Positions 1-64,000 of a DNA stretch of 64,000 nucleotides are shown here, piece by piece (within the stretch, counting starts at the first letter, position 1; the number at the start of each line of letters is the position of its first letter). The stretch is from a virus. The position numbers and the translations under genes are program-made. The stretch lies in the IMG/VR virus record IMGVR_UViG_3300047550_006186. One strand, written 5' to 3'. The notes under the pieces were generated by a model, which did no database searches, was not told the origin of the DNA, and saw only the letters and a list, made by a program, of their open reading frames with translations.

Positions 1-225
1 AGTTCTTGGATCACAGTTAGTTTCTCACGCAATCTCAGAAGATCATTATCCATCATACGTATACGATCAATCAACGCAATCAGCACAGTGTTGGCCTCAC
101 TCAACACTGGTTTGACTTCTTGAGTGACCCAATTCCAAACGTAATGGATCATCCAACCCATACCTCCAGCAGCCACAATGGGAAATCCATATTTGCTAAC
201 CAGTTCAGCTATTTGATCCATATTC
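1..225 (-). CDS. Small single-pass membrane protein, partial (continues past window start); paralog of 827..1108
   Basis: ATG at 223-225 on minus strand; translation MDQIAELVSKYGFPIVAAGGMGWMIHYVWNW...LIALIDRIRMMDNDLLRLREKL parallels the 827..1108 product (FPIAAAGGAGYFVF...IMALDNRVKTMNHDIIRLDVL). Confidence 0.4.
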
Positions 226-242
226 CCATCCTTGCTTGTTTA

Positions 243-806
243 TCAAAACCACAAAAACAAACCATTCAAACTCAACAACAATCCCAATGCAGCTACACCA
301 AAGCTACCATAAAACAAAGGCATGCTCACAGCCAAAATACTGGCGCTTAATAACACAATTGCCAATTGGTAGGCAGTGCTGGCATATCCAATCCAAGGAC
401 TGCGCAATTTGGCCTCATCTCGTTCATGTTCCAAATGAGCTGCTTTTTGCCCAATCTCTTGTTTTTCCTGGTGCATACGTTGGCTTTCGGCCTGTAGCCT
501 TTGCTGATGTTCACCAGTTGCTTGCAGGGCCGCAGTTTCATAAATCACACCACGCACATTCTTGGCCTGATACCAACTCCATTGATTGTTGGCACTGATT
601 GTATTATTGAGAATAGTGCTGCTCAATTTGCCACCATACCAAGCATTGAGCGCCAGCAACAAAGCAAACAAATTGATAACCAATCCAGCTTTGTCTTTGA
701 TGCGGGCTTCTCTTTCACTGCGACTGCCTGGTAGAGGAGCGGGTGCATGGGGATCACGGGTTTGTTTGGTAAACATTTTGAGAACGGTGTCTACTACATT
801 GGCCAT
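243..806 (-). CDS. Hypothetical membrane protein (C-terminal hydrophobic segments)
   Basis: 187-aa ORF with N-terminal charged/coiled region and two C-terminal TM-like stretches; flanked by the two paralogous small membrane proteins. Confidence 0.4.
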   Translation of the reverse strand: MANVVDTVLKMFTKQTRDPHAPAPLPGSRSEREARIKDKAGLVINLFALLLALNAWYGGKLSSTILNNTISANNQWSWYQAKNVRGVIYETAALQATGEHQQRLQAESQRMHQEKQEIGQKAAHLEHERDEAKLRSPWIGYASTAYQLAIVLLSASILAVSMPLFYGSFGVAALGLLLSLNGLFLWF

Positions 807-826
807 ATTATTACTACTCTTGTTGA

Positions 827-1108
827 TCAGTCTCTACGTGCGTCATCTTTGCCGTTGGCACGTGCAACGCGATTGATGTCTGGCTTGACACCCAGACTGT
901 GGCTCATGAGCACATCCAATCTGATTATGTCATGGTTCATGGTTTTGACTCTGTTGTCCAAGGCCATGATAATACCACTCAACCCTTTTATGCTACTGGT
1001 TACTCCAGCCAAAATAAATTTGAGAGTGAGAAATACAAAATAGCCTGCTCCACCTGCTGCTGCAATGGGAAAGCCCACATCACCCACAAATTTGAAAAAT
1101 TCCATCAT
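827..1108 (-). CDS. Small single-pass membrane protein (holin-like/DUF2730-like architecture)
   Basis: 93 aa; N-terminal TM (GFPIAAAGGAGYFVFLTLKFILAGV) followed by an amphipathic helix; paralog of the ORF at 1..225. Confidence 0.4.
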   Translation of the reverse strand: MMEFFKFVGDVGFPIAAAGGAGYFVFLTLKFILAGVTSSIKGLSGIIMALDNRVKTMNHDIIRLDVLMSHSLGVKPDINRVARANGKDDARRD

Positions 1109-1145
1109 GCAAATATTTAAAAAGTATCGCTATACCTAATCTGAT

Positions 1146-1198
1146 GTGATTATTGACAAAAATAAGGATTGACACACCTGCAGAAAATGTTAGGATGC
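1146..1198 (+). promoter_or_regulatory. Sigma70-like promoter(s) upstream of the RlpA-like gene
   Basis: Two TTGACA hexamers (1146, 1170); the second is followed after 16 nt by TAGGAT; AAGGAG SD 8 nt before ATG 1219. Confidence 0.4.
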
Positions 1199-1218
1199 AA
1201 AAATTAAGGAGTCAGATA

Positions 1219-1569
1219 ATGAATAAATTGTTCACTTTAACCATGGCTGCCTTGTTGTGTCACACGAGTGCTACCGCAGCTTCCACAGTCACCACCAGCT
1301 GGTATGGCAAGAAATGGAATGGTAGGATCACTGCCAGTGGAGAAATTTTCAACCACCGCAAGATGACTGCTGCCCACAAAACTTTGCCTTTGGGCACACA
1401 ACTTTTGGTAGGGCATGGCAACCGCAAGGTGTTGGTGCGGGTGAATGATCGCGGCCCCTATGTGAAAGGAAGAAATTTGGACGTGAGTGAGGCAGTAGCA
1501 GTGCGCCTGGGCATCAAGAAAAAAGGTGTGTGCCGAGTGCATGTACAGGTGATCAACAAGCCACATTGA
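1219..1569 (+). CDS. rlpA: RlpA-like double-psi beta-barrel (DPBB) lipoprotein
   Basis: Signal peptide MNKLFTLTMAALLCHTSA; DPBB hallmarks SWYG...TASGE.F...TAAHKTLPLGT...VRVNDRGPY...LDVS.A.A..LG; AAGGAG SD. Confidence 0.75.
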   Translation: MNKLFTLTMAALLCHTSATAASTVTTSWYGKKWNGRITASGEIFNHRKMTAAHKTLPLGTQLLVGHGNRKVLVRVNDRGPYVKGRNLDVSEAVAVRLGIKKKGVCRVHVQVINKPH

Positions 1570-1717
1570 CATAATGTGCCCTGTTTCCTTGATCAAGGCA
1601 ATCTAAATCAATCCAAGCACGTCGCGTCTTCAGACCCATAGTAGTTCACATTCCAGGCAATGTGGGGTGTTTGACATTCAAGGAACAGTGTGTTATTGTT
1701 CATGTACAAAATATTTG

Positions 1718-2062
1718 ATGAAAAATGTAATGACATACAAGATGTTTTTGGATGACGTGCGTGAACCTTCTTGGGTACACAATGGCAATCCTGACGATTG
1801 GACCGTTTGCCGCAGCATGGAACAAGCTGTCAACGTGTTTGAGGACTTGGGTTGGCCACAGCTGATCAGCTTTGACCATGATCTGGGAAAAGATGTTCCC
1901 ACAGGCATGGATTTTGCACATTGGTTGGTCAACCAGGATCTGGACACCGGGACTATGCCTCTTGATTTTGAGTTCTGTGTTCACAGTGCAAACCCAGTGG
2001 GTGCTGCCAATATTCAAGGTCTGCTTGACAATTATCTGTGCAACAAAAAAGGTCAAAAATAA
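1718..2062 (+). CDS. Hypothetical protein (start uncertain; 1718/1730/1742)
   Basis: ORF 1667..2062; conserved-looking FLDDVREP...ISFDHDLG...DFAHWLV segments; no clear SD. Confidence 0.35.
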   Translation: MKNVMTYKMFLDDVREPSWVHNGNPDDWTVCRSMEQAVNVFEDLGWPQLISFDHDLGKDVPTGMDFAHWLVNQDLDTGTMPLDFEFCVHSANPVGAANIQGLLDNYLCNKKGQK

Positions 2063-3052
2063 ATGCACATGCCTTTTCAACTTCCACGTACTTTTTGTGG
2101 AGTAGCCAACTATACAAATCAACCATATGTGGTGGTGGGGGCACCCACAGACAGTGCCACCACTTTCCGCAGCGGCAGCAGGATGGGACCTGGCGCCATT
2201 CGTGATGCCAGTCTCATGCTGTGTGATGGCGAGCATGAATGGTTTCCTGTCAGTTTTGACCAAATGGTGGGTGACGCTGGTGACATGGGAATTGTCAGTG
2301 GCAACGTGCAACAAGCATTGGCCACTATCCAGGATATGCACTCCACCTTTGTGCAGAACAACAAACATGTGGTAACACTGGGTGGAGATCACAGCATAAC
2401 ACTGGCTTGTTTGCGCAGTCTATACAAAAAGCAGGGCACTATGGCAATGGTGCATTTTGATGCACATTGCGATACTTGGAGTGATCATTTTGGTGAAAAA
2501 TATGGCCATGGCACCTGGTTGCGCAATGCCATTGAAGAAGGCTTGGTTGACCCCAGGAAATGCGTGAGTGTGGGTGTCCGCAGTCCTGCAGAAAAATCTG
2601 TGAGAAAATGGTTGAGCGACCAAGGTGGCACAACCATCACTGCAAGACAGGCTGCGGGCTATACTGCAATTACACTAAGTGACATTATTGCATATGCGTG
2701 TACACATAATACACCCACTTACCTTAGTTTGGACATTGATTGTTTGGATCCAGCTTTTGCTCCAGGCACTGGCACACCTGAAATTGGTGGCTTGAGCTCC
2801 TTGTTTGTAAGTGCTATTATAGACCATTTAACACAAGTCAAATGGTGCGGTATGGATTTGGTTGAAGTAGCACCTGCATATGATCATAGCCAAATAACTG
2901 CATTGGCTGGAGCTACCTTTGTCTGGCAATATATTAGTATGCAAATTTTTCAAAATCAGAAAAAAATCAATTCAACAGTCAACTCGAAACAGATCAATCA
3001 AGAGCGTATTCAATTGTTGCCTGATTGGGTGAAAAATATGATCACATTGTGA
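2063..3052 (+). CDS. speB: Agmatinase (ureohydrolase/arginase family)
   Basis: Mn-binding ureohydrolase motifs GGDHSIT, DAHCDTW, SLDIDCLDPAFAPGTGTPEIGGLS; 329 aa. Confidence 0.8.
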   Translation: MHMPFQLPRTFCGVANYTNQPYVVVGAPTDSATTFRSGSRMGPGAIRDASLMLCDGEHEWFPVSFDQMVGDAGDMGIVSGNVQQALATIQDMHSTFVQNNKHVVTLGGDHSITLACLRSLYKKQGTMAMVHFDAHCDTWSDHFGEKYGHGTWLRNAIEEGLVDPRKCVSVGVRSPAEKSVRKWLSDQGGTTITARQAAGYTAITLSDIIAYACTHNTPTYLSLDIDCLDPAFAPGTGTPEIGGLSSLFVSAIIDHLTQVKWCGMDLVEVAPAYDHSQITALAGATFVWQYISMQIFQNQKKINSTVNSKQINQERIQLLPDWVKNMITL

Positions 3053-3074
3053 CTAGGCATAAGGATGAAACCAA

Positions 3075-3308
3075 GTGTTAACATATGAATTTGTGACTCT
3101 TTCACTATTATTTTTGACCTGTGTGATGTTGGTAGGATCAGTTGTTGGCGTCATATTGTGGCTGGCTTATCGTTTATTTTTTGCTGATCAAAGTCAGCGT
3201 TTGACAATTGTTGATAATGTTTTTATTTTCCTCACAATTGGTGTGATGGTCACTGCACTATCTTTTGGTGTGATGGTCACTGCACTATCTTTTGTGTTGG
3301 CCCATTGA
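3075..3308 (+). CDS. Small hydrophobic protein containing a 27-bp tandem duplication
   Basis: 77 aa, two TM-like segments; 3' end carries direct repeat ggtgtgatggtcactgcactatctttt x2 (VMVTALSFGVMVTALSF). Confidence 0.3.
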   Translation: MLTYEFVTLSLLFLTCVMLVGSVVGVILWLAYRLFFADQSQRLTIVDNVFIFLTIGVMVTALSFGVMVTALSFVLAH

Positions 3309-3329
3309 GCTAATATGTCAAAAAAATGG

Positions 3330-3357
3330 TTGACAATCTCAGCAACCATGCTATATT
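3330..3357 (+). promoter_or_regulatory. Sigma70-like promoter TTGACA-N16-TGcTATATT
   Basis: TTGACA 3330-3335, extended -10 TGCTATATT 3349-3357; followed by repeated GTGACATA / TTGACATGA half-sites and an 8-bp inverted repeat ttatgtca...tgacataa (3474-3498) ahead of rIIA. Confidence 0.5.
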
Positions 3358-3549
3358 GGTGACATAGAGCAAGGAATAGTTGACATGAGACTGGGTGACA
3401 AGCTCAAGCAGAGCATTGCAGATGCAGAACGAGACGCCCTGGGCGTGTGAACAATTGAAAAAAAATATTGTGTTATGTCATTTAATGAGTGACATAAGAC
3501 AATTTTATCATATTATGCATCTGTATAATACAGAGGAACTCTAGTAGTC

Positions 3550-5652
3550 ATGAAGATCAATCAAGTTGTGGAAGACGTTGAGCGCGGCAGTGTCACACAG
3601 GAACGGGGCTTTAGTATTCAGGCCAATGCTAGGGCTTTCCAGATTCTCAGCAGCAACCTGTATTCTGACAAGATCACAGCAGTGATCCGTGAGCTCAGCT
3701 GTAATGCACTGGACAGTCATGTGGCTGCCGGCAAGACAGGTACACCTTTTGATGTTCATCTGCCCAATGCCCTGGAACCCTATTTCAGTGTGCAGGATTA
3801 TGGACTGGGACTCAGCCATGATCAGGTCATGAGCATCTATACAACCTACTTTGAAAGCACCAAGACCAACACCAACGAACTGATTGGTGGCCTGGGCCTG
3901 GGCAGCAAGAGCCCATTCAGTTACACCAGCAGCTTTGATGTTGTGAGTGTTCACAATGGTGTTTCTCGTAGCTATGCCATGTTCATCAACGAGGCTGGCA
4001 AGCCCAGTGTGGCATTCATGGGCGAGACACCCACTGATGCCCCCAATGGGGTCAAGGTCAGCATGCCTGTCAAGAGCACTGATTTTCAGGGCTTTCAGGA
4101 AAAGGCTGCACGAGTGTTCAAGTGGTTCAGCCACCGCCCAGTTGTGAGTGGCAGCAGCAGCTTTGTGATTCCTGAACTCAAGATCAATTGTGATATCCAG
4201 GGCCAGGGTTGGCGCCTGCAGGACGTGAGTTTTGATCGCTACTCAAGGCACCAGGCAATGGCCCTCATGGGCAATGTGGCCTATCCGCTCAATGCTGCTG
4301 TGATCAACACCAAGTTCCAGCAACTGCTTGCGTGGCCAATTATTATTGACTTTGCTATTGGCGAACTTGATATCAGCGCCAGCCGCGAAGACCTCAGCTA
4401 TGATCCAGTGACTGTGCAGGTTATTGAAACCAAGCTTGGTCAGATCATCAAGGAATTGGAGAAGCGCATCCAGGACAAGTTCAAGAATGCTGCTACACTG
4501 TGGGAAGCACGTCTGCTGTTGAAAAAGATGACCTCTGATCGAACCCTGAACGATATCCTGTATGTGATGGAGAGAGGTGGCTTCAGGGTCATGTGGAAGG
4601 GCGAGGAGGTCAGCCACCATCACATCAATTGGCACAAAATGTTTCTGGATGTTGATACTGATCCTCATCCGCCAGTTTATGACGTGAGTACTTTCAGCCG
4701 TGCTCGCTATTGTAGAGCTATTGAACCCACAGACAAAGTTGTGTTCATCCTCAAGGATGTGAGTGATACAAGCGCTCGATGCAAGCTGGCCTATTACAAT
4801 ACCCAGAAGCGAGCTTTTATGATTGAAGCTGCCATTGGCAATGACGCCACCAAGTGTCCTCAGGTTGCTCGTCTTCTCAAGCACATTGGTGATCCGCCCA
4901 CCATCCTGGGGAGCAGCCTCTCCAAGGCTCCTCGCAAGAGCATGAAGTTCAAGGGAATTGTTTGGACTGGCAACAGCAGGACATGGCAGCCTCGCAAGAG
5001 CGATAACTGGACTGGAGAGAAGGAGCTCCTCAGTAGCCAGGGTGGTTATTATGTGACCATCAGTGGTTTGGATCCAGTTTACATTGTGAGTGCCAAGGAG
5101 GAAAAGCAGCTGAACCTCAATGATATTGTCCACAGTGCCCAGGCATTGGGCATCCTTGCCAAGACAGATCAGGTTTGGGGCATCAACAAGACCAACAGCC
5201 GTCTGATCAAGGATGAACCCAAGTGGATCAATGTGTATGAGTTCGTGCAGAAGAAAGTGCTTGAGCTGATCAGCAATGGCAACACTGCTGACCTGGTTCA
5301 TGCTCGTGAACAGTATGAATTGATCAACACCAAGTTCTACACCAATCATGATGTGTGGACTCGTATGTTTGGCAATCATGACAACAGCTTGGGCAAGTTT
5401 GTGCGGGCTTGGAAGAATGCTGCGGTGGCAGGCAGCAAGATGGACCTGCGGGCATTGCGCACACTTGTCACAGTTTATGGAGTCGACCTGGAGGGGCGCA
5501 AGACTGTCAAAACAGAGAGCTTGATTGATATGTGGAGTCAGGCCGTCAAGGACTATCCCATGCTGGTCAAGTTTGAGCGTGATAGTAGCGGAGATATCTT
5601 TTGGCCACTGCTGGTTGATTACGTGAATTTTGTTGACATTACCAAGAAGTAA
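3550..5652 (+). CDS. rIIA: rIIA-like protein with N-terminal GHKL (HATPase_c) ATPase domain
   Basis: 700 aa; GHKL N-box ELSCNALDSH and G-rich loop GGLGLGSKSPF; size and position immediately upstream of an unmistakable rIIB homolog. Confidence 0.8.
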   Translation: MKINQVVEDVERGSVTQERGFSIQANARAFQILSSNLYSDKITAVIRELSCNALDSHVAAGKTGTPFDVHLPNALEPYFSVQDYGLGLSHDQVMSIYTTYFESTKTNTNELIGGLGLGSKSPFSYTSSFDVVSVHNGVSRSYAMFINEAGKPSVAFMGETPTDAPNGVKVSMPVKSTDFQGFQEKAARVFKWFSHRPVVSGSSSFVIPELKINCDIQGQGWRLQDVSFDRYSRHQAMALMGNVAYPLNAAVINTKFQQLLAWPIIIDFAIGELDISASREDLSYDPVTVQVIETKLGQIIKELEKRIQDKFKNAATLWEARLLLKKMTSDRTLNDILYVMERGGFRVMWKGEEVSHHHINWHKMFLDVDTDPHPPVYDVSTFSRARYCRAIEPTDKVVFILKDVSDTSARCKLAYYNTQKRAFMIEAAIGNDATKCPQVARLLKHIGDPPTILGSSLSKAPRKSMKFKGIVWTGNSRTWQPRKSDNWTGEKELLSSQGGYYVTISGLDPVYIVSAKEEKQLNLNDIVHSAQALGILAKTDQVWGINKTNSRLIKDEPKWINVYEFVQKKVLELISNGNTADLVHAREQYELINTKFYTNHDVWTRMFGNHDNSLGKFVRAWKNAAVAGSKMDLRALRTLVTVYGVDLEGRKTVKTESLIDMWSQAVKDYPMLVKFERDSSGDIFWPLLVDYVNFVDITKK

Positions 5653-5693
5653 GTTATATTATTATCAGCCAAAAACACAGGAGAAATTGGCAA

Positions 5694-7082
5694 ATGACTA
5701 TTCCGTATATTGTTACCAAGGATAGCGTGACCGTCATGTATAACGGTGTGACCACCACCGTCCGAGACGGTATGATCAACTACGCCAGCCTACGCGAAGC
5801 AATTCGCAACAAGGATTGGGATAGCATTCCCAATCTACTCAACCCTGCCCGTGCAGTTGAATCTTTTGGCAATGGTGCCATTGAGGTTCGTGACGGAGAG
5901 GTCTACTACCAGGGCGAAATCATGCGCAACGGGCTAACCCGTCGCATCCTGGAAATGGTGGGAGAGGGCTTTGACGCTGATCCGCTAACCAAGTTTCTAG
6001 GCAAGCTCATGGACAATCCCAGCAAAACTGCTGTGGATGAATTGTATTCTTGGCTTGAAGGCACCAACCTGCCCATCACAGAAGATGGTTGCTTTATGGC
6101 CTACAAGAAGGTGGGTGAAGATTATCTGGATTTCTATACTGGCAAGGTTCTCAACAAGCCTGCAGGGTTCATGACGGATGCGGATCTGGAATACATCAAG
6201 AACACACAGGGTGTGGTGAGTGTGGAAGTCACGGATGGTGTGACCACAGTCAGCATGCCACGCAACAAGGTTGATGACAACCGTGACCGCACCTGCAGCC
6301 AGGGCCTGCATTTCTGCAGCCTCAGTTACCTGCCCCACTATCATGGTGGACGTGGTCGCGTGCTGCTGGTCAAGGTTGATCCTGCAGATGTGGTGAGCAT
6401 TCCCAGCGATTACGACAATGCCAAGGGCCGTGCATGGCGATACCAGATTGTGGGCGAGCACACAGATGGTGAAACTCGTGAAGCCTACGCTACTCCTGTT
6501 GCCACACCTGATGGCAAGCCCACCTATGGACGCCAGTTTCTCACAGAGGATGTCAACACCCTGGTGCTGGGTGTGAACTTTGGCACCGAAGATCGCGCAA
6601 CCCTGGTGCGTGATATGATCGCAGATTGCAGTCACCAAGTAGGCACCAGCCGCACTGGAGAACAGGGTCGGGATGATGGTTTTGATGATGCCTGGAACAA
6701 GGCAGATGCAAACCTCAGCCGGTTTACTGGCAGCAACATGCGTGAGGCTGTGGAATATGCACAGGCATATTTTGAAGGCTACGACAAGTGCAATGGTTTT
6801 GCACCCCAGGTGCAGGTAAACAACACAGAGGCTCAAGATCAGGCCAATGTGTATTCATATGAAACCGTTGAGCAGCGTGATGAGATTGTCCGAGTGCTGA
6901 GCATGCCCATCAACAAGAATGGTGCTCGTCATGGATATGACAATGGCTATGACGATGGCCAGCAAGATGCTGAAAGTGACAAGCGAAATGGCCGATCCTT
7001 CAACCTAGAAGCTGCCATTCCAGGTGGCAAGAACTACCGAGACGGTTATATCAAAGCATATGTACTCCACTACTGCTGGTGA
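5694..7082 (+). CDS. rIIB: rIIB-like protein
   Basis: Strong similarity to T4 rIIB C-terminal core: ITEDGCFMAYKKV..., RTCSQGLHFCSLSYLPHY, RVLLVKVDPADVVSIPSDYDNAKGRAWRYQIV (T4: TQTCSRGLHVCSKSYIRHF...VKVHPRDVVSIPIDYNDAKMRTCQYEVV). Confidence 0.85.
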   Translation: MTIPYIVTKDSVTVMYNGVTTTVRDGMINYASLREAIRNKDWDSIPNLLNPARAVESFGNGAIEVRDGEVYYQGEIMRNGLTRRILEMVGEGFDADPLTKFLGKLMDNPSKTAVDELYSWLEGTNLPITEDGCFMAYKKVGEDYLDFYTGKVLNKPAGFMTDADLEYIKNTQGVVSVEVTDGVTTVSMPRNKVDDNRDRTCSQGLHFCSLSYLPHYHGGRGRVLLVKVDPADVVSIPSDYDNAKGRAWRYQIVGEHTDGETREAYATPVATPDGKPTYGRQFLTEDVNTLVLGVNFGTEDRATLVRDMIADCSHQVGTSRTGEQGRDDGFDDAWNKADANLSRFTGSNMREAVEYAQAYFEGYDKCNGFAPQVQVNNTEAQDQANVYSYETVEQRDEIVRVLSMPINKNGARHGYDNGYDDGQQDAESDKRNGRSFNLEAAIPGGKNYRDGYIKAYVLHYCW

Positions 7083-7138
7083 CCCAACTCCAATAACTGG
7101 GCGGGCCTAAAAACCTGCCCTTTTTCATATAAAAGGAG

Positions 7139-7696
7139 ATGAAACTGTTTGTATTAGAATTTCTGGCCTTTGGTGCCTGGGGATTTTGGTTGTTGACTCT
7201 AGGCGGTGCGGTGCTCATGAGTGAGCTTTTGGACAAGGATGCACCAGGTTGGGCCATTATCCTGGCTATTGTGACAGTGGTTATCCTGGCTGTGTTTGGT
7301 GGTATCAATCCCATCCAGTGGATTCTACACAATCCTTGGGAAACTGTGCTGGCCCTAGTTGGTTATTTTGCAGTAGGTGCAATATGGAGCCTGATCAAAT
7401 GGTATTTTTTCCTGCTGGGCGTTCGCCGCCACATACAAGATATGCGCAGAGAGCATCCAGACTGGGTCGACAAGGATGTTGTCAACCTACTCAGATGTGC
7501 TGGTGTGTGGGGTGAATTTCCTCCGCAGGTCAGAGACAACAAAAGCCGAGTGATCGGATGGATGGCACTGTGGCCAGCCAGCATGGTGTGGACTGTGATC
7601 AACGATCCTGTTCGCCGAGCTTGTGAGGAGATCTACAACCGACTGGGCGGGGTTTATCAGGCCATCAGCAACCGAGTTTTTCGCGATTTCAAATAA
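7139..7696 (+). CDS. Multi-pass membrane protein, unknown function
   Basis: 185 aa with 3-4 hydrophobic helices; GGAG-like SD (aaaaggagatg). Confidence 0.5.
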   Translation: MKLFVLEFLAFGAWGFWLLTLGGAVLMSELLDKDAPGWAIILAIVTVVILAVFGGINPIQWILHNPWETVLALVGYFAVGAIWSLIKWYFFLLGVRRHIQDMRREHPDWVDKDVVNLLRCAGVWGEFPPQVRDNKSRVIGWMALWPASMVWTVINDPVRRACEEIYNRLGGVYQAISNRVFRDFK

Positions 7697-7721
7697 CCAA
7701 AATCAGCAAGATGTCAACAAC

Positions 7722-7755
7722 AGGTGGTGAATCAAGTTCACCACCTTTTTTCATG
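7722..7755 (+). terminator. Rho-independent terminator
   Basis: aggtggtgaa-tcaag-ttcaccacct stem followed by TTTTTTC. Confidence 0.5.
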
Positions 7756-8079
7756 GCCAGTCCACACCCAAAATCTCTATGCTCAAAATAGTGTAGTCAT
7801 CGCCAATTTTGGCAACCACTTGTTCCATGAGATTTTGATGACTGTTCAAAATAAACACTCTTGTTGATTGTTGCTGTTGGGGAGTGACTATTCTAATCAC
7901 ATAATAGAGCATGTACAATCTCCCTATGACATGCAATGTTGACTATTTATCAAAAACAATTATCAGCATGGATAACTATATGTGTCCAGAGGATTTGACA
8001 TGTATCGTCCATGTCAAAATTAGGAGGAGATTGTATTGAATAATTTCATTCATTTCACAAATAATCTACTGAGATTAAA

Positions 8080-8117
8080 TATCTCAAGTGCAGCAATGCA
8101 CTTGAGATATTTTTTTT
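8080..8117 (+). terminator. Strong hairpin + T8 run immediately upstream of the DnaE-like start codon
   Basis: atctcaagtgca-gcaa-tgcacttgagat (12-bp perfect stem) + TTTTTTTT, ending 8 nt before ATG 8126. Confidence 0.5.
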
Positions 8118-8125
8118 GAGGCACC

Positions 8126-9925
8126 ATGATTGAACTGAATGACCCCACTGTAATTGCACATACTGACTCACAAGCATTGAACGTTTTGTTGGCAAAAATC
8201 CAAAGACCCATTCCTGATGAATCCAAATATTTGGAACGACTGGAGCAAGAGCTCAAAATAATAGATGAACAAAACTTCAGTCCACATTTTTTGAGAGTGT
8301 TGGAAGTTTTGGACCTTACCAAAGACATACCACACATCACTAGAGGCAGTGCAGGCAGTTCACTTGTTTGTTATCTACTAGGCATAACAGATGTTGATCC
8401 AGTCAAATATGACATTCCATTGGCTAGATTTTTGAACCCCCTGCGTGATGATTTGCCCGACATTGACATAGATTTTGGTCAAAAATTTCACAAAGAAGTA
8501 TTGGAACGTATCTATCGCCACTGGCCAGGTAGAGCTGCCCGCCTCAGCAACTACGTGAAATATCGTGAAAAAAGTGCCCAAAAAGAAGCATTGAAGAGAG
8601 TGTGTGGCATCAAGGGCAAAGCTGCCAACCAACACAAGCCAGAACACCTAGTGCCCAAACACAAACACAAGGAATGGAAAAATTTATCAGAAAGGTTGTT
8701 GGGCAAAAAGAAATGTATCAGCAAGCATCCTGGCGGTGTGATTGTTTTTGACCAACCGCCTGCCAAAAGTTTGTTGTTACAAAAAGACACCCAAATCTTG
8801 CTGGACAAATATGAGTGTGAAGATCTTGCGCATTTGAAAATCGACGTGCTCAGCAACAGAGGATTGAGTGTGCTGTGGGATTGTAGTGGTCAAGGTCCGT
8901 TTGAATACAACCATGAATGCGATCAGACCCTTGCCATGCTGGCAGCAGGCAACAGTTTTGGGATCATCCAAGGAGAATCTCCCGTGATGCGGCGAACACT
9001 TCGCGCTCTCAAACCTCAAACGGTGGATGATCTCACACTTGCCACAGCATTGATTCGTCCTGCTGCCTTGACTGGTAGACAAAAGGGTGTGTTTTTTAGA
9101 GAATGGATTGGACACAATAAACAGCCTGGTGCCCTCAAACACAAGGATGGATTGGTATTTGATGAAGATGCAATTGATTTGATCTGCAAGGTATTGGATG
9201 TGGATGAGTTTGAGGCTGACATGTATCGCCGCGGATTCGTCAAGAAAAATGAAGAGATGATGTTTCAATTTTTGGAGAAGATTGGCAACCATCCACGTAG
9301 AGAAGAGATAATGTATCTGCTCAAAAACATGGATGGTTTTGGACTATGCAAAGCCCACAGTGTGAATCTGGGTAGGTTGGTATATGCTCAAGCTTGGGAA
9401 AAACAGCACAATCCTCAAAAGTTTTGGTTGGCTGCTCTACAAAACGCATGCAGCATGTATAGACCCTGGGTGCATATTGAACACGCAAAATCAGCTGGCT
9501 GGCAAATACAGGGCAAGAAACGACCCTGGCTGGTCAAAAACAACATATTATACAATGAAAATTGGCAAGTTCCTTTGTTTGACAGCCATTGGGATCAATT
9601 GGCACACATGGGATTTTGGACACACAAGTCTTGGATACCAGGCACCTATTATCAACAAATGGGCACCACAGCAGCATTTTGTGGAATAATTGCTGCACAC
9701 AGAATTTATCATTGTGGCCAAGGAGAGTTTGTTACTTTTGCCACATTGGGCACAGGTGCTGGTGAATTTTTGGAAGTTGTTTTGCCAGGTATGATCAATG
9801 TCAAAAATACAGCTTTTGTGGAAGGCATGGGAGAAGTGGAAGTCAAAAACAACAACACTGTTATATATACTAGAACATTTGAAACATTGTCCACAAGAGA
9901 ACATGCTAAGCACCACGACAAGTGA
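8126..9925 (+). CDS. dnaE: Minimal DnaE-like (C-family) DNA polymerase catalytic core, lacking PHP and C-terminal accessory domains
   Basis: Matches Pol III alpha palm/fingers motifs: RGSAGSSLVCYLLGITDVDP (DnaE [20 protein letters not shown]), ARFLNPLRDDLPDIDIDF (ERFLNPERVSMPDFDVDF), KHPGGVIV, LKIDVLSNRGLSVL, DGFGLCKAHSVNLG; only 599 aa. Confidence 0.7.
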   Translation: MIELNDPTVIAHTDSQALNVLLAKIQRPIPDESKYLERLEQELKIIDEQNFSPHFLRVLEVLDLTKDIPHITRGSAGSSLVCYLLGITDVDPVKYDIPLARFLNPLRDDLPDIDIDFGQKFHKEVLERIYRHWPGRAARLSNYVKYREKSAQKEALKRVCGIKGKAANQHKPEHLVPKHKHKEWKNLSERLLGKKKCISKHPGGVIVFDQPPAKSLLLQKDTQILLDKYECEDLAHLKIDVLSNRGLSVLWDCSGQGPFEYNHECDQTLAMLAAGNSFGIIQGESPVMRRTLRALKPQTVDDLTLATALIRPAALTGRQKGVFFREWIGHNKQPGALKHKDGLVFDEDAIDLICKVLDVDEFEADMYRRGFVKKNEEMMFQFLEKIGNHPRREEIMYLLKNMDGFGLCKAHSVNLGRLVYAQAWEKQHNPQKFWLAALQNACSMYRPWVHIEHAKSAGWQIQGKKRPWLVKNNILYNENWQVPLFDSHWDQLAHMGFWTHKSWIPGTYYQQMGTTAAFCGIIAAHRIYHCGQGEFVTFATLGTGAGEFLEVVLPGMINVKNTAFVEGMGEVEVKNNNTVIYTRTFETLSTREHAKHHDK

Positions 9926-10020
9926 ACTACTGTTGGTTTTTAGGGCGTGGTAGTTCACTATGCGTTTCGCAGCAGCATATTTGAAAATTGGCTGAATTCG
10001 TATTTTGACATCAAAAAGAG

Positions 10021-10048
10021 TTGACTTGATTTAAATTTGCCATATTAT
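10021..10048 (+). promoter_or_regulatory. Sigma70-like promoter TTGACT-N16-TATTAT
   Basis: Upstream of ORF 10074; AAGGA SD. Confidence 0.4.
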
Positions 10049-10073
10049 GATCCTTGAAAGCAAGGACATATAG

Positions 10074-10277
10074 ATGTTATTCCGAGTTGATTATACCAGC
10101 TTTGCACGAGATCGCAATGGTGATTGGGACAGGCAGGAAGGCTGGTTCCTCACTGAGGGCAAGGACGAATCCAACGTCCTGAACTTTTATGCCAAGAACG
10201 GCAAGTTTCAAGGTCTCAGGGTCACACCCGCAAGTGATCAGGACAAGATCAATTACGGCGTACTTCCAACTGATTAA
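10074..10277 (+). CDS. Hypothetical small protein (67 aa)
   Basis: ORF with own promoter and SD. Confidence 0.45.
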   Translation: MLFRVDYTSFARDRNGDWDRQEGWFLTEGKDESNVLNFYAKNGKFQGLRVTPASDQDKINYGVLPTD

Positions 10278-10305
10278 GTCTTGATCCAATCCAAGGAGAA
10301 CAAGT

Positions 10306-10554
10306 ATGACATCAATTTTTTATGGGACGGTGGTGCCTGATAGGCTGCCTTCTGGCCAATTTCGTCGTTTGATGGAACATGAAGTTCCTTGCCATCAGGA
10401 AGATGGTGGGCAGGCCATGATTATAGAGCTGGGGTCTGGTGCTGAAGCAGAGATGTTTGTCAGGCTACAAAGCTGGGACACGCTGCGTGAACATCCGCAG
10501 ATGCAGATGTGGATTGGCAAGCGGATTAGCGTGACTGTGGAAGTATTGGATTAA
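10306..10554 (+). CDS. Hypothetical small protein (82 aa)
   Basis: AAGGAG SD 7 nt upstream of ATG. Confidence 0.45.
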   Translation: MTSIFYGTVVPDRLPSGQFRRLMEHEVPCHQEDGGQAMIIELGSGAEAEMFVRLQSWDTLREHPQMQMWIGKRISVTVEVLD

Positions 10555-10561
10555 ATTTTGG

Positions 10562-10589
10562 TTGACATTGTCTCAACATGTGTTATGTT
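10562..10589 (+). promoter_or_regulatory. Sigma70-like promoter TTGACA-N16-TGtTATGTT
   Basis: Same TTTTGGTTGACA context as the 12.5-14.5 kb promoter array. Confidence 0.5.
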
Positions 10590-10599
10590 GTGAGATAAA

Positions 10600-10824
10600 A
10601 TGAAAGAAATGCAAATGCCAAAAGATGCATTTAATGTTGGCGACCGAGTCAATGTGGTTCGAACCCGTCACGGATGGTATGACGGAAGCTTGCAGGCAAC
10701 CGTGGTTTCCAGGCATCAACGAGACACAGGCACTTTTAGCTATATGGTTAGGGATCTGGATGGTGCCGTGCATGAGGTCAATCATACACGCGACATGTAT
10801 AAGTCTTTGGGCAACAACAGATGA
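10600..10824 (+). CDS. Hypothetical small protein (74 aa)
   Basis: ATG 11 nt downstream of promoter-proximal leader. Confidence 0.4.
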   Translation: MKEMQMPKDAFNVGDRVNVVRTRHGWYDGSLQATVVSRHQRDTGTFSYMVRDLDGAVHEVNHTRDMYKSLGNNR

Positions 10825-10889
10825 GCTTTTTGTGGTTGACATCACCAACGTCTGTGCTATAGAGCGCTTACAAAGCAAGGAATATTAAA

Positions 10890-11603
10890 ATGGAATTTGA
10901 TGGTGCAATGCCAGGATTGCCAAAGTGGCCCCAGATGCGTGTTTGGGGGCCCAGCATCACTCCCAAGCAGGCACAGGAGATCATCATCCGCACCGATCAT
11001 TTCTGGCAGGGCGGTGGCGGCAACGATCATGATTTCCAGCGGCGGCTGTGTGCTGCTGTTGACTTCCCCTACATGGAATATGGCGATCCAGACACAGACT
11101 GGAATGCCTACTACGAGGGTACGGAGCGGTTCCGTACCAGCATTGGATACGTCAACACAGAATACGTCCGCAATGGTTGGATCAGCAACTCATTCATCTT
11201 TGGCCCTAGTGGCTGGTGTTGGCCTGATGGAACAATTCGCTTTGTCCACAATGTGGGTAAGTGGCCTTCTGTGGAGGAAATCCTGGAAGATTGGCAGGCG
11301 ATTGCCAAAGCATGGCCCTTCCTAGACCTTGATGCCTGTTTGATGAGCGGCGAAGGCAGTGAGGACAATATCAAGCCCGTTGCGATTATCCAGGTCAAGG
11401 ATGGCATTGCCACCGCACATGATCCTGACACGTATGAATTTCTGTCAAGGTTTGGTCAAGTAAGTGACAATTTTGAGCTGCCAGACCTAGGTACAGCGGT
11501 GCGCAGTATCCTGATGAGTTCTACAAATCGTGAACAGCGTTGGACCATAAATGAGGTCAAGGAAATGGTCACCCAGGTTCGCAACAACCTGTCACAGTCT
11601 TAA
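10890..11603 (+). CDS. Hypothetical protein (237 aa)
   Basis: Long ORF, SD-like aaggaatatt upstream. Confidence 0.5.
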   Translation: MEFDGAMPGLPKWPQMRVWGPSITPKQAQEIIIRTDHFWQGGGGNDHDFQRRLCAAVDFPYMEYGDPDTDWNAYYEGTERFRTSIGYVNTEYVRNGWISNSFIFGPSGWCWPDGTIRFVHNVGKWPSVEEILEDWQAIAKAWPFLDLDACLMSGEGSEDNIKPVAIIQVKDGIATAHDPDTYEFLSRFGQVSDNFELPDLGTAVRSILMSSTNREQRWTINEVKEMVTQVRNNLSQS

Positions 11604-11883
11604 TATAACACCACACCCAAAAATTCAGATGTCAAGCAAGGAAGTATAACATGACAACGTGGGCTCTAGTGCTGATCCTCTACACAGGATTTAACTATCA
11701 AATGACCAACGTGCCAGGCTTTGCCACAGAAGCAGTTTGCGTGAGTGAGGGCAAAAAGTGGCAAGAACGTAGGCGTTCCACACATACCTATCACTGCGTG
11801 GAAGTCCAAGGCAATAGCAAGAACTGATTGAGATTTTTGGCGTTATCCCAACGTCAATTTTACACAACATTCTGACAAGGAAT

Positions 11884-12282
11884 ATGCAAATGAAGTTTCG
11901 CAACAAGATGCTGGCTCTTCCCATCCTGGCCCTTCTGGGTCTGGCAGGGTGCGATCGCACGGACGCTGACGTGGCCAGCTACAACATCAGCAAGGCGGCT
12001 GACAACTTCGAGATCAACCGCCGCATCGTGTTCATCAATACCTTCACCAACGACTACGTGCTGGTGATCGAGGGTCTGTGCAGCCTGGGCAACAGTGACA
12101 CCAACCTGCGCATGAGCGTGACCTGCAAGACCGGCCCCAGCACCTTCAAGAAGCATCACCTGGGCCTGGGTGCCAACGTGACCTTCGTGAGCGAGCAGTT
12201 GGATGCGGCCAAGGCCAGCACCTACCACTACCGCGTGGTGTTCAAGCCCAGCACGCTCATGCCCAACATCGAGATCCGATAA
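11884..12282 (+). CDS. Lipoprotein (high-GC, probable xenolog)
   Basis: Signal peptide + lipobox LLGLAGC; about 60% GC versus about 43% flanks. Confidence 0.55.
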   Translation: MQMKFRNKMLALPILALLGLAGCDRTDADVASYNISKAADNFEINRRIVFINTFTNDYVLVIEGLCSLGNSDTNLRMSVTCKTGPSTFKKHHLGLGANVTFVSEQLDAAKASTYHYRVVFKPSTLMPNIEIR

Positions 12283-12304
12283 GGTCAGACAGGAGACACA
12301 TCAC

Positions 12305-12541
12305 ATGCAACTAGGTAATATCCTCACAGGTATCCAAATCCTGCAGAAATATTATGACAATCCTAACAGATACCATATGTGTGCTGAACATGATGAAATC
12401 TATCTCACTGCAACCAACAAGCCTCTGGCCCAAAGCGATCTCCAACTCATGTTGGAATTGGGTTGGTTTCAGGAAGATGGTACTCAAGAAGATGATCCTG
12501 AAAACTACTGTGTAGACGAGCCTTGGAAGGCATTCGTCTAA
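12305..12541 (+). CDS. Hypothetical small protein (78 aa)
   Basis: AGGAG SD then ATG 12305; 3' end overlaps a terminator-like hairpin. Confidence 0.45.
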   Translation: MQLGNILTGIQILQKYYDNPNRYHMCAEHDEIYLTATNKPLAQSDLQLMLELGWFQEDGTQEDDPENYCVDEPWKAFV

Positions 12542-12548
12542 ATTTTTG
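12521..12548 (+). terminator. Stem-loop + T-run immediately upstream of a promoter (PeSL-like arrangement)
   Basis: gacgagcc-ttggaa-ggcattcgtc then taaattttt. Confidence 0.4.
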
Positions 12549-12549
12549 G

Positions 12550-12585
12550 TTGACATTACGGGAACAACCTGCTATGTTGTTCCCG
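12550..12585 (+). promoter_or_regulatory. Sigma70-like promoter TTGACA-N17-TGcTATGTT with 10-bp perfect inverted repeat flanking the -10
   Basis: TTGACA 12550-12555; cgggaacaac (12559-12568) / gttgttcccg (12576-12585) palindrome encloses ctgctat. Confidence 0.55.
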
Positions 12586-12604
12586 AACGCAAAGGGATAG
12601 GTTG

Positions 12605-12805
12605 ATGTTTCTAGTTATGCGAACGCACTCTCCTAGCACAGATAAGCGAGGTGGGCTTTGGCAAGTTGTTAGCAGGCCTTTTGGATCTCGTCAGGCGGCC
12701 CAAAATTGGTGTGAATTCATGCAGAAAGAATACCAGGAAGATCATCCACGAGGGTCGCATAAGTTTTTTGTGATTGAAACTCTTGGGCCCAATAATGGAG
12801 AATGA
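12605..12805 (+). CDS. Hypothetical small protein (66 aa)
   Basis: AAGGGA SD; 3' end carries the repeat agttttttgtgattgaaactcttgg also found at 13783. Confidence 0.45.
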   Translation: MFLVMRTHSPSTDKRGGLWQVVSRPFGSRQAAQNWCEFMQKEYQEDHPRGSHKFFVIETLGPNNGE

Positions 12806-12814
12806 TTTTTTTGG

Positions 12815-12842
12815 TTGACAGCCATACTAAACCTGCTATAAT
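12815..12842 (+). promoter_or_regulatory. Sigma70-like promoter TTGACA-N16-TGcTATAAT
   Basis: Perfect consensus hexamers plus extended -10; promoter + 5'UTR (about 50 bp) duplicated at 13303. Confidence 0.6.
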
Positions 12843-12869
12843 GGGCACACCAAGCAAGGAACACTGAAC

Positions 12870-13289
12870 ATGAGCAACAAGCTGACGGTTGGCGACGTAT
12901 TTGAAGCCTGCAATGGCATGCGGGTGTATGGTATGATCCCCAAGCATTTTGCCTACGCCAACAGGGCTAACGATCCCACGCCCGCTCATTGTGAGCTGAC
13001 GGTGGGAGAAATCAAGAGTCGCGACAGCCATACCTTGGACCTTGGTTACCTCAAGGGCCTGTATGTGGTGGAGCATGCTGCCTCAAAGGGCGGTGGCACT
13101 GGCCATGGGCCTCATGACATCTACCCGGATGGTTGGCACATTCGTGCCCGCAAGCTCAAGGCTGATAGCAGCTACGACCCTCATGGTGTTGAGATTGATT
13201 TCTACCAGAGCGGTTCCTTCACGGTGGTGAACCCGACTGTGCCTGTAGTGGGCAAGCTTCACCGCAAGGTGGATTTTGTGGCTGAGTAG
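12870..13289 (+). CDS. Hypothetical protein (139 aa)
   Basis: ATG 28 nt after -10; ORF track 12870..13289. Confidence 0.5.
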   Translation: MSNKLTVGDVFEACNGMRVYGMIPKHFAYANRANDPTPAHCELTVGEIKSRDSHTLDLGYLKGLYVVEHAASKGGGTGHGPHDIYPDGWHIRARKLKADSSYDPHGVEIDFYQSGSFTVVNPTVPVVGKLHRKVDFVAE

Positions 13290-13302
13290 CCAAAAATTCT
13301 GG

Positions 13303-13330
13303 TTGACATTCCCTCCAAACCTGCTATAAT
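13303..13330 (+). promoter_or_regulatory. Sigma70-like promoter TTGACA-N16-TGcTATAAT (duplicate of 12815 promoter/UTR)
   Basis: aacctgctataatgggcacaccaagcaaggaa(c/t)actgaacatgagcaa shared with 12828-12877. Confidence 0.6.
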
Positions 13331-13357
13331 GGGCACACCAAGCAAGGAATACTGAAC

Positions 13358-13798
13358 ATGAGCAAACCCAACCCCACCAAGCGGATTGCCACCAAGCATA
13401 TTGATAAGGTGGTGATGATCAGGGACGAGAGCGATGAGCGGGAGCTGCTGGCGTTTGAGAACGCCGATGCAGCCAGCCTCTTTGAGGGCTGCCTCAACGA
13501 CAGCGGCTATGGTAGTGCCTATGGTGGCTATGAGGTAGAGTGGCCCAGCATGGATGATGTGCGCAAGACAAGGGGCTATGAGGACTGGCTCAAGAACGGA
13601 CAGCGTGTGATCAGCCTCGCTTACATGAACTACGTGAGCGAGCGCATGGACGCTGACGAAGAGTGCGATGCCAGCTACCTGCTCAACATGGAAATGGTCA
13701 AGGACGGCTATGCGCCAATGAGCCTCGCGGACTGGGAAACGCTGTATCCAGAGGAGTGCGAGGACACTGACGAAGCTGAAGAAGTTTTTTGTGATTGA
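13358..13798 (+). CDS. Hypothetical acidic protein (146 aa)
   Basis: ORF track; D/E-rich C-terminus. Confidence 0.5.
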   Translation: MSKPNPTKRIATKHIDKVVMIRDESDERELLAFENADAASLFEGCLNDSGYGSAYGGYEVEWPSMDDVRKTRGYEDWLKNGQRVISLAYMNYVSERMDADEECDASYLLNMEMVKDGYAPMSLADWETLYPEECEDTDEAEEVFCD

Positions 13799-13834
13799 AA
13801 CTCTTGGCAACAAGAATTAGTCATAAATTATTGG

Positions 13835-13862
13835 TTGACACTATGGCCTATCATGCTATACT
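13835..13862 (+). promoter_or_regulatory. Sigma70-like promoter TTGACA-N16-TGcTATACT
   Basis: Consensus hexamers, TTATTGGTTGACA context. Confidence 0.55.
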
Positions 13863-13888
13863 GTCCTTGTTGAATAAGGAGCAGGACA

Positions 13889-14164
13889 ATGGCTCGCAAA
13901 ACGATTGATGTGTCAATGATGGTGGACAGGGTGAACAAGGCCTTGGCTACTTCAACCTGCCCGCCCGACTCGAGGATGGGTATGATCACAGTGTTGGAAA
14001 TCATGCTGCAAGAAGCAAGTTGCTACAAGGGATATCGGCCCTTGCATGAAGATGAAGTGCCTCAGGGACATCTGCCAGCTATCAGGATGGCTGAAGATGG
14101 TAGCATGTTGCCCTATCCAGAGAGGTTCGTCAACTGCGACGATACTCGTCGCAGGTATTTTTGA
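13889..14164 (+). CDS. Hypothetical small protein (91 aa)
   Basis: AGGAG SD (aaggagcaggacaatg). Confidence 0.45.
   Translation: MARKTIDVSMMVDRVNKALATSTCPPDSRMGMITVLEIMLQEASCYKGYRPLHEDEVPQGHLPAIRMAEDGSMLPYPERFVNCDDTRRRYF
14128..14160 (+). terminator. Stem-loop + T-run upstream of next promoter
   Basis: gcgacga-tac-tcgtcgc then aggtattttt. Confidence 0.4.
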
Positions 14165-14175
14165 GGCAAAACTGG

Positions 14176-14203
14176 TTGACATTTGATCAGCATGTGCTAT
14201 ATT
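14176..14203 (+). promoter_or_regulatory. Sigma70-like promoter TTGACA-N16-TGtgcTATATT
   Basis: Consensus hexamers. Confidence 0.55.
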
Positions 14204-14229
14204 GGCCTTGTTGACCCAGGAGGCTAGCA

Positions 14230-14457
14230 ATGGCTGTGTTACCACATCACGTAGAGCTGAGAAATACTAGTTCAGTATTAGATCAGGCCCAGGAGTGGTG
14301 CCACAAGCAATGGCCCAACACGCACCAAGCAACTTGGTATAGTGGCCCAATCAAGGAACCTTTAACCAGACGCCTACAGCCTTCCAGGACCTGGTCCTTC
14401 CAATTCAAGGAGGATGCAGCAATGTTTGAATTGGCATGGATTACCTCCACCAATTAG
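14230..14457 (+). CDS. Hypothetical small protein (75 aa)
   Basis: GGAGG SD (caggaggctagcaatg). Confidence 0.4.
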   Translation: MAVLPHHVELRNTSSVLDQAQEWCHKQWPNTHQATWYSGPIKEPLTRRLQPSRTWSFQFKEDAAMFELAWITSTN

Positions 14458-14474
14458 ACTGGTTGATTTTTTGG

Positions 14475-14502
14475 TTGACATTTCTTCAGCCTGTGCTATA
14501 AG
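14475..14502 (+). promoter_or_regulatory. Sigma70-like promoter TTGACA-N16-TGtgcTATAAG
   Basis: Consensus -35, near-consensus -10. Confidence 0.55.
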
Positions 14503-14529
14503 TAGCATATGAAAAACAGGAGCGGTGTG

Positions 14530-14688
14530 ATGAGCAAGGGTGATAAGATCGTTGGTGTTGCGCCTCGTATCAGCCGTCGTGCGATCGAGCTGTTCCAGGA
14601 CAACCGTTTCAAGCCGCGTATTATCAAGAACAAGCGTGCCTACACTCGCAAGGGGCGCGGAGCTGAACGAGCTGGCAATGGAGACTGA
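14530..14688 (+). CDS. Small basic protein (52 aa, R/K-rich), GC-rich codons
   Basis: AGGAGCGG SD then ATG 14530; MSKGDKIVGVAPRISRRAIELFQDNRFKPRIIKNKRAYTRKGRGAERAGNGD; below ORF-track size cutoff. Confidence 0.35.
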   Translation: MSKGDKIVGVAPRISRRAIELFQDNRFKPRIIKNKRAYTRKGRGAERAGNGD

Positions 14689-14857
14689 TGACGACATTCG
14701 CGCACCATTTTCGTGGTGCGATCAGCAAAAGCTAGCTCATGCTGAGGCAATGGCAGAAAAGCTGTTGGATAGATACCCGCAGTTGGCAGAGATGTGGCTT
14801 GACAGTGCTGACCTAATTCTCAATCGTATCAACCCAACGGGATCCTCAATCGATTAA
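14678..14857 (+). CDS. Small acidic protein (59 aa), overlapping previous gene end
   Basis: METDDDIRAPFSWCDQQKLAHAEAMAEKLLDRYPQLAEMWLDSADLILNRINPTGSSID in frame of ORF 14540..14857. Confidence 0.3.
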   Translation: METDDDIRAPFSWCDQQKLAHAEAMAEKLLDRYPQLAEMWLDSADLILNRINPTGSSID

Positions 14858-15033
14858 GACCAACAATGGAGTTCGATTGTGCGGAGTTCAACTGCCTGTG
14901 GATTCACTATCCCACAGTGGTAGCGCGATGCAAAATCAGCGGAGGCTGCACTACCGTCGCTGATGACGCATTTTAAATAATGCTGTAACTGCGTCCAACG
15001 CATAGATATATGGAGACTAGATTGAGGTCTGAT

Positions 15034-15801
15034 ATGAGCAAGGTCATCGTTGAGCGTCCCCGGATCGGGGGCAAGCTGGTCCGCAAGGGGCGGCGCATCG
15101 ACGACGACCTCCAGGTTAGCCACGAGGGCATGCGTGCCCCCTACGTTCGCCACTACAACAACAAGGAGCTCAACGAGAACCTGGCACCACTGCTGCGCTT
15201 CCTGGACTCCCGGGTTGGCCGGCGGTGGGACGACGTTTACAGCGAGATCTGCAAGAACATCCGCCCCGACAGCACCGTGCAGCAGCACGTCCTGGTCCAC
15301 GTCAAACAATTCGTGAATACCCACGTCCGCCGCAACGGGGACGGAGAGCTCTGGGACTACGATGGCCGTCCCGGACCGCTCAGTAGTTGGTCCCGGTTCT
15401 ACGTCGATCCGGATAGCGGCATCCTCACGCGCAATCCCAATCGGCAGGGCTGGTCCGCCCAGCGACGCGAGTACCGCCGGGAAAAAGAAGCCGAGCGTTT
15501 GGCCATCGAGCGTCGGCTGCCGGACGGCACCGACGTGCGGAAGCACGGTGGCATTTGGTACGCTGGTGTGCGCAAGGAGGTCCCTGCCCCTGTGAAGCGC
15601 ACCAGGATCGCCGTCGACGGCAGCACCAGGGAATACCTCGAGGGTGGCGAGGTGTACGACTACTTCCTCGAGGTCCTCGTTCGCCACCCCCAGCTTCCCC
15701 GCAAGAGCTGGGGCAACGCGGTCACCGCCTCCCACTATTACGCTAGCAAGCGCCAGCTCAACAGCGCTGAGCTCCGGAGGCACGGCCTGGAGAACGATTG
15801 A
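15034..15801 (+). CDS. Hypothetical protein on a high-GC island (255 aa)
   Basis: About 62% GC; MSKVIVERPRIGGKLVRKGRR...; antisense ORFs here are GC artefacts. Confidence 0.5.
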   Translation: MSKVIVERPRIGGKLVRKGRRIDDDLQVSHEGMRAPYVRHYNNKELNENLAPLLRFLDSRVGRRWDDVYSEICKNIRPDSTVQQHVLVHVKQFVNTHVRRNGDGELWDYDGRPGPLSSWSRFYVDPDSGILTRNPNRQGWSAQRREYRREKEAERLAIERRLPDGTDVRKHGGIWYAGVRKEVPAPVKRTRIAVDGSTREYLEGGEVYDYFLEVLVRHPQLPRKSWGNAVTASHYYASKRQLNSAELRRHGLEND

Positions 15802-15814
15802 CATGCTGTGATGT

Positions 15815-15995
15815 GAACTATCACCCCCCCTCTAGGGCTGTAGCTGGCTGCTTGATCGTAGTGGCTGACAGCAGACCCCAATGAGTGAGAATACCTGTGA
15901 CCACATCCACAGGCGCAAGAGCCAGTTCCTTCCCCACATGATCTATATTCCACGGTTGATGTCCCCAGTTCTTGATGTTGATGGCTGCATATGAC
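15815..15995 (-). mobile_element. Solo right-end + 3' tnpB remnant of IS200/IS605-family element A
   Basis: gtgaactatcacc...ctagggctgtagctggctgcttgatcgtagtggctgaca...ccacaggcgc...tgatgtccccagtt matches RE/3' region of copies at 39711, 50165, 25004. Confidence 0.5.
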
Positions 15996-16063
15996 TGTTA
16001 TTCTTGTGTTTTTATTTTGTGATTTCTCAGGAACGATCTCTATAATGTTCCAGATAGTTCATT

Positions 16064-16654
16064 ATGAGGAACCAAACACGCATGGAAAACAAGGCCTGCA
16101 CTAATCAAAATCTACCCAGCTTGGAATCCAACAATAGTTATTTCTTTTGTGAAGATTTCAGCAACAAAACAGTCAAGCCTGTGATTGAATGGATTCTGGG
16201 CAACAATTTTCTACCCAACAGTCAGCGTCCGCCCCATCTCACATTGATCATCAACAGTCCGGGAGGAGAAATGCCCGCAGCATTTGCCCTGATAGATGTT
16301 ATCAAAGGCAGTGCCATCCCCATTCACACATTGGGACTAGGGCAAATCAGCAGTTGCGGTATCCTGACTTTCATGAGCGGAGAAAAAGGGCATCGCACAC
16401 TCACACCCAACACAAGCATCCTCAGTCATCAATGGGCTTGGGGTAGCTATGGCAAGGAGCATGAATTGATGGCTCGTGTGAGAGAATTTGAACTCACCAG
16501 CCAGCGTATGATCAATTTATACAAACACTGCACTGGTTTGAGTGAGACAAAAATACGTGAAGTGTTGCTGCCTGCCAAGGATGTATGGTTGAGTGCCGAA
16601 GAAGCAGTTGAATTGGGCATTGCTGACTCTATCCAGTCCACATATGCAAAGTGA
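16064..16654 (+). CDS. clpP: ClpP-like serine protease (S14 family)
   Basis: LIINSPGGEM, GQISSCGILTFMSG (Ser), ILSHQW (His), C-terminal EAVELGIADSI typical of ClpP. Confidence 0.7.
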   Translation: MRNQTRMENKACTNQNLPSLESNNSYFFCEDFSNKTVKPVIEWILGNNFLPNSQRPPHLTLIINSPGGEMPAAFALIDVIKGSAIPIHTLGLGQISSCGILTFMSGEKGHRTLTPNTSILSHQWAWGSYGKEHELMARVREFELTSQRMINLYKHCTGLSETKIREVLLPAKDVWLSAEEAVELGIADSIQSTYAK

Positions 16655-16675
16655 ACCTGCTCATAGCAGGTTCAC
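16633..16675. terminator. Bidirectional rho-independent terminator between convergent genes
   Basis: gtgaacctgct-cata-agcaggttcac then ttttctgtt; A-run on the other side. Confidence 0.6.
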
Positions 16676-16682
16676 TTTTCTG

Positions 16683-17009
16683 TTATTGTTCCACAGGCTC
16701 TAATTTGGCCAATCCGTAAAGTTGATTGGCCATCCGTTTGAGATTCAGTCTATTCAACTGCTGTAAAAGAGCAAGAGTGCGTCGATCTTGGGTATCTTTT
16801 TGTACAAGAGGCAAAGCTTTGTCAATTTCCATCTGTAGAACCATGATCAGATCAGCCACAGTTGTCACGTTGCTGTAGCTGTCTCTTCTATTAAACGTAT
16901 CCTCTTCTTTCTCCAGGCCAGGAGCGCCTCTTGATAGAGTTTGATTTAATGCTGTTTGTCCTTTGGTGATTTCAACAATCAAATCACGCCATTTTTGTAA
17001 ATCGTTCAT
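16683..17009 (-). CDS. Hypothetical protein (108 aa)
   Basis: ORF track; downstream of lysis cassette on minus strand. Confidence 0.45.
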   Translation of the reverse strand: MNDLQKWRDLIVEITKGQTALNQTLSRGAPGLEKEEDTFNRRDSYSNVTTVADLIMVLQMEIDKALPLVQKDTQDRRTLALLQQLNRLNLKRMANQLYGLAKLEPVEQ

Positions 17010-17017
17010 AGCTCTAT

Positions 17018-17596
17018 TTAAGAATGATTGACCTTGGCAACCTTTTCATTACCCCTGGTCCAGGCAGCCACACCCAAGATTGCTGCAAAGGAAAGATGAA
17101 TAAATCCTCCATTCTGCAAACTGAGACTGGTCCAAGGAGTATAGCTGATGTTCATGCCCATACCATGCAACAGAGCAGGCAACACCATGGTCAAAGCAGG
17201 AAATACCACAAAATCTACAAAACAGATCAGCATATACAACCAAGCAGCAGCTGGTCTCCAATAGCTTTTGACCCAATGTTCTTCCTTTTGGGGATTGGCA
17301 GCTTGATTGGCCATCATCTGTCCAAAAAACTGAGTAGCTTGGCTATTATTGTTGGTATTCATGTTGTTCATGTTGTTCATGGAACTGTTCATGGTATTCA
17401 TGCCGCCCATACCACTGTTCATGGAATTCATAGAATTAGGAACACTGGTGTTGACAGTACTGTTTACTGGTGGACTGCTCACAGGTGGTTTGGGTGGTGG
17501 TAGCTTGGGTGGTGCAGTAACAGGAGGGGTGTCCTCCATGTTTGCTCGGGGTCTCATTGGTGGATCGTCATCATCATCCATGGGATTGGCAGGCAT
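17018..17596 (-). CDS. Membrane protein with N-terminal Pro/Asn/Met-rich low-complexity region and C-terminal 2-3 TM segments (possible holin)
   Basis: C-terminal WLYMLICFVDFVVFPALTMVLPALL + GGFIHLSFAAILGVAAW; located directly after endolysin and spanin genes. Confidence 0.35.
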   Translation of the reverse strand: MPANPMDDDDDPPMRPRANMEDTPPVTAPPKLPPPKPPVSSPPVNSTVNTSVPNSMNSMNSGMGGMNTMNSSMNNMNNMNTNNNSQATQFFGQMMANQAANPQKEEHWVKSYWRPAAAWLYMLICFVDFVVFPALTMVLPALLHGMGMNISYTPWTSLSLQNGGFIHLSFAAILGVAAWTRGNEKVAKVNHS

Positions 17597-17650
17597 AGTG
17601 TGCTTCCTTGATTAATAATCCTATTTAAAAACTATCTAGTAGATAGTTAA

Positions 17651-18034
17651 CTACTCAGATTTTTTGGGGGCAGATGATTGAGCTTGTTCATTGTATTTGC
17701 TGGTGAGTGTACGATAATAGACAATTATACTTTGTTGTTGTTCAATGTATCTACGCAGATCTGCCACATTGAGTGCCATGTTCTCATAGTCTCTGGTTGA
17801 TATAGCAAAGAATACGGGATTGTTTCCACCCTGGTTGGTTCGTAATTCCGATAAAAAGCTTTCCAAATTGTCCTTGTTGACTACTTTGAATTGTACAGGC
17901 AACATGGTAACTCCGTTGGGATCTGCAGTCTTGGCAAGATCTATCTCCAAAGGGTGAGTTGTCACAGTTATGCCTTGCCCTCCTCCACATGCAACAAGCA
18001 AAAGACAAATCGAGATTACAGATAATATTTTCAT
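17651..18034 (-). CDS. Outer-membrane lipoprotein, probable o-spanin
   Basis: Signal + lipobox LLLVAC; start codon overlaps i-spanin stop (ATGA); 127 aa is large for an o-spanin. Confidence 0.5.
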   Translation of the reverse strand: MKILSVISICLLLVACGGGQGITVTTHPLEIDLAKTADPNGVTMLPVQFKVVNKDNLESFLSELRTNQGGNNPVFFAISTRDYENMALNVADLRRYIEQQQSIIVYYRTLTSKYNEQAQSSAPKKSE

Positions 18035-18621
18035 TAAGATCCTCCTGATCGTTGTGGGGGTCTAGGCGGAGGCTGAGGACTGCTTTTGGTGCTAGTGTTA
18101 GTAGCGGCCGGCTTTGTTGCTGGCGTAGAGTTGGTGCTAGTGCTAGACACATCAGGTTTATTACCACCCAATGGCTGTTTGACATCACTGGTATCCACTG
18201 TTGTAGCAGGCGGTGTTGGTGGCGCGGGGCGATCTTTGGGAGATGTGACAGTTTCAATATCTCTAAATGCTTGAGTGGTGGCTCTGTTGACCTTGGCTTC
18301 CAGGTCACTTGCATTGTTTCTTGCCATGGCTTGTAAATCTGCTTTGCGTAGTTTTGTTTCCAATTCTCTACGAGTGGTTTCTGCATTGGCAAGACTTTGT
18401 TGCAGTTCAAACATAGCAGCATTTTGTCTCTCTGCTGCCTGTTTTTGAGCCGCAATTGTTTGTTCTTGTAGTTGGACGGCAGTTTCTAACTTGGCTTTGT
18501 CTTTGTTGAGTTGCATGATAGTATCCTGACTACTGGTGTAATACCAATAGCCAAGACCCACCATACATGCCATCACAGCAAATTGAATCAACACGACTTT
18601 GCCCATGATGCCACTCAACAT
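18034..18621 (-). CDS. i-spanin-like protein (Rz-like)
   Basis: N-terminal TM, long coiled coil, Pro-rich C-terminus; directly downstream of endolysin. Confidence 0.6.
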   Translation of the reverse strand: MLSGIMGKVVLIQFAVMACMVGLGYWYYTSSQDTIMQLNKDKAKLETAVQLQEQTIAAQKQAAERQNAAMFELQQSLANAETTRRELETKLRKADLQAMARNNASDLEAKVNRATTQAFRDIETVTSPKDRPAPPTPPATTVDTSDVKQPLGGNKPDVSSTSTNSTPATKPAATNTSTKSSPQPPPRPPQRSGGS

Positions 18622-18626
18622 GATAA

Positions 18627-19319
18627 TTATCCTTGTAAGGCTGCTAGGCAGCGTTGTAGTCGAGCATCTCGGTCAGATAATCCGTGAGTTCCACCGTTAA
18701 TCTTCTTGGTGATGGTCAAGTTATCCAAATGATCAGCATAATCATTCAAATGACGGCTGTTCCAGAACCAGCATGCACTGCGCACCGCACCATCCATTTC
18801 ACAAAGGATATCTGGTGTTTCCAAAAGAACATTGCTGTCACCATAAAGGGTTTCGCTGCAAGTTGTATAGTTGGTCTTGCCAGTGATTTGAATAATTCCA
18901 CGGCCTCTAAACTTCCAACCATCACCGCTGTGCTCATCGCCATTGCCCATGCGGTTGGCATAAACTCTGTTGGCAATTTTTTCTGGCTGACGTTGATATT
19001 GCATAGCTAGATCATCAGTGGGGAAATATTTGCCAAAAACTCCACGCAGTCCTTTGGCACTGTAGTTGAGATTTTCACTTACAAACTTGAAGTCACCGCT
19101 TTCGTGCCCCATTTGTGCCAACCAACAGGCCACCCTATTGACAGTGTTGATCTCATAATCTGGCAGAACGCTCACAATGTGTTCGTACCATTCATTTATA
19201 TGGCCATTATTGATACAATGCGCCAATTTTTCAGGTGTAAAATCAAAATCAAAACTCATATGAGCACCTTTTGGTTTATATTGACTGTATTTATGGACGG
19301 GTGAGATAGCTGCTGGCAA
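18627..19319 (-). CDS. Endolysin, glycoside hydrolase family 19 (chitinase-like lysozyme)
   Basis: GH19 signature LAQMGHESGDFKFVSENLNYSA...YANRMGNGDE...GDGWKFRGRGIIQITGKTNY; start may be the internal ATG (MSFDFDF, 19259). Confidence 0.75.
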   Translation of the reverse strand: MPAAISPVHKYSQYKPKGAHMSFDFDFTPEKLAHCINNGHINEWYEHIVSVLPDYEINTVNRVACWLAQMGHESGDFKFVSENLNYSAKGLRGVFGKYFPTDDLAMQYQRQPEKIANRVYANRMGNGDEHSGDGWKFRGRGIIQITGKTNYTTCSETLYGDSNVLLETPDILCEMDGAVRSACWFWNSRHLNDYADHLDNLTITKKINGGTHGLSDRDARLQRCLAALQG

Positions 19320-19347
19320 TTACACTGGTTATATCAAAGATCTACAC

Positions 19348-20718
19348 GTGATCAAAGGCTATGCCAAATATACCGCAGACTTCACTCCACCCACATTACC
19401 TATTGTGCCACAAACAGGCAGTGTGTTCCTCTTGCCGGTGATGACTGCTGGAGGAGCATTTGATGATGTTATTGGCTACAAATCGGCAATAGTTTCCAAC
19501 ACTCCCACCTACAGTGAGGATAACCCTTTTAGTTGGCCCACACAAACATTTACAGTGTTTGCATATGGTGGTGGCAACATTGCCTTGAATAGCCCATATG
19601 TGACTGATCCTCGACTGGGGTTGAAAGTGAGCGACACACAGGGATGGAACGACTATGTCTACAGCCTGGATATTCCTCAACATTTGACTTTCTACAGCAC
19701 TGTTCCACCACGAGACCCAGGTGAATTGTATACCATTCAAGAAGAAACCAACCCCTTGACTATAAGCATCAACTATGGAGGTAGCGGAGGTGGTGTTTCA
19801 CTCATTGAAGGCAGGCTCAGTCAATATCCTGCAACCATAGCACTCTTGGCAGTGAGAGCAGGCTGGACCTATCAAGATCCCAATGGGGGCACAGGCACCA
19901 TCACCAACAACGCCTATGTGAGTGACGGCAGCATTTTCCTTGTGGTGCCCGATGCCATACTGGGCACATGGACATTCACTCCTCCAGCCTATGGTGGTAG
20001 CCTGTTCTTTGATGCTGGTGACCACATCAGCTATGGCAACAGCATTGACTGGGCCATGGATGTGGATGCCATTGAAACCAACAACCTCAGCTTGAACTTG
20101 GACGCCAACAACAGCAACAGCTATCCTGGCACAGGCAGCACCTGGTATGATCTGAGTGTGGGTAACTTCTCCTTCAACTTGGTGGGATCGCCCTACTATT
20201 CAGCTGGAGCACACGCTAGCCTAGACTTCAATGGTACATCCCAGTATGCAACAGGACCAGCAGTAAACATGTTGCCAGGCAGTGCCTACAGCAAGATGAT
20301 TTGGTTCAAATTGGATGACATATTGGCAGATAACAATTTAGTCAGTAGCGACGCTGGTGGGCACTATATGTATTTTGCAGGTGGCAATAGGCTGTGGGCT
20401 GGACATTCAAATGTCCAGCCCTATTCAGGTCCAGGTGCATTTGGTTCTGTGGCTACATTTAGTCCCAACACCTGGTATTGCGTGACAGTCACCTATAGTG
20501 AAGCCAATGGCATCACTCTCTATATTAACGGTATCTTAGATAACAATGCACCCATGATTGCACACACCGGCAATGGCAGCACCAACTTGGCCTGCTTTGC
20601 AAGCGGCGGTAATTTGTTGAATGGCAAGATTGGGCGAGTTTTGTGTTATACTGCAGAACTTACTGCTCAACAAGTGCAACAGAACTTCAATGCTACTAGA
20701 AATCGTTATGGCATATGA
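19348..20718 (+). CDS. Concanavalin A-like lectin / LamG-domain protein (possible virion or fibre protein)
   Basis: LamG-like C-terminal pattern TWYCVTVTY...ITLYINGILDN...GKIGRVLCY; N- and G-rich. Confidence 0.5.
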   Translation: MIKGYAKYTADFTPPTLPIVPQTGSVFLLPVMTAGGAFDDVIGYKSAIVSNTPTYSEDNPFSWPTQTFTVFAYGGGNIALNSPYVTDPRLGLKVSDTQGWNDYVYSLDIPQHLTFYSTVPPRDPGELYTIQEETNPLTISINYGGSGGGVSLIEGRLSQYPATIALLAVRAGWTYQDPNGGTGTITNNAYVSDGSIFLVVPDAILGTWTFTPPAYGGSLFFDAGDHISYGNSIDWAMDVDAIETNNLSLNLDANNSNSYPGTGSTWYDLSVGNFSFNLVGSPYYSAGAHASLDFNGTSQYATGPAVNMLPGSAYSKMIWFKLDDILADNNLVSSDAGGHYMYFAGGNRLWAGHSNVQPYSGPGAFGSVATFSPNTWYCVTVTYSEANGITLYINGILDNNAPMIAHTGNGSTNLACFASGGNLLNGKIGRVLCYTAELTAQQVQQNFNATRNRYGI

Positions 20719-20751
20719 TTGGGGGAACAACATTAATAGTGTTCAAAAAAT

Positions 20752-21510
20752 ATGAGAGAGATCAACAAACACAATACAACCTTGTTTTTGATGCAAGTGC
20801 TTGCACATGGTGTGCTGCTGAGCATGCTAGTTTGGGCCAGTTGGCCACTTTGGTTTTTCACCTGCATAGGTTACTTCCTTCTGAGTTGTGTGGGTACTAG
20901 TATTGGTTATCACAGGCTATTTGCCCATGGAAGCTTCCAATCACCCAAATGGTTTGAACAATCCTGCTTGCATCTGGGCAACATGGCATTAGTGGGCAGC
21001 AGCATCAGCTGGACGGCCAGCCACAGAGCGCATCATCACCACTCGGATCAAAGCCCAGCAGACACCCACAGTCCACACCACCATCCCTGGTATCGCATAA
21101 TCCTGTTGGCCATGTTTCAACCCGTAAGCATGCGATATGTGAAAGATCTAGCACGCAACCATGATCATGTTTGGTGGCACAAAAATTATTTTCTAGTTCA
21201 TGGTGCGGTGTGGGGTCTAGGATTGCTTCTGGCACCACAATTCACGGCAGCATTTGTCATTGCACCACAAGCACTAACCTGGATTACGGGTGCCAGCTTG
21301 AACTGGGTGAACCACAAATGGGGCTATAGCAATCACAACACATGCGATCACAGTACCAACAATTGGTTCTACGCATTGGTATTTTGGGGAGAAGGCTGGC
21401 ACAACAACCATCACCACAATCCCAAACGATCCTATTTTGGTGAGCGTTGGTGGGAGATTGACGTTTCTGGCATGATTATCCGAATGATTGAAAAAAAGAA
21501 GTTGACTTAA
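20752..21510 (+). CDS. Delta-9 acyl-lipid/fatty-acid desaturase
   Basis: Three His boxes HRLFAH, HRAHHHHSD, EGWHNNHHHNP; 4 TM architecture. Confidence 0.7.
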   Translation: MREINKHNTTLFLMQVLAHGVLLSMLVWASWPLWFFTCIGYFLLSCVGTSIGYHRLFAHGSFQSPKWFEQSCLHLGNMALVGSSISWTASHRAHHHHSDQSPADTHSPHHHPWYRIILLAMFQPVSMRYVKDLARNHDHVWWHKNYFLVHGAVWGLGLLLAPQFTAAFVIAPQALTWITGASLNWVNHKWGYSNHNTCDHSTNNWFYALVFWGEGWHNNHHHNPKRSYFGERWWEIDVSGMIIRMIEKKKLT

Positions 21511-21587
21511 CAGCAACTGATCTTATATATAGGCATATGCAACAGGGATAGACCCTACCGCAGCCCAACAAGCAAAGGATTTTTGCT

Positions 21588-22652
21588 ATGAACAAAGAAT
21601 ACGATTTTCTGGTCTTCATTGGGCGGATGCAGCCACCCACTGTGGCACACTGCTCCATTATCGAGCAAGCTCTCCTAAAATCAAACAAAGTGATAGTGGT
21701 GCTGGGAAGCTGCAATAGTGCTCGCACCCTTCGCAACCCTTTCACATATGATGAGCGAGTTCTCATGCTGCGACGGTGCATGACCAACTCACAAAACGAA
21801 CAGATTATCACAGTGCCCATGGACGACTACACCTACAACGATGAAATGTGGGTGGTCAAGTTGCATGAGACTGTGAACCGTGCAATTTTGGAAAACATTC
21901 CTGGCAATTCACAATATTGCTATAACAACGGTATGATCAACCAGCGTGTGGGCCTGATTGGCCACGCCAAGGACAACACCAGCTACTACCTCAACCTGTT
22001 TCCTGAATGGGGCAGCGAGAACGTGCGCAATATTCCAGGAGTTGATGCCACCAGCCTGCGTGATGCATTTTTTGCACAAGGCATGCAGAGTGTGAACGAC
22101 ACGCTGGTGCGGCCTGGTGTGCGTGAATTTCTGGAGGATTTCATCCAGACCCTTGCTTACATCAACCTGCGCGAAGAGCGTGAATTTGTGGCCAAGTACA
22201 AGAAAGCCTGGGAAGCTGCGCCCTACCCGCCCACGTTCGTCACGGTTGATGCTGTGGTGGTGCAGAGCGGCCACGTGCTGTTGGTCAAGCGGGGAGCCAA
22301 TCCTGGCAAGGGGATGTGGGCCATGCCTGGTGGGTTCCTGGATCCCCTGGAGACCCTGGAACAGGGTGCCATGCGAGAGCTGCGGGAAGAGACCAAGCTC
22401 AAGGTGCCCGAACCTGTGCTGCGTGGCAGCATTGTGGCGCGGGAAACATATGATCATCCGCACCGCAGCAGCCGTGGCCGCACCATCACCACAGCATTTT
22501 TGATCCACCTCAAGCCTGCTGCCAAGTTGCCCAAGGTCAAGGGCAGTGATGATGCAGCAGAGGCTGATTGGGTCAGAATTGCTGACCTGGACCCGCACAC
22601 CTTGTTTGAAGACCACTACCATGTGATCATGAATTTGGTACGCAGGATCTAA
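21588..22652 (+). CDS. natV: Bifunctional NMN adenylyltransferase / Nudix ADP-ribose pyrophosphatase (NatV/NadM-Nudix)
   Basis: N-terminal nucleotidyltransferase (VFIGRMQPPTVAHCSII) + Nudix box GGFLDPLETLEQGAMRELREETKL. Confidence 0.8.
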   Translation: MNKEYDFLVFIGRMQPPTVAHCSIIEQALLKSNKVIVVLGSCNSARTLRNPFTYDERVLMLRRCMTNSQNEQIITVPMDDYTYNDEMWVVKLHETVNRAILENIPGNSQYCYNNGMINQRVGLIGHAKDNTSYYLNLFPEWGSENVRNIPGVDATSLRDAFFAQGMQSVNDTLVRPGVREFLEDFIQTLAYINLREEREFVAKYKKAWEAAPYPPTFVTVDAVVVQSGHVLLVKRGANPGKGMWAMPGGFLDPLETLEQGAMRELREETKLKVPEPVLRGSIVARETYDHPHRSSRGRTITTAFLIHLKPAAKLPKVKGSDDAAEADWVRIADLDPHTLFEDHYHVIMNLVRRI

Positions 22653-22790
22653 AAAATATCCCCTGTGCTGGGGATAAAAAACCACTTTACAAGCAATTTT
22701 TTTGGTGTTATTGTGGTAACATAAAGCACATGGACTAACAGCCTAGGATAGACCAGGGCTGAAACAACAACTGCAAAGGAGTTTTGCACC

Positions 22791-24206
22791 GTGGATAATG
22801 CTAACATTCTACTAACTGCCATGTCACTCAGGGCAGACAGTTACAAGTATTCTCACCATAATCAGTTACCTCCTGGTACAACCACCATCAACAGTTACAT
22901 TGAAAGCCGCGGTGGCAAGTTTGCCAACAGTGTGTTTTTTGGCCTGCAGGCCTGGATCAAGAGCTACCTGCTGCGACCGCTCACCAAGGCAGACATTGAT
23001 CTCACAGAAGAGATTGTGCTGGCTCATGGCGAGCCCTTCAACCGCGAAGGTTTTGATCGCATCATCAACGTGCATGGTGGCCATTGGCCAGTTGTGATCG
23101 AAGCTGTGCCTGAGGGCACTGTTCTGCCAGTTCGCAATGTGCTGGTGCAGATCCGCAACACGGATCCCACGATGCCCTGGGTAACCAGTTTCCTGGAAAC
23201 TGCTCTGCTGCGTGGTATTTGGTATCCCACCACAGTGGCCAGTCTCAGCTGGCATTGCAAGCAGATGATCCTGGATGCTTTGCGCAAGAGCAGCGAGGAT
23301 GCTCTAGGTCAGATCAACTTCAAGCTGCATGATTTTGGTGCACGAGGAGTCAGCAGCGGTGAAAGTGCTGCCCTGGGTGGCATGGCCCACCTGGTGAATT
23401 TCATGGGCACAGACACTGTGGAAGCTCTGGTGGCTGCCCGCATGCTGTATGGCGCTCAGATGGCAGGGTTTAGTATTCCTGCTATGGAACACAGTACTGT
23501 TACCAGCTGGGGTAGAGAGAACGAGGCATCAGCCTATGAAAACATGGTACGCAATTATGCTCGTCCAGGCAGTTTGGTGGCATGTGTGAGTGACAGCTAT
23601 GACATCTGGAACGCTGTCAGTAATATTTGGGGTGGAAATCTCAAGAGTCTGGTAGAAAACAGTGGTGCTACAATTGTTATTCGTCCCGACAGTGGTGACC
23701 CTCTCACTGTGCCTGTTCGTGTAGTTGAGAAGCTGGGTGAAAAGTTTGGCTTTACTATCAACAACAAGGGGTTTAAGGTTCTACCCAATTGTGTAAGGGT
23801 GATCCAGGGAGACGGTATTACAATTGACAGCATTCCAGTCATTCTCAAGAATCTACTGGATGCAGGATGGAGTGCTGATAACCTTGCCATGGGTATGGGT
23901 GGTGGACTTCTGCAAATGGTCAATCGAGACACAATGAAGTGGGCTATGAAGGCCAATGCCATGGAAATCAATGGAACTTGGAAGGATGTGTTCAAGGATC
24001 CAATTGATGACCCGGGAAAGACTAGCAAGAAGGGGGTGCTCAGTCTGGTCCGAAGCAATGGTATTGGCAGCAGCACATGGATTACCAAGCGGCGTGATGA
24101 GATGGCTATGGGTGAACAGGATCTTCTTGTGCCAGTGTTCAAAAATGGTGAGCTGCTGGTAGACGTAACCTTTGATCAGGTACGTGCCAACAGTCACCGA
24201 GGGTGA
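22791..24206 (+). CDS. nadV: Nicotinamide phosphoribosyltransferase (NAMPT/NadV)
   Basis: GTG start after AAGGAG SD; DSYKYSH motif and NAPRTase-family length (471 aa). Confidence 0.85.
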   Translation: MDNANILLTAMSLRADSYKYSHHNQLPPGTTTINSYIESRGGKFANSVFFGLQAWIKSYLLRPLTKADIDLTEEIVLAHGEPFNREGFDRIINVHGGHWPVVIEAVPEGTVLPVRNVLVQIRNTDPTMPWVTSFLETALLRGIWYPTTVASLSWHCKQMILDALRKSSEDALGQINFKLHDFGARGVSSGESAALGGMAHLVNFMGTDTVEALVAARMLYGAQMAGFSIPAMEHSTVTSWGRENEASAYENMVRNYARPGSLVACVSDSYDIWNAVSNIWGGNLKSLVENSGATIVIRPDSGDPLTVPVRVVEKLGEKFGFTINNKGFKVLPNCVRVIQGDGITIDSIPVILKNLLDAGWSADNLAMGMGGGLLQMVNRDTMKWAMKANAMEINGTWKDVFKDPIDDPGKTSKKGVLSLVRSNGIGSSTWITKRRDEMAMGEQDLLVPVFKNGELLVDVTFDQVRANSHRG

Positions 24207-24218
24207 TTTTTGATCAGG

Positions 24219-24250
24219 TCAAACCGCAGTCTACTGTAGACTGCGGTTTT
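24219..24250 (+). terminator. Rho-independent terminator after nadV
   Basis: aaccgcagtcta-ctg-tagactgcggtt then ttctgtg. Confidence 0.6.
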
Positions 24251-24395
24251 CTGTGACAATTATTGAGTGCATTAAACCTTTTCTTTTAGAATATCAAGTG
24301 TTTTTTGTTTGACACAAGCATGAGTTATATGCATTCTAAGAGTGCTACATTTGAGAGATAAATTATCTCTCAAATGTAGTTCGAAGGACATACTC

Positions 24396-24953
24396 ATGCA
24401 ATCACGATTTCAATCTTGGCACGAGCTAAGAGATTTAATTGCTCAGCGTAGTCTGATCAAAAATCAGAATTTCAAGCTCAGTAGTGGTTTAGATAGCAAT
24501 TATTTCTTTAACATGAAAATGACCATGTTAAATCCACAAGGTATTAATTGGATCACTGATGCTATCTTGGATATATTAGAAGGTTTACAATTCTCAAGCG
24601 TGGGTGGCATGGCAGTAGGTAGTGTGCCAATCACATCTAGTATTACTACCAAAAGTTTGTTTCGAGACAAATATTATCCATCTTTTTTTGTTAGAAAAGA
24701 AATTAAAGATCATGGGTTTCAAACCAAGATTGATGGTTACTGTGATCCAAATACAAAAGTGGTATTGATAGAAGATGTCACCACAACTGGTAAAAGCATT
24801 CTTCATGCAGTCAACGCTGTTGAACAAATTGGATGCACAGTTGATACGGTGATCACAGTTGTAGACAGGTTGGAAGGGGCAAGCTTAAATCTTTCCTCTA
24901 GAGGTATTAATTTGATTCCATTGTATATAAAAACAGATTTTGAACATGCATGA
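24396..24953 (+). CDS. Type I phosphoribosyltransferase (orotate PRTase-like)
   Basis: OPRT-like FKLSSGLDSNYFFN and PRPP-binding VVLIEDVTTTGKSI; AAGGA SD. Confidence 0.6.
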   Translation: MQSRFQSWHELRDLIAQRSLIKNQNFKLSSGLDSNYFFNMKMTMLNPQGINWITDAILDILEGLQFSSVGGMAVGSVPITSSITTKSLFRDKYYPSFFVRKEIKDHGFQTKIDGYCDPNTKVVLIEDVTTTGKSILHAVNAVEQIGCTVDTVITVVDRLEGASLNLSSRGINLIPLYIKTDFEHA

Positions 24954-25003
24954 TTATTTTGATCATTATGCATGATCTACATAGATTATGATTAATCGGG
25001 CAG

Positions 25004-25581
25004 GTGAACTACCACGCCCTAAAGGTCTGTGGCTTCCTGCTTAATCGTAGTGGCTGACATCTCACCCCAATGAGTGAGAATATCTGTCATCACATCCACA
25101 GGCGCTTGGGGCAGTTCCTGCCCTGCATGATCTATTGTCCATTGTTGATGTCCCCAGTTGCGGATGTTCACTGCTGCATTCGTGTCCCTGTGCTGAGTGA
25201 TTCCACATTCATCGCAATGATATTCTCTTTGCTTGAGATCCATGTGACTTTTGCGGGTGCCACATGCACTACAGGTCTTGCTACTGGGTAGCCACTGATT
25301 GATCTTGACAAGATAGTGGCCTTGCATTTGGCATTTGTAGGCCAATGCACCAATCAACATAGCCCAACTGGCATCAGCTATGCACTTGGCTGCGGGCTTG
25401 CTTTTTCTTTTCATCTCATCAATTTTCAGTGTTTCAACTGACACCAGGTCATGTGATTTGGCTATTCTCGCACTTGTCTGATCCTATAGCGATATCGCTG
25501 TTTTATAAATCTATTTGTATAATCTATTCAAAAAGCCGCTATCCATCCAGGGGCTAAAGCACCCTGGCTTTCCGCGGCGGG
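25004..25581 (-). mobile_element. Internally deleted (about 580 bp) copy of IS200/IS605-family element A
   Basis: RE (gtgaactaccacgccctaaagg...), 3' 430 bp of tnpB and LE (ccgctatccatccagg...ttccgcggcggg) with junction tctgat|cctatagcgatatcgctg. Confidence 0.6.
25019..25444 (-). pseudogene. tnpB: TnpB C-terminal fragment (141 aa)
   Basis: About 90% identical to C-terminus of TnpB copies at 39727 and 50182 (zinc-finger CSACGTRKSH...CDECG). Confidence 0.6.
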
Positions 25582-25595
25582 AGATAAGTAATTGT

Positions 25596-26114
25596 ATGAC
25601 CACACTGAAAGAGTTGACTTGGGAGAGTCATCAAAAAGCTGAGCAAACTGAGATCATGCAACAGTTGTTGAGCAACCAAATTACCAACAGGATGTATTGC
25701 AATTTGGTGTATACAAAATATCTTGTGTTTGCACAATTGGAAAACAGGATAGATTTTGTTACACCATGCTTGCATAGAGCACAAGCTGCCTTGAATGATT
25801 GGCAACAAATGCAATGCAGTTTGCCCAAATGTGTTCCCAGCTTGGAAACATATTTGGAATTGTTGCGAAAATTGGACAGTCATTTTGTATGGGCACATGT
25901 GTACGTGCATTATCTAGCCCCTTTGTATGGAGGACAGATCATCAAAAAGGTTATTCAACACAGATTTCCCACCAGCATGTATGAGTTTGATGACCCTATG
26001 AATGCAATAGCAGAAGTAAGATCAAAGGTGAATTTGGAGATGGCTGAGCAAGCCAATCTGGCATTTGATTATACTACAACATTTTTAAATGAACTTTATC
26101 TTGAGGAAAACTGA
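25596..26114 (+). CDS. ho1: Heme oxygenase
   Basis: LKELTWESHQKAEQTEIMQQL (proximal His helix) and HVYVHYLAPLYGGQIIKKVIQ ([21 protein letters not shown] in HO-1). Confidence 0.75.
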   Translation: MTTLKELTWESHQKAEQTEIMQQLLSNQITNRMYCNLVYTKYLVFAQLENRIDFVTPCLHRAQAALNDWQQMQCSLPKCVPSLETYLELLRKLDSHFVWAHVYVHYLAPLYGGQIIKKVIQHRFPTSMYEFDDPMNAIAEVRSKVNLEMAEQANLAFDYTTTFLNELYLEEN

Positions 26115-26743
26115 TGACTAATTTTATCCAGCTTGTAGACAAAACTGGTCACGCCTTTGAGCAAGTGATCCGCCAACACACCACCTATTTGCAATGCATT
26201 CCCACAGAGGATTTTGGTTGGACAAACTATAGATGGAGCAGCAGACAGTTTAGATTGGCACATGTGGAAAAATTCCAACAACCCAAGTTCAGTGTGTTGC
26301 ACATGGTGATATTTCCGCACGTTTACGATCCCAATCCTATTTTTGGATTTGATATTATTGCCAGCGACACAAAAGCCACAGGTGTATTTTTTGATCTTAG
26401 TCCCACTGTGGGACCAAGCTGCCAATTGTCTACTCAAACATGGCAAGATCCTAGAAATCGACCAGAATGGGGAGATATTTTCAGTGATTATTGGATAGCA
26501 TGTAGACCCTCCTTGGATGAAGCCCAACAAATCTGTAATTTGGCTGTGGACACATTACACCAATATCTGATTGATCTGAGTACAACTGCCAGCAGTTCCA
26601 AGATCAGAGATATAATTCAAGCACAAAATAGATACAGTCTACAACAGCGCAAAAATGAACACACTACCCGTGTGATCCTAAAACTTTTGGGAGAACAAAA
26701 AGGCCAACATTTTATTGAAAACATCCTGTTTCCCACCATTTGA
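26114..26743 (+). CDS. Ferredoxin-dependent bilin reductase (PebS/PcyA/PcyX family)
   Basis: FDBR family segment KFSVLHMVIFPHVYDPNPIFGFDIIASDTKATGVFFDLSP; ATGA overlap with ho1. Confidence 0.7.
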   Translation: MTNFIQLVDKTGHAFEQVIRQHTTYLQCIPTEDFGWTNYRWSSRQFRLAHVEKFQQPKFSVLHMVIFPHVYDPNPIFGFDIIASDTKATGVFFDLSPTVGPSCQLSTQTWQDPRNRPEWGDIFSDYWIACRPSLDEAQQICNLAVDTLHQYLIDLSTTASSSKIRDIIQAQNRYSLQQRKNEHTTRVILKLLGEQKGQHFIENILFPTI

Positions 26744-26986
26744 CACACTTGTCAACTATTGGCACAGGGCGGGGCTGGGATTTGGATACAGATGACCTTT
26801 TGTCTATTTGTGAGAGGTATTGGTGACATGCATTGCACATGCCCCATTCTTCCCCAGGGAACATATTAAAATTCCTGAGATGCAACAAGTGTGGGACAGC
26901 AGTTAAATGTTGCTGCCAGAAATCTGGCCTACTGCAGAGTGACATAATGCTTGTAATATGACAAAAACAGTTTATATTAGCCCTAC

Positions 26987-28411
26987 ATGCACGGAGTACC
27001 AGAAATGAAAAATGTCAACAAAACACATACTAAATCAGTGGACAGGGACGTTGCAAAGATCTACTTGCAGGAAGTGAGTCAAAACAAACTGCTCACTCAT
27101 GCACAAGAAATTGAACTCAGTCAGCAAATTGAAAATGCCAAACAGAATTTGATAGGTGTATTGTTTGCTATTCCCATGTGTGTGAAATATTTTAATCAAC
27201 AGATCATGTTGATTCTCAATGGCACAAGTGATGATTGTGTGGCATTTGATTGGGAAACAGTCAACAGTCAAAGCTTGATGCAAGAGATCACACATTTACA
27301 TGACATAATTGAATTGTATATGCAAAACAATTGTGTGGATTTGAATGCCAGGTTGCAAATTGGTGAAAAAATCAGCCAACTGCCTCTCAAGCTGGCATTT
27401 TTTGATATTGCCAGCAAGCCATTGCTGGACAAAGGCAGCAAATTGAGCCAAGTGCAGGGAGAATTCATGCGATTTGCTGCCAAACATAATATTAGCCGAC
27501 AGGTGTTTTTGGACAATCATTTGGAGCGTGTGCCTTGTTCCACATGGCAATCTTTTGTTGCCACACATGAATGTGTGGTGAAAAACTATCAACAACAAAT
27601 TACAGCCATTTGTGAACCCACTGGTTTGACTGTCAGTGAATTGACCACTGCGCTGGAAAAAATCAGGCAGTGGCAGAAAATCAAAGACAATAGTGTGGAA
27701 ACCATGCTCAAAAGCAACCTACGTTTGGTGGTAAGTGTGGCCAAAAAATATATCAGTGTGAGCAACACTCCCATGTTGGATCTTGTGCAAGAAGGCAATA
27801 TGGGACTGCTCAAGGCTATTGAAAAATACAATTGGAGACTGGGTTATAGATTCAGCACATATGCAACTTGGTGGATCAAGCAATGTGTACTCAAAGCCCT
27901 AAATGAACAACATCGTATCATTCGTGTGCCCAGTCACATGACACAACTGGTCAAAAGAGTGGGCAGAGCACAGGAAGAATTTTTAGCTTCGCATGGTTAT
28001 GAAGCTGGTATAGACGATCTAGCACAAATATTGGAAGTGGACTGTGAACAAATCCGCAAAGTATACACAGTTGCCCAGGGCACCATCAGCTTGGAAACAC
28101 CTATTGGTCAGGAAGAAGATCAGAACCTAGGCAGTGTGTTGGAAGATGTGGATCATGTTAACGCTTTTGACCTATTGGCACATGTGGATGCTCAAGAAAA
28201 CATGAGCAAAATATTGGCTCTACTCACTCCCAAAGAAGAGCGTGTGATTCGCATGCGATTTGGTATTGGCCTGGATAAAGAAAGCACTTTGGAAGACATC
28301 GGCACTGTGATGGGTGTCACACGAGAACGTATTAGGCAAATTGAACTCAAAGCTTTGCAAAAGCTCAAAAGCCCTGAATTTGCCGATAAAATTCAACAGG
28401 CCTGGCAGTGA
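26987..28411 (+). CDS. Sigma-70 family (group 1/2-like) RNA polymerase sigma factor
   Basis: Region 1.2 (AKIYLQEVSQNKLLTHAQEIEL), region 2 (NLRLVVSVAKKYISVSNTPMLDLVQEGNMGLLKAIEKYNWRLGYRFSTYATWWIKQ), region 3 (IRVPSHMTQLVKRV), region 4.2 (LEDIGTVMGVTRERIRQIELKALQKL); likely start ATG 27005 after GGAG. Confidence 0.85.
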   Translation: MHGVPEMKNVNKTHTKSVDRDVAKIYLQEVSQNKLLTHAQEIELSQQIENAKQNLIGVLFAIPMCVKYFNQQIMLILNGTSDDCVAFDWETVNSQSLMQEITHLHDIIELYMQNNCVDLNARLQIGEKISQLPLKLAFFDIASKPLLDKGSKLSQVQGEFMRFAAKHNISRQVFLDNHLERVPCSTWQSFVATHECVVKNYQQQITAICEPTGLTVSELTTALEKIRQWQKIKDNSVETMLKSNLRLVVSVAKKYISVSNTPMLDLVQEGNMGLLKAIEKYNWRLGYRFSTYATWWIKQCVLKALNEQHRIIRVPSHMTQLVKRVGRAQEEFLASHGYEAGIDDLAQILEVDCEQIRKVYTVAQGTISLETPIGQEEDQNLGSVLEDVDHVNAFDLLAHVDAQENMSKILALLTPKEERVIRMRFGIGLDKESTLEDIGTVMGVTRERIRQIELKALQKLKSPEFADKIQQAWQ

Positions 28412-28418
28412 ACCACTG

Positions 28419-28441
28419 TGGGCCCCTTGGGCCCACAGCCT
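28419..28441 (+). terminator. Hairpin after sigma-factor gene (no U-tract)
   Basis: ctgtgggcc-cctt-ggcccacag. Confidence 0.3.
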
Positions 28442-28496
28442 CATGTTCCAACTGTTAATTTTGACAGTGTGCAATATTATATTGCACACTCTTCAC

Positions 28497-28742
28497 ATGC
28501 GTAAACGTATTATGGGGTCTACCTCTGCTCAAGCCAAAAAACCTGCCAATAAAACTCTAGTGTATTGTACTCTCAATGATAGCAAATGCAAGGGACTGAT
28601 TGTTCTCAAAACTGAATATCAGCTCACAGTACAAATGCCCACTGGGTGTGTTTTGCACATGGTTCGCCCACAAGGACGCAAACTGTATGTGTGTTATGCA
28701 GGTCAACTGGAATTTGTCAGTGATGGATGGGCTACAACCTAG
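28497..28742 (+). CDS. Hypothetical small basic protein (81 aa)
   Basis: ATG in frame of ORF 28314..28742; preceded by perfect palindrome gtgcaatat-tat-atattgcac (28468-28488). Confidence 0.35.
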   Translation: MRKRIMGSTSAQAKKPANKTLVYCTLNDSKCKGLIVLKTEYQLTVQMPTGCVLHMVRPQGRKLYVCYAGQLEFVSDGWATT

Positions 28743-28783
28743 TGAACTACCACACCCTAATGGTGTGGTAGTTCACTCAGTGT
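28741..28783. repeat. GTGAACTACCAC palindromic repeat (15-bp perfect hairpin)
   Basis: gtgaactaccacacc-ctaat-ggtgtggtagttcac; family shared with IS element A right end. Confidence 0.6.
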
Positions 28784-28877
28784 TTGATTGCTTTAACCCA
28801 ACCGCCGCAGGATGGCAAGCCGAACAACTAAATAATGGCATGATAGCCACCTTTATAGTTGATTCGCACTGTTTGTC

Positions 28878-29285
28878 ATGACACAACAGTTGATAGAAAA
28901 CACCACAGGATATTACAGCATAGATGCAAGTATGAAATATGTACTGCCTTTTGAATGTGTATTGGGTGAGAAACTTGTGTTTACCGCAGCTCATAGTAAT
29001 TTTTTCAAAAATCAAAATTGGAGTATGCGGTTTTGGATAAGCAAGATCAAAGATGGTGTGAGTATCACTCAAGAGCCTCAGGCCAATTTGGCTTATGTGA
29101 ATCCTCTCAAATTACCAGTGAATTTTGGTGTTTATGATGTGACTTGGTATACTCAACCCACGCGCGATCAGGAAGTATGGCTGGCACCAGTAGCGCCAGC
29201 CATTACGTATTACCTCAACATTCAGAATTTGGAAAATAGACCCAATGGATTTTACCTAGTTTGGTCTAGTATACCCATTGATTGA
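28878..29285 (+). CDS. Hypothetical protein (135 aa)
   Basis: ORF track. Confidence 0.45.
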   Translation: MTQQLIENTTGYYSIDASMKYVLPFECVLGEKLVFTAAHSNFFKNQNWSMRFWISKIKDGVSITQEPQANLAYVNPLKLPVNFGVYDVTWYTQPTRDQEVWLAPVAPAITYYLNIQNLENRPNGFYLVWSSIPID

Positions 29286-29295
29286 ATGTACGGTC

Positions 29296-30030
29296 TCAGC
29301 TGTTAATTTTGTGGGGGTCCACTCCCAATTTGGCCAATACTTCAATAGCAGTATTCATATCTTCCAAGCTGGGCAACTGTGTGCGTGGATGGGATTTTTT
29401 AAGTCCAGTCTCCAGTTGCTTGAGAGCTCTAGTCAACGCTCCTCTGCGTGCACTTTCGCTATCCACAGGGCTGGTTGGTTTGTATGCTTCTGCCATTTTG
29501 TGTGGCCATTTGCTGGGATCACTCCAATTGATATCATCTGACTTTTTGGGTTGGACCAGACTGAGCACGAGTTTTTTGTCATCATCATTCAAGGGTTCTG
29601 CAAATGTTCCACCCAGGTGTACCAACTTGTCTGCCAGTGCGCTCAGCTTGTTGGCAGTTGCATCATGTGTGATACTGGGCAATCGGACAAATATCTTTTG
29701 GCCCAATTTCACCAATTGAGCAGTTGTATAAGGAAAATCCACGTTTTCTTGAACAGGTTCATGAGTGCCTTCGTTGAGTGTGGCACTGACCACATCATAC
29801 TCTAGATTGCTGGCCACGCATTCTAGATATTCAGCTGCTAGTGTGATTTTGGCTTGCATCCAACTTTCTAAATTGTCTACCATTTTGAGCAATTTGTGAA
29901 TTTCCATGGCATTTTTGGCTGCTTTGTAGCATTGCGCCTGTGACATTGATATTTCGTGGTCATCATGGATGATCACTTTGGGTTCAACTTGTACGTCTGT
30001 TACTTGCATTTGTGGATTCATGACATCCAT
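29296..30030 (-). CDS. Hypothetical protein (244 aa)
   Basis: ORF track; GGAGA SD on minus strand. Confidence 0.5.
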   Translation of the reverse strand: MDVMNPQMQVTDVQVEPKVIIHDDHEISMSQAQCYKAAKNAMEIHKLLKMVDNLESWMQAKITLAAEYLECVASNLEYDVVSATLNEGTHEPVQENVDFPYTTAQLVKLGQKIFVRLPSITHDATANKLSALADKLVHLGGTFAEPLNDDDKKLVLSLVQPKKSDDINWSDPSKWPHKMAEAYKPTSPVDSESARRGALTRALKQLETGLKKSHPRTQLPSLEDMNTAIEVLAKLGVDPHKINS

Positions 30031-30078
30031 GGTTGTCTCCGGAGAATTTGTAGGTTTTGTGAAGTTATTTATTTATTT

Positions 30079-30379
30079 CTGCGAGCGGAAGACCACTGGC
30101 TTGTCAAGCCAGTGGATGGATAGCGAGTGGATAAATTATTTTTGATATATTGCATTTCTTTCAATTTCACAGCATAAATAAGCTGTCACTTTAACAAGTG
30201 GACTAGGGCAGGAAGTGCCCAGTACGCCTGTGGAGTCCGATCAGACCTGTGGGGCTGGTGGTTGTGCTAGGACGCACATAAAACCCCAGAAATGGGGCAC
30301 GCGATAACCAAGCACACAAACCCCACGGGCAAGGACTACGACGCAGGAAGCTACAGTCCTTTAGGGCGTAGTACTTCAC
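30079..30379 (+). mobile_element. About 300-bp MITE related to IS element A (diverged LE + shared interior + RE)
   Basis: gcgagcggaagaccactgg...gccagtggatggatagcgag (LE-like), interior ggactagggcaggaagtgcc, RE cgcaggaagctacagtcctttagggcgtagtacttcac. Confidence 0.45.
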
Positions 30380-30438
30380 ATCGCTCAATTGACTGTGTTC
30401 GATTCACAGCAGACCCACCATTTTTTCATAAGTAGCTG

Positions 30439-31044
30439 ATGAACATTTGTGCATTGGCATTGGTGTTACTGCTGGATGTAAGCAGCAGTGTGACTCCCGA
30501 ACGTTATGCTTTACAAAAACAGGGGTTGTTGACAAGCTTTCAAGATCCCAGCATACAAAGATTGATGCTCAGTCAAAATCCTGGAGGCATGGCTGTGACA
30601 GTTTTTGAATGGAGCACAGGAGCACAACAGGTAATCCCCTGGCATCACATTCAAACTCCAACTGATGTGGAGAAATTTGTTGAGCAGATCAACAATTTAG
30701 ATAGAGCCCAAGTTGATGGAGTCACAGCCATAGGCGTGGCACTGGAAGCAGGTATTGCCAGCTTGGAACAAGCACCATGTGTGCCTGAAAGAAAAATACT
30801 GGATGTGAGTGGAGATGGTGCCAACAACAGCGGCATTGATCCATCGCACTTGCGAGACCAGGCCCAAACTCAAGGCATAACGATAAATGGTTTGCCAATT
30901 TTGAATCCAAATGAACCTGACCTTGAAATTCATTATAGGAAACAGGTTGTCACCATGGATGGTTTTGTGATAGCCAGCGAAGGGTTTGAAGATTTTGCTA
31001 GAGCATTGCGACGCAAACTCATACTGGAAATAGCTGGGCAATAA
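30439..31044 (+). CDS. DUF1194 / vWA-like domain protein
   Basis: LALVLLLDVSSSV (MIDAS-like DxSxS) and DVSGDGANNSG. Confidence 0.55.
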   Translation: MNICALALVLLLDVSSSVTPERYALQKQGLLTSFQDPSIQRLMLSQNPGGMAVTVFEWSTGAQQVIPWHHIQTPTDVEKFVEQINNLDRAQVDGVTAIGVALEAGIASLEQAPCVPERKILDVSGDGANNSGIDPSHLRDQAQTQGITINGLPILNPNEPDLEIHYRKQVVTMDGFVIASEGFEDFARALRRKLILEIAGQ

Positions 31045-31201
31045 ATAAGCAAATGGCAATGACTTTTGCACAAGTTAAAGAAAACAAACTGGTCAGACGT
31101 TTGACACTGATTGGGTCAGTGTGTGGAGCCCTCATGGCAATCTACAACTTTGGCGATGTATGGGACAAACTGGGTCTTCCCAGACCAATTTTTGTTCAAG
31201 A

Positions 31202-31644
31202 GTATTACATATTTTCATTCATTTCGCAAGTGTTTGTATGCAATTATTAAAAACCAATAAAAGATACATATGATTACCTATTTGGCTGATTCCTTGAATT
31301 CAAGGAAATCAATTTAGACTACTTGATTCAGTTATAAATCATTGGGGTAGACGAAATCAATTCTGGCGAGTGGGCTTGGCCCAGCAACGGATAGAACATG
31401 CATGCGAAGAAAACGGCGTCCGGTTAACTCGCGTACATGCAGCATACACATCGCAAACTTGCAGTGCATGCGGGGTCAAACACAAGCAATCGCGCCAAGG
31501 CGAACGATTCTCGTGTTTGAGTTGTGGATATGAAGTAGATGCCGACTTGAATGGCGCTATCAATATCCGCAACAGAGGAGCATATAGTCCCTCTGTTAAA
31601 AAAATATAAGATCATTTATAGAAATATATGATCTCAATAACTAT
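31202..31644 (+). mobile_element. Internally deleted copy of IS200/IS605-family element B
   Basis: LE (gtattacatattttcattcatttcgcaag...) and RE (...aacagagggactatatgctcctctgtt...ctcaataactat) identical to element at 48641-50029 in inverse orientation; retains only last 79 codons of tnpB. Confidence 0.6.
31370..31609 (+). pseudogene. tnpB: TnpB C-terminal fragment (79 aa)
   Basis: 77/79 identical to C-terminus of ORF 48676..49794. Confidence 0.6.
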
Positions 31645-31711
31645 ATACTTTTAAAGATTTAGTCTTTGAAATGTGTGAAGTGGGAATGCAAAGATTGATT
31701 GGAGATAAAAA

Positions 31712-32941
31712 ATGAGCAAGCTCTTATTAGAAATGGGTGATCACTATGTAAGTGATTTCATTAAGAATGATAGTGAAGGTGAAGGTCGCAAGAAATATAG
31801 TCTAGACTTGTACCAAGACGAAAAATATGGCGCAGTGCGTCTTCATTGTATCGCACCAGCAGATACTATGTGGGGACAGTATTGGTATCGCAGTGGTATC
31901 AATGAAAGCATGATAAAAGAATTGCAAGGCATTGTTGCAGAAGTAACATCAAGAGTTAAGACTAAAGATGGTGATATCTGGCTTGACATTGCATGTAACG
32001 ACGGCACACTATTAAAGAACGTTCCAGACAACATGATCAAGCTTGGTATTGATCCGTGTGATGACAGCTATCATGTAGAGAGTTCTAAAGTTGCAAATAA
32101 GGTTGTTCAGGACTATTTCAGCTATGATGCATGGATTAAAACTGGTTACGGTGATGCTAAAGCTAAAATCATTACTTGCATTGCGATGTTCTACGACTTA
32201 GATGATCCAGTTCCATTCGTACAAGACTTGTATAAAGTCCTTGATGACAATGGTACACTAGTTTTACAAATGAGCTATACACCATTGATGGTGAAGCAGC
32301 TTGCGTTTGACAATATCTGCCATGAACACGTTTTCTATTACGACTTGAAGAGTATAACTAGACTCTTTGCTGAGAATGGATTTATAGTTGTTGACTGTAG
32401 CCTTAACGATACCAACGGCGGAAGCTTTAGAGTGTATCTCCAAAAGGATGTTGCAGAAGTTTCTAGCTTTGCTACAGCACCTTTGCGTGACGTATGCAAT
32501 TTCAGAGTGAACAGTATTCTAGCATATGAAAGAATGGAGAACGATATCTCTGATCCAGAGACATGGAAACACTTTGGCGAAAGACTTGCTGCACTGAAGA
32601 CTCAAGTTGTTTCGTTTGTACATCAAGCCGTCAAAGAAGGCAAAACGGTCTATGGGTATGGCGCAAGCACTAAGGGCAATACATTGCTCCAGTACTTTGG
32701 CCTAGATCACAACTACATTACTGCTATTGCAGAACGTAGCCCATATAAATTCGGCATGAAGACTATTGGCACTAACATTCCAATTATCAGTGAAGAAGTA
32801 ATGCGCCTGGCAAAGCCAGACTACATGCTAGTATTGCCTTGGCACTTCATTGACGAATTCGAAAAGCGTGAACAAGAATACTTGAAGGGCGGCGGTACAT
32901 TCATTGTTCCTTGTCCTGAATTTAAATTGATCGTAGGTTAA
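31712..32941 (+). CDS. SAM-dependent C-methyltransferase (NDP-hexose C-methyltransferase-like)
   Basis: SAM motif LDIACNDGTLL plus C-methyltransferase C-terminal domain (HEHVFYY, LPWHF); low-GC island. Confidence 0.6.
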   Translation: MSKLLLEMGDHYVSDFIKNDSEGEGRKKYSLDLYQDEKYGAVRLHCIAPADTMWGQYWYRSGINESMIKELQGIVAEVTSRVKTKDGDIWLDIACNDGTLLKNVPDNMIKLGIDPCDDSYHVESSKVANKVVQDYFSYDAWIKTGYGDAKAKIITCIAMFYDLDDPVPFVQDLYKVLDDNGTLVLQMSYTPLMVKQLAFDNICHEHVFYYDLKSITRLFAENGFIVVDCSLNDTNGGSFRVYLQKDVAEVSSFATAPLRDVCNFRVNSILAYERMENDISDPETWKHFGERLAALKTQVVSFVHQAVKEGKTVYGYGASTKGNTLLQYFGLDHNYITAIAERSPYKFGMKTIGTNIPIISEEVMRLAKPDYMLVLPWHFIDEFEKREQEYLKGGGTFIVPCPEFKLIVG

Positions 32942-32942
32942 C

Positions 32943-33581
32943 ATGTATAACGTTATCACTTCTGTAGGAAGACTACAGAATATTTCACTGATCAAGAATC
33001 ACATTCAGCCTCAGAATATTCTTTGGCATGTGATTACTGATGAAGACATTGGATTTAGTTTAAAATTCGCTGAGCCATGGATAACAAGTTACGTATGTCC
33101 AAACGATCATGTAGAATTTTGGGCTAGATGCCATGGGGCATTGAATTGGTTTATTGAAACTCAAGAAATCAATGATGATGAAATGTATTGCTTTCTGAAT
33201 GACGATGATGGCTATGAGTCAGAATTCTTTAAAAAAGTGGATGCTGCTATTTTAGAAGTAAAGGCGAATTACAACGTGGATCCTGATGTGATTATCGTCA
33301 GTATGCAAAGAGGTGACACAACACCAAGCGATGCAGGTGCAGAAAGACAACATGGAACGGATACTTTATTTGCACATCCTGATAATATGAGACCTGGTCG
33401 TGTTGGACTTGAGCAACTTATAATTCGTGGTAAGTTATTGAAAAAATATAGACTTGCTATGGATATTAATGGTGATGGTATATTCATCAGTCAAGTTACA
33501 CAAGACAATCCTTTTACATGTGCACCAAACATCAATGTGCTATTTAATTACTTTGAGCCAGGACGTTGGAATAAGAAATGA
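32943..33581 (+). CDS. Hypothetical protein, possibly nucleotide-sugar transferase-like
   Basis: DDD-containing segment CFLNDDDGYESEF; same low-GC operon; weak. Confidence 0.35.
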   Translation: MYNVITSVGRLQNISLIKNHIQPQNILWHVITDEDIGFSLKFAEPWITSYVCPNDHVEFWARCHGALNWFIETQEINDDEMYCFLNDDDGYESEFFKKVDAAILEVKANYNVDPDVIIVSMQRGDTTPSDAGAERQHGTDTLFAHPDNMRPGRVGLEQLIIRGKLLKKYRLAMDINGDGIFISQVTQDNPFTCAPNINVLFNYFEPGRWNKK

Positions 33582-34516
33582 AAAAGGTTGCGCTAGTTAG
33601 TGGACCAGTTCAGAATTGTGGCATATACTATTGGGGAACCAATGTGTATGCTATCCTCAAGAACAGCAAAAAATATTCATTCCATTTTATAACCGCATTT
33701 AGCCATTCCGAATTCTTAGAGAAGACTGAGAGTATGGACGTTATCATCTATAATTGGCATTCTAGTACTATGCCTTGGTGTACGTCAGAAATATTTACGG
33801 CAACATCAAAGCCACAATTCCTAATTCATGGACACACAGCAAATTCGGAACTGATTAATTTTGATGGCATTGACGAATTCATTACAGTAGCCCCAACACC
33901 AAATTACGGCACAAAAAACTTTCATTCTGGCCATAGACCCATAACATATTATGACGATATAGTGTATAATGAACCCAAGGGTGTAATAAAAATAGGCACT
34001 AGTGGCATAGGTCATAATGGTAAAAACATAGAGACAATGATGAACCTCATCAACAGTCAATTTGATGAACCCGTTATATTTAATGTTCACTGGAGTGTTG
34101 GCGCCTTTACTGGTTCTAATCGTGATACTCTAGAATCAAAACTGAAGCGTCTACATGCATTAGCAAAGCCAAATGTTACTTTAAATTTTACTCTAGAGCA
34201 GCTATCTGAATACGATAACATAAAGTGGCTAAACTCTAATGACATTAATTTGTATATCTACCCAAGCTATGACTGCGATGGTGTAAGTGCTAGTATAGAT
34301 AAAGCATTAGCAGCTAAGAAGCCTATTGGAGTAAACGACAGTAACTTCTTTAAGCACATCATCTCTGATGAAATTAATATAGGAAAGACACCAATAAAAT
34401 CTATAATTAGCAATGGCATAACTCCACTAATGAAATATTATGATATGTGGAATCCTAAAACATTCTTGGAACAATACGAAGGTATATTGGATGAATTTTA
34501 TAAGAAGACACTATAA
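33578..34516 (+). CDS. Hypothetical protein (312 aa) in sugar-modification-like cluster
   Basis: ATGA overlap with upstream gene; low GC. Confidence 0.4.
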   Translation: MKKVALVSGPVQNCGIYYWGTNVYAILKNSKKYSFHFITAFSHSEFLEKTESMDVIIYNWHSSTMPWCTSEIFTATSKPQFLIHGHTANSELINFDGIDEFITVAPTPNYGTKNFHSGHRPITYYDDIVYNEPKGVIKIGTSGIGHNGKNIETMMNLINSQFDEPVIFNVHWSVGAFTGSNRDTLESKLKRLHALAKPNVTLNFTLEQLSEYDNIKWLNSNDINLYIYPSYDCDGVSASIDKALAAKKPIGVNDSNFFKHIISDEINIGKTPIKSIISNGITPLMKYYDMWNPKTFLEQYEGILDEFYKKTL

Positions 34517-35177
34517 CAATTGGCCAGGCACTTGTTGTTACTCTTTCAATAAGAGCAATGTAATTAACGAAACTTTCAGTCAAGCATATCAAGACATATT
34601 TGTGCTTTCTGTATTAGATGGTAAGACTGACGGCAGATATCTAGAGATTGGCTGCAATGTTCCAGACTACACCAACAACACATATTTACTATCAAAAGAA
34701 TATAACTGGACAGGGGTTAGTGTTGACTGTATACAATCTCTGATTGATTCATGGTCAGTACAAAGAAGCAAAGATATCTTCAAAGTATGCGACGCACTTA
34801 CAGTAGATTTTGGCCAAATGATGGCTGAGAATTATGATGGTAGAAAAGTTTTAGACTATCTACAGTGCGACATTGAACCACCAGATAATACTCTGAGAGT
34901 TCTTAAGAGACTTCCTCATGATGAATACCGATTCAAAGTCATCACATTAGAAACGGATGCTTATACTGGTGCAGATGGTATGAGAGTTAGAAGAGAGAGT
35001 AGAGATTTTCTATCCAATCTAGGATACGAAATAATTGTCGGTGACGTATTAGTCGATGGCTGCAATCCATTTGAGGACTGGTGGGTAGCACCAGAACTAG
35101 TCAACATGGAAGTTGCGAACAATATCAAAGCACAAGCTTTAATCACACAGCATCCAGCACAGTTACTTTTCAAGTGA
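34491..35177 (+). CDS. FkbM-family-like methyltransferase
   Basis: QDIFVLSVLDGKTDGRYLEIGCNVP resembles FkbM N-terminal SAM-binding segment. Confidence 0.45.
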   Translation: MNFIRRHYNNWPGTCCYSFNKSNVINETFSQAYQDIFVLSVLDGKTDGRYLEIGCNVPDYTNNTYLLSKEYNWTGVSVDCIQSLIDSWSVQRSKDIFKVCDALTVDFGQMMAENYDGRKVLDYLQCDIEPPDNTLRVLKRLPHDEYRFKVITLETDAYTGADGMRVRRESRDFLSNLGYEIIVGDVLVDGCNPFEDWWVAPELVNMEVANNIKAQALITQHPAQLLFK

Positions 35178-35190
35178 ATTACACTAGGTG

Positions 35191-35232
35191 TACTACTGTT
35201 GGTCTAAAGACCAACAGTAGTACACCGAAAAA
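35191..35232. repeat. Perfect 19-bp-stem palindrome (variant of GTGAACTAC repeat family)
   Basis: ggtgtactactgttggtct-aa-agaccaacagtagtacacc. Confidence 0.55.
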
Positions 35233-35377
35233 TAAACTAGCTCAACAGATGGGTGGATTTCCAACTTATAATAAAATAAGTGATGGATAATTTATTAATC
35301 AATTTGTTGCAACATACCATTCTGCAACCATTGTTAATATAAACAAAATCTTATACGTTCACAATTAAAGTAACTTT

Positions 35378-36694
35378 CTAGTACAAACAAGCAGCGATAG
35401 CATAAATCAGTATCCCGCTCTTTGTAGATGAAAATCTAGAAACAGCACTCGTTACCGAACTCAGCTGAACACGATACTTCAATTTCGCGTTTTTGATCGA
35501 GTTGTGAAAATCAACCCATGAAGTGATTTTGGTGATATCAAGCCCGTCTTTCTTCCATTGATTCAGTGGTTTGATGTCATCCAACTTCAGTGGCGGATAC
35601 ATACACAGTGATTTTTGATATTTGTAGTTGACCCTACGGGCGATTTCCCAGGCCGCGGCACAGGGGTCAGGTAGTTCCGAATGCAAGAGGTTACCAATTG
35701 TGCTCGAGTAAGCGCAGTTGACCTCGGTTACTTCAATGCCCAGTTGATCCGATAGTTTTGTGATAGTCCATTGAAATAGCTCCCTATTCCATTGGTTGTT
35801 GACCAACCTGTTGAAGTTGCGACCTTTTTTGGCATCTCTGGCACCCATTGTTAGCTGTTCGATGCCAATTTCGCTAACTCGATAATGCCTAGCCAATCGA
35901 ATGATTGCGTGAGCTATTTCCTTGGTCTCGTGATCTCGCTTGTTGTCATCAACTCTTGATTCTTTGCTCCAAGCGTAAACCTTTGATTTGACTAGATGTT
36001 CTCGTCCATCTTTGAAATCAATTATTGTGATACCAATATAATTTGGGTTTTGGTCAATGCCCATTATGCGATAGTTCAAATGGTTAAGGATTATTGGTTG
36101 TTTTTCTTGTTCGAAACTCAAATAAATTTGACCTCTCTTGAGTTGGACTTGAATTGGGATTGATCCAATATTGTTAATCAGATGCTGGATTTGTTTGCGT
36201 TGATTGCGACCAACTTGAAATGGGATTTCGACTCTTGTGTGTTTATTTGGCTTGTAGATCAAAATATCGTCAGCTAACTTACTGAAATCAAACAATCTAT
36301 TTGACTTTTGAACAGCTTCGCCTTGTAGCATCATTGGTCTGAGTCGCAGTTGGTGCCATTCGGATGTGGTGATTTTCCCACTAGATCGCTTGAAAAAATT
36401 GGCTCTGCTGCCCCACACAATTTTGGCAGATTTGCGTTGACCTGATTTGATCTGTGATTGGTGCGCTGCATATTGGGTTTGTGCATCTAGGATCGCACAT
36501 TGAGCTATCCAGGAATTCACCGAGTCTTCGTTGTTGGATTTAGGATTTGACCATCTCTCTTTGACCAGAGATCTGATTTCTTTTTGCTTCAACCCTTGGC
36601 TAGTTCGCTCGTAAGCATACCGAAATATTGCAGAGTACTGCAATTGATAGGGCAAAAGCACAATCGGCGTTGAAAGTTTGAGTGTGGTAATCAT
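35378..36694 (-). CDS. tnpB: IS607-family TnpB (OrfB)
   Basis: 438 aa; RuvC-like/zinc-finger C-terminus, IS607-type accessory protein adjacent to serine recombinase. Confidence 0.65.
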   Translation of the reverse strand: MITTLKLSTPIVLLPYQLQYSAIFRYAYERTSQGLKQKEIRSLVKERWSNPKSNNEDSVNSWIAQCAILDAQTQYAAHQSQIKSGQRKSAKIVWGSRANFFKRSSGKITTSEWHQLRLRPMMLQGEAVQKSNRLFDFSKLADDILIYKPNKHTRVEIPFQVGRNQRKQIQHLINNIGSIPIQVQLKRGQIYLSFEQEKQPIILNHLNYRIMGIDQNPNYIGITIIDFKDGREHLVKSKVYAWSKESRVDDNKRDHETKEIAHAIIRLARHYRVSEIGIEQLTMGARDAKKGRNFNRLVNNQWNRELFQWTITKLSDQLGIEVTEVNCAYSSTIGNLLHSELPDPCAAAWEIARRVNYKYQKSLCMYPPLKLDDIKPLNQWKKDGLDITKITSWVDFHNSIKNAKLKYRVQLSSVTSAVSRFSSTKSGILIYAIAACLY

Positions 36695-36707
36695 TATTGC
36701 TACTTAT

Positions 36708-37310
36708 TTATGCTTGTTCTGTAGAAACCGCATCAATTAGGCATTTTTTTGCGCTTTTTAGTACTTTGCGTCTATTGCTGTACATCTTCATTGAGAAATG
36801 ATGAATGATTGAAATTAGATCTTGTGTCAATTCAGTTTCAAACGGAGTTATCTCGGCGTCATTTATGACAACAATTTTTGTGTTATATCGATCGAATAGT
36901 CTGGTGAAATAATCAAAACCAAATCGAGTAAGTCGATCTCGATATGTCACATAGACTGTGTCTACATTACCGGACATAACTAGATCCAATAACTCATTGA
37001 ATCCTTTACGATTTTCGTTCATGCCGCTGGCTATATCACTGATCGTCTGAACTGGATATCCTTGTTTAATAACAAAGTCTTGCACCAATTGCTGTTGACT
37101 AATAAGATCAGACTCCTGTTTCTTGTCACTGACTCGAGTGTAAGCTACGTGTATCCTCGGTCCTGATGTTGATTTGATTTCTGGGTAATAGAGATAACTG
37201 CTCTTCCCGACCCTAATGAAGTCAACTGTGTTGTTAATTCGCCAGTTCCGCAAAGTCTGTTTGCTAATGGCATATTTTTTCATAAATTGGCGTGCTGTGA
37301 TATATTTCAT
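36708..37310 (-). CDS. tnpA: IS607-family serine recombinase (TnpA) with N-terminal MerR-like HTH
   Basis: MerR-like HTH (ISKQTLRNWRINN) + resolvase catalytic domain (AYTRVSDKKQ...VYVTYRDRLTRFG). Confidence 0.75.
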   Translation of the reverse strand: MKYITARQFMKKYAISKQTLRNWRINNTVDFIRVGKSSYLYYPEIKSTSGPRIHVAYTRVSDKKQESDLISQQQLVQDFVIKQGYPVQTISDIASGMNENRKGFNELLDLVMSGNVDTVYVTYRDRLTRFGFDYFTRLFDRYNTKIVVINDAEITPFETELTQDLISIIHHFSMKMYSNRRKVLKSAKKCLIDAVSTEQA

Positions 37311-37359
37311 ACTTGTATTTATAACTTTTTTGCGCTATAAATGCAAATAACAATATAAT

Positions 37360-38286
37360 ATGGAACAAGAAGGTGAATCACAAGTGGATGGAAAAAAAGA
37401 TAGAGCACTGGGAGCCTTTGTGGGCTTGGCAGTTGGTGATGCACTAGGCGCACCCGTGGAATTTAAAGAACCTGGAGAATTTTCTCCAGTCAAGGATTAT
37501 GCCTACAGCTATGTGTGGCAAATACCACCCGGCTATTGGACAGATGACACCAGCATGGCTGTGTGTTTGGCCGAAAGCATCCTACACAAGAATGATGTGC
37601 TGCCAGACGACATTTTGCAGAGGTTTGTACGCTGGTATGTTCATGGTGAGAACAGCCCTACCGGTAGATGTTTTGATATCGGCAGCACAACCAGAAGCAA
37701 TATCAAGCGTTACATTGACCAAGGAGTATATACACCTGCTCCCAACATTGCGTGGCAGAGTGGCAACGGTGGTATAATGAGATTGAGCCCCGTTGCAGTT
37801 AGATACTGGCAGGATCCAGAACTGGCTGCTGAGTTGAGCATTGTGCAAAGCCAAACAACTCATGGAAGTGATGAATGTGTCAAATGCGCCGCAGATTTGG
37901 GAAAGCTTTTGGCAAGAGCTATTCAAGGACAGCTAATTTGGCAAGAACTAGTTGATCAGCTAGGACAAATTTCTACCAACCAGATCAGCAACAGCGGGCA
38001 AGCCAGCACAACCTTGTTGGCAGCCAAATGGTGTGTGGCTACCACAAGCAATTTTGAAGATGCTGTGTGCAAAGCTGTGAATTTGGGTGGCGATGCTGAC
38101 ACAATTGGGGCTGTGACTGGCCAGATAGCTGGTGGCATTTATGGCTTGAATAGTATTCCAGAACGATGGAAACAAGGACTATATGATTATGCAAGGTTGT
38201 TGGATCTTGCTCAGAGGTTGTTTGATAAAGAATACCACAGGGGCGGGTGTTGGCTGGCTTTCCGCGGCAGCCCCCAAGACCCATGA
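37360..38286 (+). CDS. ADP-ribosylglycohydrolase (ARH/DraG family)
   Basis: GAFVGLAVGDALG, TDDTSM, GGDADTIGAVTGQIAGGIYG. Confidence 0.8.
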   Translation: MEQEGESQVDGKKDRALGAFVGLAVGDALGAPVEFKEPGEFSPVKDYAYSYVWQIPPGYWTDDTSMAVCLAESILHKNDVLPDDILQRFVRWYVHGENSPTGRCFDIGSTTRSNIKRYIDQGVYTPAPNIAWQSGNGGIMRLSPVAVRYWQDPELAAELSIVQSQTTHGSDECVKCAADLGKLLARAIQGQLIWQELVDQLGQISTNQISNSGQASTTLLAAKWCVATTSNFEDAVCKAVNLGGDADTIGAVTGQIAGGIYGLNSIPERWKQGLYDYARLLDLAQRLFDKEYHRGGCWLAFRGSPQDP

Positions 38287-38400
38287 TTTGCCCAGGTGGT
38301 GAAATTGATAACCACCCTGCTTGCGTCTGTAGGCCCACTAGTAGAGTCAGTGGTTTGAGGGGCCATCCAGTGGAGGTTCAAATCCTCTCGGATGCACCAA

Positions 38401-39204
38401 TTATTTTTTGCACACAAGAGCTCTTGCTTGTGCAAGAGCTCTTGTGTTCACAGGCCAAATGGCTCGGCGAATATTTTTTGCATCAGGTGTGGGAAATTGG
38501 ATGCCAGTATAGCCTTCAATAGTTTCCACAGTGGTTTGAACAGCAGCTATTTCACCACCCAGGTCAGTTTGATGCGGAAACAAAAATGCCAACGTTTCAC
38601 CAGTTTGGTTGTTGATGACAATTTTGTAAAATGCTTGTGGAACAATCACATGGTTTTGCAGACGTGGACCGGCATAATCATATATGCTGCCAGTATAAAT
38701 GGTGAGACTGCCCATGTTGTAGGCCCAGCTACGGATAATAGCCTCCAACTCTCGCCACAATCCACGATTTAGGCCAGGCAATTGAGGTGCCATGTTGCTG
38801 AGTAAAAAACTTTCCTTTTGCACTTGAGGATGCCAGCTGAGATCAGCGTTGGGAGCCAAGTGCCCCATGTCATAGCCACTCTTTCTATAGTCATTCAATT
38901 CTGCTCTTTGACCTCTGGGCAAACTTTGGTCAGCCTCAAAGGCATCTTGCCGGGGCAAGCAAGCAAGTGTTTGGTCTTTGTTCAAGGTATACACCACCCA
39001 GGCAGCCACCAGAGCACGATTGTCGTGCATGAGAGCATAACCATGCCTGCATATGGGTTGACCTGTGGGGAGATTGATCTGTGGAAACCCAAAAGGTGCC
39101 AAACTTGCACAAGTTTGCCAGGGCCTGGGAGGCAGTTGGTCGGCTGCAATACTGCTGCTGGAAATGCCTACTATGAGTAGGGTGGCAAAAATAATTCTAA
39201 TCAT
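38401..39204 (-). CDS. nucA: Secreted non-specific DNA/RNA endonuclease (Serratia NucA / Endonuclease_NS family)
   Basis: Signal peptide; His-Me finger region SGYDMGHLAPNAD...N (DRGH-like). Confidence 0.65.
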   Translation of the reverse strand: MIRIIFATLLIVGISSSSIAADQLPPRPWQTCASLAPFGFPQINLPTGQPICRHGYALMHDNRALVAAWVVYTLNKDQTLACLPRQDAFEADQSLPRGQRAELNDYRKSGYDMGHLAPNADLSWHPQVQKESFLLSNMAPQLPGLNRGLWRELEAIIRSWAYNMGSLTIYTGSIYDYAGPRLQNHVIVPQAFYKIVINNQTGETLAFLFPHQTDLGGEIAAVQTTVETIEGYTGIQFPTPDAKNIRRAIWPVNTRALAQARALVCKK

Positions 39205-39331
39205 GGATCTTCCTTGAGGGTTGACTTGAGTGAACTACCACGCCCTAAAAGGATATGTCTTCAACAAAAAGTCTACCATAAATATTTAGGAGATACACTC
39301 CCACATCAATGTTATCAATAGGTTAGCGCAA

Positions 39332-39706
39332 ATGCCTCTCACACACAAGGACCAACAGTTATGGAACGCTGTGATCAAAGATGTGCAACCTCTGGATAGT
39401 GTGCAAATAGCACGTCAAGACAATGCCCCGTCCAGAAAAATTGTACCTAGAAAACCTCCCAATCACCCTACTGTGGATTTGCATGGTCTGACTTTGGCGG
39501 ATGCGCATGCTCGTATCCAAGATCATTTGCATGAGACCAAACAATCCTACAAATTTGTCACAATCATCACCGGCAAAAGTGGACAGTTAAGACAAGATGT
39601 GCCCAGATGGATTGAACATATGCCAGGAGTGCGCAAGATTGATCCAGCTGAAGACCTGGGCAGTGTGAAAGTTTGGTTCAAGAACACTCGGCAAAAGAAC
39701 AAATAG
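39332..39706 (+). CDS. Smr-domain protein
   Basis: VDLHGLTLADAHARIQDHL...VTIITGKSG. Confidence 0.7.
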   Translation: MPLTHKDQQLWNAVIKDVQPLDSVQIARQDNAPSRKIVPRKPPNHPTVDLHGLTLADAHARIQDHLHETKQSYKFVTIITGKSGQLRQDVPRWIEHMPGVRKIDPAEDLGSVKVWFKNTRQKNK

Positions 39707-39710
39707 GTGA

Positions 39711-40996
39711 TGTGAACTACCACGCCCTAAAGGGCTGTGGCTTCCTGCTTCATCGTAGTGGCTGATATCTCACCCCAATGGGTGAGAATATCTGCCATCA
39801 CATCCACAGGCGCTTGGGGCAGTTCCTGCCCTGCATGATCTATTGTCCATTGTTGATGTCCCCAGTTGCGAATATTGATGGCTGCATTCGTGTCTCTGTG
39901 CTGTGTTGTGCCGCAGGCGTCGCAATGGTATTCTCGCTGAGCGAGGTCCATGTGACTTTTGCGGGTGCCACATGCACTACAGGTCTTGCTGCTGGGTAGC
40001 CACTGATTGATCTTGACAAGATGATGACCTTGCCTTTGGCACTTGTAGGCCAATGCACCAATCAACATAGCCCAATCCGCATCTGCTATGGCCTTGGCTG
40101 TGGCCTTGCTCTTGCGTCTCATCTCATCAATTTTCAGTGTTTCAACACACACCAGGTCATGTGATTTGGCTATTCTCGCACTTGTCTGATGTATATGGTT
40201 AGTTCTTTGGCAGCGAACCAGATCATGGGTTCGGGCCAGTTTTTGTTTTGCTTTTGTTCTATTCCTACTTGCTTTTTGTTTTCTGGATAGCTTGCGTTGT
40301 AACTGTTTGATACGTGCTTGTTTCTTCCCCAATGGCTTGGGATTTGCAACTAGCTCACCAGTTGATAGTGCTGTGAATTTGCTGTTGACATCCACACCCA
40401 CTGGGTTGGTTATGTTTTGAACCAATGGCAATTCAGTCACATCAACCACAAATGAGGCATACCAACCACCTGGTGTTTGAATCACAGTCACACCCTTAAA
40501 CTTGGGAAGATCTCGATGGAGTACAATCTTGATATCACCAATCTTGGGTAGATATAGCTTGTTGTTGTCAACTCTCACGTTTTGTTGATATCTAAAACTT
40601 ATAGGAGTTGTGTATTTGCTTTTGAACCGTGGGAATCCAGCACCTGTCTTTTTCATATTTTTCAGTGCTGTATCCAAGTCACTTATGCTCTGTTGTAGTA
40701 CTTGACTGTAGGTATCTGATAACCATTTGTTGTGTTTCTTCAATTCAGTCAGTTGTTTGCACATATCAAACTGCCAAACAAACTTTTTAGTATTGGCATA
40801 TTCATCAATGTTGATCTTGAGGAAATGATTGTATAGATATCGCACTGCTCCGCCCACAGAACGCATGTGTTGTTCCTGTTGTGGGGTTGGATAAATTCTA
40901 TAGCGATATCGCTGTTTCATAAATCAATTGATATAATCTATTCAAAAAGCCGCTATCCATCCAGGGCCTAAAGGCGCCTGGCTTTCCGCGGCGGGA
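39711..40996 (-). mobile_element. IS200/IS605-family element A, copy 1 (tnpB only, no tnpA)
   Basis: RE gtgaactaccacgccctaaagggctgtggcttcctgcttcatcgtagtggctgatatctcacc; LE ...ccgctatccatccagggcctaaaggcgcctggctttccgcggcggg; near-identical to copies at 50165 and 63009. Confidence 0.75.
39727..40920 (-). CDS. tnpB: TnpB (IS605 OrfB family, RuvC-like + Zn finger)
   Basis: 397 aa; MKQRYRYRIYPT N-terminus, C-terminal CSACG...CDACG zinc finger; 3 near-identical copies. Confidence 0.85.
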   Translation of the reverse strand: MKQRYRYRIYPTPQQEQHMRSVGGAVRYLYNHFLKINIDEYANTKKFVWQFDMCKQLTELKKHNKWLSDTYSQVLQQSISDLDTALKNMKKTGAGFPRFKSKYTTPISFRYQQNVRVDNNKLYLPKIGDIKIVLHRDLPKFKGVTVIQTPGGWYASFVVDVTELPLVQNITNPVGVDVNSKFTALSTGELVANPKPLGKKQARIKQLQRKLSRKQKASRNRTKAKQKLARTHDLVRCQRTNHIHQTSARIAKSHDLVCVETLKIDEMRRKSKATAKAIADADWAMLIGALAYKCQRQGHHLVKINQWLPSSKTCSACGTRKSHMDLAQREYHCDACGTTQHRDTNAAINIRNWGHQQWTIDHAGQELPQAPVDVMADILTHWGEISATTMKQEATAL

Positions 40997-41301
40997 GATA
41001 ATTATCAATAACTATGCAGGTGCAGCATAGCGGCTATTGCGCCACGTCACCAACGTGACTTTCATGGGTTGGAGACCCATCGTCTGCTCCACTCTTTTCT
41101 ATCTTAAATAGTTGCATGAAAATCCATGAACTGCTCAAAGCCCCAACTATTAGAAGCGTGACCACTCGCAGTGGGCAGATTGATCGTCGCCGCGCAGAAA
41201 GGGTGGAAGATCCCAGGGGATATTTTGCCAAGGCCAGCAGTCCTCTTATGCCCAAACGCAAAAAATAGATATTTCTCTCAAGGTTTCCTGTGTCTTACCT
41301 C

Positions 41302-41610
41302 CTGCCGCGGAAAGCCAGGCGCCTATAGCCCCTGGAGGGATAGCGGCTTGTGACACAACTATTTTTTTTTGAATCTGGTTGCATTTGTGTTAACCTCTAT
41401 GTATAAACAATATTAGTGATGTAGCAAGAGTCCCAACGGGCTTGGGATATCCGGACAGCAATACCGCAGGGACTAGGGCAGGAAGTGCCACGAGTCCGTA
41501 AAAAATATCGCCAGTGGACCAGAACACACACCAATGAATAAGTCCATTGGCTAAAGGTGAATTGGAATCTAGCAGGAAGCCACAGCCCTTTAGGGCGTGT
41601 GGTACTTCAC
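41302..41610 (+). mobile_element. About 310-bp MITE derived from IS element A (LE + short interior + RE)
   Basis: cctgccgcggaaagccaggcgcc...ggatagcgg (LE) ... ggactagggcaggaagtgcc ... agcaggaagccacagccctttagggcgtgtggtacttcac (RE). Confidence 0.5.
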
Positions 41611-41688
41611 AGTAGAGACACTTGACTTGGTCTACCAACAACTGTTGTTGAATACAGTTCAATTTTTTTAAAATGAAAGGAAACTACA

Positions 41689-42189
41689 ATGAATTTTCGT
41701 GAACTAGCACTAGCTGCTATTGCAACTCTTGCCCTGACTATGACCCATGCAGTTGCTGAGCCGTTGAAGGGTGTCTATGTGGGCGCTAATTTGGGCACAA
41801 CCATGCAGGATGCCAATCGTGGCATGATGGGTGCCACGATTGGTTATCAATTCTGCAACAATTTTGCAGTGGAGGCTACCTATGACTACAATCAGGTCAC
41901 TGGTAGTCCCAACAATGCACAGATGCTGATGGTTAACGCAGTGACTGGCTATCCCAACAGCAGCCCGTTCACACCCTATGTGTTGGTGGGAACTGGTGTG
42001 GGTTGGAATGCAGCAGGAAACACAACCAGCAACTCAGCACTGGGTGTGTGGGATGTGGGCGCAGGCTTCAAGGTAGCTATCTCTGACCGGCTGATCCTGG
42101 ACAATCGTTATCGTTATGTGGCTCCATATAATGCTGCCAGCGGACGTGATGCTCAGGTGATCACCACAGGTATCAACTACAAGTTCTGA
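41689..42189 (+). CDS. Outer-membrane beta-barrel protein (OmpA-like/OmpW-like 8-strand barrel)
   Basis: Signal peptide, alternating amphipathic beta-strands, aromatic girdle, C-terminal ...GINYKF. Confidence 0.6.
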   Translation: MNFRELALAAIATLALTMTHAVAEPLKGVYVGANLGTTMQDANRGMMGATIGYQFCNNFAVEATYDYNQVTGSPNNAQMLMVNAVTGYPNSSPFTPYVLVGTGVGWNAAGNTTSNSALGVWDVGAGFKVAISDRLILDNRYRYVAPYNAASGRDAQVITTGINYKF

Positions 42190-42229
42190 TTAGATCCCTT
42201 GTTTGTGATCAAGGAGTAGTTGAAAACAA

Positions 42230-43657
42230 CTACTCCTTTTCTTGGCCTGCACCAAGGGCACGCAACTGCTGTTTCAAGGCATTTTTATCAATCATGCCAC
42301 TGCTGAATCTGCTGAACAGATTGATCACAGTGGCTTGTTTGTTAGCCCCAGTGGGATTTAACAGTTTGTATAACTTGGTGGCATATTCCTGTTTTTCAGT
42401 ATTGGGATCAGCAGCAATGGCAATTGCCCTCACATACCTCAACATGGTCAGCTTGATCTGTTGTTGGTTTTCCAAATAGTTGCCACCAGCACTGCGGAAT
42501 TCCACATATTTTGTTTTGACGTTCACACTTGTGTATTTGTTTTCTGATGGTCTCGACACAATCTGGCTGGCCAAATTCATCAAGCCATTGCGCATGGCGT
42601 CCAATGCTTGCTGTACTGGAAAATTTGGATGTTGATCCATATAGGATTGCATACGATCAATAGCACTCACAGTGTAACTATTGGCTTGCCTACCATATTG
42701 TTCCAACACATATTTGTCGCCCAGGAACAATACCAATTTGATCCAATCAATATTGCGTGTAGTTTGCTCAGGAAGACTCACACTAATATGAAATCCTGTG
42801 CTTGCGTTTGTTAGGCATCCATAATTTCTTGCCCAGTCAAAAACTTTATCTATCCACTCTAGGCTTTGTCCAAGGGGAAAAGGAGGACTGGGAGTGATCA
42901 ATTCCAACCCCGCATATTCACTGTCATCAGGGGTTCTAATGCTGCTGTCTGGTTCCAAAACCCATCGGCCAGGCTCCCTAGATGCACCATGGTAGTCTTT
43001 ACTGGCATTCACAGGAACACCCAGATCACGCTTTATGTCTCTAGCAACATCATAGATTGCATCAGGATTGCCATCAGGGCTAGTTATATGTGGCCAGGAT
43101 AAATTATAGGCTGTTTCAATATCCGTCATGTTGCGGTAGCCTTGGGCTCGCAACCAGTCACTCTCTGTGTAGTCCCTATAGATTTCGTCTCTCAATTCAT
43201 CCTGAGCTTGCCACTCATATTGTTGGTATTGTCTGCCCCCAGGGTTGTCCATGATTTCTTGTATTTCTGGTTCAGTTAGCCCGTCTTGGTTGGCCAATTC
43301 TCTAATATTGTCATCACGTATGTCCAAGAACTTTTCATAGACAATTTCATTCAGCCATTCCATGAAATCGTCACCTAGTTCATCATGTAATTCAGCAGCT
43401 TCTCGTGGGCTCAAAGGATTGTCACCTTGTTGGAAAAAATTCACAATCTGCTCAATATCATAGCATCGTTCATCCTGATCATAATCAGGACCAATATCGA
43501 GCTCATCACCCATTCCACCTTCTATGGGTACCACCAATTCGGCCTCAAAGCCCACCAGGATACCTTGTGCTTGGGCACTGTTGGCAAACGCCTGCAAACT
43601 GCTGGGGCTCATGCTGATTTCTTGTAGAGATTGTTCAAAAAGTTCTACTAATTTCAT
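42230..43657 (-). CDS. Putative amidoligase (glutamine-synthetase-like fold)
   Basis: ELITPSPPFPLGQSLEWIDKVFDWARNYGCLTNASTGFHISVSL resembles the phage GS-like amidoligase family core. Confidence 0.45.
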   Translation of the reverse strand: MKLVELFEQSLQEISMSPSSLQAFANSAQAQGILVGFEAELVVPIEGGMGDELDIGPDYDQDERCYDIEQIVNFFQQGDNPLSPREAAELHDELGDDFMEWLNEIVYEKFLDIRDDNIRELANQDGLTEPEIQEIMDNPGGRQYQQYEWQAQDELRDEIYRDYTESDWLRAQGYRNMTDIETAYNLSWPHITSPDGNPDAIYDVARDIKRDLGVPVNASKDYHGASREPGRWVLEPDSSIRTPDDSEYAGLELITPSPPFPLGQSLEWIDKVFDWARNYGCLTNASTGFHISVSLPEQTTRNIDWIKLVLFLGDKYVLEQYGRQANSYTVSAIDRMQSYMDQHPNFPVQQALDAMRNGLMNLASQIVSRPSENKYTSVNVKTKYVEFRSAGGNYLENQQQIKLTMLRYVRAIAIAADPNTEKQEYATKLYKLLNPTGANKQATVINLFSRFSSGMIDKNALKQQLRALGAGQEKE

Positions 43658-43986
43658 AGTTTTGTCTGTTCCTATAGTTCCTGACTATTTAAGAGAATTC
43701 AGCCAAATTTGGATGATGATTTTTATATTGACCCTGAGGAGATATCAGCTATAATAACAACACACAGGATAATGTAAATATCACTGTGTCCTGGTCAACT
43801 GATTATGATCAGGAATGGGTCAAACCGGTTGTTGTGGTTTGGTCCTGCGAGATTCGACCCGAATCTCCAAATCCCAAATCAAAACAGGAACACCTTGTTC
43901 CAGTTTTGTTTGTGACGTGGAAATAGGTTCACAGTCACGCAGGCGCAGAGAATAGGCTCTGGGTCCGCAACAAAGAGGAGATACTC

Positions 43987-44556
43987 ATGTCTATCCGCAC
44001 GTGGGCGGTAGGGGCCCTTCTTGCCCTGATCACTACTGTAAACCCTGCACCTGCTGCTGGGGTTACGTCTACTACCAAGTATAACTTTAGTACCCTGAAT
44101 GCACAAGTGACTATTCCCCAAGGATCCTTGCTGTCTACAGCAGAGAAAAAAGAGCTTGTTTGCGCCAGCTTGAATATCTATCACGAGGCTCGTGGAACCA
44201 CCCACAACAACAAATTGGGCGTTGTATGGGTAGTCAAGAACCGTATGAAGATCAAAAATCAATCTGCATGTGAAATTATATACGCACGAAACGGCAACAA
44301 AGGTCAGCCACAGTTCAGTTGGACTGCCCATAGGCACAGATCTTTGCTGGATAAACAAAGTTGGGATGATGCTCAACAAATTGCGTATGCAGTGTTGTTT
44401 GATGAATCTCACAGTGATATCACAAGAGGCAGCACACATTTTCACGAAAAACATGTGTCGCCTGCATGGAGTTTGAAATCCAGAAACAAGGTGATTTTGG
44501 GATCACACGTTTTTGTTAGGGTGGAAAGCTATCTACAAGCAGTGCAGGTTCCTTAG
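43987..44556 (+). CDS. SleB-like cell-wall hydrolase (Hydrolase_2 family), secreted
   Basis: Signal peptide; CASLNIYHEARGTTHNNKLGVVWVVKNR. Confidence 0.65.
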   Translation: MSIRTWAVGALLALITTVNPAPAAGVTSTTKYNFSTLNAQVTIPQGSLLSTAEKKELVCASLNIYHEARGTTHNNKLGVVWVVKNRMKIKNQSACEIIYARNGNKGQPQFSWTAHRHRSLLDKQSWDDAQQIAYAVLFDESHSDITRGSTHFHEKHVSPAWSLKSRNKVILGSHVFVRVESYLQAVQVP

Positions 44557-44718
44557 GGAACCTGCACCATCCAGGAACTGGGTCCTATGAGAACTCTAGT
44601 TGTAGGAAATAATTCGTCCACAGATTGTCTAGGACCAGGCCACGTATAATCATGTCCAGCTAGCCCACCTCCACTCTTGATCTTGGGCAACCACGCCAAA
44701 ATATCAGCTTTCACATGT

Positions 44719-44757
44719 TCGTGAACTACCACGCAGAGCGTGGTAGTTCACTCAGCT
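44719..44757. repeat. GTGAACTACCAC palindromic repeat (14-bp stem) between convergent genes
   Basis: gtgaactaccacgc-agag-gcgtggtagttcac. Confidence 0.55.
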
Positions 44758-45605
44758 GCTTTTTGCTGAATCCAGGATTTTAGATCCAAACCACCTGTTA
44801 GCCAATTGTCGGGCAGTTCAGCAGTGTTGATAAACCAACAGGGAGCACTCAACCATATTTCTTTCTCCTGATCATCAGACGTGAATTCGCTCAGGCTAGT
44901 CAATTCAAATCCGTTGGCTTGTGGATCCAACAAATATTCCAACTTTTGTTCCATGGTTGTGCCTGGATGAAAACTCAACAATTTTTTTGCCCATACAAGA
45001 TCCAGAGGCTTTTGTACAGGAATGGGGAAACTAAAATGGTTTATCTTGTCAATGCTTGCCAAATCTTTTTTGAGTTCAGGCCAGCTTCGGGGCCTCCACA
45101 AACTGCGATGAAACCATTTTCTGATGGTATAGCTGATGGCCCCATTCAAGTCAGGCAGTTTCCAATAATCCCCTGCATCAAGTTCCCGCAGTCTGGGAAA
45201 ACTTATCCAAAAATCTGCTCTGCTGGCAACACCAATTGCTGGATTGCCTTCTGGCAACACAAGATATGTATTCCCAAAACCTTCTGCCACACTCAGATCA
45301 TTGCTGGCAATTATGCTGGCGCTGCGGGGTGGATAGTTGGACCACTTTTGATTGTTGTCTATGAACAAGGTATAAGTGTTGTCTGTGTGGGCGCTTGCTC
45401 TTGTGCCAGGGGGCATTTGTGGCTTGAACAAAACAGGTTCATCATTATGGCCCAATCCTCTATAAATTCTGTTGCCTTTGTTGGCTTGTTGGATGGCCAG
45501 TTGTATTCGGGGCAGGGCCTGTGCTAGATCTTTCCAAGTCATGGCTCTGCTCCGGAGTTGCAGGGACTGTTGGGTTGCTTCAACAATGATTTCATGTGCT
45601 CTCAT
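44748..45605 (-). CDS. Hypothetical protein (285 aa)
   Basis: ORF track. Confidence 0.5.
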   Translation of the reverse strand: MRAHEIIVEATQQSLQLRSRAMTWKDLAQALPRIQLAIQQANKGNRIYRGLGHNDEPVLFKPQMPPGTRASAHTDNTYTLFIDNNQKWSNYPPRSASIIASNDLSVAEGFGNTYLVLPEGNPAIGVASRADFWISFPRLRELDAGDYWKLPDLNGAISYTIRKWFHRSLWRPRSWPELKKDLASIDKINHFSFPIPVQKPLDLVWAKKLLSFHPGTTMEQKLEYLLDPQANGFELTSLSEFTSDDQEKEIWLSAPCWFINTAELPDNWLTGGLDLKSWIQQKAAE

Positions 45606-45627
45606 GGTAGAGGTATTTAAGGGGTTG

Positions 45628-45656
45628 ACAATTGTTCAGGAGAGCAGTATATTATG
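45628..45656 (+). promoter_or_regulatory. Sigma70-like promoter TTGACA-N17-TATATT upstream of tRNA genes
   Basis: ggttgacaattgttcaggagagcagtatatt. Confidence 0.45.
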
Positions 45657-45709
45657 TTTATCAAAAGCATACAGCTTGGTGTTGACGCATTGGGTTGTAG
45701 GTTCTGGAT

Positions 45710-45786
45710 GCCCGTGTAGCCCAACCGGCAGAGGCGAAGGTCTCAAAAACCTTCAAGTGTCAGTTCGAATCTGACCACGGGTACCA
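45710..45786 (+). tRNA. tRNA, anticodon CAA (Leu by anticodon) with atypical short variable loop; CCA encoded
   Basis: Acceptor gcccgtg/cacgggt, D-loop with GG, anticodon loop ctCAAaa, T-arm gtcag-ttcgaat-ctgac, discriminator A + CCA. Confidence 0.55.
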
Positions 45787-45817
45787 AATTATTTGATTGA
45801 CTTCAATCATTTATTGA

Positions 45818-45893
45818 GGGGGTGTGGTGTAATTGGTTAGCACGAAAGATTTTGAATCTTTTAGTTCTCGTTCAAGTCGAGGCACCCCTTCCA
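45818..45893 (+). tRNA. tRNA-Gln (UUG); CCA encoded
   Basis: Acceptor gggggtg/cacccct, D-stem gtgt/gcac, anticodon stem aaaga/tcttt with loop ttTTGaa, T-arm tctcg-ttcaagt-cgagg. Confidence 0.65.
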
Positions 45894-46420
45894 ATTTCCT
45901 TTCGTGTCACACTGCGCATTTGCACAGAACAGGGATGACTGCAAAATTTTTGACTTTTGTATTTCGCTACAAATAGGTTTTTACAATAATCACATGGCTT
46001 TTTGCGATCCATAATCTTGGATAATTTTCTGTTGAGTTCTGTCCTATATTGAATTCCGCATGGATTACAACAAAATTTTTGTGTCTTGTATCCGGGTGTG
46101 TAGAGTTTGTGACACTGCAAGCATTCTTTTTGATGACCTTTTATGTCATATAAATCTCGAAGATCCTTTACCTTGTAACAGGTTTTCACATATTTGATAT
46201 ACCCTTGTATCATTACTTTGTCTATAACAAAGACATGAGGATTTTGATCAATCTTTGCTTGGGCTCGTTGACTCATGAATCCTTTGATCTCTATTTCAAT
46301 ATTCTGAACTACAAAATCAGGTTTGTAGTTATGAACTTTATTTTTGTAGGTATACGTATATACCGACTGGCATCTTTCAATCGTGATATTATGATCCAAA
46401 TGCCAGATTAGGAATGCCAA
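45872..46420 (-). CDS. PD-(D/E)xK-like nuclease with C-terminal Zn-ribbons (homing-endonuclease-like)
   Basis: YKPDFVV...IEIEIKG (PD...ExK) and four CxxC pairs; lies in tRNA block. Confidence 0.4.
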   Translation of the reverse strand: MAFLIWHLDHNITIERCQSVYTYTYKNKVHNYKPDFVVQNIEIEIKGFMSQRAQAKIDQNPHVFVIDKVMIQGYIKYVKTCYKVKDLRDLYDIKGHQKECLQCHKLYTPGYKTQKFCCNPCGIQYRTELNRKLSKIMDRKKPCDYCKNLFVAKYKSQKFCSHPCSVQMRSVTRKEIGRGAST

Positions 46421-46543
46421 TTCATATGTGCTGTCACAATTTATCCCTTTGTAACTCCCTTTGTGGCCACCTCCATGCTTATCCTGTTTGAGTGCATTAC
46501 GAGATGCATTGATAGCAAAACAAGTTCTTGAACAAGTAACTCT

Positions 46544-46840
46544 TTATGAATTGAAAGCGGTATTGCAGATAGGGCAAGATTTGGTCCTGTCCTTTTTCTT
46601 CCTGGTCTGTAAACCTTTTATTTGAGGAGGTCTAGGTGTAACAGGTTTGCCTTTTAGTGCTTGCCGTATTTTTTCTTTAGTTGAATCTTTCCTGGGACCT
46701 CTTGATAAATTTCCACATCTTTTGCTGCAAAATTTATTGAGTGATTTGCGATTCCATTTGGAATAAGCATTAAATGTTATGCCACAATGCTGACAGGGCA
46801 TGTAAATATGAGTATTGCTGGACATTGTTAAACCTTTCAT
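46544..46840 (-). CDS. Small zinc-ribbon protein
   Basis: CQHCG...CSKRCG...CPICN. Confidence 0.35.
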   Translation of the reverse strand: MKGLTMSSNTHIYMPCQHCGITFNAYSKWNRKSLNKFCSKRCGNLSRGPRKDSTKEKIRQALKGKPVTPRPPQIKGLQTRKKKDRTKSCPICNTAFNS

Positions 46841-46949
46841 AGTCTAGAGCGGATGGATGTTGGCGCATCGTGATCCGCAATCTTATTTATATCCTTGACA
46901 TCACACCATCGATTGTCTATTATATTTGAGAAATAGATTTGTTGATAGT

Positions 46950-47771
46950 TTATTTGCCCGCGTAGCCCAATAATAAACAGCTTGATTTATTTTTTATTCG
47001 TGTGAGGCCCTGCCGATATCCAACAGGTGGTATCTCGTTTTGTGCGACCCTAATATTCTCTTCTCCATTAGTGAAGATACGTACACCAAGATTTGCCTTG
47101 GATATGTTGGATCGATGTTCATCGGTCATTTCTTTCCTTTTGGGGCAAAGTACAATGCTCTGGTGACCATTATCATGGTCCCATTTTTCGATTCTCTCTA
47201 ATAGTTGGTCATATGTTATAGATGATCCAGCATTCTTTTTGAAGTTGTCTGTAGCTAACAATAAATGGCAATTAGCTGGATGTGATATAATTTCCGCTGG
47301 TATATTGTTTCGCCACCCATCACAGATTGACAGCATATGATCTCTTGTGATGCCATTTTTGTTTGTTACAGGATGATACCATTTGTGAGACTTTGTCAAT
47401 TCAAAGTTGAGTATGCGTGGTTCACTATAAGGATTAAATCGAAATTGACATTCTTTGTGATACAATTTTTTCCCATCTGTAATGGTTTTGCCCATTTGTA
47501 ATTTGGTATTCCTAACAGCAGTTCTTACATCCTTGAGTTGAATCTTGAGGCAATTTTTAATGAACATAGCAAAATTTGTATGTTGAATTGAGAATTTATG
47601 AGCTATTTGATTTGGGGATAGATTGCTATTGTTTATTTCATGAGAAATAACTTCTTTGAATTTTTCTACGTCTTGATAGGTGATATGAGCTTGTGGTTTA
47701 TTCAAAACCAATGCCGTATATTTGATAATAGCATGCTTGGTTTTTGGGTATAGATCTTCTGGATTTGACAT
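46950..47771 (-). CDS. HNH-like endonuclease (homing-endonuclease-like)
   Basis: ITRDHMLSICDGW...ANCHLLLATDNFKKN (HNH core). Confidence 0.45.
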   Translation of the reverse strand: MSNPEDLYPKTKHAIIKYTALVLNKPQAHITYQDVEKFKEVISHEINNSNLSPNQIAHKFSIQHTNFAMFIKNCLKIQLKDVRTAVRNTKLQMGKTITDGKKLYHKECQFRFNPYSEPRILNFELTKSHKWYHPVTNKNGITRDHMLSICDGWRNNIPAEIISHPANCHLLLATDNFKKNAGSSITYDQLLERIEKWDHDNGHQSIVLCPKRKEMTDEHRSNISKANLGVRIFTNGEENIRVAQNEIPPVGYRQGLTRIKNKSSCLLLGYAGK

Positions 47772-47868
47772 TGGTTGCGACTCCTGTTATATATTGGTGG
47801 TGGGACAGCCTGGAGAACTCCGTGCCGGGTTTTTTGAAGTTCCTACCTTCAAAATTACCACAAGTATT

Positions 47869-47897
47869 TATGCTTGACTTTGAAGCAAGATTACGAT
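47869..47897 (+). promoter_or_regulatory. Sigma70-like promoter TTGACT-N17-TATAGT upstream of tRNA-Leu
   Basis: cttgactttgaagcaagattacgatatagt. Confidence 0.4.
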
Positions 47898-47943
47898 ATA
47901 GTATAAACGTTGCAGAAGAGGATCCGCCACCCCTTCCAAAATT

Positions 47944-48085
47944 GCCCCTGTGTCGGAATAGGTAGACGACGCGGACTTCGGAGAAAAGGGTACCAAGCCC
48001 TGATATGGTGCGAATCCAGAATCTCCGCTCTAAAATCCGCTGATCTTAACAGGTCGTGCCCGTTCGAGTCGGGCCAGGGGCACCA
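47944..48085 (+). tRNA. tRNA-Leu(UAA)-like gene interrupted by a 53-nt insertion between anticodon positions 34 and 35; CCA encoded
   Basis: Exon-like halves GCCCCTGTGTCGGAATAGGTAGACGACGCGGACTT | AAAATCCGCTGATCTTAACAGGTCGTGCCCGTTCGAGTCGGGCCAGGGGCACCA match class-II tRNA-Leu(UAA); insertion 47979-48031. Confidence 0.5.
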
Positions 48086-48114
48086 AACCCTCCAAGATCG
48101 AGGCACCACACAAA

Positions 48115-48372
48115 ATGGCACGTTCAACAGACAAAACAGCAATTGTAATGAGAAGCCTACATCTTTTTGAAGAGGATGACAGACACATACGGGGGCTGGC
48201 AGCCAACCTGGGTTACAGTAAAGGTGATCTATACAGAGGTATTATCAACCAAGCATTAGAGGGCCTTGAGCAATTTTCCCCAGAAGATCAGGTGAGAATT
48301 TTGATCAGTTGGTATAATCGGGGAGTTTTGTCTCAGCCCAATCAAGGTTTAACACATTTTTGGATAGATTAG
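48115..48372 (+). CDS. Hypothetical small protein (85 aa)
   Basis: ORF track; between tRNA genes. Confidence 0.4.
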   Translation: MARSTDKTAIVMRSLHLFEEDDRHIRGLAANLGYSKGDLYRGIINQALEGLEQFSPEDQVRILISWYNRGVLSQPNQGLTHFWID

Positions 48373-48375
48373 TCC

Positions 48376-48404
48376 TTGACATTTTGCCTAGAATAGATTA
48401 TATT
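48376..48404 (+). promoter_or_regulatory. Sigma70-like promoter TTGACA-N17-TATATT upstream of tRNA-Gly
   Basis: ccttgacattttgcctagaatagattatatt. Confidence 0.45.
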
Positions 48405-48441
48405 CTGGCATAAGATTTAGATGCAGGTGATACTGCAATTA

Positions 48442-48516
48442 GCATCCGTCGTATAGTGGTTATTATATTGCGCTTCCACCGCAATGATGTGGTTTCGATT
48501 ACCACCGGATGCTCCA
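48442..48516 (+). tRNA. tRNA-Gly (UCC); CCA encoded
   Basis: Acceptor gcatccg/cggatgc (7/7), D-loop AGTGGTTA, anticodon stem ttgcg/cgcaa with loop ctTCCac, T-arm gtggt-ttcgatt-accac, discriminator T + CCA. Confidence 0.8.
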
Positions 48517-48640
48517 AATCATTTATATTCTGCTACAAATTCATCACGATCAGTAATACGTATACGCCCTGTATTGATAATTTCGATACATTTGTCTTGA
48601 TGTTTGAATTCCTGCGCGAATTCCATAATTTTTGTAATCA

Positions 48641-50029
48641 ATAGTTATTGAGATCATATATTTCTATAACTGATCTTATATTTTTTTAACAGAGGGACTA
48701 TATGCTCCTCTGTTGCGGATATTGATAGCGCCATTCAAGTGGGCATCTACTTCATATCCACAACTCAAACACGAGAATCTTTCGCCTTGGCGTGATTGCT
48801 TGTGTTTGACCCCGCATGCACTGCAAGTTTGCGATGTGTATGCTGCATGTACGCGAGTTAACCGGACGCCGTTCTCTTCGCATGCATGTTCTATCCTTTG
48901 CTGGGCCAAGCCCACTCGCCAGAATTGATTTCGTCTACCCCATTTGTTACCTTGCTTGATTTCACTCAAATCTTCCATGACCAAATGGCTGAGTTGATCC
49001 CAAGGTATATCGTTTTTGATGGAGTAGTTTATTTGGTTTTTGAGTTCAGTTCTTGCCCTTGCATGAGATTTGCTGCGTTGCTTGCGACGGGCAATAACTT
49101 CCAATATGTCTTTAATTGGTCTACCAGTTGTATGGGTAGTTTCTATGTTGCCGTTGGAACAAGTGACCAACTTGTTTCTGCCCATGTCCACACCCATGAT
49201 GGCCTGGTTGCATCGCAAGGCTACATCTTTCACAAAATAAATTCCTAGACTACCATCTGAATTAACACGCAAACAATTGGTTTTCATGACAAAACCACGT
49301 CGCATTAGGTCTTGCATGTGACGTGTGGGTGTGAATGGGATGAAATAACTACCACGAGGAAATGATGTGATCTTGATCCAGTGACTGGCAATCTTGCTTG
49401 TTTTGTTGGGTTGTATGTCAATAAATCTTGAATCTAGCTCAATGTTCACTGAGTTAATGTCAATGGACAAGCTTTTGTTGTTCCATTTGTCTAATATTTC
49501 TTGTTGGTATTTTTGTAGGTTGCTGGCTTTTTGAGCCAATTTAACTTTCTCTTGAATTGATCTGACCACTGCACTGGCTTGTTTGGCACACACCTGGCTC
49601 AACCGAGATGGCAATTGTATCTGATCAGTAACGTCTTTGTTCGCAAATTTGGTTATTTTATCTTGATATAACTGGTGATCAACTAGTTTTTGTAGTTCTT
49701 GTCTATAGATATCAAACGGCTGCATCAACATCAAGTGTTTGATGTGATTGGCTAGTTTGGGTCTGTAGGTTGATATCCTAGTAATCTTTGGCATTTGTTG
49801 TATTATTTATGTTTTATCATCAATCAATTGATGATTATTAGTAATGTCACACATATGATAATATATTTTAATTTAAGGCCCATTTAATGGTTTATAACTG
49901 AATCAAGTAGTCTAAATTGATTTCCCTGAATTCAAGGAGTCAGCCAAATAGGTAATCATATGTGTAATTTATTGGTTTTTAATAATTGCATACAAACACT
50001 TGCGAAATGAATGAAAATATGTAATACTT
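48641..50029 (-). mobile_element. IS200/IS605-family element B (tnpB only), full copy
   Basis: Ends defined by comparison with deleted copy at 31202-31644. Confidence 0.7.
48676..49794 (-). CDS. tnpB: TnpB (IS605 OrfB family), second subfamily
   Basis: 372 aa; C-terminal TSQTCSACG...CLSCG zinc finger + RuvC-like motifs. Confidence 0.8.
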   Translation of the reverse strand: MPKITRISTYRPKLANHIKHLMLMQPFDIYRQELQKLVDHQLYQDKITKFANKDVTDQIQLPSRLSQVCAKQASAVVRSIQEKVKLAQKASNLQKYQQEILDKWNNKSLSIDINSVNIELDSRFIDIQPNKTSKIASHWIKITSFPRGSYFIPFTPTRHMQDLMRRGFVMKTNCLRVNSDGSLGIYFVKDVALRCNQAIMGVDMGRNKLVTCSNGNIETTHTTGRPIKDILEVIARRKQRSKSHARARTELKNQINYSIKNDIPWDQLSHLVMEDLSEIKQGNKWGRRNQFWRVGLAQQRIEHACEENGVRLTRVHAAYTSQTCSACGVKHKQSRQGERFSCLSCGYEVDAHLNGAINIRNRGAYSPSVKKI

Positions 50030-50164
50030 CCAACGTTAACGAGCTTTGGAAATTCTTTTTGCTATTTTCACTAGCCAACATCAACCGGCAATTCACAGGA
50101 TGGCCCAATAACAATGGATGAATATTCAAATTCATTCCATTCCTTACACTTAAGATATGATCTC

Positions 50165-51451
50165 TAGTGAACTACCACGCCCTAAAGGGCTGTGGCTTCC
50201 TGCTTCATCGTGCTGGCTGATATCTCACCCCAATTGGCGAGAATATCTGCCATCACATCCACAGGCGCTTGGGGCAGTTCCTGCCCTGCATGATCTATTG
50301 TCCATTGTTGATGTCCCCAGTTGCGGATGTTCACTGCTGCATTCGTGTCCCTGTGCTGAGTGGTTCCGCAATGATCACAATGATATTCTCTTTGCTTGAG
50401 ATCCATGTGACTTTTGCGTGCACCACATGAGGAGCAGGTCTTGCTACTGGGTAGCCACTGATTGATCTTGACAAGATGATGGCCTTGCCTTTGACATTTG
50501 TAGGCCAATGCACCAATCAACATAGCCCAGCCAGCATCAGCTATACACTTGGCTGCGGGCTTGCTTTTTCTTTTCATCTCATCAATTTTCAGTGTTTCAA
50601 CACACACCAGGTCATGTGATTTGGCTATTCTCGCACTTGTCTGATGTATATGGTCGAGTCTTTGGCAGCGAACCAGATCATAGGTTCTTGCCAGTCGTGT
50701 TTTTGCTTTCAGTCTATTCCTACTTGCTTTTTGTTTTCTGGATAGCTTGCGTTGTAACTGTTTGATACGTGCTTGTTTCTTCACCAATGGCTTGGGATTT
50801 GCAACTAGCTCACCAGTTGATAGTGCTGTGAATTTGCTGTTGACATCCACCCCTACCGGGTTGGTTATGTTTTGAACCAATGGCAGTTCCAAGACATCAA
50901 CCACAAATGAGGCATACCAACCACGTGGTGTTTGAATCACAGTCACACCCTTGAATGTGGGTAGATCTCGATGGAGCACAATCTTGATATCACCAATCTT
51001 GGGTAGATATAGCTTGTTGTTGTCAACTCGAACATTTTGTTGATATCTAAAGCTAACAGGAGTTGTGTATTTGCTTTTGAATTTGGGGAATCCAGCACCT
51101 GTTTTCTTGATATTTTTCAGTGCTGTATCCAAGTCACTTATGCTTTGTTGTAGCACTTGACTGTAGGTATCTGATAACCACGGGTTGTGTTTCTTCAATT
51201 CAGTCAGTTGTTTGCACATGTCAAACTGCCAAACAAATTTTTTGTTCAATTGATATTCATCAATGTTTACACGTAGGAAATGGTTGTATAGATATCGCAC
51301 TGCTCCGCCCACAGAACGCATCTGTTGTTCTTGAGCAGGGGTTGGATAAATCCTATAGCGATATCGCTGTTTCATAAATCTATTTATATAATCTATTCAA
51401 ACAGCCGCTATCCATCCAGGGCCTAAAGGCGCCTGGCTTTCCGCGGCGGGA
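50165..51451 (-). mobile_element. IS200/IS605-family element A, copy 2
   Basis: Same RE/LE as copy at 39711-40996. Confidence 0.75.
50182..51375 (-). CDS. tnpB: TnpB (element A copy 2)
   Basis: About 93% identical to ORF 39727..40920. Confidence 0.85.
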   Translation of the reverse strand: MKQRYRYRIYPTPAQEQQMRSVGGAVRYLYNHFLRVNIDEYQLNKKFVWQFDMCKQLTELKKHNPWLSDTYSQVLQQSISDLDTALKNIKKTGAGFPKFKSKYTTPVSFRYQQNVRVDNNKLYLPKIGDIKIVLHRDLPTFKGVTVIQTPRGWYASFVVDVLELPLVQNITNPVGVDVNSKFTALSTGELVANPKPLVKKQARIKQLQRKLSRKQKASRNRLKAKTRLARTYDLVRCQRLDHIHQTSARIAKSHDLVCVETLKIDEMKRKSKPAAKCIADAGWAMLIGALAYKCQRQGHHLVKINQWLPSSKTCSSCGARKSHMDLKQREYHCDHCGTTQHRDTNAAVNIRNWGHQQWTIDHAGQELPQAPVDVMADILANWGEISASTMKQEATAL

Positions 51452-51994
51452 GGTAACTCCATTTGTATTGAGTGGCAAAGTTGATCTACCACCACATGAA
51501 TACCATCCATAAACTTTAAGTAGGTTCAAATCCATTATGCTAGGGTAGCACTGGACATCAAATTTGAATGCAGCAAGCGAGTAATAAATCTCCTTGAAGG
51601 TTCTTGTAGGTATTTCATTATTATTGTTGAATCTAGATAGTATAGTCTTTCTTTGTTTATTCCTACTTTGTTGCGATCGATGAATATTGGTAATCCGTGA
51701 GGCGCATGAATTACTGCAATATTTCGCTTTCGACTTGTGAAAGGATTCCCAAGTGATACTGTCTCCGCAAGCAATGCATTTGTTAGGATCCATATCATAG
51801 ATTAGTTTTTGTTGAGCATAAGATGCTTGTGATCTGATTTTCTGATTGCGAGCATTCTCTCTATTGCAGCAGGTCAAATTACAATATTTCTTTGATCCCT
51901 TGGGCAAAGGTTTACCACATTCTCTATAATGGCAAAATAAGATATCTTGAGTTGTTGACTGATCAAAAAATTGTGAGTAAATATTATCAGACAT
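51380..51994 (-). CDS. Zinc-ribbon-rich protein whose 3' end runs into the IS left end (C-terminal tail encoded by LE)
   Basis: Multiple CxxC pairs; C-terminal RRGKPGAFRPWMDSGCLNRLYK is the translation of the IS LE. Confidence 0.4.
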   Translation of the reverse strand: MSDNIYSQFFDQSTTQDILFCHYRECGKPLPKGSKKYCNLTCCNRENARNQKIRSQASYAQQKLIYDMDPNKCIACGDSITWESFHKSKAKYCSNSCASRITNIHRSQQSRNKQRKTILSRFNNNNEIPTRTFKEIYYSLAAFKFDVQCYPSIMDLNLLKVYGWYSCGGRSTLPLNTNGVTSRRGKPGAFRPWMDSGCLNRLYK

Positions 51995-52241
51995 TGATTG
52001 TTCCTTTTCAACAATGATTGTTTAGAGGCCCTTGATGTTCGCAGCATCCGGGGCTTCGATATTATTTATAGTTGACATTAGGATTGAATAGCTATATTAT
52101 AGGCAAATAAGATAAAGCCCTTGTACCAGCCCTGGTTTCTACCCAGCAGAAGCTGTAATTGGAGGCGATAGCATCAATGTGGGTTCGAATCCTGCCAAGG
52201 GCGCCAAACTATCCCCCCCAAATATTTCTCTAAATATCCAT

Positions 52242-52685
52242 ATGAAAATCCAAGATTTGACACCAACCTTTTATCATGGTAGCTCAACCTATCTTGAACC
52301 TGGAACAATTCTCACTCCCAGAAATCAAGACTATGAGCAAGATTGGCAACACACAGATTTTTACAATGTGTTGGAAAAATATCGACCCACCAACAAACCA
52401 GCACACAAAAACAGTGTGTTCATGGTAGCTGATCCTGATGACATAGATTTGGCAGGTGGAGGAACAGATTGGATTTTCACGGTCAAACCCAAGGGCCCTG
52501 TGAGCAAGCATGATCTCAACTGGAGCAGTGAAATTAGCATGCTCAAAAGTGACGGATACAGTGATGATTCACCCCAAATACAACAAGCTGCAAAAAATTA
52601 TTGGACGGGTGTGCCACACTACAACGAAAGCGTATGGGAATATCTCACACCCCAGGCTGAGATTTTGGCTGTTCAAGAGTATTAA
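52242..52685 (+). CDS. Hypothetical protein, MKIQDL N-terminus family
   Basis: Internal ATG of ORF 52179..52685; N-terminus MKIQDLTPTFY. Confidence 0.4.
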   Translation: MKIQDLTPTFYHGSSTYLEPGTILTPRNQDYEQDWQHTDFYNVLEKYRPTNKPAHKNSVFMVADPDDIDLAGGGTDWIFTVKPKGPVSKHDLNWSSEISMLKSDGYSDDSPQIQQAAKNYWTGVPHYNESVWEYLTPQAEILAVQEY

Positions 52686-53119
52686 ACTCTAGACAATCCA
52701 TCCTGCAATTGACGCAAGGATATGCCATGTTGTTGGTAACCCCTGCCTACATCTCTCACATAACCAGCATCTGGCTGGACACCAGGCATATAACTGGGTT
52801 CCATGATATAAGCCATGGCCTCTATTACTCTGTGATCCTGCATGTGAACCTCCACAGGAATTCTGGCATAATGTTCATGCAATCCTTCATCATGATCCAG
52901 AATATTCAAATCCCGCCGGGTTATTCTCCACACTACTCCCTGCACTTGACTCCCATCATGATTTTGAATATTGGCATATTTGTGAAAGGACAATTGGAAA
53001 TTGTGTAATACTCCCACACCCACAAATTCAGCACTGGGCGCCCTGTCAGTCATTGTGTCAGTATATGTGTTGTGCCCATAGGCAAAATAGTACACAGTGT
53101 CTAGATCTTGAATCTTCAT
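52682..53119 (-). CDS. Gamma-glutamyl cyclotransferase-like (AIG2/GGCT family), MKIQDL N-terminus
   Basis: VYYFAYGHNTYTDTMTDRAP..FVGVGVLHNFQLSF..GVVWRITRRDLNILDHDEG..YARIPVEV. Confidence 0.55.
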   Translation of the reverse strand: MKIQDLDTVYYFAYGHNTYTDTMTDRAPSAEFVGVGVLHNFQLSFHKYANIQNHDGSQVQGVVWRITRRDLNILDHDEGLHEHYARIPVEVHMQDHRVIEAMAYIMEPSYMPGVQPDAGYVRDVGRGYQQHGISLRQLQDGLSRV

Positions 53120-53154
53120 GCAAGTATTTAAACTTGGCGCAATGTAAATATTGG

Positions 53155-64000: not shown

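Follow-up and report, generated by a model that had tools for sequence, protein, structure and literature searches.

What is a gene of the agmatinase (SpeB) type doing in the DNA of a phage? The stretch that we analysed (hereafter the window: 64,000 nucleotides of IMG/VR virus record IMGVR_UViG_3300047550_006186) carries such a gene near its left end and, far from it, a gene resembling homospermidine synthase (HSS). A preliminary description had taken the two as parts of a split pathway from agmatine to putrescine to sym-homospermidine in a T4-like phage. We consider it reasonably probable, going by sequence, that a huge phage here encodes a ureohydrolase of the agmatinase lineage with a binuclear Mn centre, together with an HSS, and that the two would make up a route from agmatine to homospermidine. 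Both genes, and the motifs and codons given coordinates below, lie on the plus strand.

The agmatinase-type, speB-like gene occupies positions 2063..3052, from an ATG start to a TGA stop, and encodes 329 residues. Its ATG abuts the TAA of the upstream cREC_REC gene (stop/start junction at 2060..2065; CAAAAAAGGTCAAAAATAAATGCAC), and an AAGG lies about 11 nt upstream of the ATG in the same sequence. The adjacency of the two genes is also found in loci L001-L004, and we infer that they may be co-translated. The open reading frame matches the Pfam arginase family (PF00491; 9.9e-79, 265.1 bits against a cut-off of 22, residues 22-289), the NCBIfam agmatinase model (NF002564; 3e-93, 312.4 bits against a cut-off of 302) and the structure of E. 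coli SpeB (7LOL; 1.2e-55), whereas it clearly fails the hutG and rocF models. These matches are far above chance, and those to solved structures decide the fold.

The residues expected of such an enzyme are in place. The GGDHS motif (2381..2395, residues 107-111) supplies the Mn ligand His110 (His126 of E. coli), and DAHCDTW (2459..2479, in which DAHCDT is residues 133-138 at nucleotides 2459-2476) supplies Asp133, His135 and Asp137. The third motif, SLDIDCLDPAFAPGTGTPE (2726..2782, residues 222-240), contributes Asp224 and Asp226 (E. coli Asp230 and Asp232). The six ligands of the binuclear Mn centre (H110, D133, H135, D137, D224 and D226) thus correspond to H126, D149, H151, D153, D230 and D232 of E. 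coli. The catalytic His163 of the E. coli enzyme is His149 here (codon 2507..2509), and Glu274, which binds the guanidinium group, is Glu268 (codon 2864..2866). In all 26 sequences aligned the Mn ligands are unchanged, as are His149 and Glu268. The roles of these residues in E. coli SpeB, and that of the substrate-contacting loop discussed below, are taken from PMC8125230. All three motifs named in the preliminary description are therefore present, and none of the metal-binding Asp and His residues is substituted on alignment. The protein ends in a strain-specific extension of 19 residues (2993..3052), revealed by DNA alignment with a sister strain (L197) in which the stop TCG AAA TGA stands where the window has TCG AAA CAG. 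The tail is absent from 25/25 homologs aligned and lies outside the catalytic domain.

The second gene (56094..57500, 468 residues) had been described as HSS-like, and the resemblance extends over its full length. It matches the solved HSS structures of Legionella (2PH5; 2.4e-145, query residues 8-467) and Blastochloris viridis (4PLP, BvHSS; 4.4e-137), and has the domains Sacchrp_dh_NADP (PF03435) and Sacchrp_dh_C (PF16653); no NCBIfam model matched it. The Rossmann NAD-binding motif GFGSIG is at 56136..56153 (G15, G17 and G20, in invariant columns). N159, E209, W228 and E236 correspond to N162, E210, W229 and E237 of BvHSS, and H295, E297, Y316 and D354 to H296, E298, Y323 and D361. These eight substrate or catalytic residues, together with the glycines of GxGxxG, are invariant in 28 HSS sequences. 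In the 'ionic slide' of BvHSS, Glu117 (E109 here) and Glu237 (E236) are conserved and Asp94 is replaced by Asn86. Asp94 is also replaced, by Gly, in Legionella HSS, and the BvHSS paper names only Glu117 and Glu237 as the highly conserved residues of the slide. By homology, then, the ORF at 56094-57500 is a bona fide NAD-dependent HSS homolog with all published catalytic residues. Both it and the agmatinase gene are under purifying selection among the phage relatives: pN is 0.16-0.30 vs. pS of 0.65-0.86, and where dS is unsaturated the ratio dN/dS comes to about 0.10-0.14.

How might the two enzymes work together? According to PMC13625781, HSS strictly requires putrescine and does not use agmatine. 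The proposed order agmatine, putrescine, sym-homospermidine is chemically coherent. In the mechanism that we envisage, agmatine would come from a host arginine decarboxylase (ADC), or from a phage gene outside the region seen. The phage agmatinase would hydrolyse it to putrescine and urea, a step suggested by homology, by the catalytic and specificity residues and by phylogeny. The phage HSS would then join two putrescines into sym-homospermidine, for which the homology, with every published catalytic and substrate residue conserved, argues strongly. The outcome would be a two-step supply of triamine that is independent of S-adenosylmethionine and of host SpeB, SpeD and SpeE. From what is generally known of polyamine biology, the phage might draw on this triamine in replication and translation and in packaging its genome of about 0.4-0.5 Mb.

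The source of the agmatine bears on the claim that the agmatinase is the entry point of the pathway. No Orn_Arg_deC, pyruvoyl or other decarboxylase domain was found by Pfam in any ORF of the window, the ODC-like ADC of Rhodopila has no tblastn match there, and the left flank, over about 10 kb, yielded no ADC either. Since none was found in the window or that flank, agmatine is presumably made by the host. The agmatinase does precede the HSS step, but as an entry point it depends on a source of agmatine that had been assumed.

Are two genes that lie 53 kb apart a pathway at all? They are unlinked in the window, as 'split pathway' had implied, and they could be independent auxiliary genes whose co-occurrence is incidental: the agmatinase might raise putrescine, or remove agmatine and free urea nitrogen, and HSS might draw on the host putrescine pool. 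The survey of IMG/VR gives some ground for this. Agmatinase was found in 56 contigs and HSS in 40 viral contigs, and the intersection of contig names is empty; agmatinase contigs of 425-608 kb have no HSS and HSS contigs of 310-382 kb have no agmatinase. Among contigs longer than 250 kb, several have just one of the two genes. We accordingly dropped the idea of a universal linkage of the pair, and each enzyme is evidently useful alone. HSS also occurs without agmatinase in the phages phiRSL1 and Motura. It should be noted that the scan used exact peptide patterns and that the contigs are mostly fragmentary, which makes the absences soft. Against independence, both genes are present on one phage-like contig of 485,281 bp (Ga0480368_0000003), although at a spacing of 276 kb, and probably also on a contig of 460 kb. 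Counting the window, the pair is thus known from two divergent huge-phage genomes at least and probably from a third, and the two genes are found in conserved synteny among related huge phages. Moreover, the product of agmatinase is the obligate substrate of HSS (PMC13625781), and the same two enzymes constitute a proven pathway in alpha-proteobacteria. We regard independence as unlikely, and propose instead that the two genes are a functional module without an operon, unlinked yet held in syntenic positions in related huge phages.

Is the substrate of the ureohydrolase really agmatine? The profiles were run with four controls: the agmatinases of E. coli (EcSpeB) and Burkholderia thailandensis (BtAGM), a guanidinobutyrase (GbuA) and a proclavaminate amidinohydrolase (PAH). 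With NF002564 these scored 490, 426, 285 and 259, respectively. The phage protein exceeds the cut-off by about 10 bits only, and stands about 24 bits above the guanidinobutyrase and 117-181 below the true agmatinases. With TIGR01230 (cut-off 174.3) the phage protein scores about 210-211 bits, but GbuA (208.5) and PAH (202.9) pass too, and we rejected a pass of this 'equivalog' as proof of an agmatinase. The preliminary identification as agmatinase holds insofar as the best profile match is to agmatinase, with hutG and rocF failed; the narrow NF002564 margin and the non-discriminating TIGR01230 leave the profile evidence for agmatine specificity marginal. For this reason, the specificity call rests on residues, phylogeny and context.

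Two residues are informative. Asp55 (codon 2225..2227) is an acidic residue in the loop contacting the amino end of the substrate, and aligns with a Glu of the B. thailandensis agmatinase and with Glu69 of E. coli SpeB. It is invariant in 26/26 sequences of the phage clade, whereas the position is Pro in GbuA and Gly in PAH. Trp68 of E. coli, proposed to hold the amino group of agmatine, is not conserved in the phage protein. The residue of the alpha2-eta2 loop that would hold the ammonium group of the substrate is this Trp in the E. coli enzyme; B. thailandensis and T. volcanium have Glu, and in the phage Asp55 is a candidate by alignment. Trp139 occupies the position of E. coli Tyr155; it is invariant in the phage clade and is also Trp in the B. 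thailandensis enzyme. Agmatinases have Trp or Tyr at this position, whereas guanidinobutyrase, PAH and arginase have Asn. As a marker, Trp has the caveat that it is also found in an actinobacterial/Firmicute 'Arg-Pro' group without known function. By analogy with these enzymes, Asp55 and Trp139 favour a substrate with a cationic tail over a guanidino acid.

Phylogeny points the same way. In a neighbour-joining tree (60 sequences, 264 columns, 100 bootstraps; a distance method only, with few characterised references), a clade of EcSpeB, BtAGM, the HSS-linked alpha-proteobacterial SpeB, the Burkholderiales proteins and the viral proteins is separated from GbuA and PAH with 84% bootstrap. Three lines thus support an amine-tailed substrate: the residues W139 and D55, the placement in the agmatinase clade and the co-occurrence with an HSS that needs putrescine.

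The enzyme could nevertheless act in vivo on another guanidino compound (4-guanidinobutyrate, 3-guanidinopropionate, N1-aminopropylagmatine or N1,N9-bis(guanidino)homospermidine). In addition to an NF002564 score close to that of guanidinobutyrase and far under those of true agmatinases, its TIGR01230 score (209.9) is indistinguishable from those of GbuA and PAH, and the scores against the PDB are near one another (SpeB 192, PAH 178, GbuA 176). SpeB homologs are promiscuous towards agmatine-like substrates (PMC13625781), and the Burkholderiales sister group is uncharacterised. Besides the acidic and aromatic residues and the bootstrap split just described, this reading has to contend with the domain content of the window: among its ORFs no SpeY/DHS or aminopropyltransferase was found that would make the alternative agmatine-derived substrates. 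The phage HSS moreover represents a putrescine-dependent route, which PMC13625781 describes as mutually exclusive with SpeY. We consider a substrate other than agmatine improbable.

Putrescine could also serve another end, such as a hypermodification of DNA or a conjugated polyamine. Hypermodification of the alpha-putrescinylthymine type is known from phage phiW-14. The hints are circumstantial and concern conjugation. An R2K ATP-grasp ligase follows HSS directly in one relative, the window encodes an Amidoligase_2 protein and a GGACT protein, and phiRSL1 and Motura pair HSS with a glutathionylspermidine synthetase (PMC9992855). The window amidoligase, however, has no informative match and was dropped as a polyamine-related candidate; the window ORFs showed no gene for a hydroxymethylase, an HMU kinase or a transferase, and HSS is already a direct outlet for putrescine. 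Such an end appears very improbable to us.

What kind of phage is this? T4-type replication genes and close kinship to T4-like phages are what marks a member of that group (Straboviridae), and the assignment to that group has to be given up: the replicase fragment in the window is Pol III alpha-like, and the nearest phages in databases are not of that kind. For this fragment, for rIIA and for a vault-like protein, the best or only phage-database matches share 32-39% identity and come from uncultured huge phages (462-735 kb). rIIA and rIIB are both present in the window and both are widespread. Positions 1-12000 have no megablast match among deposited phages, and neither the agmatinase nor the HSS nor the vault-like protein has a PHROGs family. 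At 79-81% identity the window has relatives among the viral contigs of IMG/VR, and syntenic contigs of 293-485 kb are of the same character as the window. The gene content includes dense short ORFs of unknown function, tRNAs, a homing endonuclease and TnpB. The DNA of the window comes from a huge bacteriophage that is uncultured and has relatives of 420-485 kb.

Genes of cellular type were also observed: a sigma-70 family factor, ClpP and an outer-membrane beta-barrel protein, with CsgG/CsgF just upstream. A PP-loop gene beside HSS was considered as polyamine-related and rejected, being a homolog of the TilS N-domain. That the window is instead a bacterial or other mobile-element fragment with an ordinary cellular speB and hss is scarcely credible: no capsid or terminase gene was identified within it and its cellular-type genes are many, but the rII pair, the viral relatives, the huge-phage matches, the dense short ORFs with tRNAs, homing endonuclease and TnpB, and the look-alike syntenic contigs all speak against it.

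How does this huge-phage pair compare with known systems? With bacterial SpeB (E. coli 7LOL/7LBA; B. thailandensis 4DZ4; EC 3.5.3.11) the phage protein shares the arginase fold, the six Mn ligands, the catalytic His and the guanidinium Glu, but identity is only about 40% and the NF002564 score is 312 vs. 426-490. The B. thailandensis enzyme is like it in having Trp at the Tyr155 position and an acidic residue at the Glu site, and falls in the same clade of the tree. The phage protein further lacks the Trp68 of E. coli, has Trp152 for Met after the HGT motif and carries the 19-residue tail. The closest cellular relatives are the speB genes of Burkholderiales (Rhodoferax, Polaromonas, Hydrogenophaga and others), at 46-51% identity. 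They have in common with the viral clade the signatures Cys/Thr-Asp-Gly, Thr-Trp and HGTW. The agmatinases of the 56 contigs form one monophyletic viral clade, sister to these genes, and the viral and Burkholderiales proteins group with 97% bootstrap (neighbour-joining). The agmatinase is a vertically inherited gene of the viral clade. In these Burkholderiales a DAO-family FAD oxidoreductase always follows speB (about 17 loci) and is absent from the phage; the speB-DAO operon could be catabolic. An equation of this DAO with one near HSS in a phage relative was rejected, the two being unrelated; the window has neither.

The nearest counterpart in terms of pathway is the alpha-proteobacterial route from ADC through SpeB to HSS, described for Rhodopila globiformis and Magnetospirillum gryphiswaldense in PMC13625781. 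A speB-odc-hss cluster, with the ADC gene in between, is found in Rhodopila (L131), Falsiroseomonas (L152) and Neoroseomonas (L164). The same two consecutive steps recur in the phage, whose HSS is 53-55% and SpeB 41-47% identical to theirs. The bacterial genes, however, are adjacent and accompanied by an ODC-like ADC of the AR fold, whereas those of the phage are far apart, and a search of the window and of about 10 kb on its left turned up no decarboxylase. The phage agmatinase is also nearer to the Burkholderiales genes than to the alpha-proteobacterial speB.

Other viruses offer partial parallels. Bacterial-type HSS occurs in the jumbo phages phiRSL1 of Ralstonia, where it has been biochemically validated (PMC9992855), and Motura of Achromobacter, but these two have no agmatinase. 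The window HSS is only 41% and 36% identical to theirs, respectively, vs. 57-58% to alpha-proteobacterial HSS, and is thus a separate acquisition. Chloroviruses had been cited as the classic viral producers of polyamines, and the comparison stands for HSS and for a viral arginine/agmatine branch ending in it. [quoted passage not shown] No AIH or NCPAH domain was found in the window ORFs, and chlorovirus HSS is 34-35% identical to that of the window. Imitervirales have an arginase-ODC-HSS route (PMC9992855), and the viral contigs L084, L085 and L090 an ODC-like gene with HSS. There too a viral putrescine step is coupled to HSS (45-46% identical), but the entry is through ornithine decarboxylase.

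Agmatinase-family genes have been seen in phages before. The only systematic survey of viral polyamine enzymes (PMC9992855, 2023) recorded HSS in two phages and, in all phages, a single agmatinase homolog left untested there, that of the uncultured Caudovirales phage CAB4123030. The Microcystis phage MaAM05 also has a speB, 32% identical to the window gene; the latter belongs to the 56-contig viral clade. In the literature we found nothing relevant on agmatinase in jumbo, huge or mega phages. The two-step agmatinase-HSS route is known in bacteria, and no description of it was found for phages.

A fuller history can be sketched, though it is tentative and we would put it somewhat short of an even chance. 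An apparently freshwater clade of huge phages, with relatives of 0.42-0.49 Mb, may have acquired its agmatinase in a single event, from a donor resembling Burkholderiales, and have retained the gene under purifying selection since. In several lineages an HSS of separate origin would have joined it. Such a history would make this the first multi-step polyamine route of a phage that enters via agmatinase. The route would need no SAM and would turn host agmatine into homospermidine, a triamine of the phage's own that would serve translation and help to condense and package a genome of half a megabase.

In closing, viruses need polyamines, and polyamine enzymes encoded by viruses are well established among auxiliary metabolic genes. 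The present case brings no new enzyme or mechanism; it extends known biology and is not a surprise. What it adds is that agmatinase is a stable and widely distributed gene of a huge-phage clade, and that it can be paired with HSS, which reproduces the final two reactions of a pathway that was characterised in bacteria only in 2026. Viral homospermidine routes would now be reached by three entries: AIH/NCPAH, ODC and agmatinase. If confirmed, the pair would add to the known ways in which viruses reprogram metabolism in fresh waters, and would make it possible to test why very large phages supply themselves with polycations.

The window carries an agmatinase-type gene at 2063..3052 and a homospermidine synthase (HSS) gene at 56094..57500, both on the plus strand. 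The first runs from ATG to TGA (329 aa), exactly where the preliminary description had placed it, and contains the motifs GGDHS (aa 107-111, nt 2381-2395), DAHCDT (aa 133-138, nt 2459-2476) and SLDIDCLDPAFAPGTGTPE (aa 222-240, nt 2726-2782). It is matched by the Pfam Arginase family (9.9e-79), the NCBIfam agmatinase model NF002564 (3e-93) and the E. coli SpeB structure 7LOL (1.2e-55). The second, earlier read as homospermidine synthase-like, is indeed a clean 468-aa ORF that matches the HSS of Legionella (2PH5, 2.4e-145) and of Blastochloris viridis (4.4e-137) over its full length. Because of these family and structure matches, the two ORFs are not chance patterns. In both cases the gene is intact and conserved, no catalytic residue is missing and pN is far below pS.

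The agmatinase ATG follows immediately on the TAA of the preceding gene, which encodes a cREC_REC protein ('cyclic-phosphate processing receiver', PF20274, 3e-24; 1718-2062, plus strand, or 1667-2062 in a longer GTG-start reading). This adjacency is kept in the related loci L001-L004 and loosened in L005/L006, and in L019 the cREC_REC gene lies 5.5 kb off; no functional tie of this neighbor to polyamines is apparent. The C-terminal 19 residues of the agmatinase arise by a read-through peculiar to this strain: at the site where a sister strain stops with TGA, the window reads CAG, and downstream of this site the two sequences are unrelated.

On alignment, the Mn ligands of E. coli SpeB (H126, D149, H151, D153, D230, and D232) correspond to H110, D133, H135, D137, D224, and D226 of the phage protein, the catalytic H163 to His149 and the guanidinium-binding E274 to Glu268. 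All are invariant in a 26-sequence alignment, the six metal-binding Asp and His residues included, as had been expected. E. coli Tyr155 belongs to the lining of the pocket that takes up the amino group of agmatine, and its arginase counterpart is an Asn that binds the carboxylate (PMC8125230). The phage enzyme has Trp139 at this position; the Burkholderia enzyme also has Trp, and guanidinobutyrase and proclavaminate amidinohydrolase have Asn. The invariant Asp55 aligns with a Glu of the Burkholderia and Thermoplasma agmatinases that was suggested to stabilize the amino group (PMC8125230); the residue is Pro in guanidinobutyrase and Gly in proclavaminate amidinohydrolase. E. coli Trp68 is not conserved in the phage enzyme by alignment. 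A neighbor-joining tree (60 sequences, 100 bootstraps) places the phage clade together with E. coli SpeB, the Burkholderia agmatinase and HSS-linked alpha-proteobacterial SpeBs (84% bootstrap), leaving guanidinobutyrase, proclavaminate amidinohydrolase and the 'Arg-Pro' group outside. The viral agmatinases form a single clade (80-86%), sister to Burkholderiales genes (97%).

The full-length phage protein scores 312.4 bits against NF002564 (cut-off 302) and 211 against TIGR01230 (cut-off 174.3), and falls below the cut-offs of the formimidoylglutamase (116 vs. 229) and arginase (76 vs. 228) models. Four characterized enzymes, trimmed to the same region as the phage protein, served as a control with the same agmatinase cut-offs (302 and 174.3 bits). 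Against NF002564, E. coli SpeB scores 490, the B. thailandensis agmatinase 426, the trimmed phage protein 309, guanidinobutyrase 285 and proclavaminate amidinohydrolase 259; against TIGR01230 the scores are, in the same order, 384.3, 220.8, 209.9, 208.5, and 202.9. TIGR01230 does not discriminate, since the last two enzymes pass it with scores like that of the phage protein, and NF002564 ranks the controls sensibly. Thus, in the proposed comparison of SpeB, arginase and formiminoglutamase profiles the agmatinase models were passed and the others failed, but with a margin of about 10 bits at NF002564 the profile-based call appears right in direction and marginal.

Residues and phylogeny favor agmatine as the substrate. 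Together with the HSS context they support an amine-tailed substrate for the phage ureohydrolase; HSS is encoded in the same genome and putrescine is its only physiological substrate. The enzymes first proposed largely stand; the substrate specificity had been stated too confidently. About 17 Burkholderiales genomes have a conserved gene for a DAO-family FAD oxidoreductase directly behind the speB-like gene that is nearest the phage clade; the oxidoreductases are 52-92% identical among themselves (L116-L136 and others; e.g., L116 5902-8187 and L124 5920-8337). This is apparently an uncharacterized two-gene operon.

The substrate-binding and catalytic residues of the Blastochloris viridis HSS (Asn162, Glu210, Trp229, Glu237, His296, Glu298, Tyr323, and Asp361; Krossa et al.) are all eight present in the phage HSS, as N159, E209, W228, E236, H295, E297, Y316, and D354. 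Glu117 (E109), Tyr123 (Y115) and the Rossmann GFGSIG motif are also kept, and these key residues and the motif are invariant in a 28-sequence alignment. The sole change in the 'ionic slide' is Asp94, which is Asn86 in the phage and Gly in Legionella. The protein is 57-58% identical to alpha-proteobacterial HSS. Against the HSS of phiRSL1, which has been validated biochemically, and that of Motura, identity is only 41% and 36%, and the protein looks to have been acquired separately from these two.

About 290 nt downstream of HSS lies a gene for a 210-aa PP-loop protein (57788-58420, plus strand) that matches tRNA lysidine synthetase TilS over its N-terminal domain only (TIGR02432, 117 bits, cut-off 93.6). 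The same neighbor follows HSS in the related loci L021/L022, where an R2K ATP-grasp ligase gene is inserted between the two. A GGACT/AIG2-like gamma-glutamyl cyclotransferase gene (52682-53119, minus strand) is likewise found upstream of HSS in L021/L022. The window also encodes an Amidoligase_2 (glutamine-synthetase-like ligase) protein (42230-43657, minus strand) with no PDB or NCBIfam match. That it or the GGACT protein might act on gamma-glutamyl-polyamines is pure speculation.

HSS needs putrescine, and agmatine is not bound in its active site (PMC13625781). Some alpha-proteobacteria have been shown experimentally to make homospermidine with the products of a single gene cluster: SpeB, HSS and an arginine decarboxylase derived from ODC (PMC13625781). 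Such a cluster is present in three Acetobacterales genomes among the cellular relatives of the phage protein, the order in Rhodopila (L131) being speB, Orn_Arg_deC gene, hss.

The agmatinase-HSS pair recurs in related genomes. The JGI contig Ga0480368_0000003 (485,281 bp) carries an agmatinase (P0044) near 162 kb and an HSS (P0152) near 439 kb; for another agmatinase (P0030) and HSS (P0143), the longest contig is 461,985 bp in each case and the sample series is the same. Two neighborhoods are common to the window and its relatives: cREC_REC, agmatinase, rIIA, rIIB and Pol III, and GGACT, HSS and PP-loop ATPase. Alignment-guided scans of IMG/VR gave 56 viral contigs that carry a relative of the agmatinase and 40 that carry HSS, and no contig is shared between the sets; HSS was not found on the agmatinase contigs of 425-608 kb, nor agmatinase on the HSS contigs of 310-382 kb. 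Since the patterns searched for were exact peptides and the contigs are mostly incomplete, the absence of a partner gene is soft. The pairing is evidently lineage-specific, which qualifies the split pathway from agmatine to homospermidine first proposed, although its logic is largely right. On other IMG/VR viral contigs (L084, L085, and L090; 58-382 kb), HSS is paired instead with a gene for an AR-fold ornithine/arginine decarboxylase-like protein (4892-5866 in L084/L085, 5697-6755 in L090), 3-5 kb upstream of an HSS 46% identical to that of the window. This ODC-like and HSS pair would be a different viral entry to homospermidine synthesis.

The content of the window (GC 45%) is phage-like: rIIA (3550-5652), rIIB (5694-7082), a Pol III alpha-like polymerase fragment (8126-9925), a sigma-70 family factor, NAMPT, homing-endonuclease and TnpB genes, many unmatched short ORFs and four tRNAs (Leu-GAG, 38323-38399; Leu-CAA, 45710-45786; Gln-TTG, 45818-45893; Gly-TCC, 48442-48516). 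No nucleotide-level relative was found among 50,697 deposited phages. The best phage match of the Pol III fragment is the uncultured huge-phage record LR756508 (484 kb, ~32%); for rIIA, Rhodobacter phage RcXuper and its relatives rank first (32-35%), closely followed by the 595 kb huge phage LR756511 (33%). Contigs whose agmatinase is 55-84% identical share synteny with the window, at lengths of up to 293, 460, and 485 kb, the closest being viral by IMG/VR classification. A vault-like protein of 843 aa (58961-61492, plus strand) has the major-vault-protein shoulder domain (PF11978, 72.5 bits), weak vault-repeat matches and matches to eukaryotic major vault proteins in PDB (E 1e-15 to 1e-13). 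Within the phage database its homologs are confined to three uncultured huge phages (462-735 kb; identity 39%, coverage 96%); such a protein is unusual in phages. The Pol III, rIIA and vault-like matches and the syntenic 293-485 kb contigs mark the window as part of an uncultured huge phage, and the initial label of T4-like is thus unsupported.

Other genes deserve mention. Heme oxygenase (PF01126, 25596-26114) and the adjoining ferredoxin-dependent bilin reductase (PF05996, 26114-26743), both on the plus strand, make up a bilin-synthesis pair of the cyanophage kind, here encoded by a huge phage for which the relatives suggest proteobacterial hosts. An NAD salvage set comprises an NMN adenylyltransferase-like and Nudix fusion and a nicotinamide phosphoribosyltransferase (21588-22652, 22821-24206; the latter enzyme PHROG 448, 1.9e-154). 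A 474-aa sigma-70 family factor (26987-28411, plus strand), with regions 1.2, 2, 3, and 4 all detected, is predicted to be a full housekeeping-type sigma. TnpB/IS605 OrfB (Cas12f1-like TNB) genes lie on the minus strand at 39727-40920, 48676-49794, and 50182-51375, with a fragment at 25019-25414; the first and third are nearly identical by eye, so this element has been copied within the genome of the phage as an insertion sequence. Also present are a serine resolvase (36708-37310) and the cellular-type genes for ClpP protease (16064-16654), fatty-acid desaturase (20752-21510), ADP-ribosylglycohydrolase (37360-38286), secreted non-specific endonuclease (38401-39204) and DUF1194/VWA protein (30439-31044). 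A block ~1-8 kb left of the window (L196 10949-17240; L001 1505-7796) has CsgF- and CsgG-like genes (curli secretion channel parts), a gene with faint curlin repeats, and FecR-like, PA14-domain and CHASE2-guanylate/adenylate cyclase genes, with dUTPase, ClpS and HSP20 farther along; the block also occurs in the relatives L002, L197, and L198. Host-like genes near the relatives' agmatinase include LpxC (lipid A synthesis; L019 17094-17996), a PHO4 phosphate transporter (L002 8623-9624) and a homolog of Sbt_1-type bicarbonate transporters (L019 2821-3780).

No decarboxylase of any family is found among the window ORFs, in the ~10 kb to its left, or in the regions flanking agmatinase or HSS in the relatives. 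As the remaining ~85% of the genome is unseen, that agmatine comes from the host is something we only infer. The phage agmatinase would convert host agmatine to putrescine and urea, and the phage HSS would join two putrescines into sym-homospermidine, releasing ammonia, with NAD as cofactor. We regard this route as reasonably probable; the in vivo substrate, the flux between the two enzymes and the purpose of the product we infer. The homospermidine, supplied without S-adenosylmethionine, would likely serve as a triamine for translation and in neutralizing a very large genome during replication and packaging.

Polyamine enzymes encoded by viruses are well documented. A survey of 2023 lists HSS in phiRSL1 and Motura only and, for phages, 'only one' homolog of agmatinase, its function untested (PMC9992855). 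We found no literature that connects agmatinase with jumbo or huge phages. Chloroviruses reach homospermidine via ADC, AIH, NCPAH and HSS, and Imitervirales via arginase, ODC and HSS; the phage described here shares their end enzyme, whereas its entry enzyme, agmatinase, differs. The phage pair mirrors the last two steps of the bacterial pathway described in 2026 (PMC13625781), now in huge phages.

Follow-up and report, generated by a model that had tools for sequence, protein, structure and literature searches.

The compact polymerase gene described here lies in a 64,000-nucleotide stretch of viral DNA (IMG/VR record IMGVR_UViG_3300047550_006186), hereafter the window, downstream of an rII gene block. 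The features of the locus, with evidence in brackets and positions counted from the first nucleotide of the window, are as follows.

3550-7696, + strand: rIIA (3550-5652), rIIB (5694-7082) and a gene for a 185-aa protein (7139-7696) (PHROG 612, 609)
7722-7746, + strand: terminator-like hairpin closing the rIIA-rIIB-185-aa block (pattern scan)
7751-7912, - strand: small conserved gene, 53 aa from an internal ATG, divergent from the polymerase gene (tblastn homologues)
8074-8081, + strand: T4-type late-promoter-like box ATTAAATA, core TAAATA at 8076-8081, in the 5' arm of the leader hairpin
8077-8112, + strand: 16-bp leader hairpin capped by a GCAA loop, resembling an intrinsic terminator together with T8 (folding energy, pattern scan)
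8110-8117, + strand: T8 run, ending 8 nt 5' of the polymerase ATG
8118-8125, + strand: GAGGCACC, in which a weak Shine-Dalgarno sequence (GAGG) overlaps the gene-specific element GGCA(C)
8126-9925, + strand: compact C-family (DnaE-type) DNA polymerase gene, 599 aa, without a PHP domain (ORF, Pfam, PHROG, homologues)
8213-9442, + strand: core (aa 30-439) with palm, fingers and a shortened thumb, corresponding to E. coli DnaE 316-788 (hhalign, phmmer, Foldseek)
8459-8467, + strand: first two catalytic aspartates, D112 and D114 in PDIDIDF, equivalent to E. coli D401 and D403 (hhalign alignment)
8843-8845, + strand: third catalytic aspartate, D240 in LKIDVLS, equivalent to E. coli D555 (hhalign alignment)
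9443-9922, + strand: last 160 aa, made up of a short linker and then an OB-fold barrel whose strands lie at about aa 508-588

The polymerase ORF begins with the ATG at 8126 and ends with a stop at 9925, and its 599-aa product is matched by PHROG 405, annotated as 'DNA polymerase' (8e-70). Because an in-frame TGA is present at 8117-8119, two codons 5' of the ATG, the ORF is not a piece of a longer gene. Moreover, start, stop and length (554-604 aa) agree across more than 100 homologues from independent assemblies, which share 44-98% identity with the protein and are encoded by a single ORF in all cases listed, and an identical protein is encoded on a second, independently assembled contig. The 599-aa ORF of the preliminary description is therefore complete and conserved, and the assembly-broken fragment which that description had considered as a way of being wrong is countered by the upstream stop and the agreeing ends of the homologues. 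Relatives of the polymerase are encoded on 586 IMG/VR stretches, and its C-terminal domain is restricted to proteins of 538-706 aa. When searched against a collection of cultured phages, this domain has a sole match, LR756508.1, and megablast of positions 7000-11000 against the phage collection gave no match. The compact polymerase family is large, and is conserved in uncultured T4-related jumbo and huge phages.

The catalytic core is recognized by sequence profiles and by structure. Pfam places PF07733 (DNA_pol3_alpha) at aa 32-242 (2e-40, 139.4 bits against a gathering cut-off of 23.9) and PF17657 (DNA_pol3_finger) at aa 266-386 (8e-14, 51.7 bits against a cut-off of 22), while hhalign aligns aa 30-439 with E. 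coli DnaE 316-788 (probability 99.9, E = 1.8e-31) and phmmer matches the core to Taq Pol III alpha 384-844. Similarly, a structure model of the 599-aa protein (pTM 0.80, with low confidence at residues 312-347) retrieves DnaE/PolC structures as its top Foldseek matches (7pu7, 2hpi, 3e0d, 5fkv and 3f2b; E = 2e-21 to 2e-13). D112, D114 and D240 are invariant among 59 aligned homologues, as are the RGSAGS and RFxNPxR motifs. These results uphold the retention of the Pol III alpha palm and fingers proposed in the preliminary description, and the catalytic aspartates whose absence it had named as a refutation are in place; its assignment of DIDIDF as the catalytic motif stands for D112 and D114, with the third residue, D240, lying outside it.

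Several modules of the bacterial enzyme are missing. Pfam finds no PHP domain, and the alignment begins at DnaE residue 316, past the PHP region; tblastn with the PHP segment of E. coli DnaE and with its C-terminal part (791-1160) returned nothing in the window or in the whole of the related genome LR756508.1. The beta-binding/HhH and tau-binding regions are likewise absent, with the profile alignment ending at DnaE residue 788, and no conserved C-terminal or clamp-binding tail is visible on the compact proteins, whereas PolB proteins carry a gp43-like tail (…DLFSF). The loss of the PHP, beta-clamp-binding and tau-binding regions, inferred earlier, is thus confirmed; the OB region, which had also been listed as lost, is in fact present as an OB fold at the C-terminus, a domain that is also a feature of canonical DnaE. 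The best NCBIfam score, 167.8 bits, is below the cut-off of 939 for the DnaE1/DnaE2/PolC equivalog and subfamily models.

This last result, together with the low-confidence segment of the model, could suggest an inactive pseudo-polymerase or a fragment arising from assembly error, given that the scores fall far under every curated DnaE, DnaE2 and PolC cut-off (168 versus 939 bits). Such a reading is set against the invariance of the catalytic triad and dNTP-binding motifs, the common start, stop and length in the independently assembled homologues, and the identical protein on the second contig; it is largely refuted, and we give it next to no credence. The evidence supports a miniaturized DnaE-like polymerase with intact catalytic residues. 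The gene product would be an active, compact C-family polymerase without proofreading, in which the palm, fingers and a shortened thumb of Pol III alpha are joined to an OB fold at the C-terminus, and which is devoid of PHP, clamp-binding and tau-binding modules.

A tblastn search with T4 gp43 found a family-B polymerase (PolB) on the same contig as the compact polymerase in three relatives (L014, L052 and LR756508.1) that span 32-58% identity. In L052 the PolB gene is the divergent neighbor of the compact polymerase gene, and the PolB proteins of L014 and L052 both carry YGDTDS. LR756508.1, a complete genome of 484 kb, encodes gp44-, gp41- and UvsX-like genes in addition to PolB, and gp41-like helicase or UvsX genes flank the compact polymerase gene in about 20 loci. 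In group 2.2 jumbo phages, too, a minimal Pol III alpha is reported to be accompanied by PolB (Iyer et al.; PMC7824862). No PolB gene lies within the 64-kb window or the 10 kb to its left, and an attempted extension rightward found no record of the window's right-end protein. PolB is not tied to the window's phage or to its clade of at least 65% identity, as neither the homologues of the L014 PolB, nor P0160, nor a scan of IMG/VR with a PolB alignment gave a contig shared with that clade. Contigs of the window's phage occur in SRR35181308, and its close relatives include ERR12320357_5106 (271 kb) and Ga0643544_0000118 (137 kb). The sole hint of a pairing is that a PolB contig (3300042473_001540) and a mini-DnaE contig (3300042473_001546) come from one metagenome.

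The preliminary description had left the compact enzyme as either an accessory polymerase or a replacement for the family-B enzyme, and had pointed to a search for a gp43-like PolB. That the polymerase is the main replicase would agree with the lack of a PolB gene in the window and the adjoining 10 kb, but it is very unlikely in view of the PolB genes on the same contigs in the three relatives, the lack of a proofreading domain, clamp-binding motif and tau-binding region, and a leader of the late-promoter type (below). Since a gp43-type replicase is also encoded in the readable relatives, we infer that the compact polymerase is accessory in the window's phage as well; of the two options offered earlier, the relatives favor the accessory one.

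The leader of the gene is strongly structured. The stem (8077-8092 / 8097-8112) comprises 16 pairs, five of them G-C, or 14 if the A/T pairs that draw on the T run are not counted, and its folding energy of -28.2 kcal/mol compares with -11.7 +/- 2.8 for shuffled sequences (z = -5.95), none of 200 shuffles being as stable. The hairpin and T8 run 8 nt before the ATG, first described as a 12-bp hairpin, are accordingly more substantial than was thought. GAGG (8118-8121) follows directly 3' of T8. A stable, G+C-containing stem-loop followed by a U run is the form of an intrinsic terminator, and the element is predicted to halt RNA polymerase. In contrast to the full leader, an RNA beginning at 8087 has no significant structure (z = -0.96). 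An Rfam search over the whole window yielded only four tRNAs, and nothing in 7700-8125.

The surroundings of this leader are conserved. Homologues of the 53-aa gene occur at the same position in L191, L006, L087, L002, L089 and L007 (by tblastn), having already been called as a gene in L191 and L002, and the rIIA-rIIB-185-aa order is the same in the close relatives L002, L191 and L001. Since the co-directional neighbor has a terminator of its own (7722-7746) and a divergent gene lies between, there may be little read-through for the leader hairpin to stop.

The preliminary description missed that the 5' arm of the hairpin includes a conserved box resembling a T4 late promoter. Such a promoter would have a TATAAATA-type box at -13 to -6 and no -35 element. 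ATTAAATA agrees with TATAAATA at six of eight positions and departs from it at -13 and -12; the T4 late box covers -13 to -6, and A at -13 is a known variant of it (PMC2988020). The box core (8076-8081) is placed in the 5' strand of the hairpin (arm 8077-8092), and the predicted late start is at about 8087. The TAAATA core is invariant in seven close relatives, and 56 of 68 distinct homologue leaders have it no more than 60 nt from the start, versus none of 58 PolB leaders (Fisher p = 3e-24); the PolB leaders have a gp43-operator-like hairpin and a canonical Shine-Dalgarno sequence instead. The box is thus gene-specific, being present before most polymerase homologues and absent before PolB genes. 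Across the window TAAATA boxes are over-represented (41 observed versus 26.8 +/- 5.1 expected), often 5-30 nt before ORF starts, among them those of HNH and mobile-element genes, whose expression in T4 is late. A tblastn search with T4 gp55 found no homologue in the window or in LR756508.1, an insensitive test given that gp55 is too divergent. In 20 of 60 distant leaders the box-proximal segment pairs with the Shine-Dalgarno/AUG region at -8 kcal/mol or below (native versus shuffled, p = 5e-5), a pairing that is strong in one third of the leaders only and hardly exceeds that of mismatched pairs (p = 0.048).

Collectively, these features suggest a mechanism by which the polymerase and the replicase would be expressed separately. 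Transcripts that enter from the rII side would form the full 16-bp hairpin with U8 and terminate, while late transcripts would start about 6 nt past the box, near 8087, lack the 5' arm and so carry no terminator, and would be translated from the GAGGCAC site. The polymerase would accordingly be made late, possibly to serve in repair, in the filling of gaps or in recombination-dependent synthesis. Against this mechanism, the T run is not kept in close relatives, and the late transcript predicted for L087 and L002 would retain the whole hairpin and a T run of four or five. As a whole, the explanation of an active, compact, accessory C-family polymerase that is expressed late from a promoter inside a terminator hairpin appears to us somewhat probable.

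The leader elements can also be read in simpler terms. The hairpin and T8 may be an ordinary terminator or insulator of the upstream unit, with the TAAATA overlap incidental and the polymerase expressed by partial read-through or from another promoter. The pattern scan does score the hairpin as a terminator, other terminators of the window likewise adjoin the next gene (7099-7120 before the gene starting at 7139, for example), terminator-like sites are not enriched in the window (19 found versus 18 expected), and the T run is not conserved, being shortened to T5 in L087 and missing from L191 and L006. Yet this reading leaves aside that the box is invariant in close relatives, conserved across the family and absent from PolB leaders, and that L191, L087 and L006 have hairpins at the equivalent position which again begin at the box ATAT but differ in the sequence of the inner stem; furthermore, the rII block ends in a terminator of its own (7722-7746), and the small gene between it and the polymerase gene is read from the opposite strand. 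We therefore consider an ordinary terminator unlikely.

Control at the level of translation is another candidate, with the leader serving as an operator whose hairpin and GGCA(C) element are bound by a RegA-like repressor or by the polymerase itself. Of the 68 homologue leaders, 49 have GGCA at -18 to -3, often in two copies, versus 2 of 58 PolB leaders; no more than 23 of the 68 show a canonical Shine-Dalgarno-like sequence; and T4 offers precedents in RegA and in gp43, which binds a hairpin in its own mRNA (PMC3014915). However, tblastn found no regA homologue in the window, LR756508.1 or related loci, the hairpin of the window stands apart from GGCA, and its sequence is not conserved, all of which make such an operator quite improbable here. 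The attenuation proposed in the preliminary description fares worse. It would require a leader peptide, the sole candidate being a 27-codon ORF (TTG at 8036 to TGA at 8119) that would be translated through the hairpin, governing termination and coupled translation. This ORF has a strong Shine-Dalgarno sequence (AGGAGG) upstream and a stop overlapping the polymerase GAGG, but it starts with TTG and has no equivalent in L087, L191, L006 or L007; as the candidate is not conserved in relatives, leader-peptide attenuation was rejected and is hardly credible.

C-family polymerases are regarded as bacterial replicases that work within a large holoenzyme. A natural single-chain form of about 600 aa would be the smallest working C-family core, of use for studies of mechanism and evolution and for enzyme engineering, and it is abundant in environmental huge phages. 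Its occurrence makes one ask what need a phage equipped with a T4 replisome has of another polymerase, one that lacks proofreading, and late timing, if true, would point to a dedicated late step of DNA synthesis or repair in huge-phage development. More speculatively, this huge-phage lineage might pair a gp43-type replicase under a classical translational operator with an unrelated, late, proofreading-free and apparently clamp-independent C-family polymerase with an OB fold, used for late recombination-dependent synthesis, for repair of gaps in concatemers before packaging, or as a deliberate mutator, with GGCA as a new translational control element; we hold this wider picture only tentatively and think it doubtful in full.

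A 'minimal' Pol III alpha of T4-related jumbo phages, overlooked in the preliminary description, is already known from group 2.2 (Iyer, Anantharaman, Krishnan, Burroughs and Aravind, 2021, Viruses 13:63; PMC7824862), and the unsplit form described here is of the same general kind. The published form is phage-specific, comprises about the catalytic nucleotidyltransferase and template-binding part without PHP or other Pol III modules, and consists of two proteins encoded far apart; it occurs in T4-related jumbo phages with a family-B polymerase and sigma factors, and was proposed to have an accessory role in one-strand synthesis or repair (PMC7824862). Our polymerase resembles it in being reduced to the part for catalysis and template binding, further Pol III domains being absent from the window and from LR756508.1, but differs in being a single 599-aa chain, in keeping a C-terminal OB fold and in its late-promoter leader, which is undescribed for the published version. 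The likeness is one of description, as the matches listed by tblastn with the 599-aa protein include no jumbo phage other than LR756508.1 and no cultured group 2.2 phage. With bacterial DnaE1, DnaE2 and PolC the protein shares the palm, thumb and fingers fold, the catalytic triad, the dNTP-binding motifs and the OB fold; unlike them it has no PHP, beta-binding/HhH or tau-binding regions, a shortened thumb, about half the length and NCBIfam scores far under the cut-offs. Other phage DnaE-like polymerases (PHROGs 11165, 21652, 12219 and 11127, and PB1-like Pseudomonas phages) are likewise partial C-family cores, but identity to them is low and none has the C-terminal domain. The match of PHROG 11165 starts from its own position 36, which indicates that it too is without a PHP domain, and the PB1-like phages match aa 1-104 only.

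For the leader, the closest parallel is found in the T4 genes e, soc, 49 and I-TevI, whose late promoter lies within the 5' strand of an inhibitory RNA hairpin (PMC3014915). As in these genes, a TATAAATA-type box is located in the DNA for the 5' strand of the leader hairpin, a placement by which long early transcripts would fold and late transcripts could not, and about one third of distant homologues have a 3' strand that covers the Shine-Dalgarno/AUG region. In the window, unlike in the T4 genes, the 3' arm reaches only to 8112, leaving 13 nt up to the AUG, and GAGG at 8118-8121 is unsequestered. Since the 3' strand stops this far short of the AUG and U8 comes after it, the expected block is one of termination and not of ribosome-binding-site sequestration, and a promoter inside a terminator would mean that a classical regulatory device of T4, known from translation, extends to the termination of transcription.

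The mini-DnaE gene (ATG 8126 to stop 9925, +) is complete, because an in-frame TGA lies two codons 5' of its ATG and the identical protein is encoded on a second, independently assembled Logan contig. The 599-aa ORF of the preliminary description is thus borne out, and its being a fragment produced by an assembly error is ruled out. The DnaE-like palm and fingers ascribed to it also stand: Pfam places DNA_pol3_alpha at aa 32-242 (2e-40) and DNA_pol3_finger at aa 266-386 (8e-14), aa 30-439 align with E. coli DnaE 316-788 at probability 99.9 (with a profile of 59 homologues), and the fold of an AlphaFold model (pLDDT 81, pTM 0.80) agrees with that of solved DnaE and PolC structures (E = 2e-21 to 2e-13). 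In the profile alignment D112 and D114 (PDIDIDF) correspond to E. coli D401 and D403, as expected of catalytic residues in DIDIDF, but the third aspartate, D240 (E. coli D555), lies elsewhere, in LKIDVLS. These three residues and the RGSAGS and RFxNPxR motifs are invariant across the family.

Since only ~30 residues precede the palm, mini-DnaE has no PHP domain, and since the profile alignment stops at DnaE 788, it lacks the beta-binding/HhH and tau-binding regions; E. coli DnaE segments covering the PHP domain and the C-terminal regions, used as tblastn queries, had no match in the window or in all 484 kb of LR756508.1, an uncultured phage genome. The reported losses therefore hold for the PHP, beta-clamp-binding and tau-binding regions but not for the OB fold, which is retained. 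NCBIfam scores fall far under every curated DnaE, DnaE2 and PolC cut-off, so that mini-DnaE is, judged from its sequence, a divergent C-family core outside the bacterial orthologue groups.

More than 100 clusters of relatives, all of 554-604 aa and with 44-98% identity, came out of a protein search, and the contigs that carry them reach 492 kb. At least 586 stretches were confirmed as carrying a relative in an IMG/VR scan. LR756508.1 is the only phage-collection record matching >80% of the mini-DnaE length (31.6% identity). PF07733 has been reported in 52% of one marine jumbo phage cluster (Weinheimer and Aylward, PMC9123017).

Whether mini-DnaE accompanies or replaces the T4 gp43-type family-B polymerase (PolB) had been left undecided. 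With T4 gp43 as query against all retrieved DNA, three co-occurrences were identified: in L052 a full-length PolB and mini-DnaE are divergent neighbors; in L014 a PolB gene follows mini-DnaE at a distance of 8 kb, and the L014 clade (58% identity) is the next-closest to the window's own among the clades sampled; LR756508.1 encodes PolB together with gp44-, gp41- and UvsX-like genes. At about twenty further loci the mini-DnaE gene is flanked by gp41-like helicase or UvsX genes. The co-occurrences favor an accessory role over replacement, in agreement with Iyer et al. 2021 (PMC7824862). Because none of the contigs assigned to the window's clade could be shown to carry PolB, the accessory status in this phage is one that we infer from the relatives bracketing it on both sides. 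In the LR756508.1 PolB ORF (259348-262416) the KILxNSxYG motif is interrupted by an intein-like insertion, and the ORF ends ahead of YGDTDS, which suggests that this PolB contains an intein and is possibly split.

The window derives from a T4-related large phage. Mini-DnaE is preceded by genes for rIIA, rIIB and a 185-aa protein; the order rIIA, rIIB, small divergent gene, mini-DnaE is kept in the related loci L002 and L191, and the 185-aa gene is an extra one after rIIB in the window and its duplicate contig L001. ClpS, HSP20 and dUTPase genes are directly left of the window, and four tRNAs occur elsewhere within it. Other features are:

2063-3052, arginase (auxiliary gene)
7751-7912 (-), small gene of 53 aa between the rII block and mini-DnaE, at the equivalent position in L191, L002, L006, L087, L089 and L007
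22791-24206, nicotinamide phosphoribosyltransferase, NAMPT (auxiliary gene)
26987-28411, full-length RpoD-like sigma factor (auxiliary gene)
37360-38286, ADP-ribosylglycohydrolase (auxiliary gene)
39727-40920, 50182-51375, 48676-49794, 36708-37310 (all -) and from ~63084 (+), several TnpB/IS605-OrfB (Cas12f-like) genes, together with a serine-recombinase-type gene
56094-57500, saccharopine dehydrogenase (auxiliary gene)
58961-61492 (+), 843-aa protein matching major-vault-protein shoulder and repeat domains and the SPFH/Band 7 family
L192 (DNA just left of the window) 10949-17240 and L003 12454-19223, curli-type cluster: CHASE2-guanylate cyclase, PA14, FecR, a curlin-repeat-like gene and the curli secretion genes CsgG and CsgF
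12815, 13303, 3330, 5633, 13835 and 14176 (+), examples of sigma-70 promoters with extended -10

A gene with major-vault-protein-like domains is unusual in a phage. The curli-type cluster adjoins the mini-DnaE gene in the related 492-kb phage (L003). The upstream flank …GCGGAAAGCCAGGCGCCTTTAGGCCCTGGATGG… is common to the two full-length TnpB genes (39727-40920, 50182-51375), and TnpB copies are also present in L191. Near-consensus sigma-70 promoters (TTGACA-16-TGnTATAAT) are numerous on the + strand of positions 1-20000, with 54 sigma-70-type sites observed in the scan against 28.6 +/- 5.6 expected, and are probably early promoters.

The region before the mini-DnaE gene contains:

7722-7746, terminator-like hairpin at the end of the upstream block
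8076-8081, TAAATA box
8077-8092 / 8097-8112, hairpin arms (16 pairs, GCAA loop)
8110-8117, T8 run ending 8 nt before the ATG, then GAGG
8120-8123, GGCA(C) motif, also in the leaders of the relatives L015-L085

The hairpin and T8 run were correctly described, although the stem has 16 pairs, not 12. Its RNA folds at -28.2 kcal/mol vs. -11.7 +/- 2.8 for shuffled sequences (z = -5.95; 0/200 shuffles equally stable). A candidate leader ORF at 8036-8119 was rejected because it is not conserved.

The preliminary description overlooked the TAAATA box, the core of a putative T4-type late promoter, which was seen by aligning sequences upstream of mini-DnaE homologues. It lies 25-58 nt ahead of their start codons, is unchanged in the seven closest distinct sequences, and falls within 60 nt of the start in 56 of 68 distinct mini-DnaE leaders vs. 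0 of 58 distinct PolB leaders of related phages, used as control (Fisher p = 3e-24). The T4 late promoter is TATAAATA at -13 to -6, with -13 and -12 variable among T4 relatives (PMC2988020). Boxes are over-represented in the window (41 vs. 26.8 +/- 5.1 expected), often 5-30 nt before ORF starts, including those of HNH and transposase-type genes. A spacing of exactly 5 nt between box and start codon is seen at several ORFs (boxes at 56010, 53130, 51386, 37321, 17020 and 1119 on the - strand; 63073 and 31042 on the + strand), and several of these are mobile-element copies and hence not independent cases. If transcription starts 6 nt past the box as in T4, such ORFs would give leaderless late mRNAs.

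Before mini-DnaE the box sits within the 5' arm of the hairpin, and RNA starting at ~8087 (box + 6 nt) would lack most of that arm and has no significant predicted structure (z = -0.96). Transcripts from upstream may form the full hairpin with U8 and stop, while late transcripts beginning within the stem, near 8087, would proceed into the gene. The block in the window would then be termination rather than masking of the ribosome-binding site. Pairing between the box-proximal segment and the Shine-Dalgarno/AUG region occurs in about one third of distant homologues, e.g., ATATCTGCC...GGCAGATATG; it reaches -8 kcal/mol or lower in 20 of 60 leaders (native vs. shuffled p = 5e-5), with only a marginal advantage over mismatched pairs (p = 0.048). 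Besides this marginal pairing, the leader model is weakened by the unconserved T run (T5 in L087, none in L191 and L006), by the predicted late RNAs of L087 and L002, which would still contain an entire hairpin with four or five Ts after it, by the separate terminator that the upstream block already has, and by the lack of a gp55 match in the window and LR756508.1 in what is an insensitive test. The proposed logic is like that of T4 genes e, soc, 49 and I-TevI, whose leaders form an inhibitory hairpin with the late promoter in the DNA for its 5' strand (PMC3014915), so that a late start inside the stem escapes the hairpin.

GGCA precedes the start in 49 of 68 mini-DnaE leaders vs. 2 of 58 PolB leaders. 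It is often doubled (…TAAGGCAAC…AGGCAG…ATG) and is present instead of a canonical Shine-Dalgarno sequence, unlike the CAAGGA(G/A) of other window genes. In the PolB leaders (L108-L187), ~20-45 nt before the start, a small stem-loop with 8 nt in the loop, GCCNTAAN, immediately precedes a canonical GGAG Shine-Dalgarno; a perfect 4-bp stem is present in 22 of 58, and stem changes appear compensatory (TGCAA/TTGCA, TGCGA/TCGCA, TGTCA/TGACA). From its sequence, this hairpin resembles the autogenous translational operator of T4 gp43.

Minimal, PHP-less Pol III alpha proteins alongside PolB are already known from T4-related jumbo phages. Compared with these, mini-DnaE is a single chain with its OB fold retained, and belongs to a very large, well conserved, environmental family. 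Its leader appears to be of the late-promoter type, in contrast to the operator-type leader of the replicase, and the leaders of its family carry a gene-specific GGCA where the Shine-Dalgarno sequence is expected.

Follow-up and report, generated by a model that had tools for sequence, protein, structure and literature searches.

Between 10.0 and 14.9 kb of the window (the whole 64,000-nucleotide stretch of viral DNA analysed here) lies what is probably a hyperplastic accessory region, built of compact cassettes with predicted promoters that behave as portable modules exchanged by recombination. Each cassette, about 65–75 nt long, comprises in order the stop codon of the preceding gene, an A/T-rich UP-like tract, GG-TTGACA, a 16–17 nt spacer, TGC-TATAAT-G, a 5’UTR of some 20 nt that carries an AAGGA Shine-Dalgarno sequence, and the ATG. 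We propose that a sigma70-type holoenzyme would start transcription from each cassette, and because there are few terminators between cassettes the transcripts should run on and accumulate along the array. As the cassettes have conserved boxes in common, recombination could insert, delete, duplicate and relocate genes as 'plug-in' modules, and some array genes have a foreign base composition. Homologous exchange or mini-circles would be plausible mechanisms, and the system is PeSL-like (promoter-early stem-loop) or moron-like.

The window encodes rIIA and rIIB, a DnaE-type polymerase, ClpP and an RpoD-like sigma factor. It also contains several TnpB insertion elements, copies or fragments of which lie in and near the region (window 15808–15990 and, in strain L024, an IS end adjoining s78). 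It belongs to an uncultured large phage that is not of T4 type, with a DnaE polymerase and an RpoD-like sigma factor that it encodes itself; rIIA and rIIB are the only T4-like genes found in it. Megablast searches of INPHARED, with the region and with 25 kb, found no close phage, the sole match being 90 nt of the VG64-type gene to mycobacteriophages, and an Rfam search returned four tRNAs and nothing else. For host inference, TnpB relatives were sought in GTDB genomes and none were found, a search with a 21-mer from the IS end gave four scattered matches that are probably due to chance, and HIP1 occurs only twice.

The promoter motif is strongly enriched. GGTTGACA-N13/14-TGYTAT has nine exact matches in the window, compared with 0.01 expected from 100 dinucleotide shuffles, all nine of them on the + strand and eight inside 10.5–14.5 kb. 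The initial annotation had proposed a dense array of near-consensus sigma70-type promoters fronting small accessory genes, and as a prediction this is borne out: a scan recovers all seven promoters that it listed (P10562, P12550, P12815, P13303, P13835, P14176 and P14475) and the similar sites at 3330, 10021, 1169, 45625, 47874 and 48376, together with one at 10836 that was not on its list (Table 1). The grammar is common to seven relatives, and ten loci of the clade (174 kb) contain 47 motif sites on the gene strand and none on the opposite strand; L016, L020 and L022 have long same-strand arrays of the same motif at GC contents of 50–61%. Clade sites have GG at positions -2 and -1 before the -35 box (40/45 and 37/45), a C after the TG (36/45) and a G after the -10 box (30/45). 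We note that these positions are otherwise unconstrained, yet are conserved clade-wide. In seven orthologous promoters of the P-s52 unit the -35 box and TGCTATAA are invariant and the spacer has diverged, a pattern that looks like function. A motif of the same family also fronts rIIA and rIIB, and by analogy with these neighbours the array promoters would be active, and active early.

Table 1. Features of the array and associated genes, in window coordinates
Feature	Coordinates	Strand	Details
Same-family promoter	3330..3357	+	upstream of a 21-aa ORF and rIIA (3550-5652)
DnaE-type DNA polymerase III alpha gene	8126..9925	+	Pfam DNA_pol3_alpha and finger domains
Accretion, 12 small ORFs and 8 predicted promoters	9926..14472	+	lineage-specific; flanked by the polymerase gene and the P-s52 unit
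Promoter-like site P10021, TTGACT-16-TATTAT, no TG	10021..10048	+	precedes s67a (10074-10277) and s82 (10306-10554)
Predicted promoter P10562, GGTTGACA-16-TG-TATGTT	10562..10589	+	imperfect inverted repeat around -10; precedes s74 (10600-10824)
Predicted promoter P10836, GGTTGACA-16-TGC-TATAGA	10836..10863	+	precedes s237 (10890-11603), s58 (11651-11827), the VG64-family gene and s78
VG64-family gene (Pfam)	11884-12282	+	downstream of P10836
s78	12305-12541	+	last ORF behind P10836
Terminator-like hairpin, then AAATTTTT	12514..12539	+	3’ end of s78; fold segment z = -2.9; conserved in L024
Predicted promoter P12550, GGTTGACA-17-TGC-TATGTT	12550..12578	+	precedes s67b (12605-12805)
P12550 hairpin, 9-10 bp	12560-12584	+	overlaps -10 box; 3’ arm replaced in L024
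R2 repeat, copy 1	12761..12796	+	C-terminal codons of s67b
Promoter-5’UTR cassette, copy 1 (P12815, 12/12 consensus with TG)	12809..12877	+	extends through ATGAGCAA of s139 (12870-13289)
Promoter-5’UTR cassette, copy 2 (P13303, 12/12 consensus with TG)	13297..13365	+	extends through ATGAGCAA of s146 (13358-13798)
R2 repeat, copy 2	13782..13817	+	final codons and stop of s146; frame differs from copy 1
Predicted promoter P13835, TGC-TATACT	13835..13862	+	precedes s91 (13889-14164)
Terminator-like hairpin, 9 bp, 6 GC pairs, then GTATTTTTGA	14134..14154	+	inside 3’ end of s91
Predicted promoter P14176, TGC-TATATT	14176..14203	+	precedes s75 (14230-14457)
Conserved predicted promoter P14475, TGC-TATAAG	14475..14502	+	precedes s52 (14530-14688) and s59 (14678-14857); orthologous in 7 relatives
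Phage RpoD-like sigma factor	26987..28411	+	full-length; regions 1.2, 2, 3 and 4

The promoters would presumably be used by the host sigma70. Their core motif departs hardly at all from the general sigma70 consensus, and any primary sigma factor is expected to read it. The phage RpoD-like sigma factor is a possible reader, judging from its sequence, and we regard it as a less probable, although serious, alternative that it is the main one, such that the array would form a phage-controlled middle or sustained class rather than a host-sigma70 early class, with the clade-wide extra positions (GG before -35, C at -13 and G after -10) acting as its specificity marks. The gene is full-length and its region 4.2 (VTRERIRQIE) matches primary sigma factors exactly; the residues that contact the -35 box are retained in the sequence, which means that the reader could be other than host sigma70, and L, K and Q occupy the positions that we take to be equivalent to T440, R441 and E458 of E. 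coli sigma70, applying the assumed numbering to our alignment. However, no array motif is seen ahead of the sigma gene, which leaves that gene without a link to this promoter class, and the identical motif fronts rIIA and rIIB, which are early genes in T4. A further proposal, somewhat less likely again, extends this role of the phage sigma to the whole clade, taken as a widespread group of large, uncultured aquatic phages (GC 40–61%): the grammar aaaatttTGG-TTGACA-N16-TGC-TATAAT-G with a fixed 5’UTR of about 20 nt would be read by the phage sigma and would serve both as a universal gene-capture 'socket' and as a recombination substrate between two hot spots, upstream of rIIA and downstream of DnaE, so that genes from very different donors could be expressed at once. 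Such a system would be a self-contained analogue of PeSLs, independent of host sigma70 and of stem-loops.

The geometry of the cassettes is regular. Each promoter begins directly past the upstream stop codon, which lies in an AT-rich tract, and is followed by the Shine-Dalgarno sequence and the start codon; the end of the -10 box is 25–28 nt from an ATG with an AAGGA-type Shine-Dalgarno sequence in nine of the ten cassettes, the exception being P10562 at 10 nt. Intergenic gaps with a promoter are 63–90 nt and those without are 22–56 nt. The expectation that each promoter fronts a small ORF holds within the array, where the ORFs behind promoters are 52–237 aa, but not at 3330, where there is only a 21-aa ORF. 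This layout matches that of PeSL cassettes, which are known from the T4-like comparisons RB49/phi1, PST/T4 and nt-1/KVP40 (Arbiol et al. 2010, PMC2839356; Comeau et al. 2014, PMC4122927), with a stop in an AT-rich tract, -35, -10, Shine-Dalgarno sequence and start codon in that order (PMC2839356), and the question arises whether these are bona fide PeSLs, i.e. composites of a promoter and a stem-loop terminator or attenuator as in RB49 and phi1. The inverted repeats at P12550 and P10562 overlap the -10 box, as in the commonest class of PeSL (PMC2839356), and two terminator-like hairpins lie upstream of promoters. We nevertheless consider this improbable. Only three of ten cassettes (P12550, P13835 and P14176) fold better than shuffled sequences at z < -2, such that a stable stem-loop is not integral to each cassette; the best hairpin, at P12550, is not retained in L024; folding the P-s52 orthologs together yields a weak consensus structure (-2.7 kcal/mol and a single compensatory pair); and the phage lineage is outside the T4 type. 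The T4-type PeSL interpretation of the initial annotation thus stands for the promoter array, the hyperplasticity and the junction repeats, but not for the phage type or the stem-loops, and of the hairpins with T-runs said to precede several promoters two are clear (Table 1) and one is weak (13258–13273), with no more.

Two other roles for secondary structure were considered and rejected. A hairpin formed from the promoter spacer could sequester the Shine-Dalgarno sequence in transcripts reading through P-s52, and has a predicted energy of -22.6 kcal/mol in L007, but this is not reflected in the six-ortholog consensus. An operator or stoperator reading was also set aside, since the sequence of the inverted repeat changes from one cassette to the next and is not conserved.

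The small ORFs are a mixed group, with GC3 ranging from 0.37 to 0.86 between neighbours. At least s146, s139, the VG64 gene and s52/s59 are real genes. There are 23 homolog clusters for s146 (AlphaFold model pLDDT 82) and 571 cluster representatives for s139 (pLDDT 94), and neither model has a significant match in the PDB; matches of s139 are limited to uncharacterised proteins of Klebsiella phage May and Salmonella phage bering. Searches of Pfam, PHROGs, PADLOC and NCBIfam and of structural folds, which bear on the candidate host-takeover or anti-defence roles of the small ORFs, gave no functional match, and profile matches are limited to VG64, phrog_7702 and a sub-threshold SPOR. No homologs of s67a, s82, s74, s237, s58, s91 and s75 were found among the loci examined, and these are predicted to be coding from their Shine-Dalgarno and ATG geometry only. 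Accessory or host-interaction roles would be plausible for the array ORFs.

The array is an insertion relative to related phages. Its conserved left anchor is the polymerase gene, which has 60–79% amino acid identity in relatives L001–L014, and its right anchor is the P14475 unit. In six relatives (L001, L006, L007, L011, L012 and L014) the polymerase is followed immediately by the P-s52 unit, with the polymerase stop codon inside the -35 hexamer of P-s52, and because the two directly adjoin each other in these genomes we conclude that 9926–14472 is a lineage-specific accretion. In L013 the two are separated by one additional promoter and a tiny ORF. The hyperplastic nature claimed for the region is supported in that the array is absent from the corresponding position in seven relatives, and most of its ORFs have no family match. 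L012 has a similar array of five promoters, situated upstream of rIIA.

The repeats described in the initial annotation are present and provide the closest view of how the region may have been assembled. The two cassettes containing P12815 and P13303 are 88% identical over 69 nt, including 49 nt with one mismatch, and front unrelated proteins (s139 and s146). The -10 box and UTR of P13835 and P14176 are 76% identical. The sequence shared by the 3’ ends of two genes, R2, is exact over 26 nt and 89% identical over 36 nt, with none expected by chance, and is read in two different frames in s67b and s146. R2 looks like a decayed promoter (a UP element plus TTGAAA): the TGA stop codon of s146 is within its TTGAAA, and L016 has a -35 TTGACA at that position. 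R2 copy 2 belongs to 43 nt that are inserted, by comparison with L016, between GAAGAAGTTT and TTGGTTGAC. In L016 the homolog of s146 is 87% identical and is preceded by a UTR identical to that of the P12815 cassette, and the s146 homolog is upstream of rIIA in the L020/L001-type phage, whereas in the window it is downstream of DnaE. Strain L024 (92–96% nucleotide identity to the window) contains an extra promoter and a 73-aa ORF with TTTTTGGTTGACA at both borders of the insertion, its P12550 has a different -10 box and UTR, and the promoter after its s67b-R2 resembles P13835, not P12815. This last arrangement could represent an 'empty site', with s67b-R2 joined to a P13835-type promoter, a reading that is only suggestive because the L024 contig ends inside its third promoter. 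The promoter/UTR repeats appear to mark recombination junctions in comparisons with L024, L016 and L020, as anticipated; the indels and replacements bounded by cassettes come from one close strain, on a short contig (L024), and for s146 from L016 and L020. Searches of IMG/VR with the exact cassette and R2 strings gave no matches, and exact-protein look-ups of s139, s78 and s91 for further strain variants gave nothing new.

An alternative, which we consider as improbable as bona fide PeSLs, is that the repeats are convergent functional motifs (strong promoters with optimal translation initiation) that have no role in shuffling, with the variability of the region arising from IS activity or illegitimate recombination. 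Function alone explains conserved boxes, and the TnpB copies and fragments mentioned above are close at hand. However, the identity between P12815, P13303 and L016 reaches into non-functional spacer, discriminator and UTR positions and the first codons, a UP/-35 repeat borders the L024 insertion, and R2 is used in two frames. That the repeated cassettes are assembly artefacts has a negligible likelihood: short-read contigs do break at cassettes, and a Logan assembly does so exactly within both copies, but the copies differ at 8/69 positions, that same independent sample has identical flanks, and ENA, JGI and Logan assemblies all contain homologous cassettes.

If recombination between portable cassettes is indeed responsible, promoter-cassette shuffling is not confined to T4-like phages, for which it has been described, with a suggestion for one haloarchaeal virus, and would offer large phages a general route to gain, lose and relocate accessory genes even without a stem-loop. 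The analysis also yields a precise promoter model with which this uncultured phage clade, itself encoding a primary-like sigma factor, can be annotated, and about 12 small genes with strong predicted promoters that are candidates for host-interaction screens.

Several known systems offer informative parallels. Morons, in lambdoid and other phages (the Hendrix/Juhala concept), are transcribed independently, have a deviating nucleotide composition and are inserted where related phages have two genes side by side. The array units are likewise inserted between genes that neighbour each other in related phages, and their composition departs from the surrounding genome, as the GC3 values of neighbouring ORFs indicate. 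However, there are about nine tandem units with a single promoter grammar throughout, and although a promoter is predicted for each of nine units, most seem to lack a terminator of their own, terminator-like hairpins being present at only 2–3 boundaries. Strong sigma-A/sigma70 promoters are also numerous in host-takeover and early modules, for example SPO1 genes 37–60, the T5 pre-early and early genes and the T4 early promoters. These modules share the dense strong host-type promoters, good Shine-Dalgarno sequences and small genes of unknown function near replication and rII-type early genes, but the present phage encodes a primary-like sigma factor itself. A PeSL-like idea has also been raised outside the T4 group for the haloarchaeal virus HGTV-1, in which conserved TATA-box and inverted-repeat motifs precede ORFs (cited in PMC3950731), the repeated motif fronting most ORFs of one genome arm; the promoters there are of archaeal type, and PMC3950731 cites no strain-level junction evidence.

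The closest resemblance is to the PeSLs themselves. Both have a near-consensus sigma70 promoter and an AT-rich tract holding the upstream stop, then a Shine-Dalgarno sequence and start codon; both are hyperplastic, front ORFans and adjoin a DNA polymerase gene; and in both the cassettes bound indels between close relatives. The position of s139, flanked by two near-identical cassettes, is that of the substrate proposed for mini-circle excision. The array differs in belonging to an unrelated lineage, marked by a DnaE polymerase and a phage-encoded RpoD-like sigma factor, in having a stem-loop or terminator that is absent or non-significant in most cassettes and not conserved between strains, in its extra clade-specific positions (GG-TTGACA and TGC-TATAAT-G), and in that the 5’UTR and first codons move along with the promoter.

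The sequence between the polymerase gene and ClpP shows portable promoter-UTR cassettes arrayed in tandem, which are predicted to drive accessory genes and lie at what appears to be a recombination hot spot in an uncultured phage encoding DnaE and RpoD. The observation made in the initial annotation is confirmed, and its interpretation is supported in part. A generic sigma70 scan of the 5-20 kb interval returned 39 sites, compared with 19.3 ± 4.3 in shuffled sequences, with the best scores at 12815 and 13303 (12/12 matches with TG), followed by 13835 and 14176 (11/12 with TG) and by 10562 and 12550 (10/12 with TG). The family pattern GGTTGACA-N13/14-TGYTAT has nine exact matches in the window, where 0.01 is expected, and no shuffle reached nine. 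The promoters listed initially are recovered by the 5-20 kb scan or, for those at 1169, 3330, 10021, 45625, 47874 and 48376, by a window-wide scan, and there is a further site at 10836 that had not been listed. Promoters start 6–35 nt past the preceding ORF's stop codon, and in nine of ten cassettes the end of the -10 box is 25–28 nt from an ATG preceded by an AAGGA-type SD; the exception is the promoter at 10562 (P10562), where the distance is just 10 nt. Intergenic gaps are 63–90 nt with a promoter versus 22–56 nt without. Outside the array, sigma70-type promoters at 45625-45652 (+) and 48376-48404 (+) lie ~60–85 nt 5' of tRNA-Leu/tRNA-Gln (45710-45893) and tRNA-Gly (48442-48516) respectively, and the promoter at 47874 is without an obvious product.

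A motif search of ten loci from the clade (174 kb in total) gave 47 matches on the gene strand versus none on the opposite strand. Among 45 unique sites, conservation extends to positions unconstrained by the search pattern, including A/T richness between -10 and -4, a T at -3 (28/45), GG at -2/-1 (40/45 and 37/45), and C after TG (36/45); the -10 hexamer is TATAaT, with a following G in 30 of the 45. The -35 box and TGCTATAA do not vary among seven orthologous promoters of s52, the 52-residue ORF behind P14475 at the right edge of the array, and the spacer diverges. Across the clade, this promoter grammar behaves like a functional element. Similar arrays lie 5' of rIIA in relative L012 (five promoters, 270–440 nt apart), and surround homologs of the array ORF s146 in L016/L017, L020, and L022, the last with 61% GC. 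In L001 (11755-11765) the DnaE stop TGA is embedded in the -35 hexamer of the next promoter (TTGACT), and the s146 homolog of L016, which ends EEVFG*, has its TGA within the TTGAC -35 hexamer of the next promoter (3540-3552; aagtttttggTTGACA); such overlaps of stop codon and -35 hexamer pack coding and regulatory sequence extremely tightly.

Relatives with 60–79% polymerase identity were recovered from IMG/VR and metagenomes, and the gene order rIIA-rIIB-o185-DnaE is kept among them. Directly after the polymerase gene, L001, L006, L007, L011, L012, and L014 have the P14475-s52 ortholog, and the closest relative (L013, 79%) has a single additional promoter and a tiny ORF (~34 aa) after the polymerase; the 9926-14472 segment, with 12 ORFs and eight promoters, is therefore lineage-specific. 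Its absence from this position in relatives bears out the proposal of a hyperplastic region. The array ORFs span GC3 values between 0.37 (s67b) and 0.86 (the VG64-family gene, in a genome of ~45% GC), which indicates mixed origins.

The segments 12809-12877 and 13297-13365 match over 69 nt at 88% identity, and within these the P12815 and P13303 cassettes have 49 nt in common with one mismatch, starting in the promoter spacer, spanning the UTR and ending in codon 3, so the near-identical ~50-bp promoter/5' UTR pair noted initially is real. The gene 3' ends noted as shared are likewise real and correspond to a repeat, R2 (12761-12796 and 13782-13817; 36 nt, 89% identity, 26 nt exact), with none expected by chance; in a third pair, P13835 and P14176 resemble each other across the -10 box and UTR (41 nt, 76%). 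An origin of the repeats as assembly artefacts, considered in the initial annotation, is contradicted by independent Logan contigs (SRR35181308), which match the window exactly and break within both copies of the 69-nt repeat, as expected for a true repeat exceeding the assembler k-mer.

The ORFs behind the near-identical cassettes, s139 and s146, encode unrelated proteins. The UTR GGGCACACCAAGCAAGGAACACTGAACATGAGCAA also precedes the s146 homolog (87% identical) in L016/L017, and is therefore native to s146, a copy now driving s139. Relative to L016, the window has a 43-nt segment inserted at the s146 end, and the s146 stop is now in the TTGAAA of R2, which may be a decayed promoter copy. R2 also makes the s67b C-terminus in a frame differing from that in s146, and because it is read in two frames, what is repeated is the DNA and not a conserved peptide. 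A close strain, L024 (92–96% nt identity to the window), has an additional unit between s78 and P12550-s67b that consists of a promoter and a 73-aa ORF along with an R2-like tract, and is flanked on either side by TTTTTGGTTGACA. The L024 P12550 has the -35 box and spacer seen in the window; the -10 tail and UTR differ. After s67b-R2, L024 has a promoter closer to P13835 than to P12815 (78% over 81 nt), within which the contig ends; such a junction would be expected were the 1,021-bp segment between the R2 copies (s139 and s146) absent. The s146 homolog also differs in position, being 5' of rIIA in L020/L001-type phage versus 3' of DnaE in the window.

No function was found for the array ORFs in Pfam, PHROGs, NCBIfam, PADLOC, or fold searches, and apart from those with homologs (see table) they are candidate genes by SD and ATG geometry alone. 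The VG64-family gene (phrog_478, labelled 'RDF' in some records) has 90 nt at 84% identity to cluster-A mycobacteriophages, and its product, which shares 66% identity with Rhizobium phage 16-3 p079, has an N-terminal lipoprotein-type signal (LLGLAGC) that the alignment to its best homologs does not cover. A second variable spot, between s59 and ClpP, holds a 255-aa ORF (15034-15801, +; 64% GC, GC3 0.83, no family match) that was probably acquired recently from a foreign source; its sole phage match is to Myxococcus phage Mx1 (35% over half its length), and in L013 the spot is occupied by a DNA methyltransferase-like ORF. A 183-nt TnpB end fragment lies between the 255-aa ORF and ClpP, one of several IS200/605-type TnpB elements scattered in the window, which include at least two complete copies with ~90% mutual identity, one truncated by the end of the window, one with an internal deletion, and a diverged TnpB. 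In L024 (1-28) an IS end adjoins s78 at ~12312 of the window, and the IS therefore seems active in this phage population.

Features of the window, with homology of selected products
Feature	Position	Strand	Remarks
rIIA	3550-5652	+	5' of array
rIIB	5694-7082		5' of array
o185 (185-aa ORF)	between rIIB and DnaE		5' of array
DnaE-type polymerase	8126-9925	+	5' of array
Exact family-pattern matches	3328, 10560, 10834, 12548, 12813, 13301, 13833, 14174, 14473	+ (all)	window scan
VG64-family gene	11884-12282	+	Pfam Phage_VG64
s78	12305-12541
s67b	12605-12805
s139	12870-13289		family of 571 cluster representatives, with members in Klebsiella phage May and Salmonella phage bering
s146	13358-13798		23 homolog clusters, 57–87% identity; acidic, pI 4.2
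s52, s59			conserved in relatives
ClpP	16064-16654		3' of array
RpoD-like sigma factor, full-length	26987-28411	+
TnpB elements/pieces	39712-41001, 50167-51456, 63009-64000, 25004-25590, 15808-15990, 48676-49794
Auxiliary metabolic genes: NMNAT-Nudix and NAMPT pair; agmatinase; fatty-acid desaturase	21588-24206; 2063-3052; 20752-21510

The source is a phage, yet not T4-type. The T4-type framing of the initial annotation does not hold, given the DnaE polymerase and the lack of a close cultured phage, the best polymerase match, from a 484-kb uncultured phage, having 32% aa identity. The window has four tRNAs, and among its metabolic genes the NMNAT-Nudix and NAMPT pair is for NAD salvage. Just 5' of window position 1, a Logan contig of the same phage (L005, 1-1733) encodes a 686-aa protein with CHASE2 and guanylate/adenylate cyclase domains. 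The phage sigma factor, which has many homologs on contigs up to 490 kb, retains in alignment the residues of region 4.2 (VTRERIRQIE) that contact the -35 box and most of regions 2.3 and 2.4; L, K, and Q occupy the positions that we take to be equivalent to T440, R441, and E458, assuming their roles and numbering in E. coli sigma70. Host sigma70 and the phage sigma factor are both possible readers of the array promoters, and the sequence upstream of the phage sigma gene contains no copy of the motif. The promoter consensus quality and the rIIA/rIIB neighbourhood suggest early timing.

The hairpins with T-runs described initially are present before P12550 (12514-12539) and P14176 (14134-14154), weak before P13303, and absent before the other promoters. 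Just three of ten cassettes fold better than shuffled sequence (z = -2.9, -2.2, and -2.1), the clearest hairpin (12560-12584, 9–10 bp), which overlaps the P12550 -10 box, is not kept in L024, and the P-s52 orthologs yield a weak consensus fold. At promoters with a TATGTT -10 (window 12560-12584 and 10571-10594; L001 5150-5178), inverted repeats bracket the -10, with arms that differ in each case. In L007 (11785-11845) the P-s52 spacer is predicted to pair with the s52 SD region (-22.6 kcal/mol), with weak ortholog support; this pairing would hide the SD in read-through transcripts only.

Promoter-early-stem-loop cassettes (PeSLs) are defined by a strong sigma70-like promoter and a stem-loop acting as a terminator, cluster in the hyperplastic regions of T4-like genomes, and can form mini-circles (PMC2839356; PMC4122927). 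The match to PeSLs proposed initially stands for the way the promoters are laid out, for the position of the array in a hyperplastic region, and for the boundaries of its indels, but not for the stem-loop component, and the genome is not T4-type. We therefore regard the array as PeSL- or moron-like in its working, rather than as a member of the PeSL family.

Follow-up and report, generated by a model that had tools for sequence, protein, structure and literature searches.

Four genes in a 64-kb stretch of viral DNA (the window) invite a common explanation: natV and nadV, an adjacent phosphoribosyltransferase (PRTase) gene and a more distant ADP-ribosylglycohydrolase (ARH) gene. Do all four serve one system directed at NAD+, and if not, which of them belong together and how might they be controlled? 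We consider it probable that the locus holds a phage salvage pair, controlled through leader RNAs and able to rebuild NAD+, with PRTase and ARH outside its core.

The window comes from a large uncultured phage and contains the phage markers rIIA, ClpP, a holin, a GH19 lysin, a sigma factor and spanin-type neighbours, and its gene order recurs on a phage-like contig of 459 kb, the largest of such contigs; the 64 kb visible belong to a genome that probably exceeds 400 kb. Within it, natV and nadV are surrounded by other metabolic genes, an island that includes a desaturase, PyrE, heme oxygenase and bilin reductase. The open reading frame list and translations place natV, nadV, PRTase and ARH where a sequence-only reading of the same DNA had put them, and its coordinates for natV, nadV and ARH were borne out (Table 1). 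That reading had named frameshifts as fatal to its proposal; all four frames are uninterrupted.

Table 1. Coordinates of the genes and control elements in the window
Feature	Position	Strand	Details
Sigma-70-like promoter, natV	21502..21531	+	TTGACT, 17-18 nt, TATATA; read from sequence
natV leader RNA motif	21541..21590	+	R1 45.5 bits, E = 2.6e-8
natV (NadM type), bifunctional NMNAT/Nudix	21588..22652	+	354 aa, AUG at 21588
nadV leader RNA motif	22741..22791	+	R1 44.8 bits, E = 3.8e-8
nadV, Nampt-type nicotinamide phosphoribosyltransferase	22791..24206	+	471 aa, GTG start
Terminator-like element after nadV	24221..24255	+	13-bp stem hairpin, then UUUUCUGUG
Promoter-like site, PRTase	24263..24292	+	TTGAGT, 18 nt, TAGAAT; consensus match only
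Perfect inverted repeat, 5' region of PRTase gene	24345..24379	+	16-nt arms
PRTase, PyrE-like orotate phosphoribosyltransferase, short (actinobacterial/archaeal) type	24396..24953	+	185 aa; listed as 24342-24953
Truncated TnpB	25019..25444	-	C-terminal ~140 aa of 397-aa copies (translations)
ARH, ADP-ribosylglycohydrolase (ARH/DraG/Tri1 superfamily)	37360..38286	+	PF03747 E = 1e-64

natV and nadV are a predicted NARP2-type pair

NadV has the Pfam domains NAMPT_N and NAPRTase and scores 604 bits against the NCBIfam model NF006629 (cutoff 405). Its closest solved structures, bacterial NAMPT 7YQO (E = 3e-153) and human NAMPT (~4e-114), match over the full length, and the NAMPT motifs DSYK.SH, HDFGARG, GTDT, EHST, VSDSYD, RPDSGDP, QGDG, GMGGGLLQ and NRDT are all kept. 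It is 44% identical to KVP40 NadV over the full length and 59% identical to the roseophage DSS3P8 protein. Since Namat and Nampt are homologous (bioRxiv 10.1101/2024.02.11.579819), NadV could instead be a NARP1-type Namat that joins ADPR-PP to nicotinamide, a reading that we regard as highly improbable. KVP40 Nampt and the bacterial and human NAMPTs resemble NadV more closely than do the homologues from Felix-O1-, Staphylococcus- and T5-group phages (25-33%), a placement in the Nampt clade that is a similarity ranking rather than a tree. The PRPP-synthetase-like partner Adps (a Pribosyl_synth-type match) was found in none of the scanned open reading frames of the 64 kb in hand. Moreover, the partner that NadV does have is an Nmnat, as in 94% of Nampt-clade phages (bioRxiv 10.1101/2024.02.11.579819).

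That partner, NatV, combines an N-terminal CTP_transf_like domain (NMN adenylyltransferase) with a C-terminal NUDIX domain (ADP-ribose pyrophosphatase), both recognized by Pfam, and scores 455 bits against NF003786, the NCBIfam model for bifunctional NMNAT/Nudix proteins (cutoff 397). The best match in the PDB is the NadM-Nudix protein slr0787 of Synechocystis (2QJO, E = 3e-83). Full-length identity to KVP40 NatV is 34%, identity to the DSS3P8 protein is 46%, and the Nudix box G-x5-E-x7-REL-x-EE is intact.

One feature of NatV is unusual. Residues 18-21 read TVAH (PPTVAH), a TxAH motif where NMNATs have HxGH, and a literal HxGH is absent. With its HxGH replaced, the adenylyltransferase domain might be inactive, leaving only the Nudix half at work and ending the pathway at NMN. 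We think this unlikely. TxAH is fixed in 43 NatV cluster representatives that range from 54 to 99% identity, and the remaining NMNAT signature residues are invariant across them. Nor is constraint on the domain relaxed: the ratio of N- to C-domain identity is 0.87 in the TxAH clade, against 0.71 in canonical relatives. Other NadM clades include HxAH and TxAH intermediates, and threonine as the first motif residue is known from active superfamily relatives such as PPAT (TxGH). NatV is a member of a conserved phage clade, so far seen on phage-like contigs only, with no sign of decay.

Full-length KVP40 homology, family motifs, adjacency and conserved viral pairing uphold the earlier proposal that NadV and the bifunctional NatV are the NARP2 gene pair; of 48 related viral loci in IMG/VR, 42 have NatV no more than 10 kb from NadV. 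Homology establishes both enzyme assignments, and as judged from sequence natV and nadV are a NARP2-type pair, a kind already known. NadV would convert nicotinamide and PRPP into NMN, and the adenylyltransferase domain of NatV would join NMN with ATP to yield NAD+. The Nudix domain would split ADP-ribose into AMP and ribose-5-phosphate.

The window pair and KVP40 NARP2 share the same two families and domain architecture (Nampt; bifunctional NMNAT/Nudix), both are phage-encoded and neither has a visible Adps. However, identity is just 44% for NadV and 34% for NatV, the genes are 44 kb apart in KVP40 but adjacent in the window, KVP40 NatV has HNGH instead of TxAH, and both window genes carry a GGAUAGACC leader that KVP40 lacks. 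The bacterial NadV-NadM salvage II sets (the Synechocystis slr0787, Francisella and Xanthomonas types) supply the closest structures (2QJO, 2QJT and 7YQO), have the same order of nadM then nadV and carry the same leader RNA at many proteobacterial loci. The window copy differs from these in being phage-borne, in having a NatV of the TxAH clade and in lacking an adjoining NrtR repressor gene.

A leader RNA precedes both genes

natV and nadV are predicted to be separate expression units, and the same leader of ~50 nt stands before each. A variable stem closes an invariant GGAUAGACC and is followed by a G-poor linker and a second hairpin, which holds the Shine-Dalgarno sequence in its loop; the start codon lies 1-3 nt further 3'. 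In the natV leader, hairpin 1 spans 21544-21556 (AGGG-AUAGA-CCCU) and hairpin 2 spans 21571-21587 with GGAUU in the loop, ending by the AUG at 21588. The corresponding nadV hairpins are at 22739-22761, around GG-AUAGA-CC, and at 22772-22788, with GGAGU in the loop, and that leader ends by the GUG at 22791. Both leaders were folded, and the minimum-free-energy structure of the natV leader consists of the two hairpins. An exact GGATAGACC occurs only twice in the 64 kb, once per leader, and the nadV leader also holds a GCAAAGGANTTTTGC match. When the whole window was searched with the R1 covariance model, filters off, two matches of ~45 bits each emerged; the next best scored 12 bits. The promoter-like site 5' of the natV leader fails the strict -10 rule of our promoter scan, but roughly half of the phage relatives have TTGAC(A/T)-N17-18-TATAA-like sites 5-16 nt 5' of the leader.

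The leader is widespread. We found 51 matches in 1.15 Mb of phage loci, nearly all immediately 5' of natV or nadV, and among its carriers are the cultured phages DSS3P8 and Synechococcus phage B23. A further 77 matches in 80 bacterial nadM loci lie 5' of nadM, nadV, an SPFH gene and NadE (at least one nadE is preceded by the leader); a NadA example is weak, at 15 bits. The bacterial copies are located between cistrons. Taken together, the carriers include several proteobacterial classes, Campylobacterota and phages, and at phage and bacterial loci alike the motif always ends at a start codon on the sense strand. Specificity for NAD genes was tested in the window, a 41-kb stretch of KVP40 and 3-10 kb flanks of nadM and nadV. 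No leader was found in KVP40, that stretch included, and because the KVP40 NARP2 that has been tested works with none, the leader is not required for the pathway.

Strong covariation points to a structured RNA. For A2, pairing holds in 86% of cells and the covariation score is 0.68, against 0.19 in shuffles. For A5, 90% pair and compensatory changes occur in 12 of 12 pairs, with a score of 0.80 where shuffles give 0.21 and slid controls at most 0.17; the counts are partly biased, as pairing in hairpin 1 guided the choice of some seeds and A5 had been fitted to the model. The leader therefore shows the generic marks of a cis-regulatory RNA, namely compensatory pairs and a fixed position and strand. 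Rfam 15 gave no match at E values up to 10 for the 121-nt leader region or for bacterial and phage examples. This leader, which may be an unrecognised regulatory RNA of the NAD pathway, is the new result of the analysis.

A known DNA-level regulator acts on the same genes. NrtR operators control nadM, nadV, nadE and nadA, and are 21-bp DNA palindromes with a GT-N7-AC core (PMC2330246). At least 9 of the 80 bacterial loci have an NrtR-like gene adjoining nadM. We considered the leader as such an operator and rejected it, because even leaders of a single genome have different arms around a fixed GGATAGACC. Unlike NrtR sites, the leader has arms that vary and covary, a fixed asymmetric centre, a constant distance to the start codon and a position always on the sense strand, and because of these properties we attribute its behaviour to RNA.

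What the pair could do for the phage

By analogy with KVP40, the pathway would rebuild NAD+ after its depletion by host immunity. The KVP40 NARP2 overcomes several NAD+-depleting systems (bioRxiv 10.1101/2024.02.11.579819), and the counter-defence role that we propose for natV and nadV of the window is carried over from that single system. The pair might also be a general metabolic helper that raises NAD+ for phage replication regardless of immunity, with no dedicated part in counter-defence; this is reportedly the original reading for KVP40. Together with the leader, natV and nadV resemble an ordinary bacterial nadM/nadV salvage set, they lie in a metabolic island, and NARP2 was found to produce excess NAD+ even without any defence system (bioRxiv 10.1101/2024.02.11.579819). 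Given what KVP40 NARP2 achieves against NAD+ depletion, we look on a purely metabolic role as possible but rather doubtful. The helper and counter-defence roles are compatible, and sequence does not separate them. The pair extends the known carriers of NARP2 by a large uncultured phage lineage, a useful if expected addition.

What the leader could do

Few NAD+ riboswitches are known, and those have narrow taxonomic ranges, a puzzle for so central a cofactor. The leader could be a new and widespread riboswitch class of the NAD pathway that senses NAD+, NMN or ADP-ribose and controls whether nadM, nadV and nadE are translated in many Proteobacteria and Campylobacterota; captured by phages along with the genes, it would let their NAD+ reconstitution pathway turn on only when host immunity depletes NAD+. 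We advance this idea tentatively. Like the NAD+-I (nadA motif) and NAD+-II (pnuC motif) riboswitches, the leader is a cis-acting RNA before genes of NAD biosynthesis or uptake, and NAD+-II also acts at the ribosome-binding site. However, it matches neither in Rfam (E = 10), consists of two small hairpins without an internal-loop aptamer and has a far wider distribution, with several proteobacterial classes, Campylobacterota and phages.

The leader might instead not sense a metabolite at all, and serve as the operator of a conserved RNA-binding protein or as a processing or stability element. This explanation is a serious one, to which we give a little less than even weight. The conserved unpaired core of ~5-9 nt is small for an aptamer, and the bacterial leaders are intercistronic, a usual place for protein operators and processing sites. 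On the other hand, the leader is kept by a roseophage, a cyanophage, huge phages and bacteria of several classes, so a self-contained sensor fits better than one host protein, and no conserved candidate for a binding protein lies beside the loci, except the DNA-binding NrtR.

Whether the sensor involves a metabolite or a protein, we infer that the phage acquired these genes together with a control element of the bacterial NAD regulon. The leader would then adjust translation of both enzymes to the status of the NAD pathway, making a costly pathway conditional. NARP2 costs PRPP and ATP, as the original study remarked (bioRxiv 10.1101/2024.02.11.579819), and the leader would give a concrete, testable answer to how phages limit this cost. 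A compact leader that stands before nadM, nadV and nadE in bacteria of several classes, and that unrelated phages keep, would also partly fill the riboswitch gap, and its sequence offers an easy marker when genomes and viromes are searched for NAD-regulon genes.

ARH and PRTase probably lie outside the core pair

ARH scores 219 bits against PF03747 (cutoff 26) and conserves the di-metal binding motifs GDALG, WTDDTS and GGDADT when compared with 2CWC and 6DRE. It shares its fold family and metal-binding motifs with the DraG/Tri1 ADP-ribosyl(arginine) hydrolases, which give its best NCBIfam and PDB matches. However, it falls far below both NCBIfam equivalog cutoffs (238 against 490 for Tri1, 159 against 337 for DraG), and no partner ADP-ribosyltransferase lies nearby. 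Homologues share phage contigs of 420-460 kb with NatV. The gene lies 13 kb from natV/nadV in the window and 27 kb from the pair in a sister phage, and the covariance search of the whole window placed no NAD leader before the gene. The link of ARH to the pair is thematic, with weak support from two bacterial nadM/nadV-ARH operons in which an ARH directly follows nadM or nadV. The predicted hydrolase is best regarded as a separate conserved gene of the phage family, outside the core pair.

The sequence-only reading also drew the OPRT-like gene into the module as a possible supplier or user of PRPP, and this part of it found no support. PRTase scores 139 bits against TIGR00336 pyrE (cutoff 106.8), has the OPRTs 2P1Z and 5HKF as its best PDB matches and conserves the catalytic loop VRKEIKDHG, the PRPP motif VVLIEDVTTTG and VDR. 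The terminator-like hairpin after nadV (-23.2 kcal/mol, z = -3.9) separates it from the pair, a promoter-like site of its own follows, and the R1 model detects no NAD leader before it anywhere in the window. The inverted repeat in its 5' region is unique in the window (fold z = -5.8) and was not found upstream of the PRTase genes of relatives. We conclude that PRTase is a PyrE-like pyrimidine gene, probably in its own transcription unit.

Could PRTase nonetheless work as a third member of the module, supplying PRPP by the reverse reaction or using a pyridine base? PRPP is a substrate common to OPRT-like enzymes and NadV, and in several family members the gene stays within ~3 kb of natV and nadV, with gene order shuffled. 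Yet no PRTase lies within 10 kb of NadV in any of 48 other viral loci (IMG/VR), and the gene is absent from a sister huge-phage cluster (L013), from DSS3P8 and from KVP40. With a PyrE score above the cutoff, OPRT catalytic-loop residues, a preceding terminator-like hairpin and no leader, a third-member role seems to us a poor prospect. Because PRTase is missing at all 48 viral NadV loci and in one sister huge phage, we do not count it as a NARP2 component; its proximity reflects shared ancestry, since the synteny of the family also takes in heme oxygenase and the sigma factor. Similar phage-borne OPRT homologues are the pyrE auxiliary metabolic genes of the cyanophages P-SSM2 and P-SSM7 (30-32% identical), but PRTase is of the short OPRT type and closest to proteins of uncultured huge phages (65-69% identity).

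The PRTase frame is intact as previously described, but its listed start at 24342 is not the true one. Homologues are 180-186 aa long and a 99%-identical protein has 185 aa, so we place the start at the ATG at 24396, the sole correction to the earlier gene coordinates. Downstream, the TnpB remnant is inserted between the PRTase and heme oxygenase genes; in relatives, heme oxygenase directly follows PRTase. Full-length copies of TnpB (397 aa) are present in the window at 39727-40920 and 50182-51375.

A NARP2-type natV-nadV pair with a variant NatV motif

The four genes named in the sequence-only reading, natV, nadV, the OPRT-like PRTase and the ADP-ribosylglycohydrolase (ARH), are all present with intact ORFs. 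The product of natV scores 455 bits with the NCBIfam equivalog for a bifunctional NMN adenylyltransferase/Nudix hydrolase, above the cutoff of 397. Its full-length alignments are to Synechocystis slr0787 (2QJO, E = 3e-83) and to Francisella NadM; identity to KVP40 NatV is 34%, and the Nudix box is intact. NadV passes NF006629 (604 bits; cutoff 405) and matches solved NAMPT structures along its entire length (bacterial 7YQO, E = 3e-153; human, ~4e-114). It shares with KVP40 and DSS3P8 the motifs DSYK.SH, HDFGARG, GTDT, EHST, VSDSYD, RPDSGDP, QGDG, GMGGGLLQ and NRDT, which map onto residues lining the active site of human NAMPT. Its identity to KVP40 NadV, which makes NMN from PRPP and nicotinamide (bioRxiv 10.1101/2024.02.11.579819), is 44%. 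By homology, NadV is predicted to convert nicotinamide and PRPP to NMN, NatV to convert NMN and ATP to NAD+, and the NatV Nudix domain to split ADP-ribose into AMP and ribose-5-phosphate.

At the HxGH position of NMN adenylyltransferases, NatV reads T-V-A-H, within GRMQPPTVAH. The form GR(L/M)QPPTxAH is found in all 43 of the closest NatV cluster representatives (54-99% identity); further out among the homologues, the motif is FHxGH, FHIAH or FTIAH. One TxAH-type NatV is encoded on a 459-kb phage contig. We considered misassembly and a compensated frameshift as sources of the change and reject both because 43 independent relatives carry it. The remaining NMNAT signature positions are invariant throughout the TxAH clade, and the ratio of N-domain to Nudix-domain conservation is 0.87 there, compared to 0.71 in canonical relatives. 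With the motif fixed in 43 relatives, the other signature positions invariant and no loss of conservation in the adenylyltransferase domain, TVAH does not appear to be damage. The domain seems to be under selection and is probably active.

NARP2 is defined by a Nampt-clade enzyme and a bifunctional Nmnat in phages without Adps (bioRxiv 10.1101/2024.02.11.579819). Both proteins are encoded here by adjacent genes, and no PRPP-synthetase-like (Adps) gene was found among the ORFs scanned in the 64-kb window. NadV homologues from Felix-O1-like, Staphylococcus and Vi1-like phages are only 25-33% identical, with KVP40 and cellular NAMPTs nearer. The pairing is also conserved: a NatV homologue lies within 10 kb of a NadV relative, mostly directly upstream, in 42 of 48 IMG/VR loci. 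These findings support the proposal that natV and nadV form a NARP2-type module; by its sequence, the pair is of this already-known kind, with a variant NatV motif. Its presumptive role against NAD+-depleting immunity is one that we infer from KVP40 alone.

natV and nadV share a leader RNA

The 50 nt 5' of natV and the 50 nt 5' of nadV are variants of one element, which we regard as new. It begins with a stem of variable sequence closing GG-AUAGA-CC, followed by a G-poor linker of ~15-20 nt and a second hairpin, GCAAA/UUUGC, whose loop contains GGAU or GGAG. The start codon lies 1-3 nt past this hairpin. Both hairpins appear in minimum-free-energy folds, and inspection by eye found no consistent pseudoknot pairing from the loops to downstream sequence. 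The strings GGATAGACC and GCAAAGGANTTTTGC each occur exactly twice in the window, in both cases at the natV and nadV leaders. Related huge-phage contigs and the cultured roseophage DSS3P8 also have the leader 5' of both genes, with other stem sequences.

We built a covariance model from 22 phage leaders. Searched against the whole window with filters off, it recovers only the natV and nadV sites (45.5 and 44.8 bits; next best, 12 bits). Across 1.15 Mb of phage loci it gives 51 matches, nearly all ending at a natV or nadV start codon. It detects the leader at both genes of Synechococcus phage B23 and finds none in KVP40, phiM12, Moby, CcrBL10 or a Mesorhizobium phage. We considered whether the leader is a 5' element common to phage genes in general and reject this reading because 64 kb holds two copies only and the flanking genes in the 1.15 Mb lack it. 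Weak matches at L044:536, L045:7430 and L017:12554, in the compared loci, fall inside genes or before tiny ORFs, and we treat them as noise.

Many further viral loci (IMG/VR, within L018-L061) have the same two-hairpin layout 5' of natV or nadV with the pentaloops AGAGA, AGUGA, AGGGA, ACAGA or AAAGA. These variants were identified by regular expression and by eye only, as MAFFT could not align the AGAGA and AGUGA forms in structural register. The nadV copies among them are often flanked by GUCC...GGCA.

The leader covaries strongly and recurs in bacteria

Covariation in the leader is strong. In the seed alignment, for which several hairpin-1 sequences were picked for their pairing, 86% of cells pair compared to 58% after shuffling, with a covariation score of 0.68 against 0.19. 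A second alignment of 61 phage and bacterial matches, itself fitted to the model, has 90% of cells paired, compensatory changes in 12 of 12 pairs, and a score of 0.80, compared to 0.21 for shuffles and at most 0.17 with the partners slid.

Rfam 15 contains no family that the leader matches, even with the threshold relaxed to E = 10, and full-text literature searches found no description of it. We also considered an operator for the regulator NrtR. The sites of NrtR are palindromes in DNA, 21 bp long and built around GT-N7-AC (PMC2330246), whereas the leader has arms that differ between the two copies in one genome and a fixed, asymmetric centre. On symmetry and arm variability, we reject this identification.

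In 80 bacterial nadM loci from Gamma-, Beta- and Alphaproteobacteria and Campylobacterota, the model yields 77 matches at E up to 5, the E-values being rough owing to a shortened calibration. The sites lie 5' of nadM and also 5' of nadV, placing the leader between cistrons. At three loci it precedes an SPFH-domain gene that comes after nadV; we looked for kinship between this gene and the vault-like/SPFH protein of the window and rejected it. In Azospirillum, the leader precedes a glutamine-dependent NAD synthetase (30.6 bits). The match ahead of quinolinate synthase is far weaker, at 15 bits.

A model for control of NAD+ reconstitution

In an infected cell where SIR2, TIR or SEFIR effectors have cleaved NAD+, the natV-nadV pair would rebuild it as KVP40 NARP2 does. 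The leader may act on translation, cistron by cistron, since it ends at the start codon, places the Shine-Dalgarno sequence within the loop of a hairpin and is repeated inside bacterial operons. As every gene downstream of it serves NAD synthesis, it may also couple expression to the status of the NAD pathway. According to the NARP2 study, the pathway makes excess NAD+ and depletes PRPP also when no defence system is present (bioRxiv 10.1101/2024.02.11.579819). A leader that derepressed upon NAD+ loss or ADP-ribose accumulation would remove this cost.

The sensor may be the RNA itself or a protein. That unrelated phages and several bacterial classes keep the leader points towards a sensor that is self-contained. 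Its conserved core is very small, which calls for caution. The shared leader is the part of the locus most worth following up.

The PRTase stands outside the module

Homologues of the PRTase are 180-186 aa long and a 99%-identical protein has 185 aa; we therefore place its start at the ATG at 24396 rather than the GTG at 24342. It groups with short OPRTs, its best solved matches being 2P1Z and Mycobacterium tuberculosis OPRT (5HKF), and keeps the flexible-loop residues RKE.K.HG, the arginine of VDR and the motif for PRPP.

Within the phage family of the window, the PRTase lies near natV and nadV in varying orders (natV-nadV-x-PRT, natV-x-PRT-x-nadV and PRT-x-nadV); it is not in the natV/nadV cluster of the 459-kb contig. 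No PRTase homologue occurs within 10 kb of NadV in any of the 48 IMG/VR loci or at the NAD-gene loci of DSS3P8 and KVP40, and a viral-contig scan with the PRTase as sole query found no relatives. A 13-bp hairpin with a U-rich tail (z = -3.9) lies 3' of nadV in the window. A separate promoter-like site serves the PRTase, and the covariance model places no leader ahead of it. Its absence from the viral loci, the promoter-like site, the preceding terminator-like hairpin and the missing leader all speak against the suggestion that the PRTase belongs to the module. We interpret it as a PyrE-type gene of nucleotide metabolism, which lies in the same metabolic island as the NAD genes and is apparently no component of their pathway. 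Upstream of its start codon is a perfect inverted repeat that occurs once in the window and is missing in relatives; it may represent an operator, a hairpin in the RNA or the scar of a mobile element.

ARH is a stable gene of this phage family

The metal-binding motifs of ARH are intact by comparison with Thermus ARH and Serratia Tri1, and it scores well under the Tri1 and DraG equivalog cutoffs. Homologues with 62-64% identity are encoded on the same 420-460 kb contigs as TxAH NatV. On one of these, ARH lies 27 kb from natV and adjoins an OMP-like gene, as in the window. ARH thus appears to be a stable gene of the family. No ADP-ribosyltransferase gene was detected in the window.

We know of no phage counter-defence eraser in the ADP-ribosylglycohydrolase family. 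Phage ADP-ribose erasers of the NADAR family serve as counter-defences (PMC11825919). Among the 80 bacterial nadM loci, ARH homologues (38-40% identical) lie directly 3' of nadM in one and of nadV in another (L088, L120), and nrtR-draG loci were noted by Rodionov et al. (PMC2330246). These neighbours lend weak support to a functional tie between ARH and ADP-ribose/NAD metabolism.

At L088:417-2467, L120:843-4487 and L072:1532-2683, an ARH homologue sometimes directly follows bacterial nadM or nadV, and a divergent NrtR-like gene often precedes them.

Genomic context

The window is phage DNA. Domain and homology searches identify rIIA, a Pol III alpha fragment, ClpP, a holin-like protein, a GH19 lysin and a sigma-70 factor, and there are four tRNAs. 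Metagenomic contigs, one of 459 kb, share the gene order ClpP, lysis genes, natV, nadV, heme oxygenase, bilin reductase and sigma factor; the block from heme oxygenase to sigma-70 is syntenic across all related contigs. Gene by gene, the nearest cultured relatives are DSS3P8-group roseophages (~147 kb); a 595-kb uncultured phage is also near.

Features of the window (strand and remarks where assigned)
Feature	Position	Strand	Remarks
cREC_REC domain protein	1667-2062
Arginase/agmatinase-family gene	2063-3052	+
DNA polymerase III alpha ORF	8126-9925	+	599 aa; NTPase and finger domains only
LamG-domain gene, fatty-acid desaturase	19348-21510	+	between lysin and natV
natV	21588-22652	+	354 aa; cytidylyltransferase-like N-terminal and C-terminal NUDIX domains
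nadV	22791-24206	+	471 aa; GTG start; NAMPT_N and NAPRTase domains
Perfect inverted repeat	24345-24379	+	16-nt arms; just upstream of PRTase start codon; z = -5.8
PRTase (OPRT homologue)	24396-24953	+	ATG start; TIGR00336 pyrE, 139 bits (cutoff 106.8)
TnpB genes (at least four) and a truncated copy	25019-25444, 35378-37310, 39727-40920, 48676-49794, 50182-51375	- (all)
Heme oxygenase, ferredoxin-dependent bilin reductase, full-length sigma-70 factor	25515-28411	+	directly 3' of NAD/PyrE genes
DUF1194/VWA protein	30439-31044
C-methyltransferase	31712-32941
ARH	37360-38286	+	PF03747, E = 1e-64
tRNA-Leu	38323-38399		immediately after ARH
Non-specific endonuclease with signal peptide, then Smr-domain gene	38401-39706	- (endonuclease)	3' of tRNA-Leu
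Amidoligase-like protein	42230-43657
Saccharopine-dehydrogenase-like gene	56094-57500	+
PP-loop ATPase	57716-58420
Protein with major-vault-protein repeat and shoulder domains and SPFH/Band 7 domain	58961-61492	+	843 aa

With 25 kb as the megablast query, we found no close relative among cultured phages. The sole match is a chance-like one of 90 nt (11992-12081), with 84% identity to the gene for a recombination directionality factor in Mycobacterium cluster phages; it may be fortuitous or mark a short conserved domain. In the LamG/desaturase position, a relative with 99% identity (L015) retains just a desaturase remnant (L015:1900-2298), a recent indel between near-identical phages.

The TnpB/IS607 transposon load is dense for a phage. 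One TnpB gene carries an IS607-type serine recombinase, the pair sitting immediately upstream of ARH, and the truncated copy separates the PRTase from heme oxygenase. The 843-aa vault-like/SPFH protein is unusual in a phage. The domain content of the Pol III alpha ORF suggests a split or truncated polymerase, and the arginase/agmatinase-family and saccharopine-dehydrogenase-like genes may belong to polyamine metabolism.
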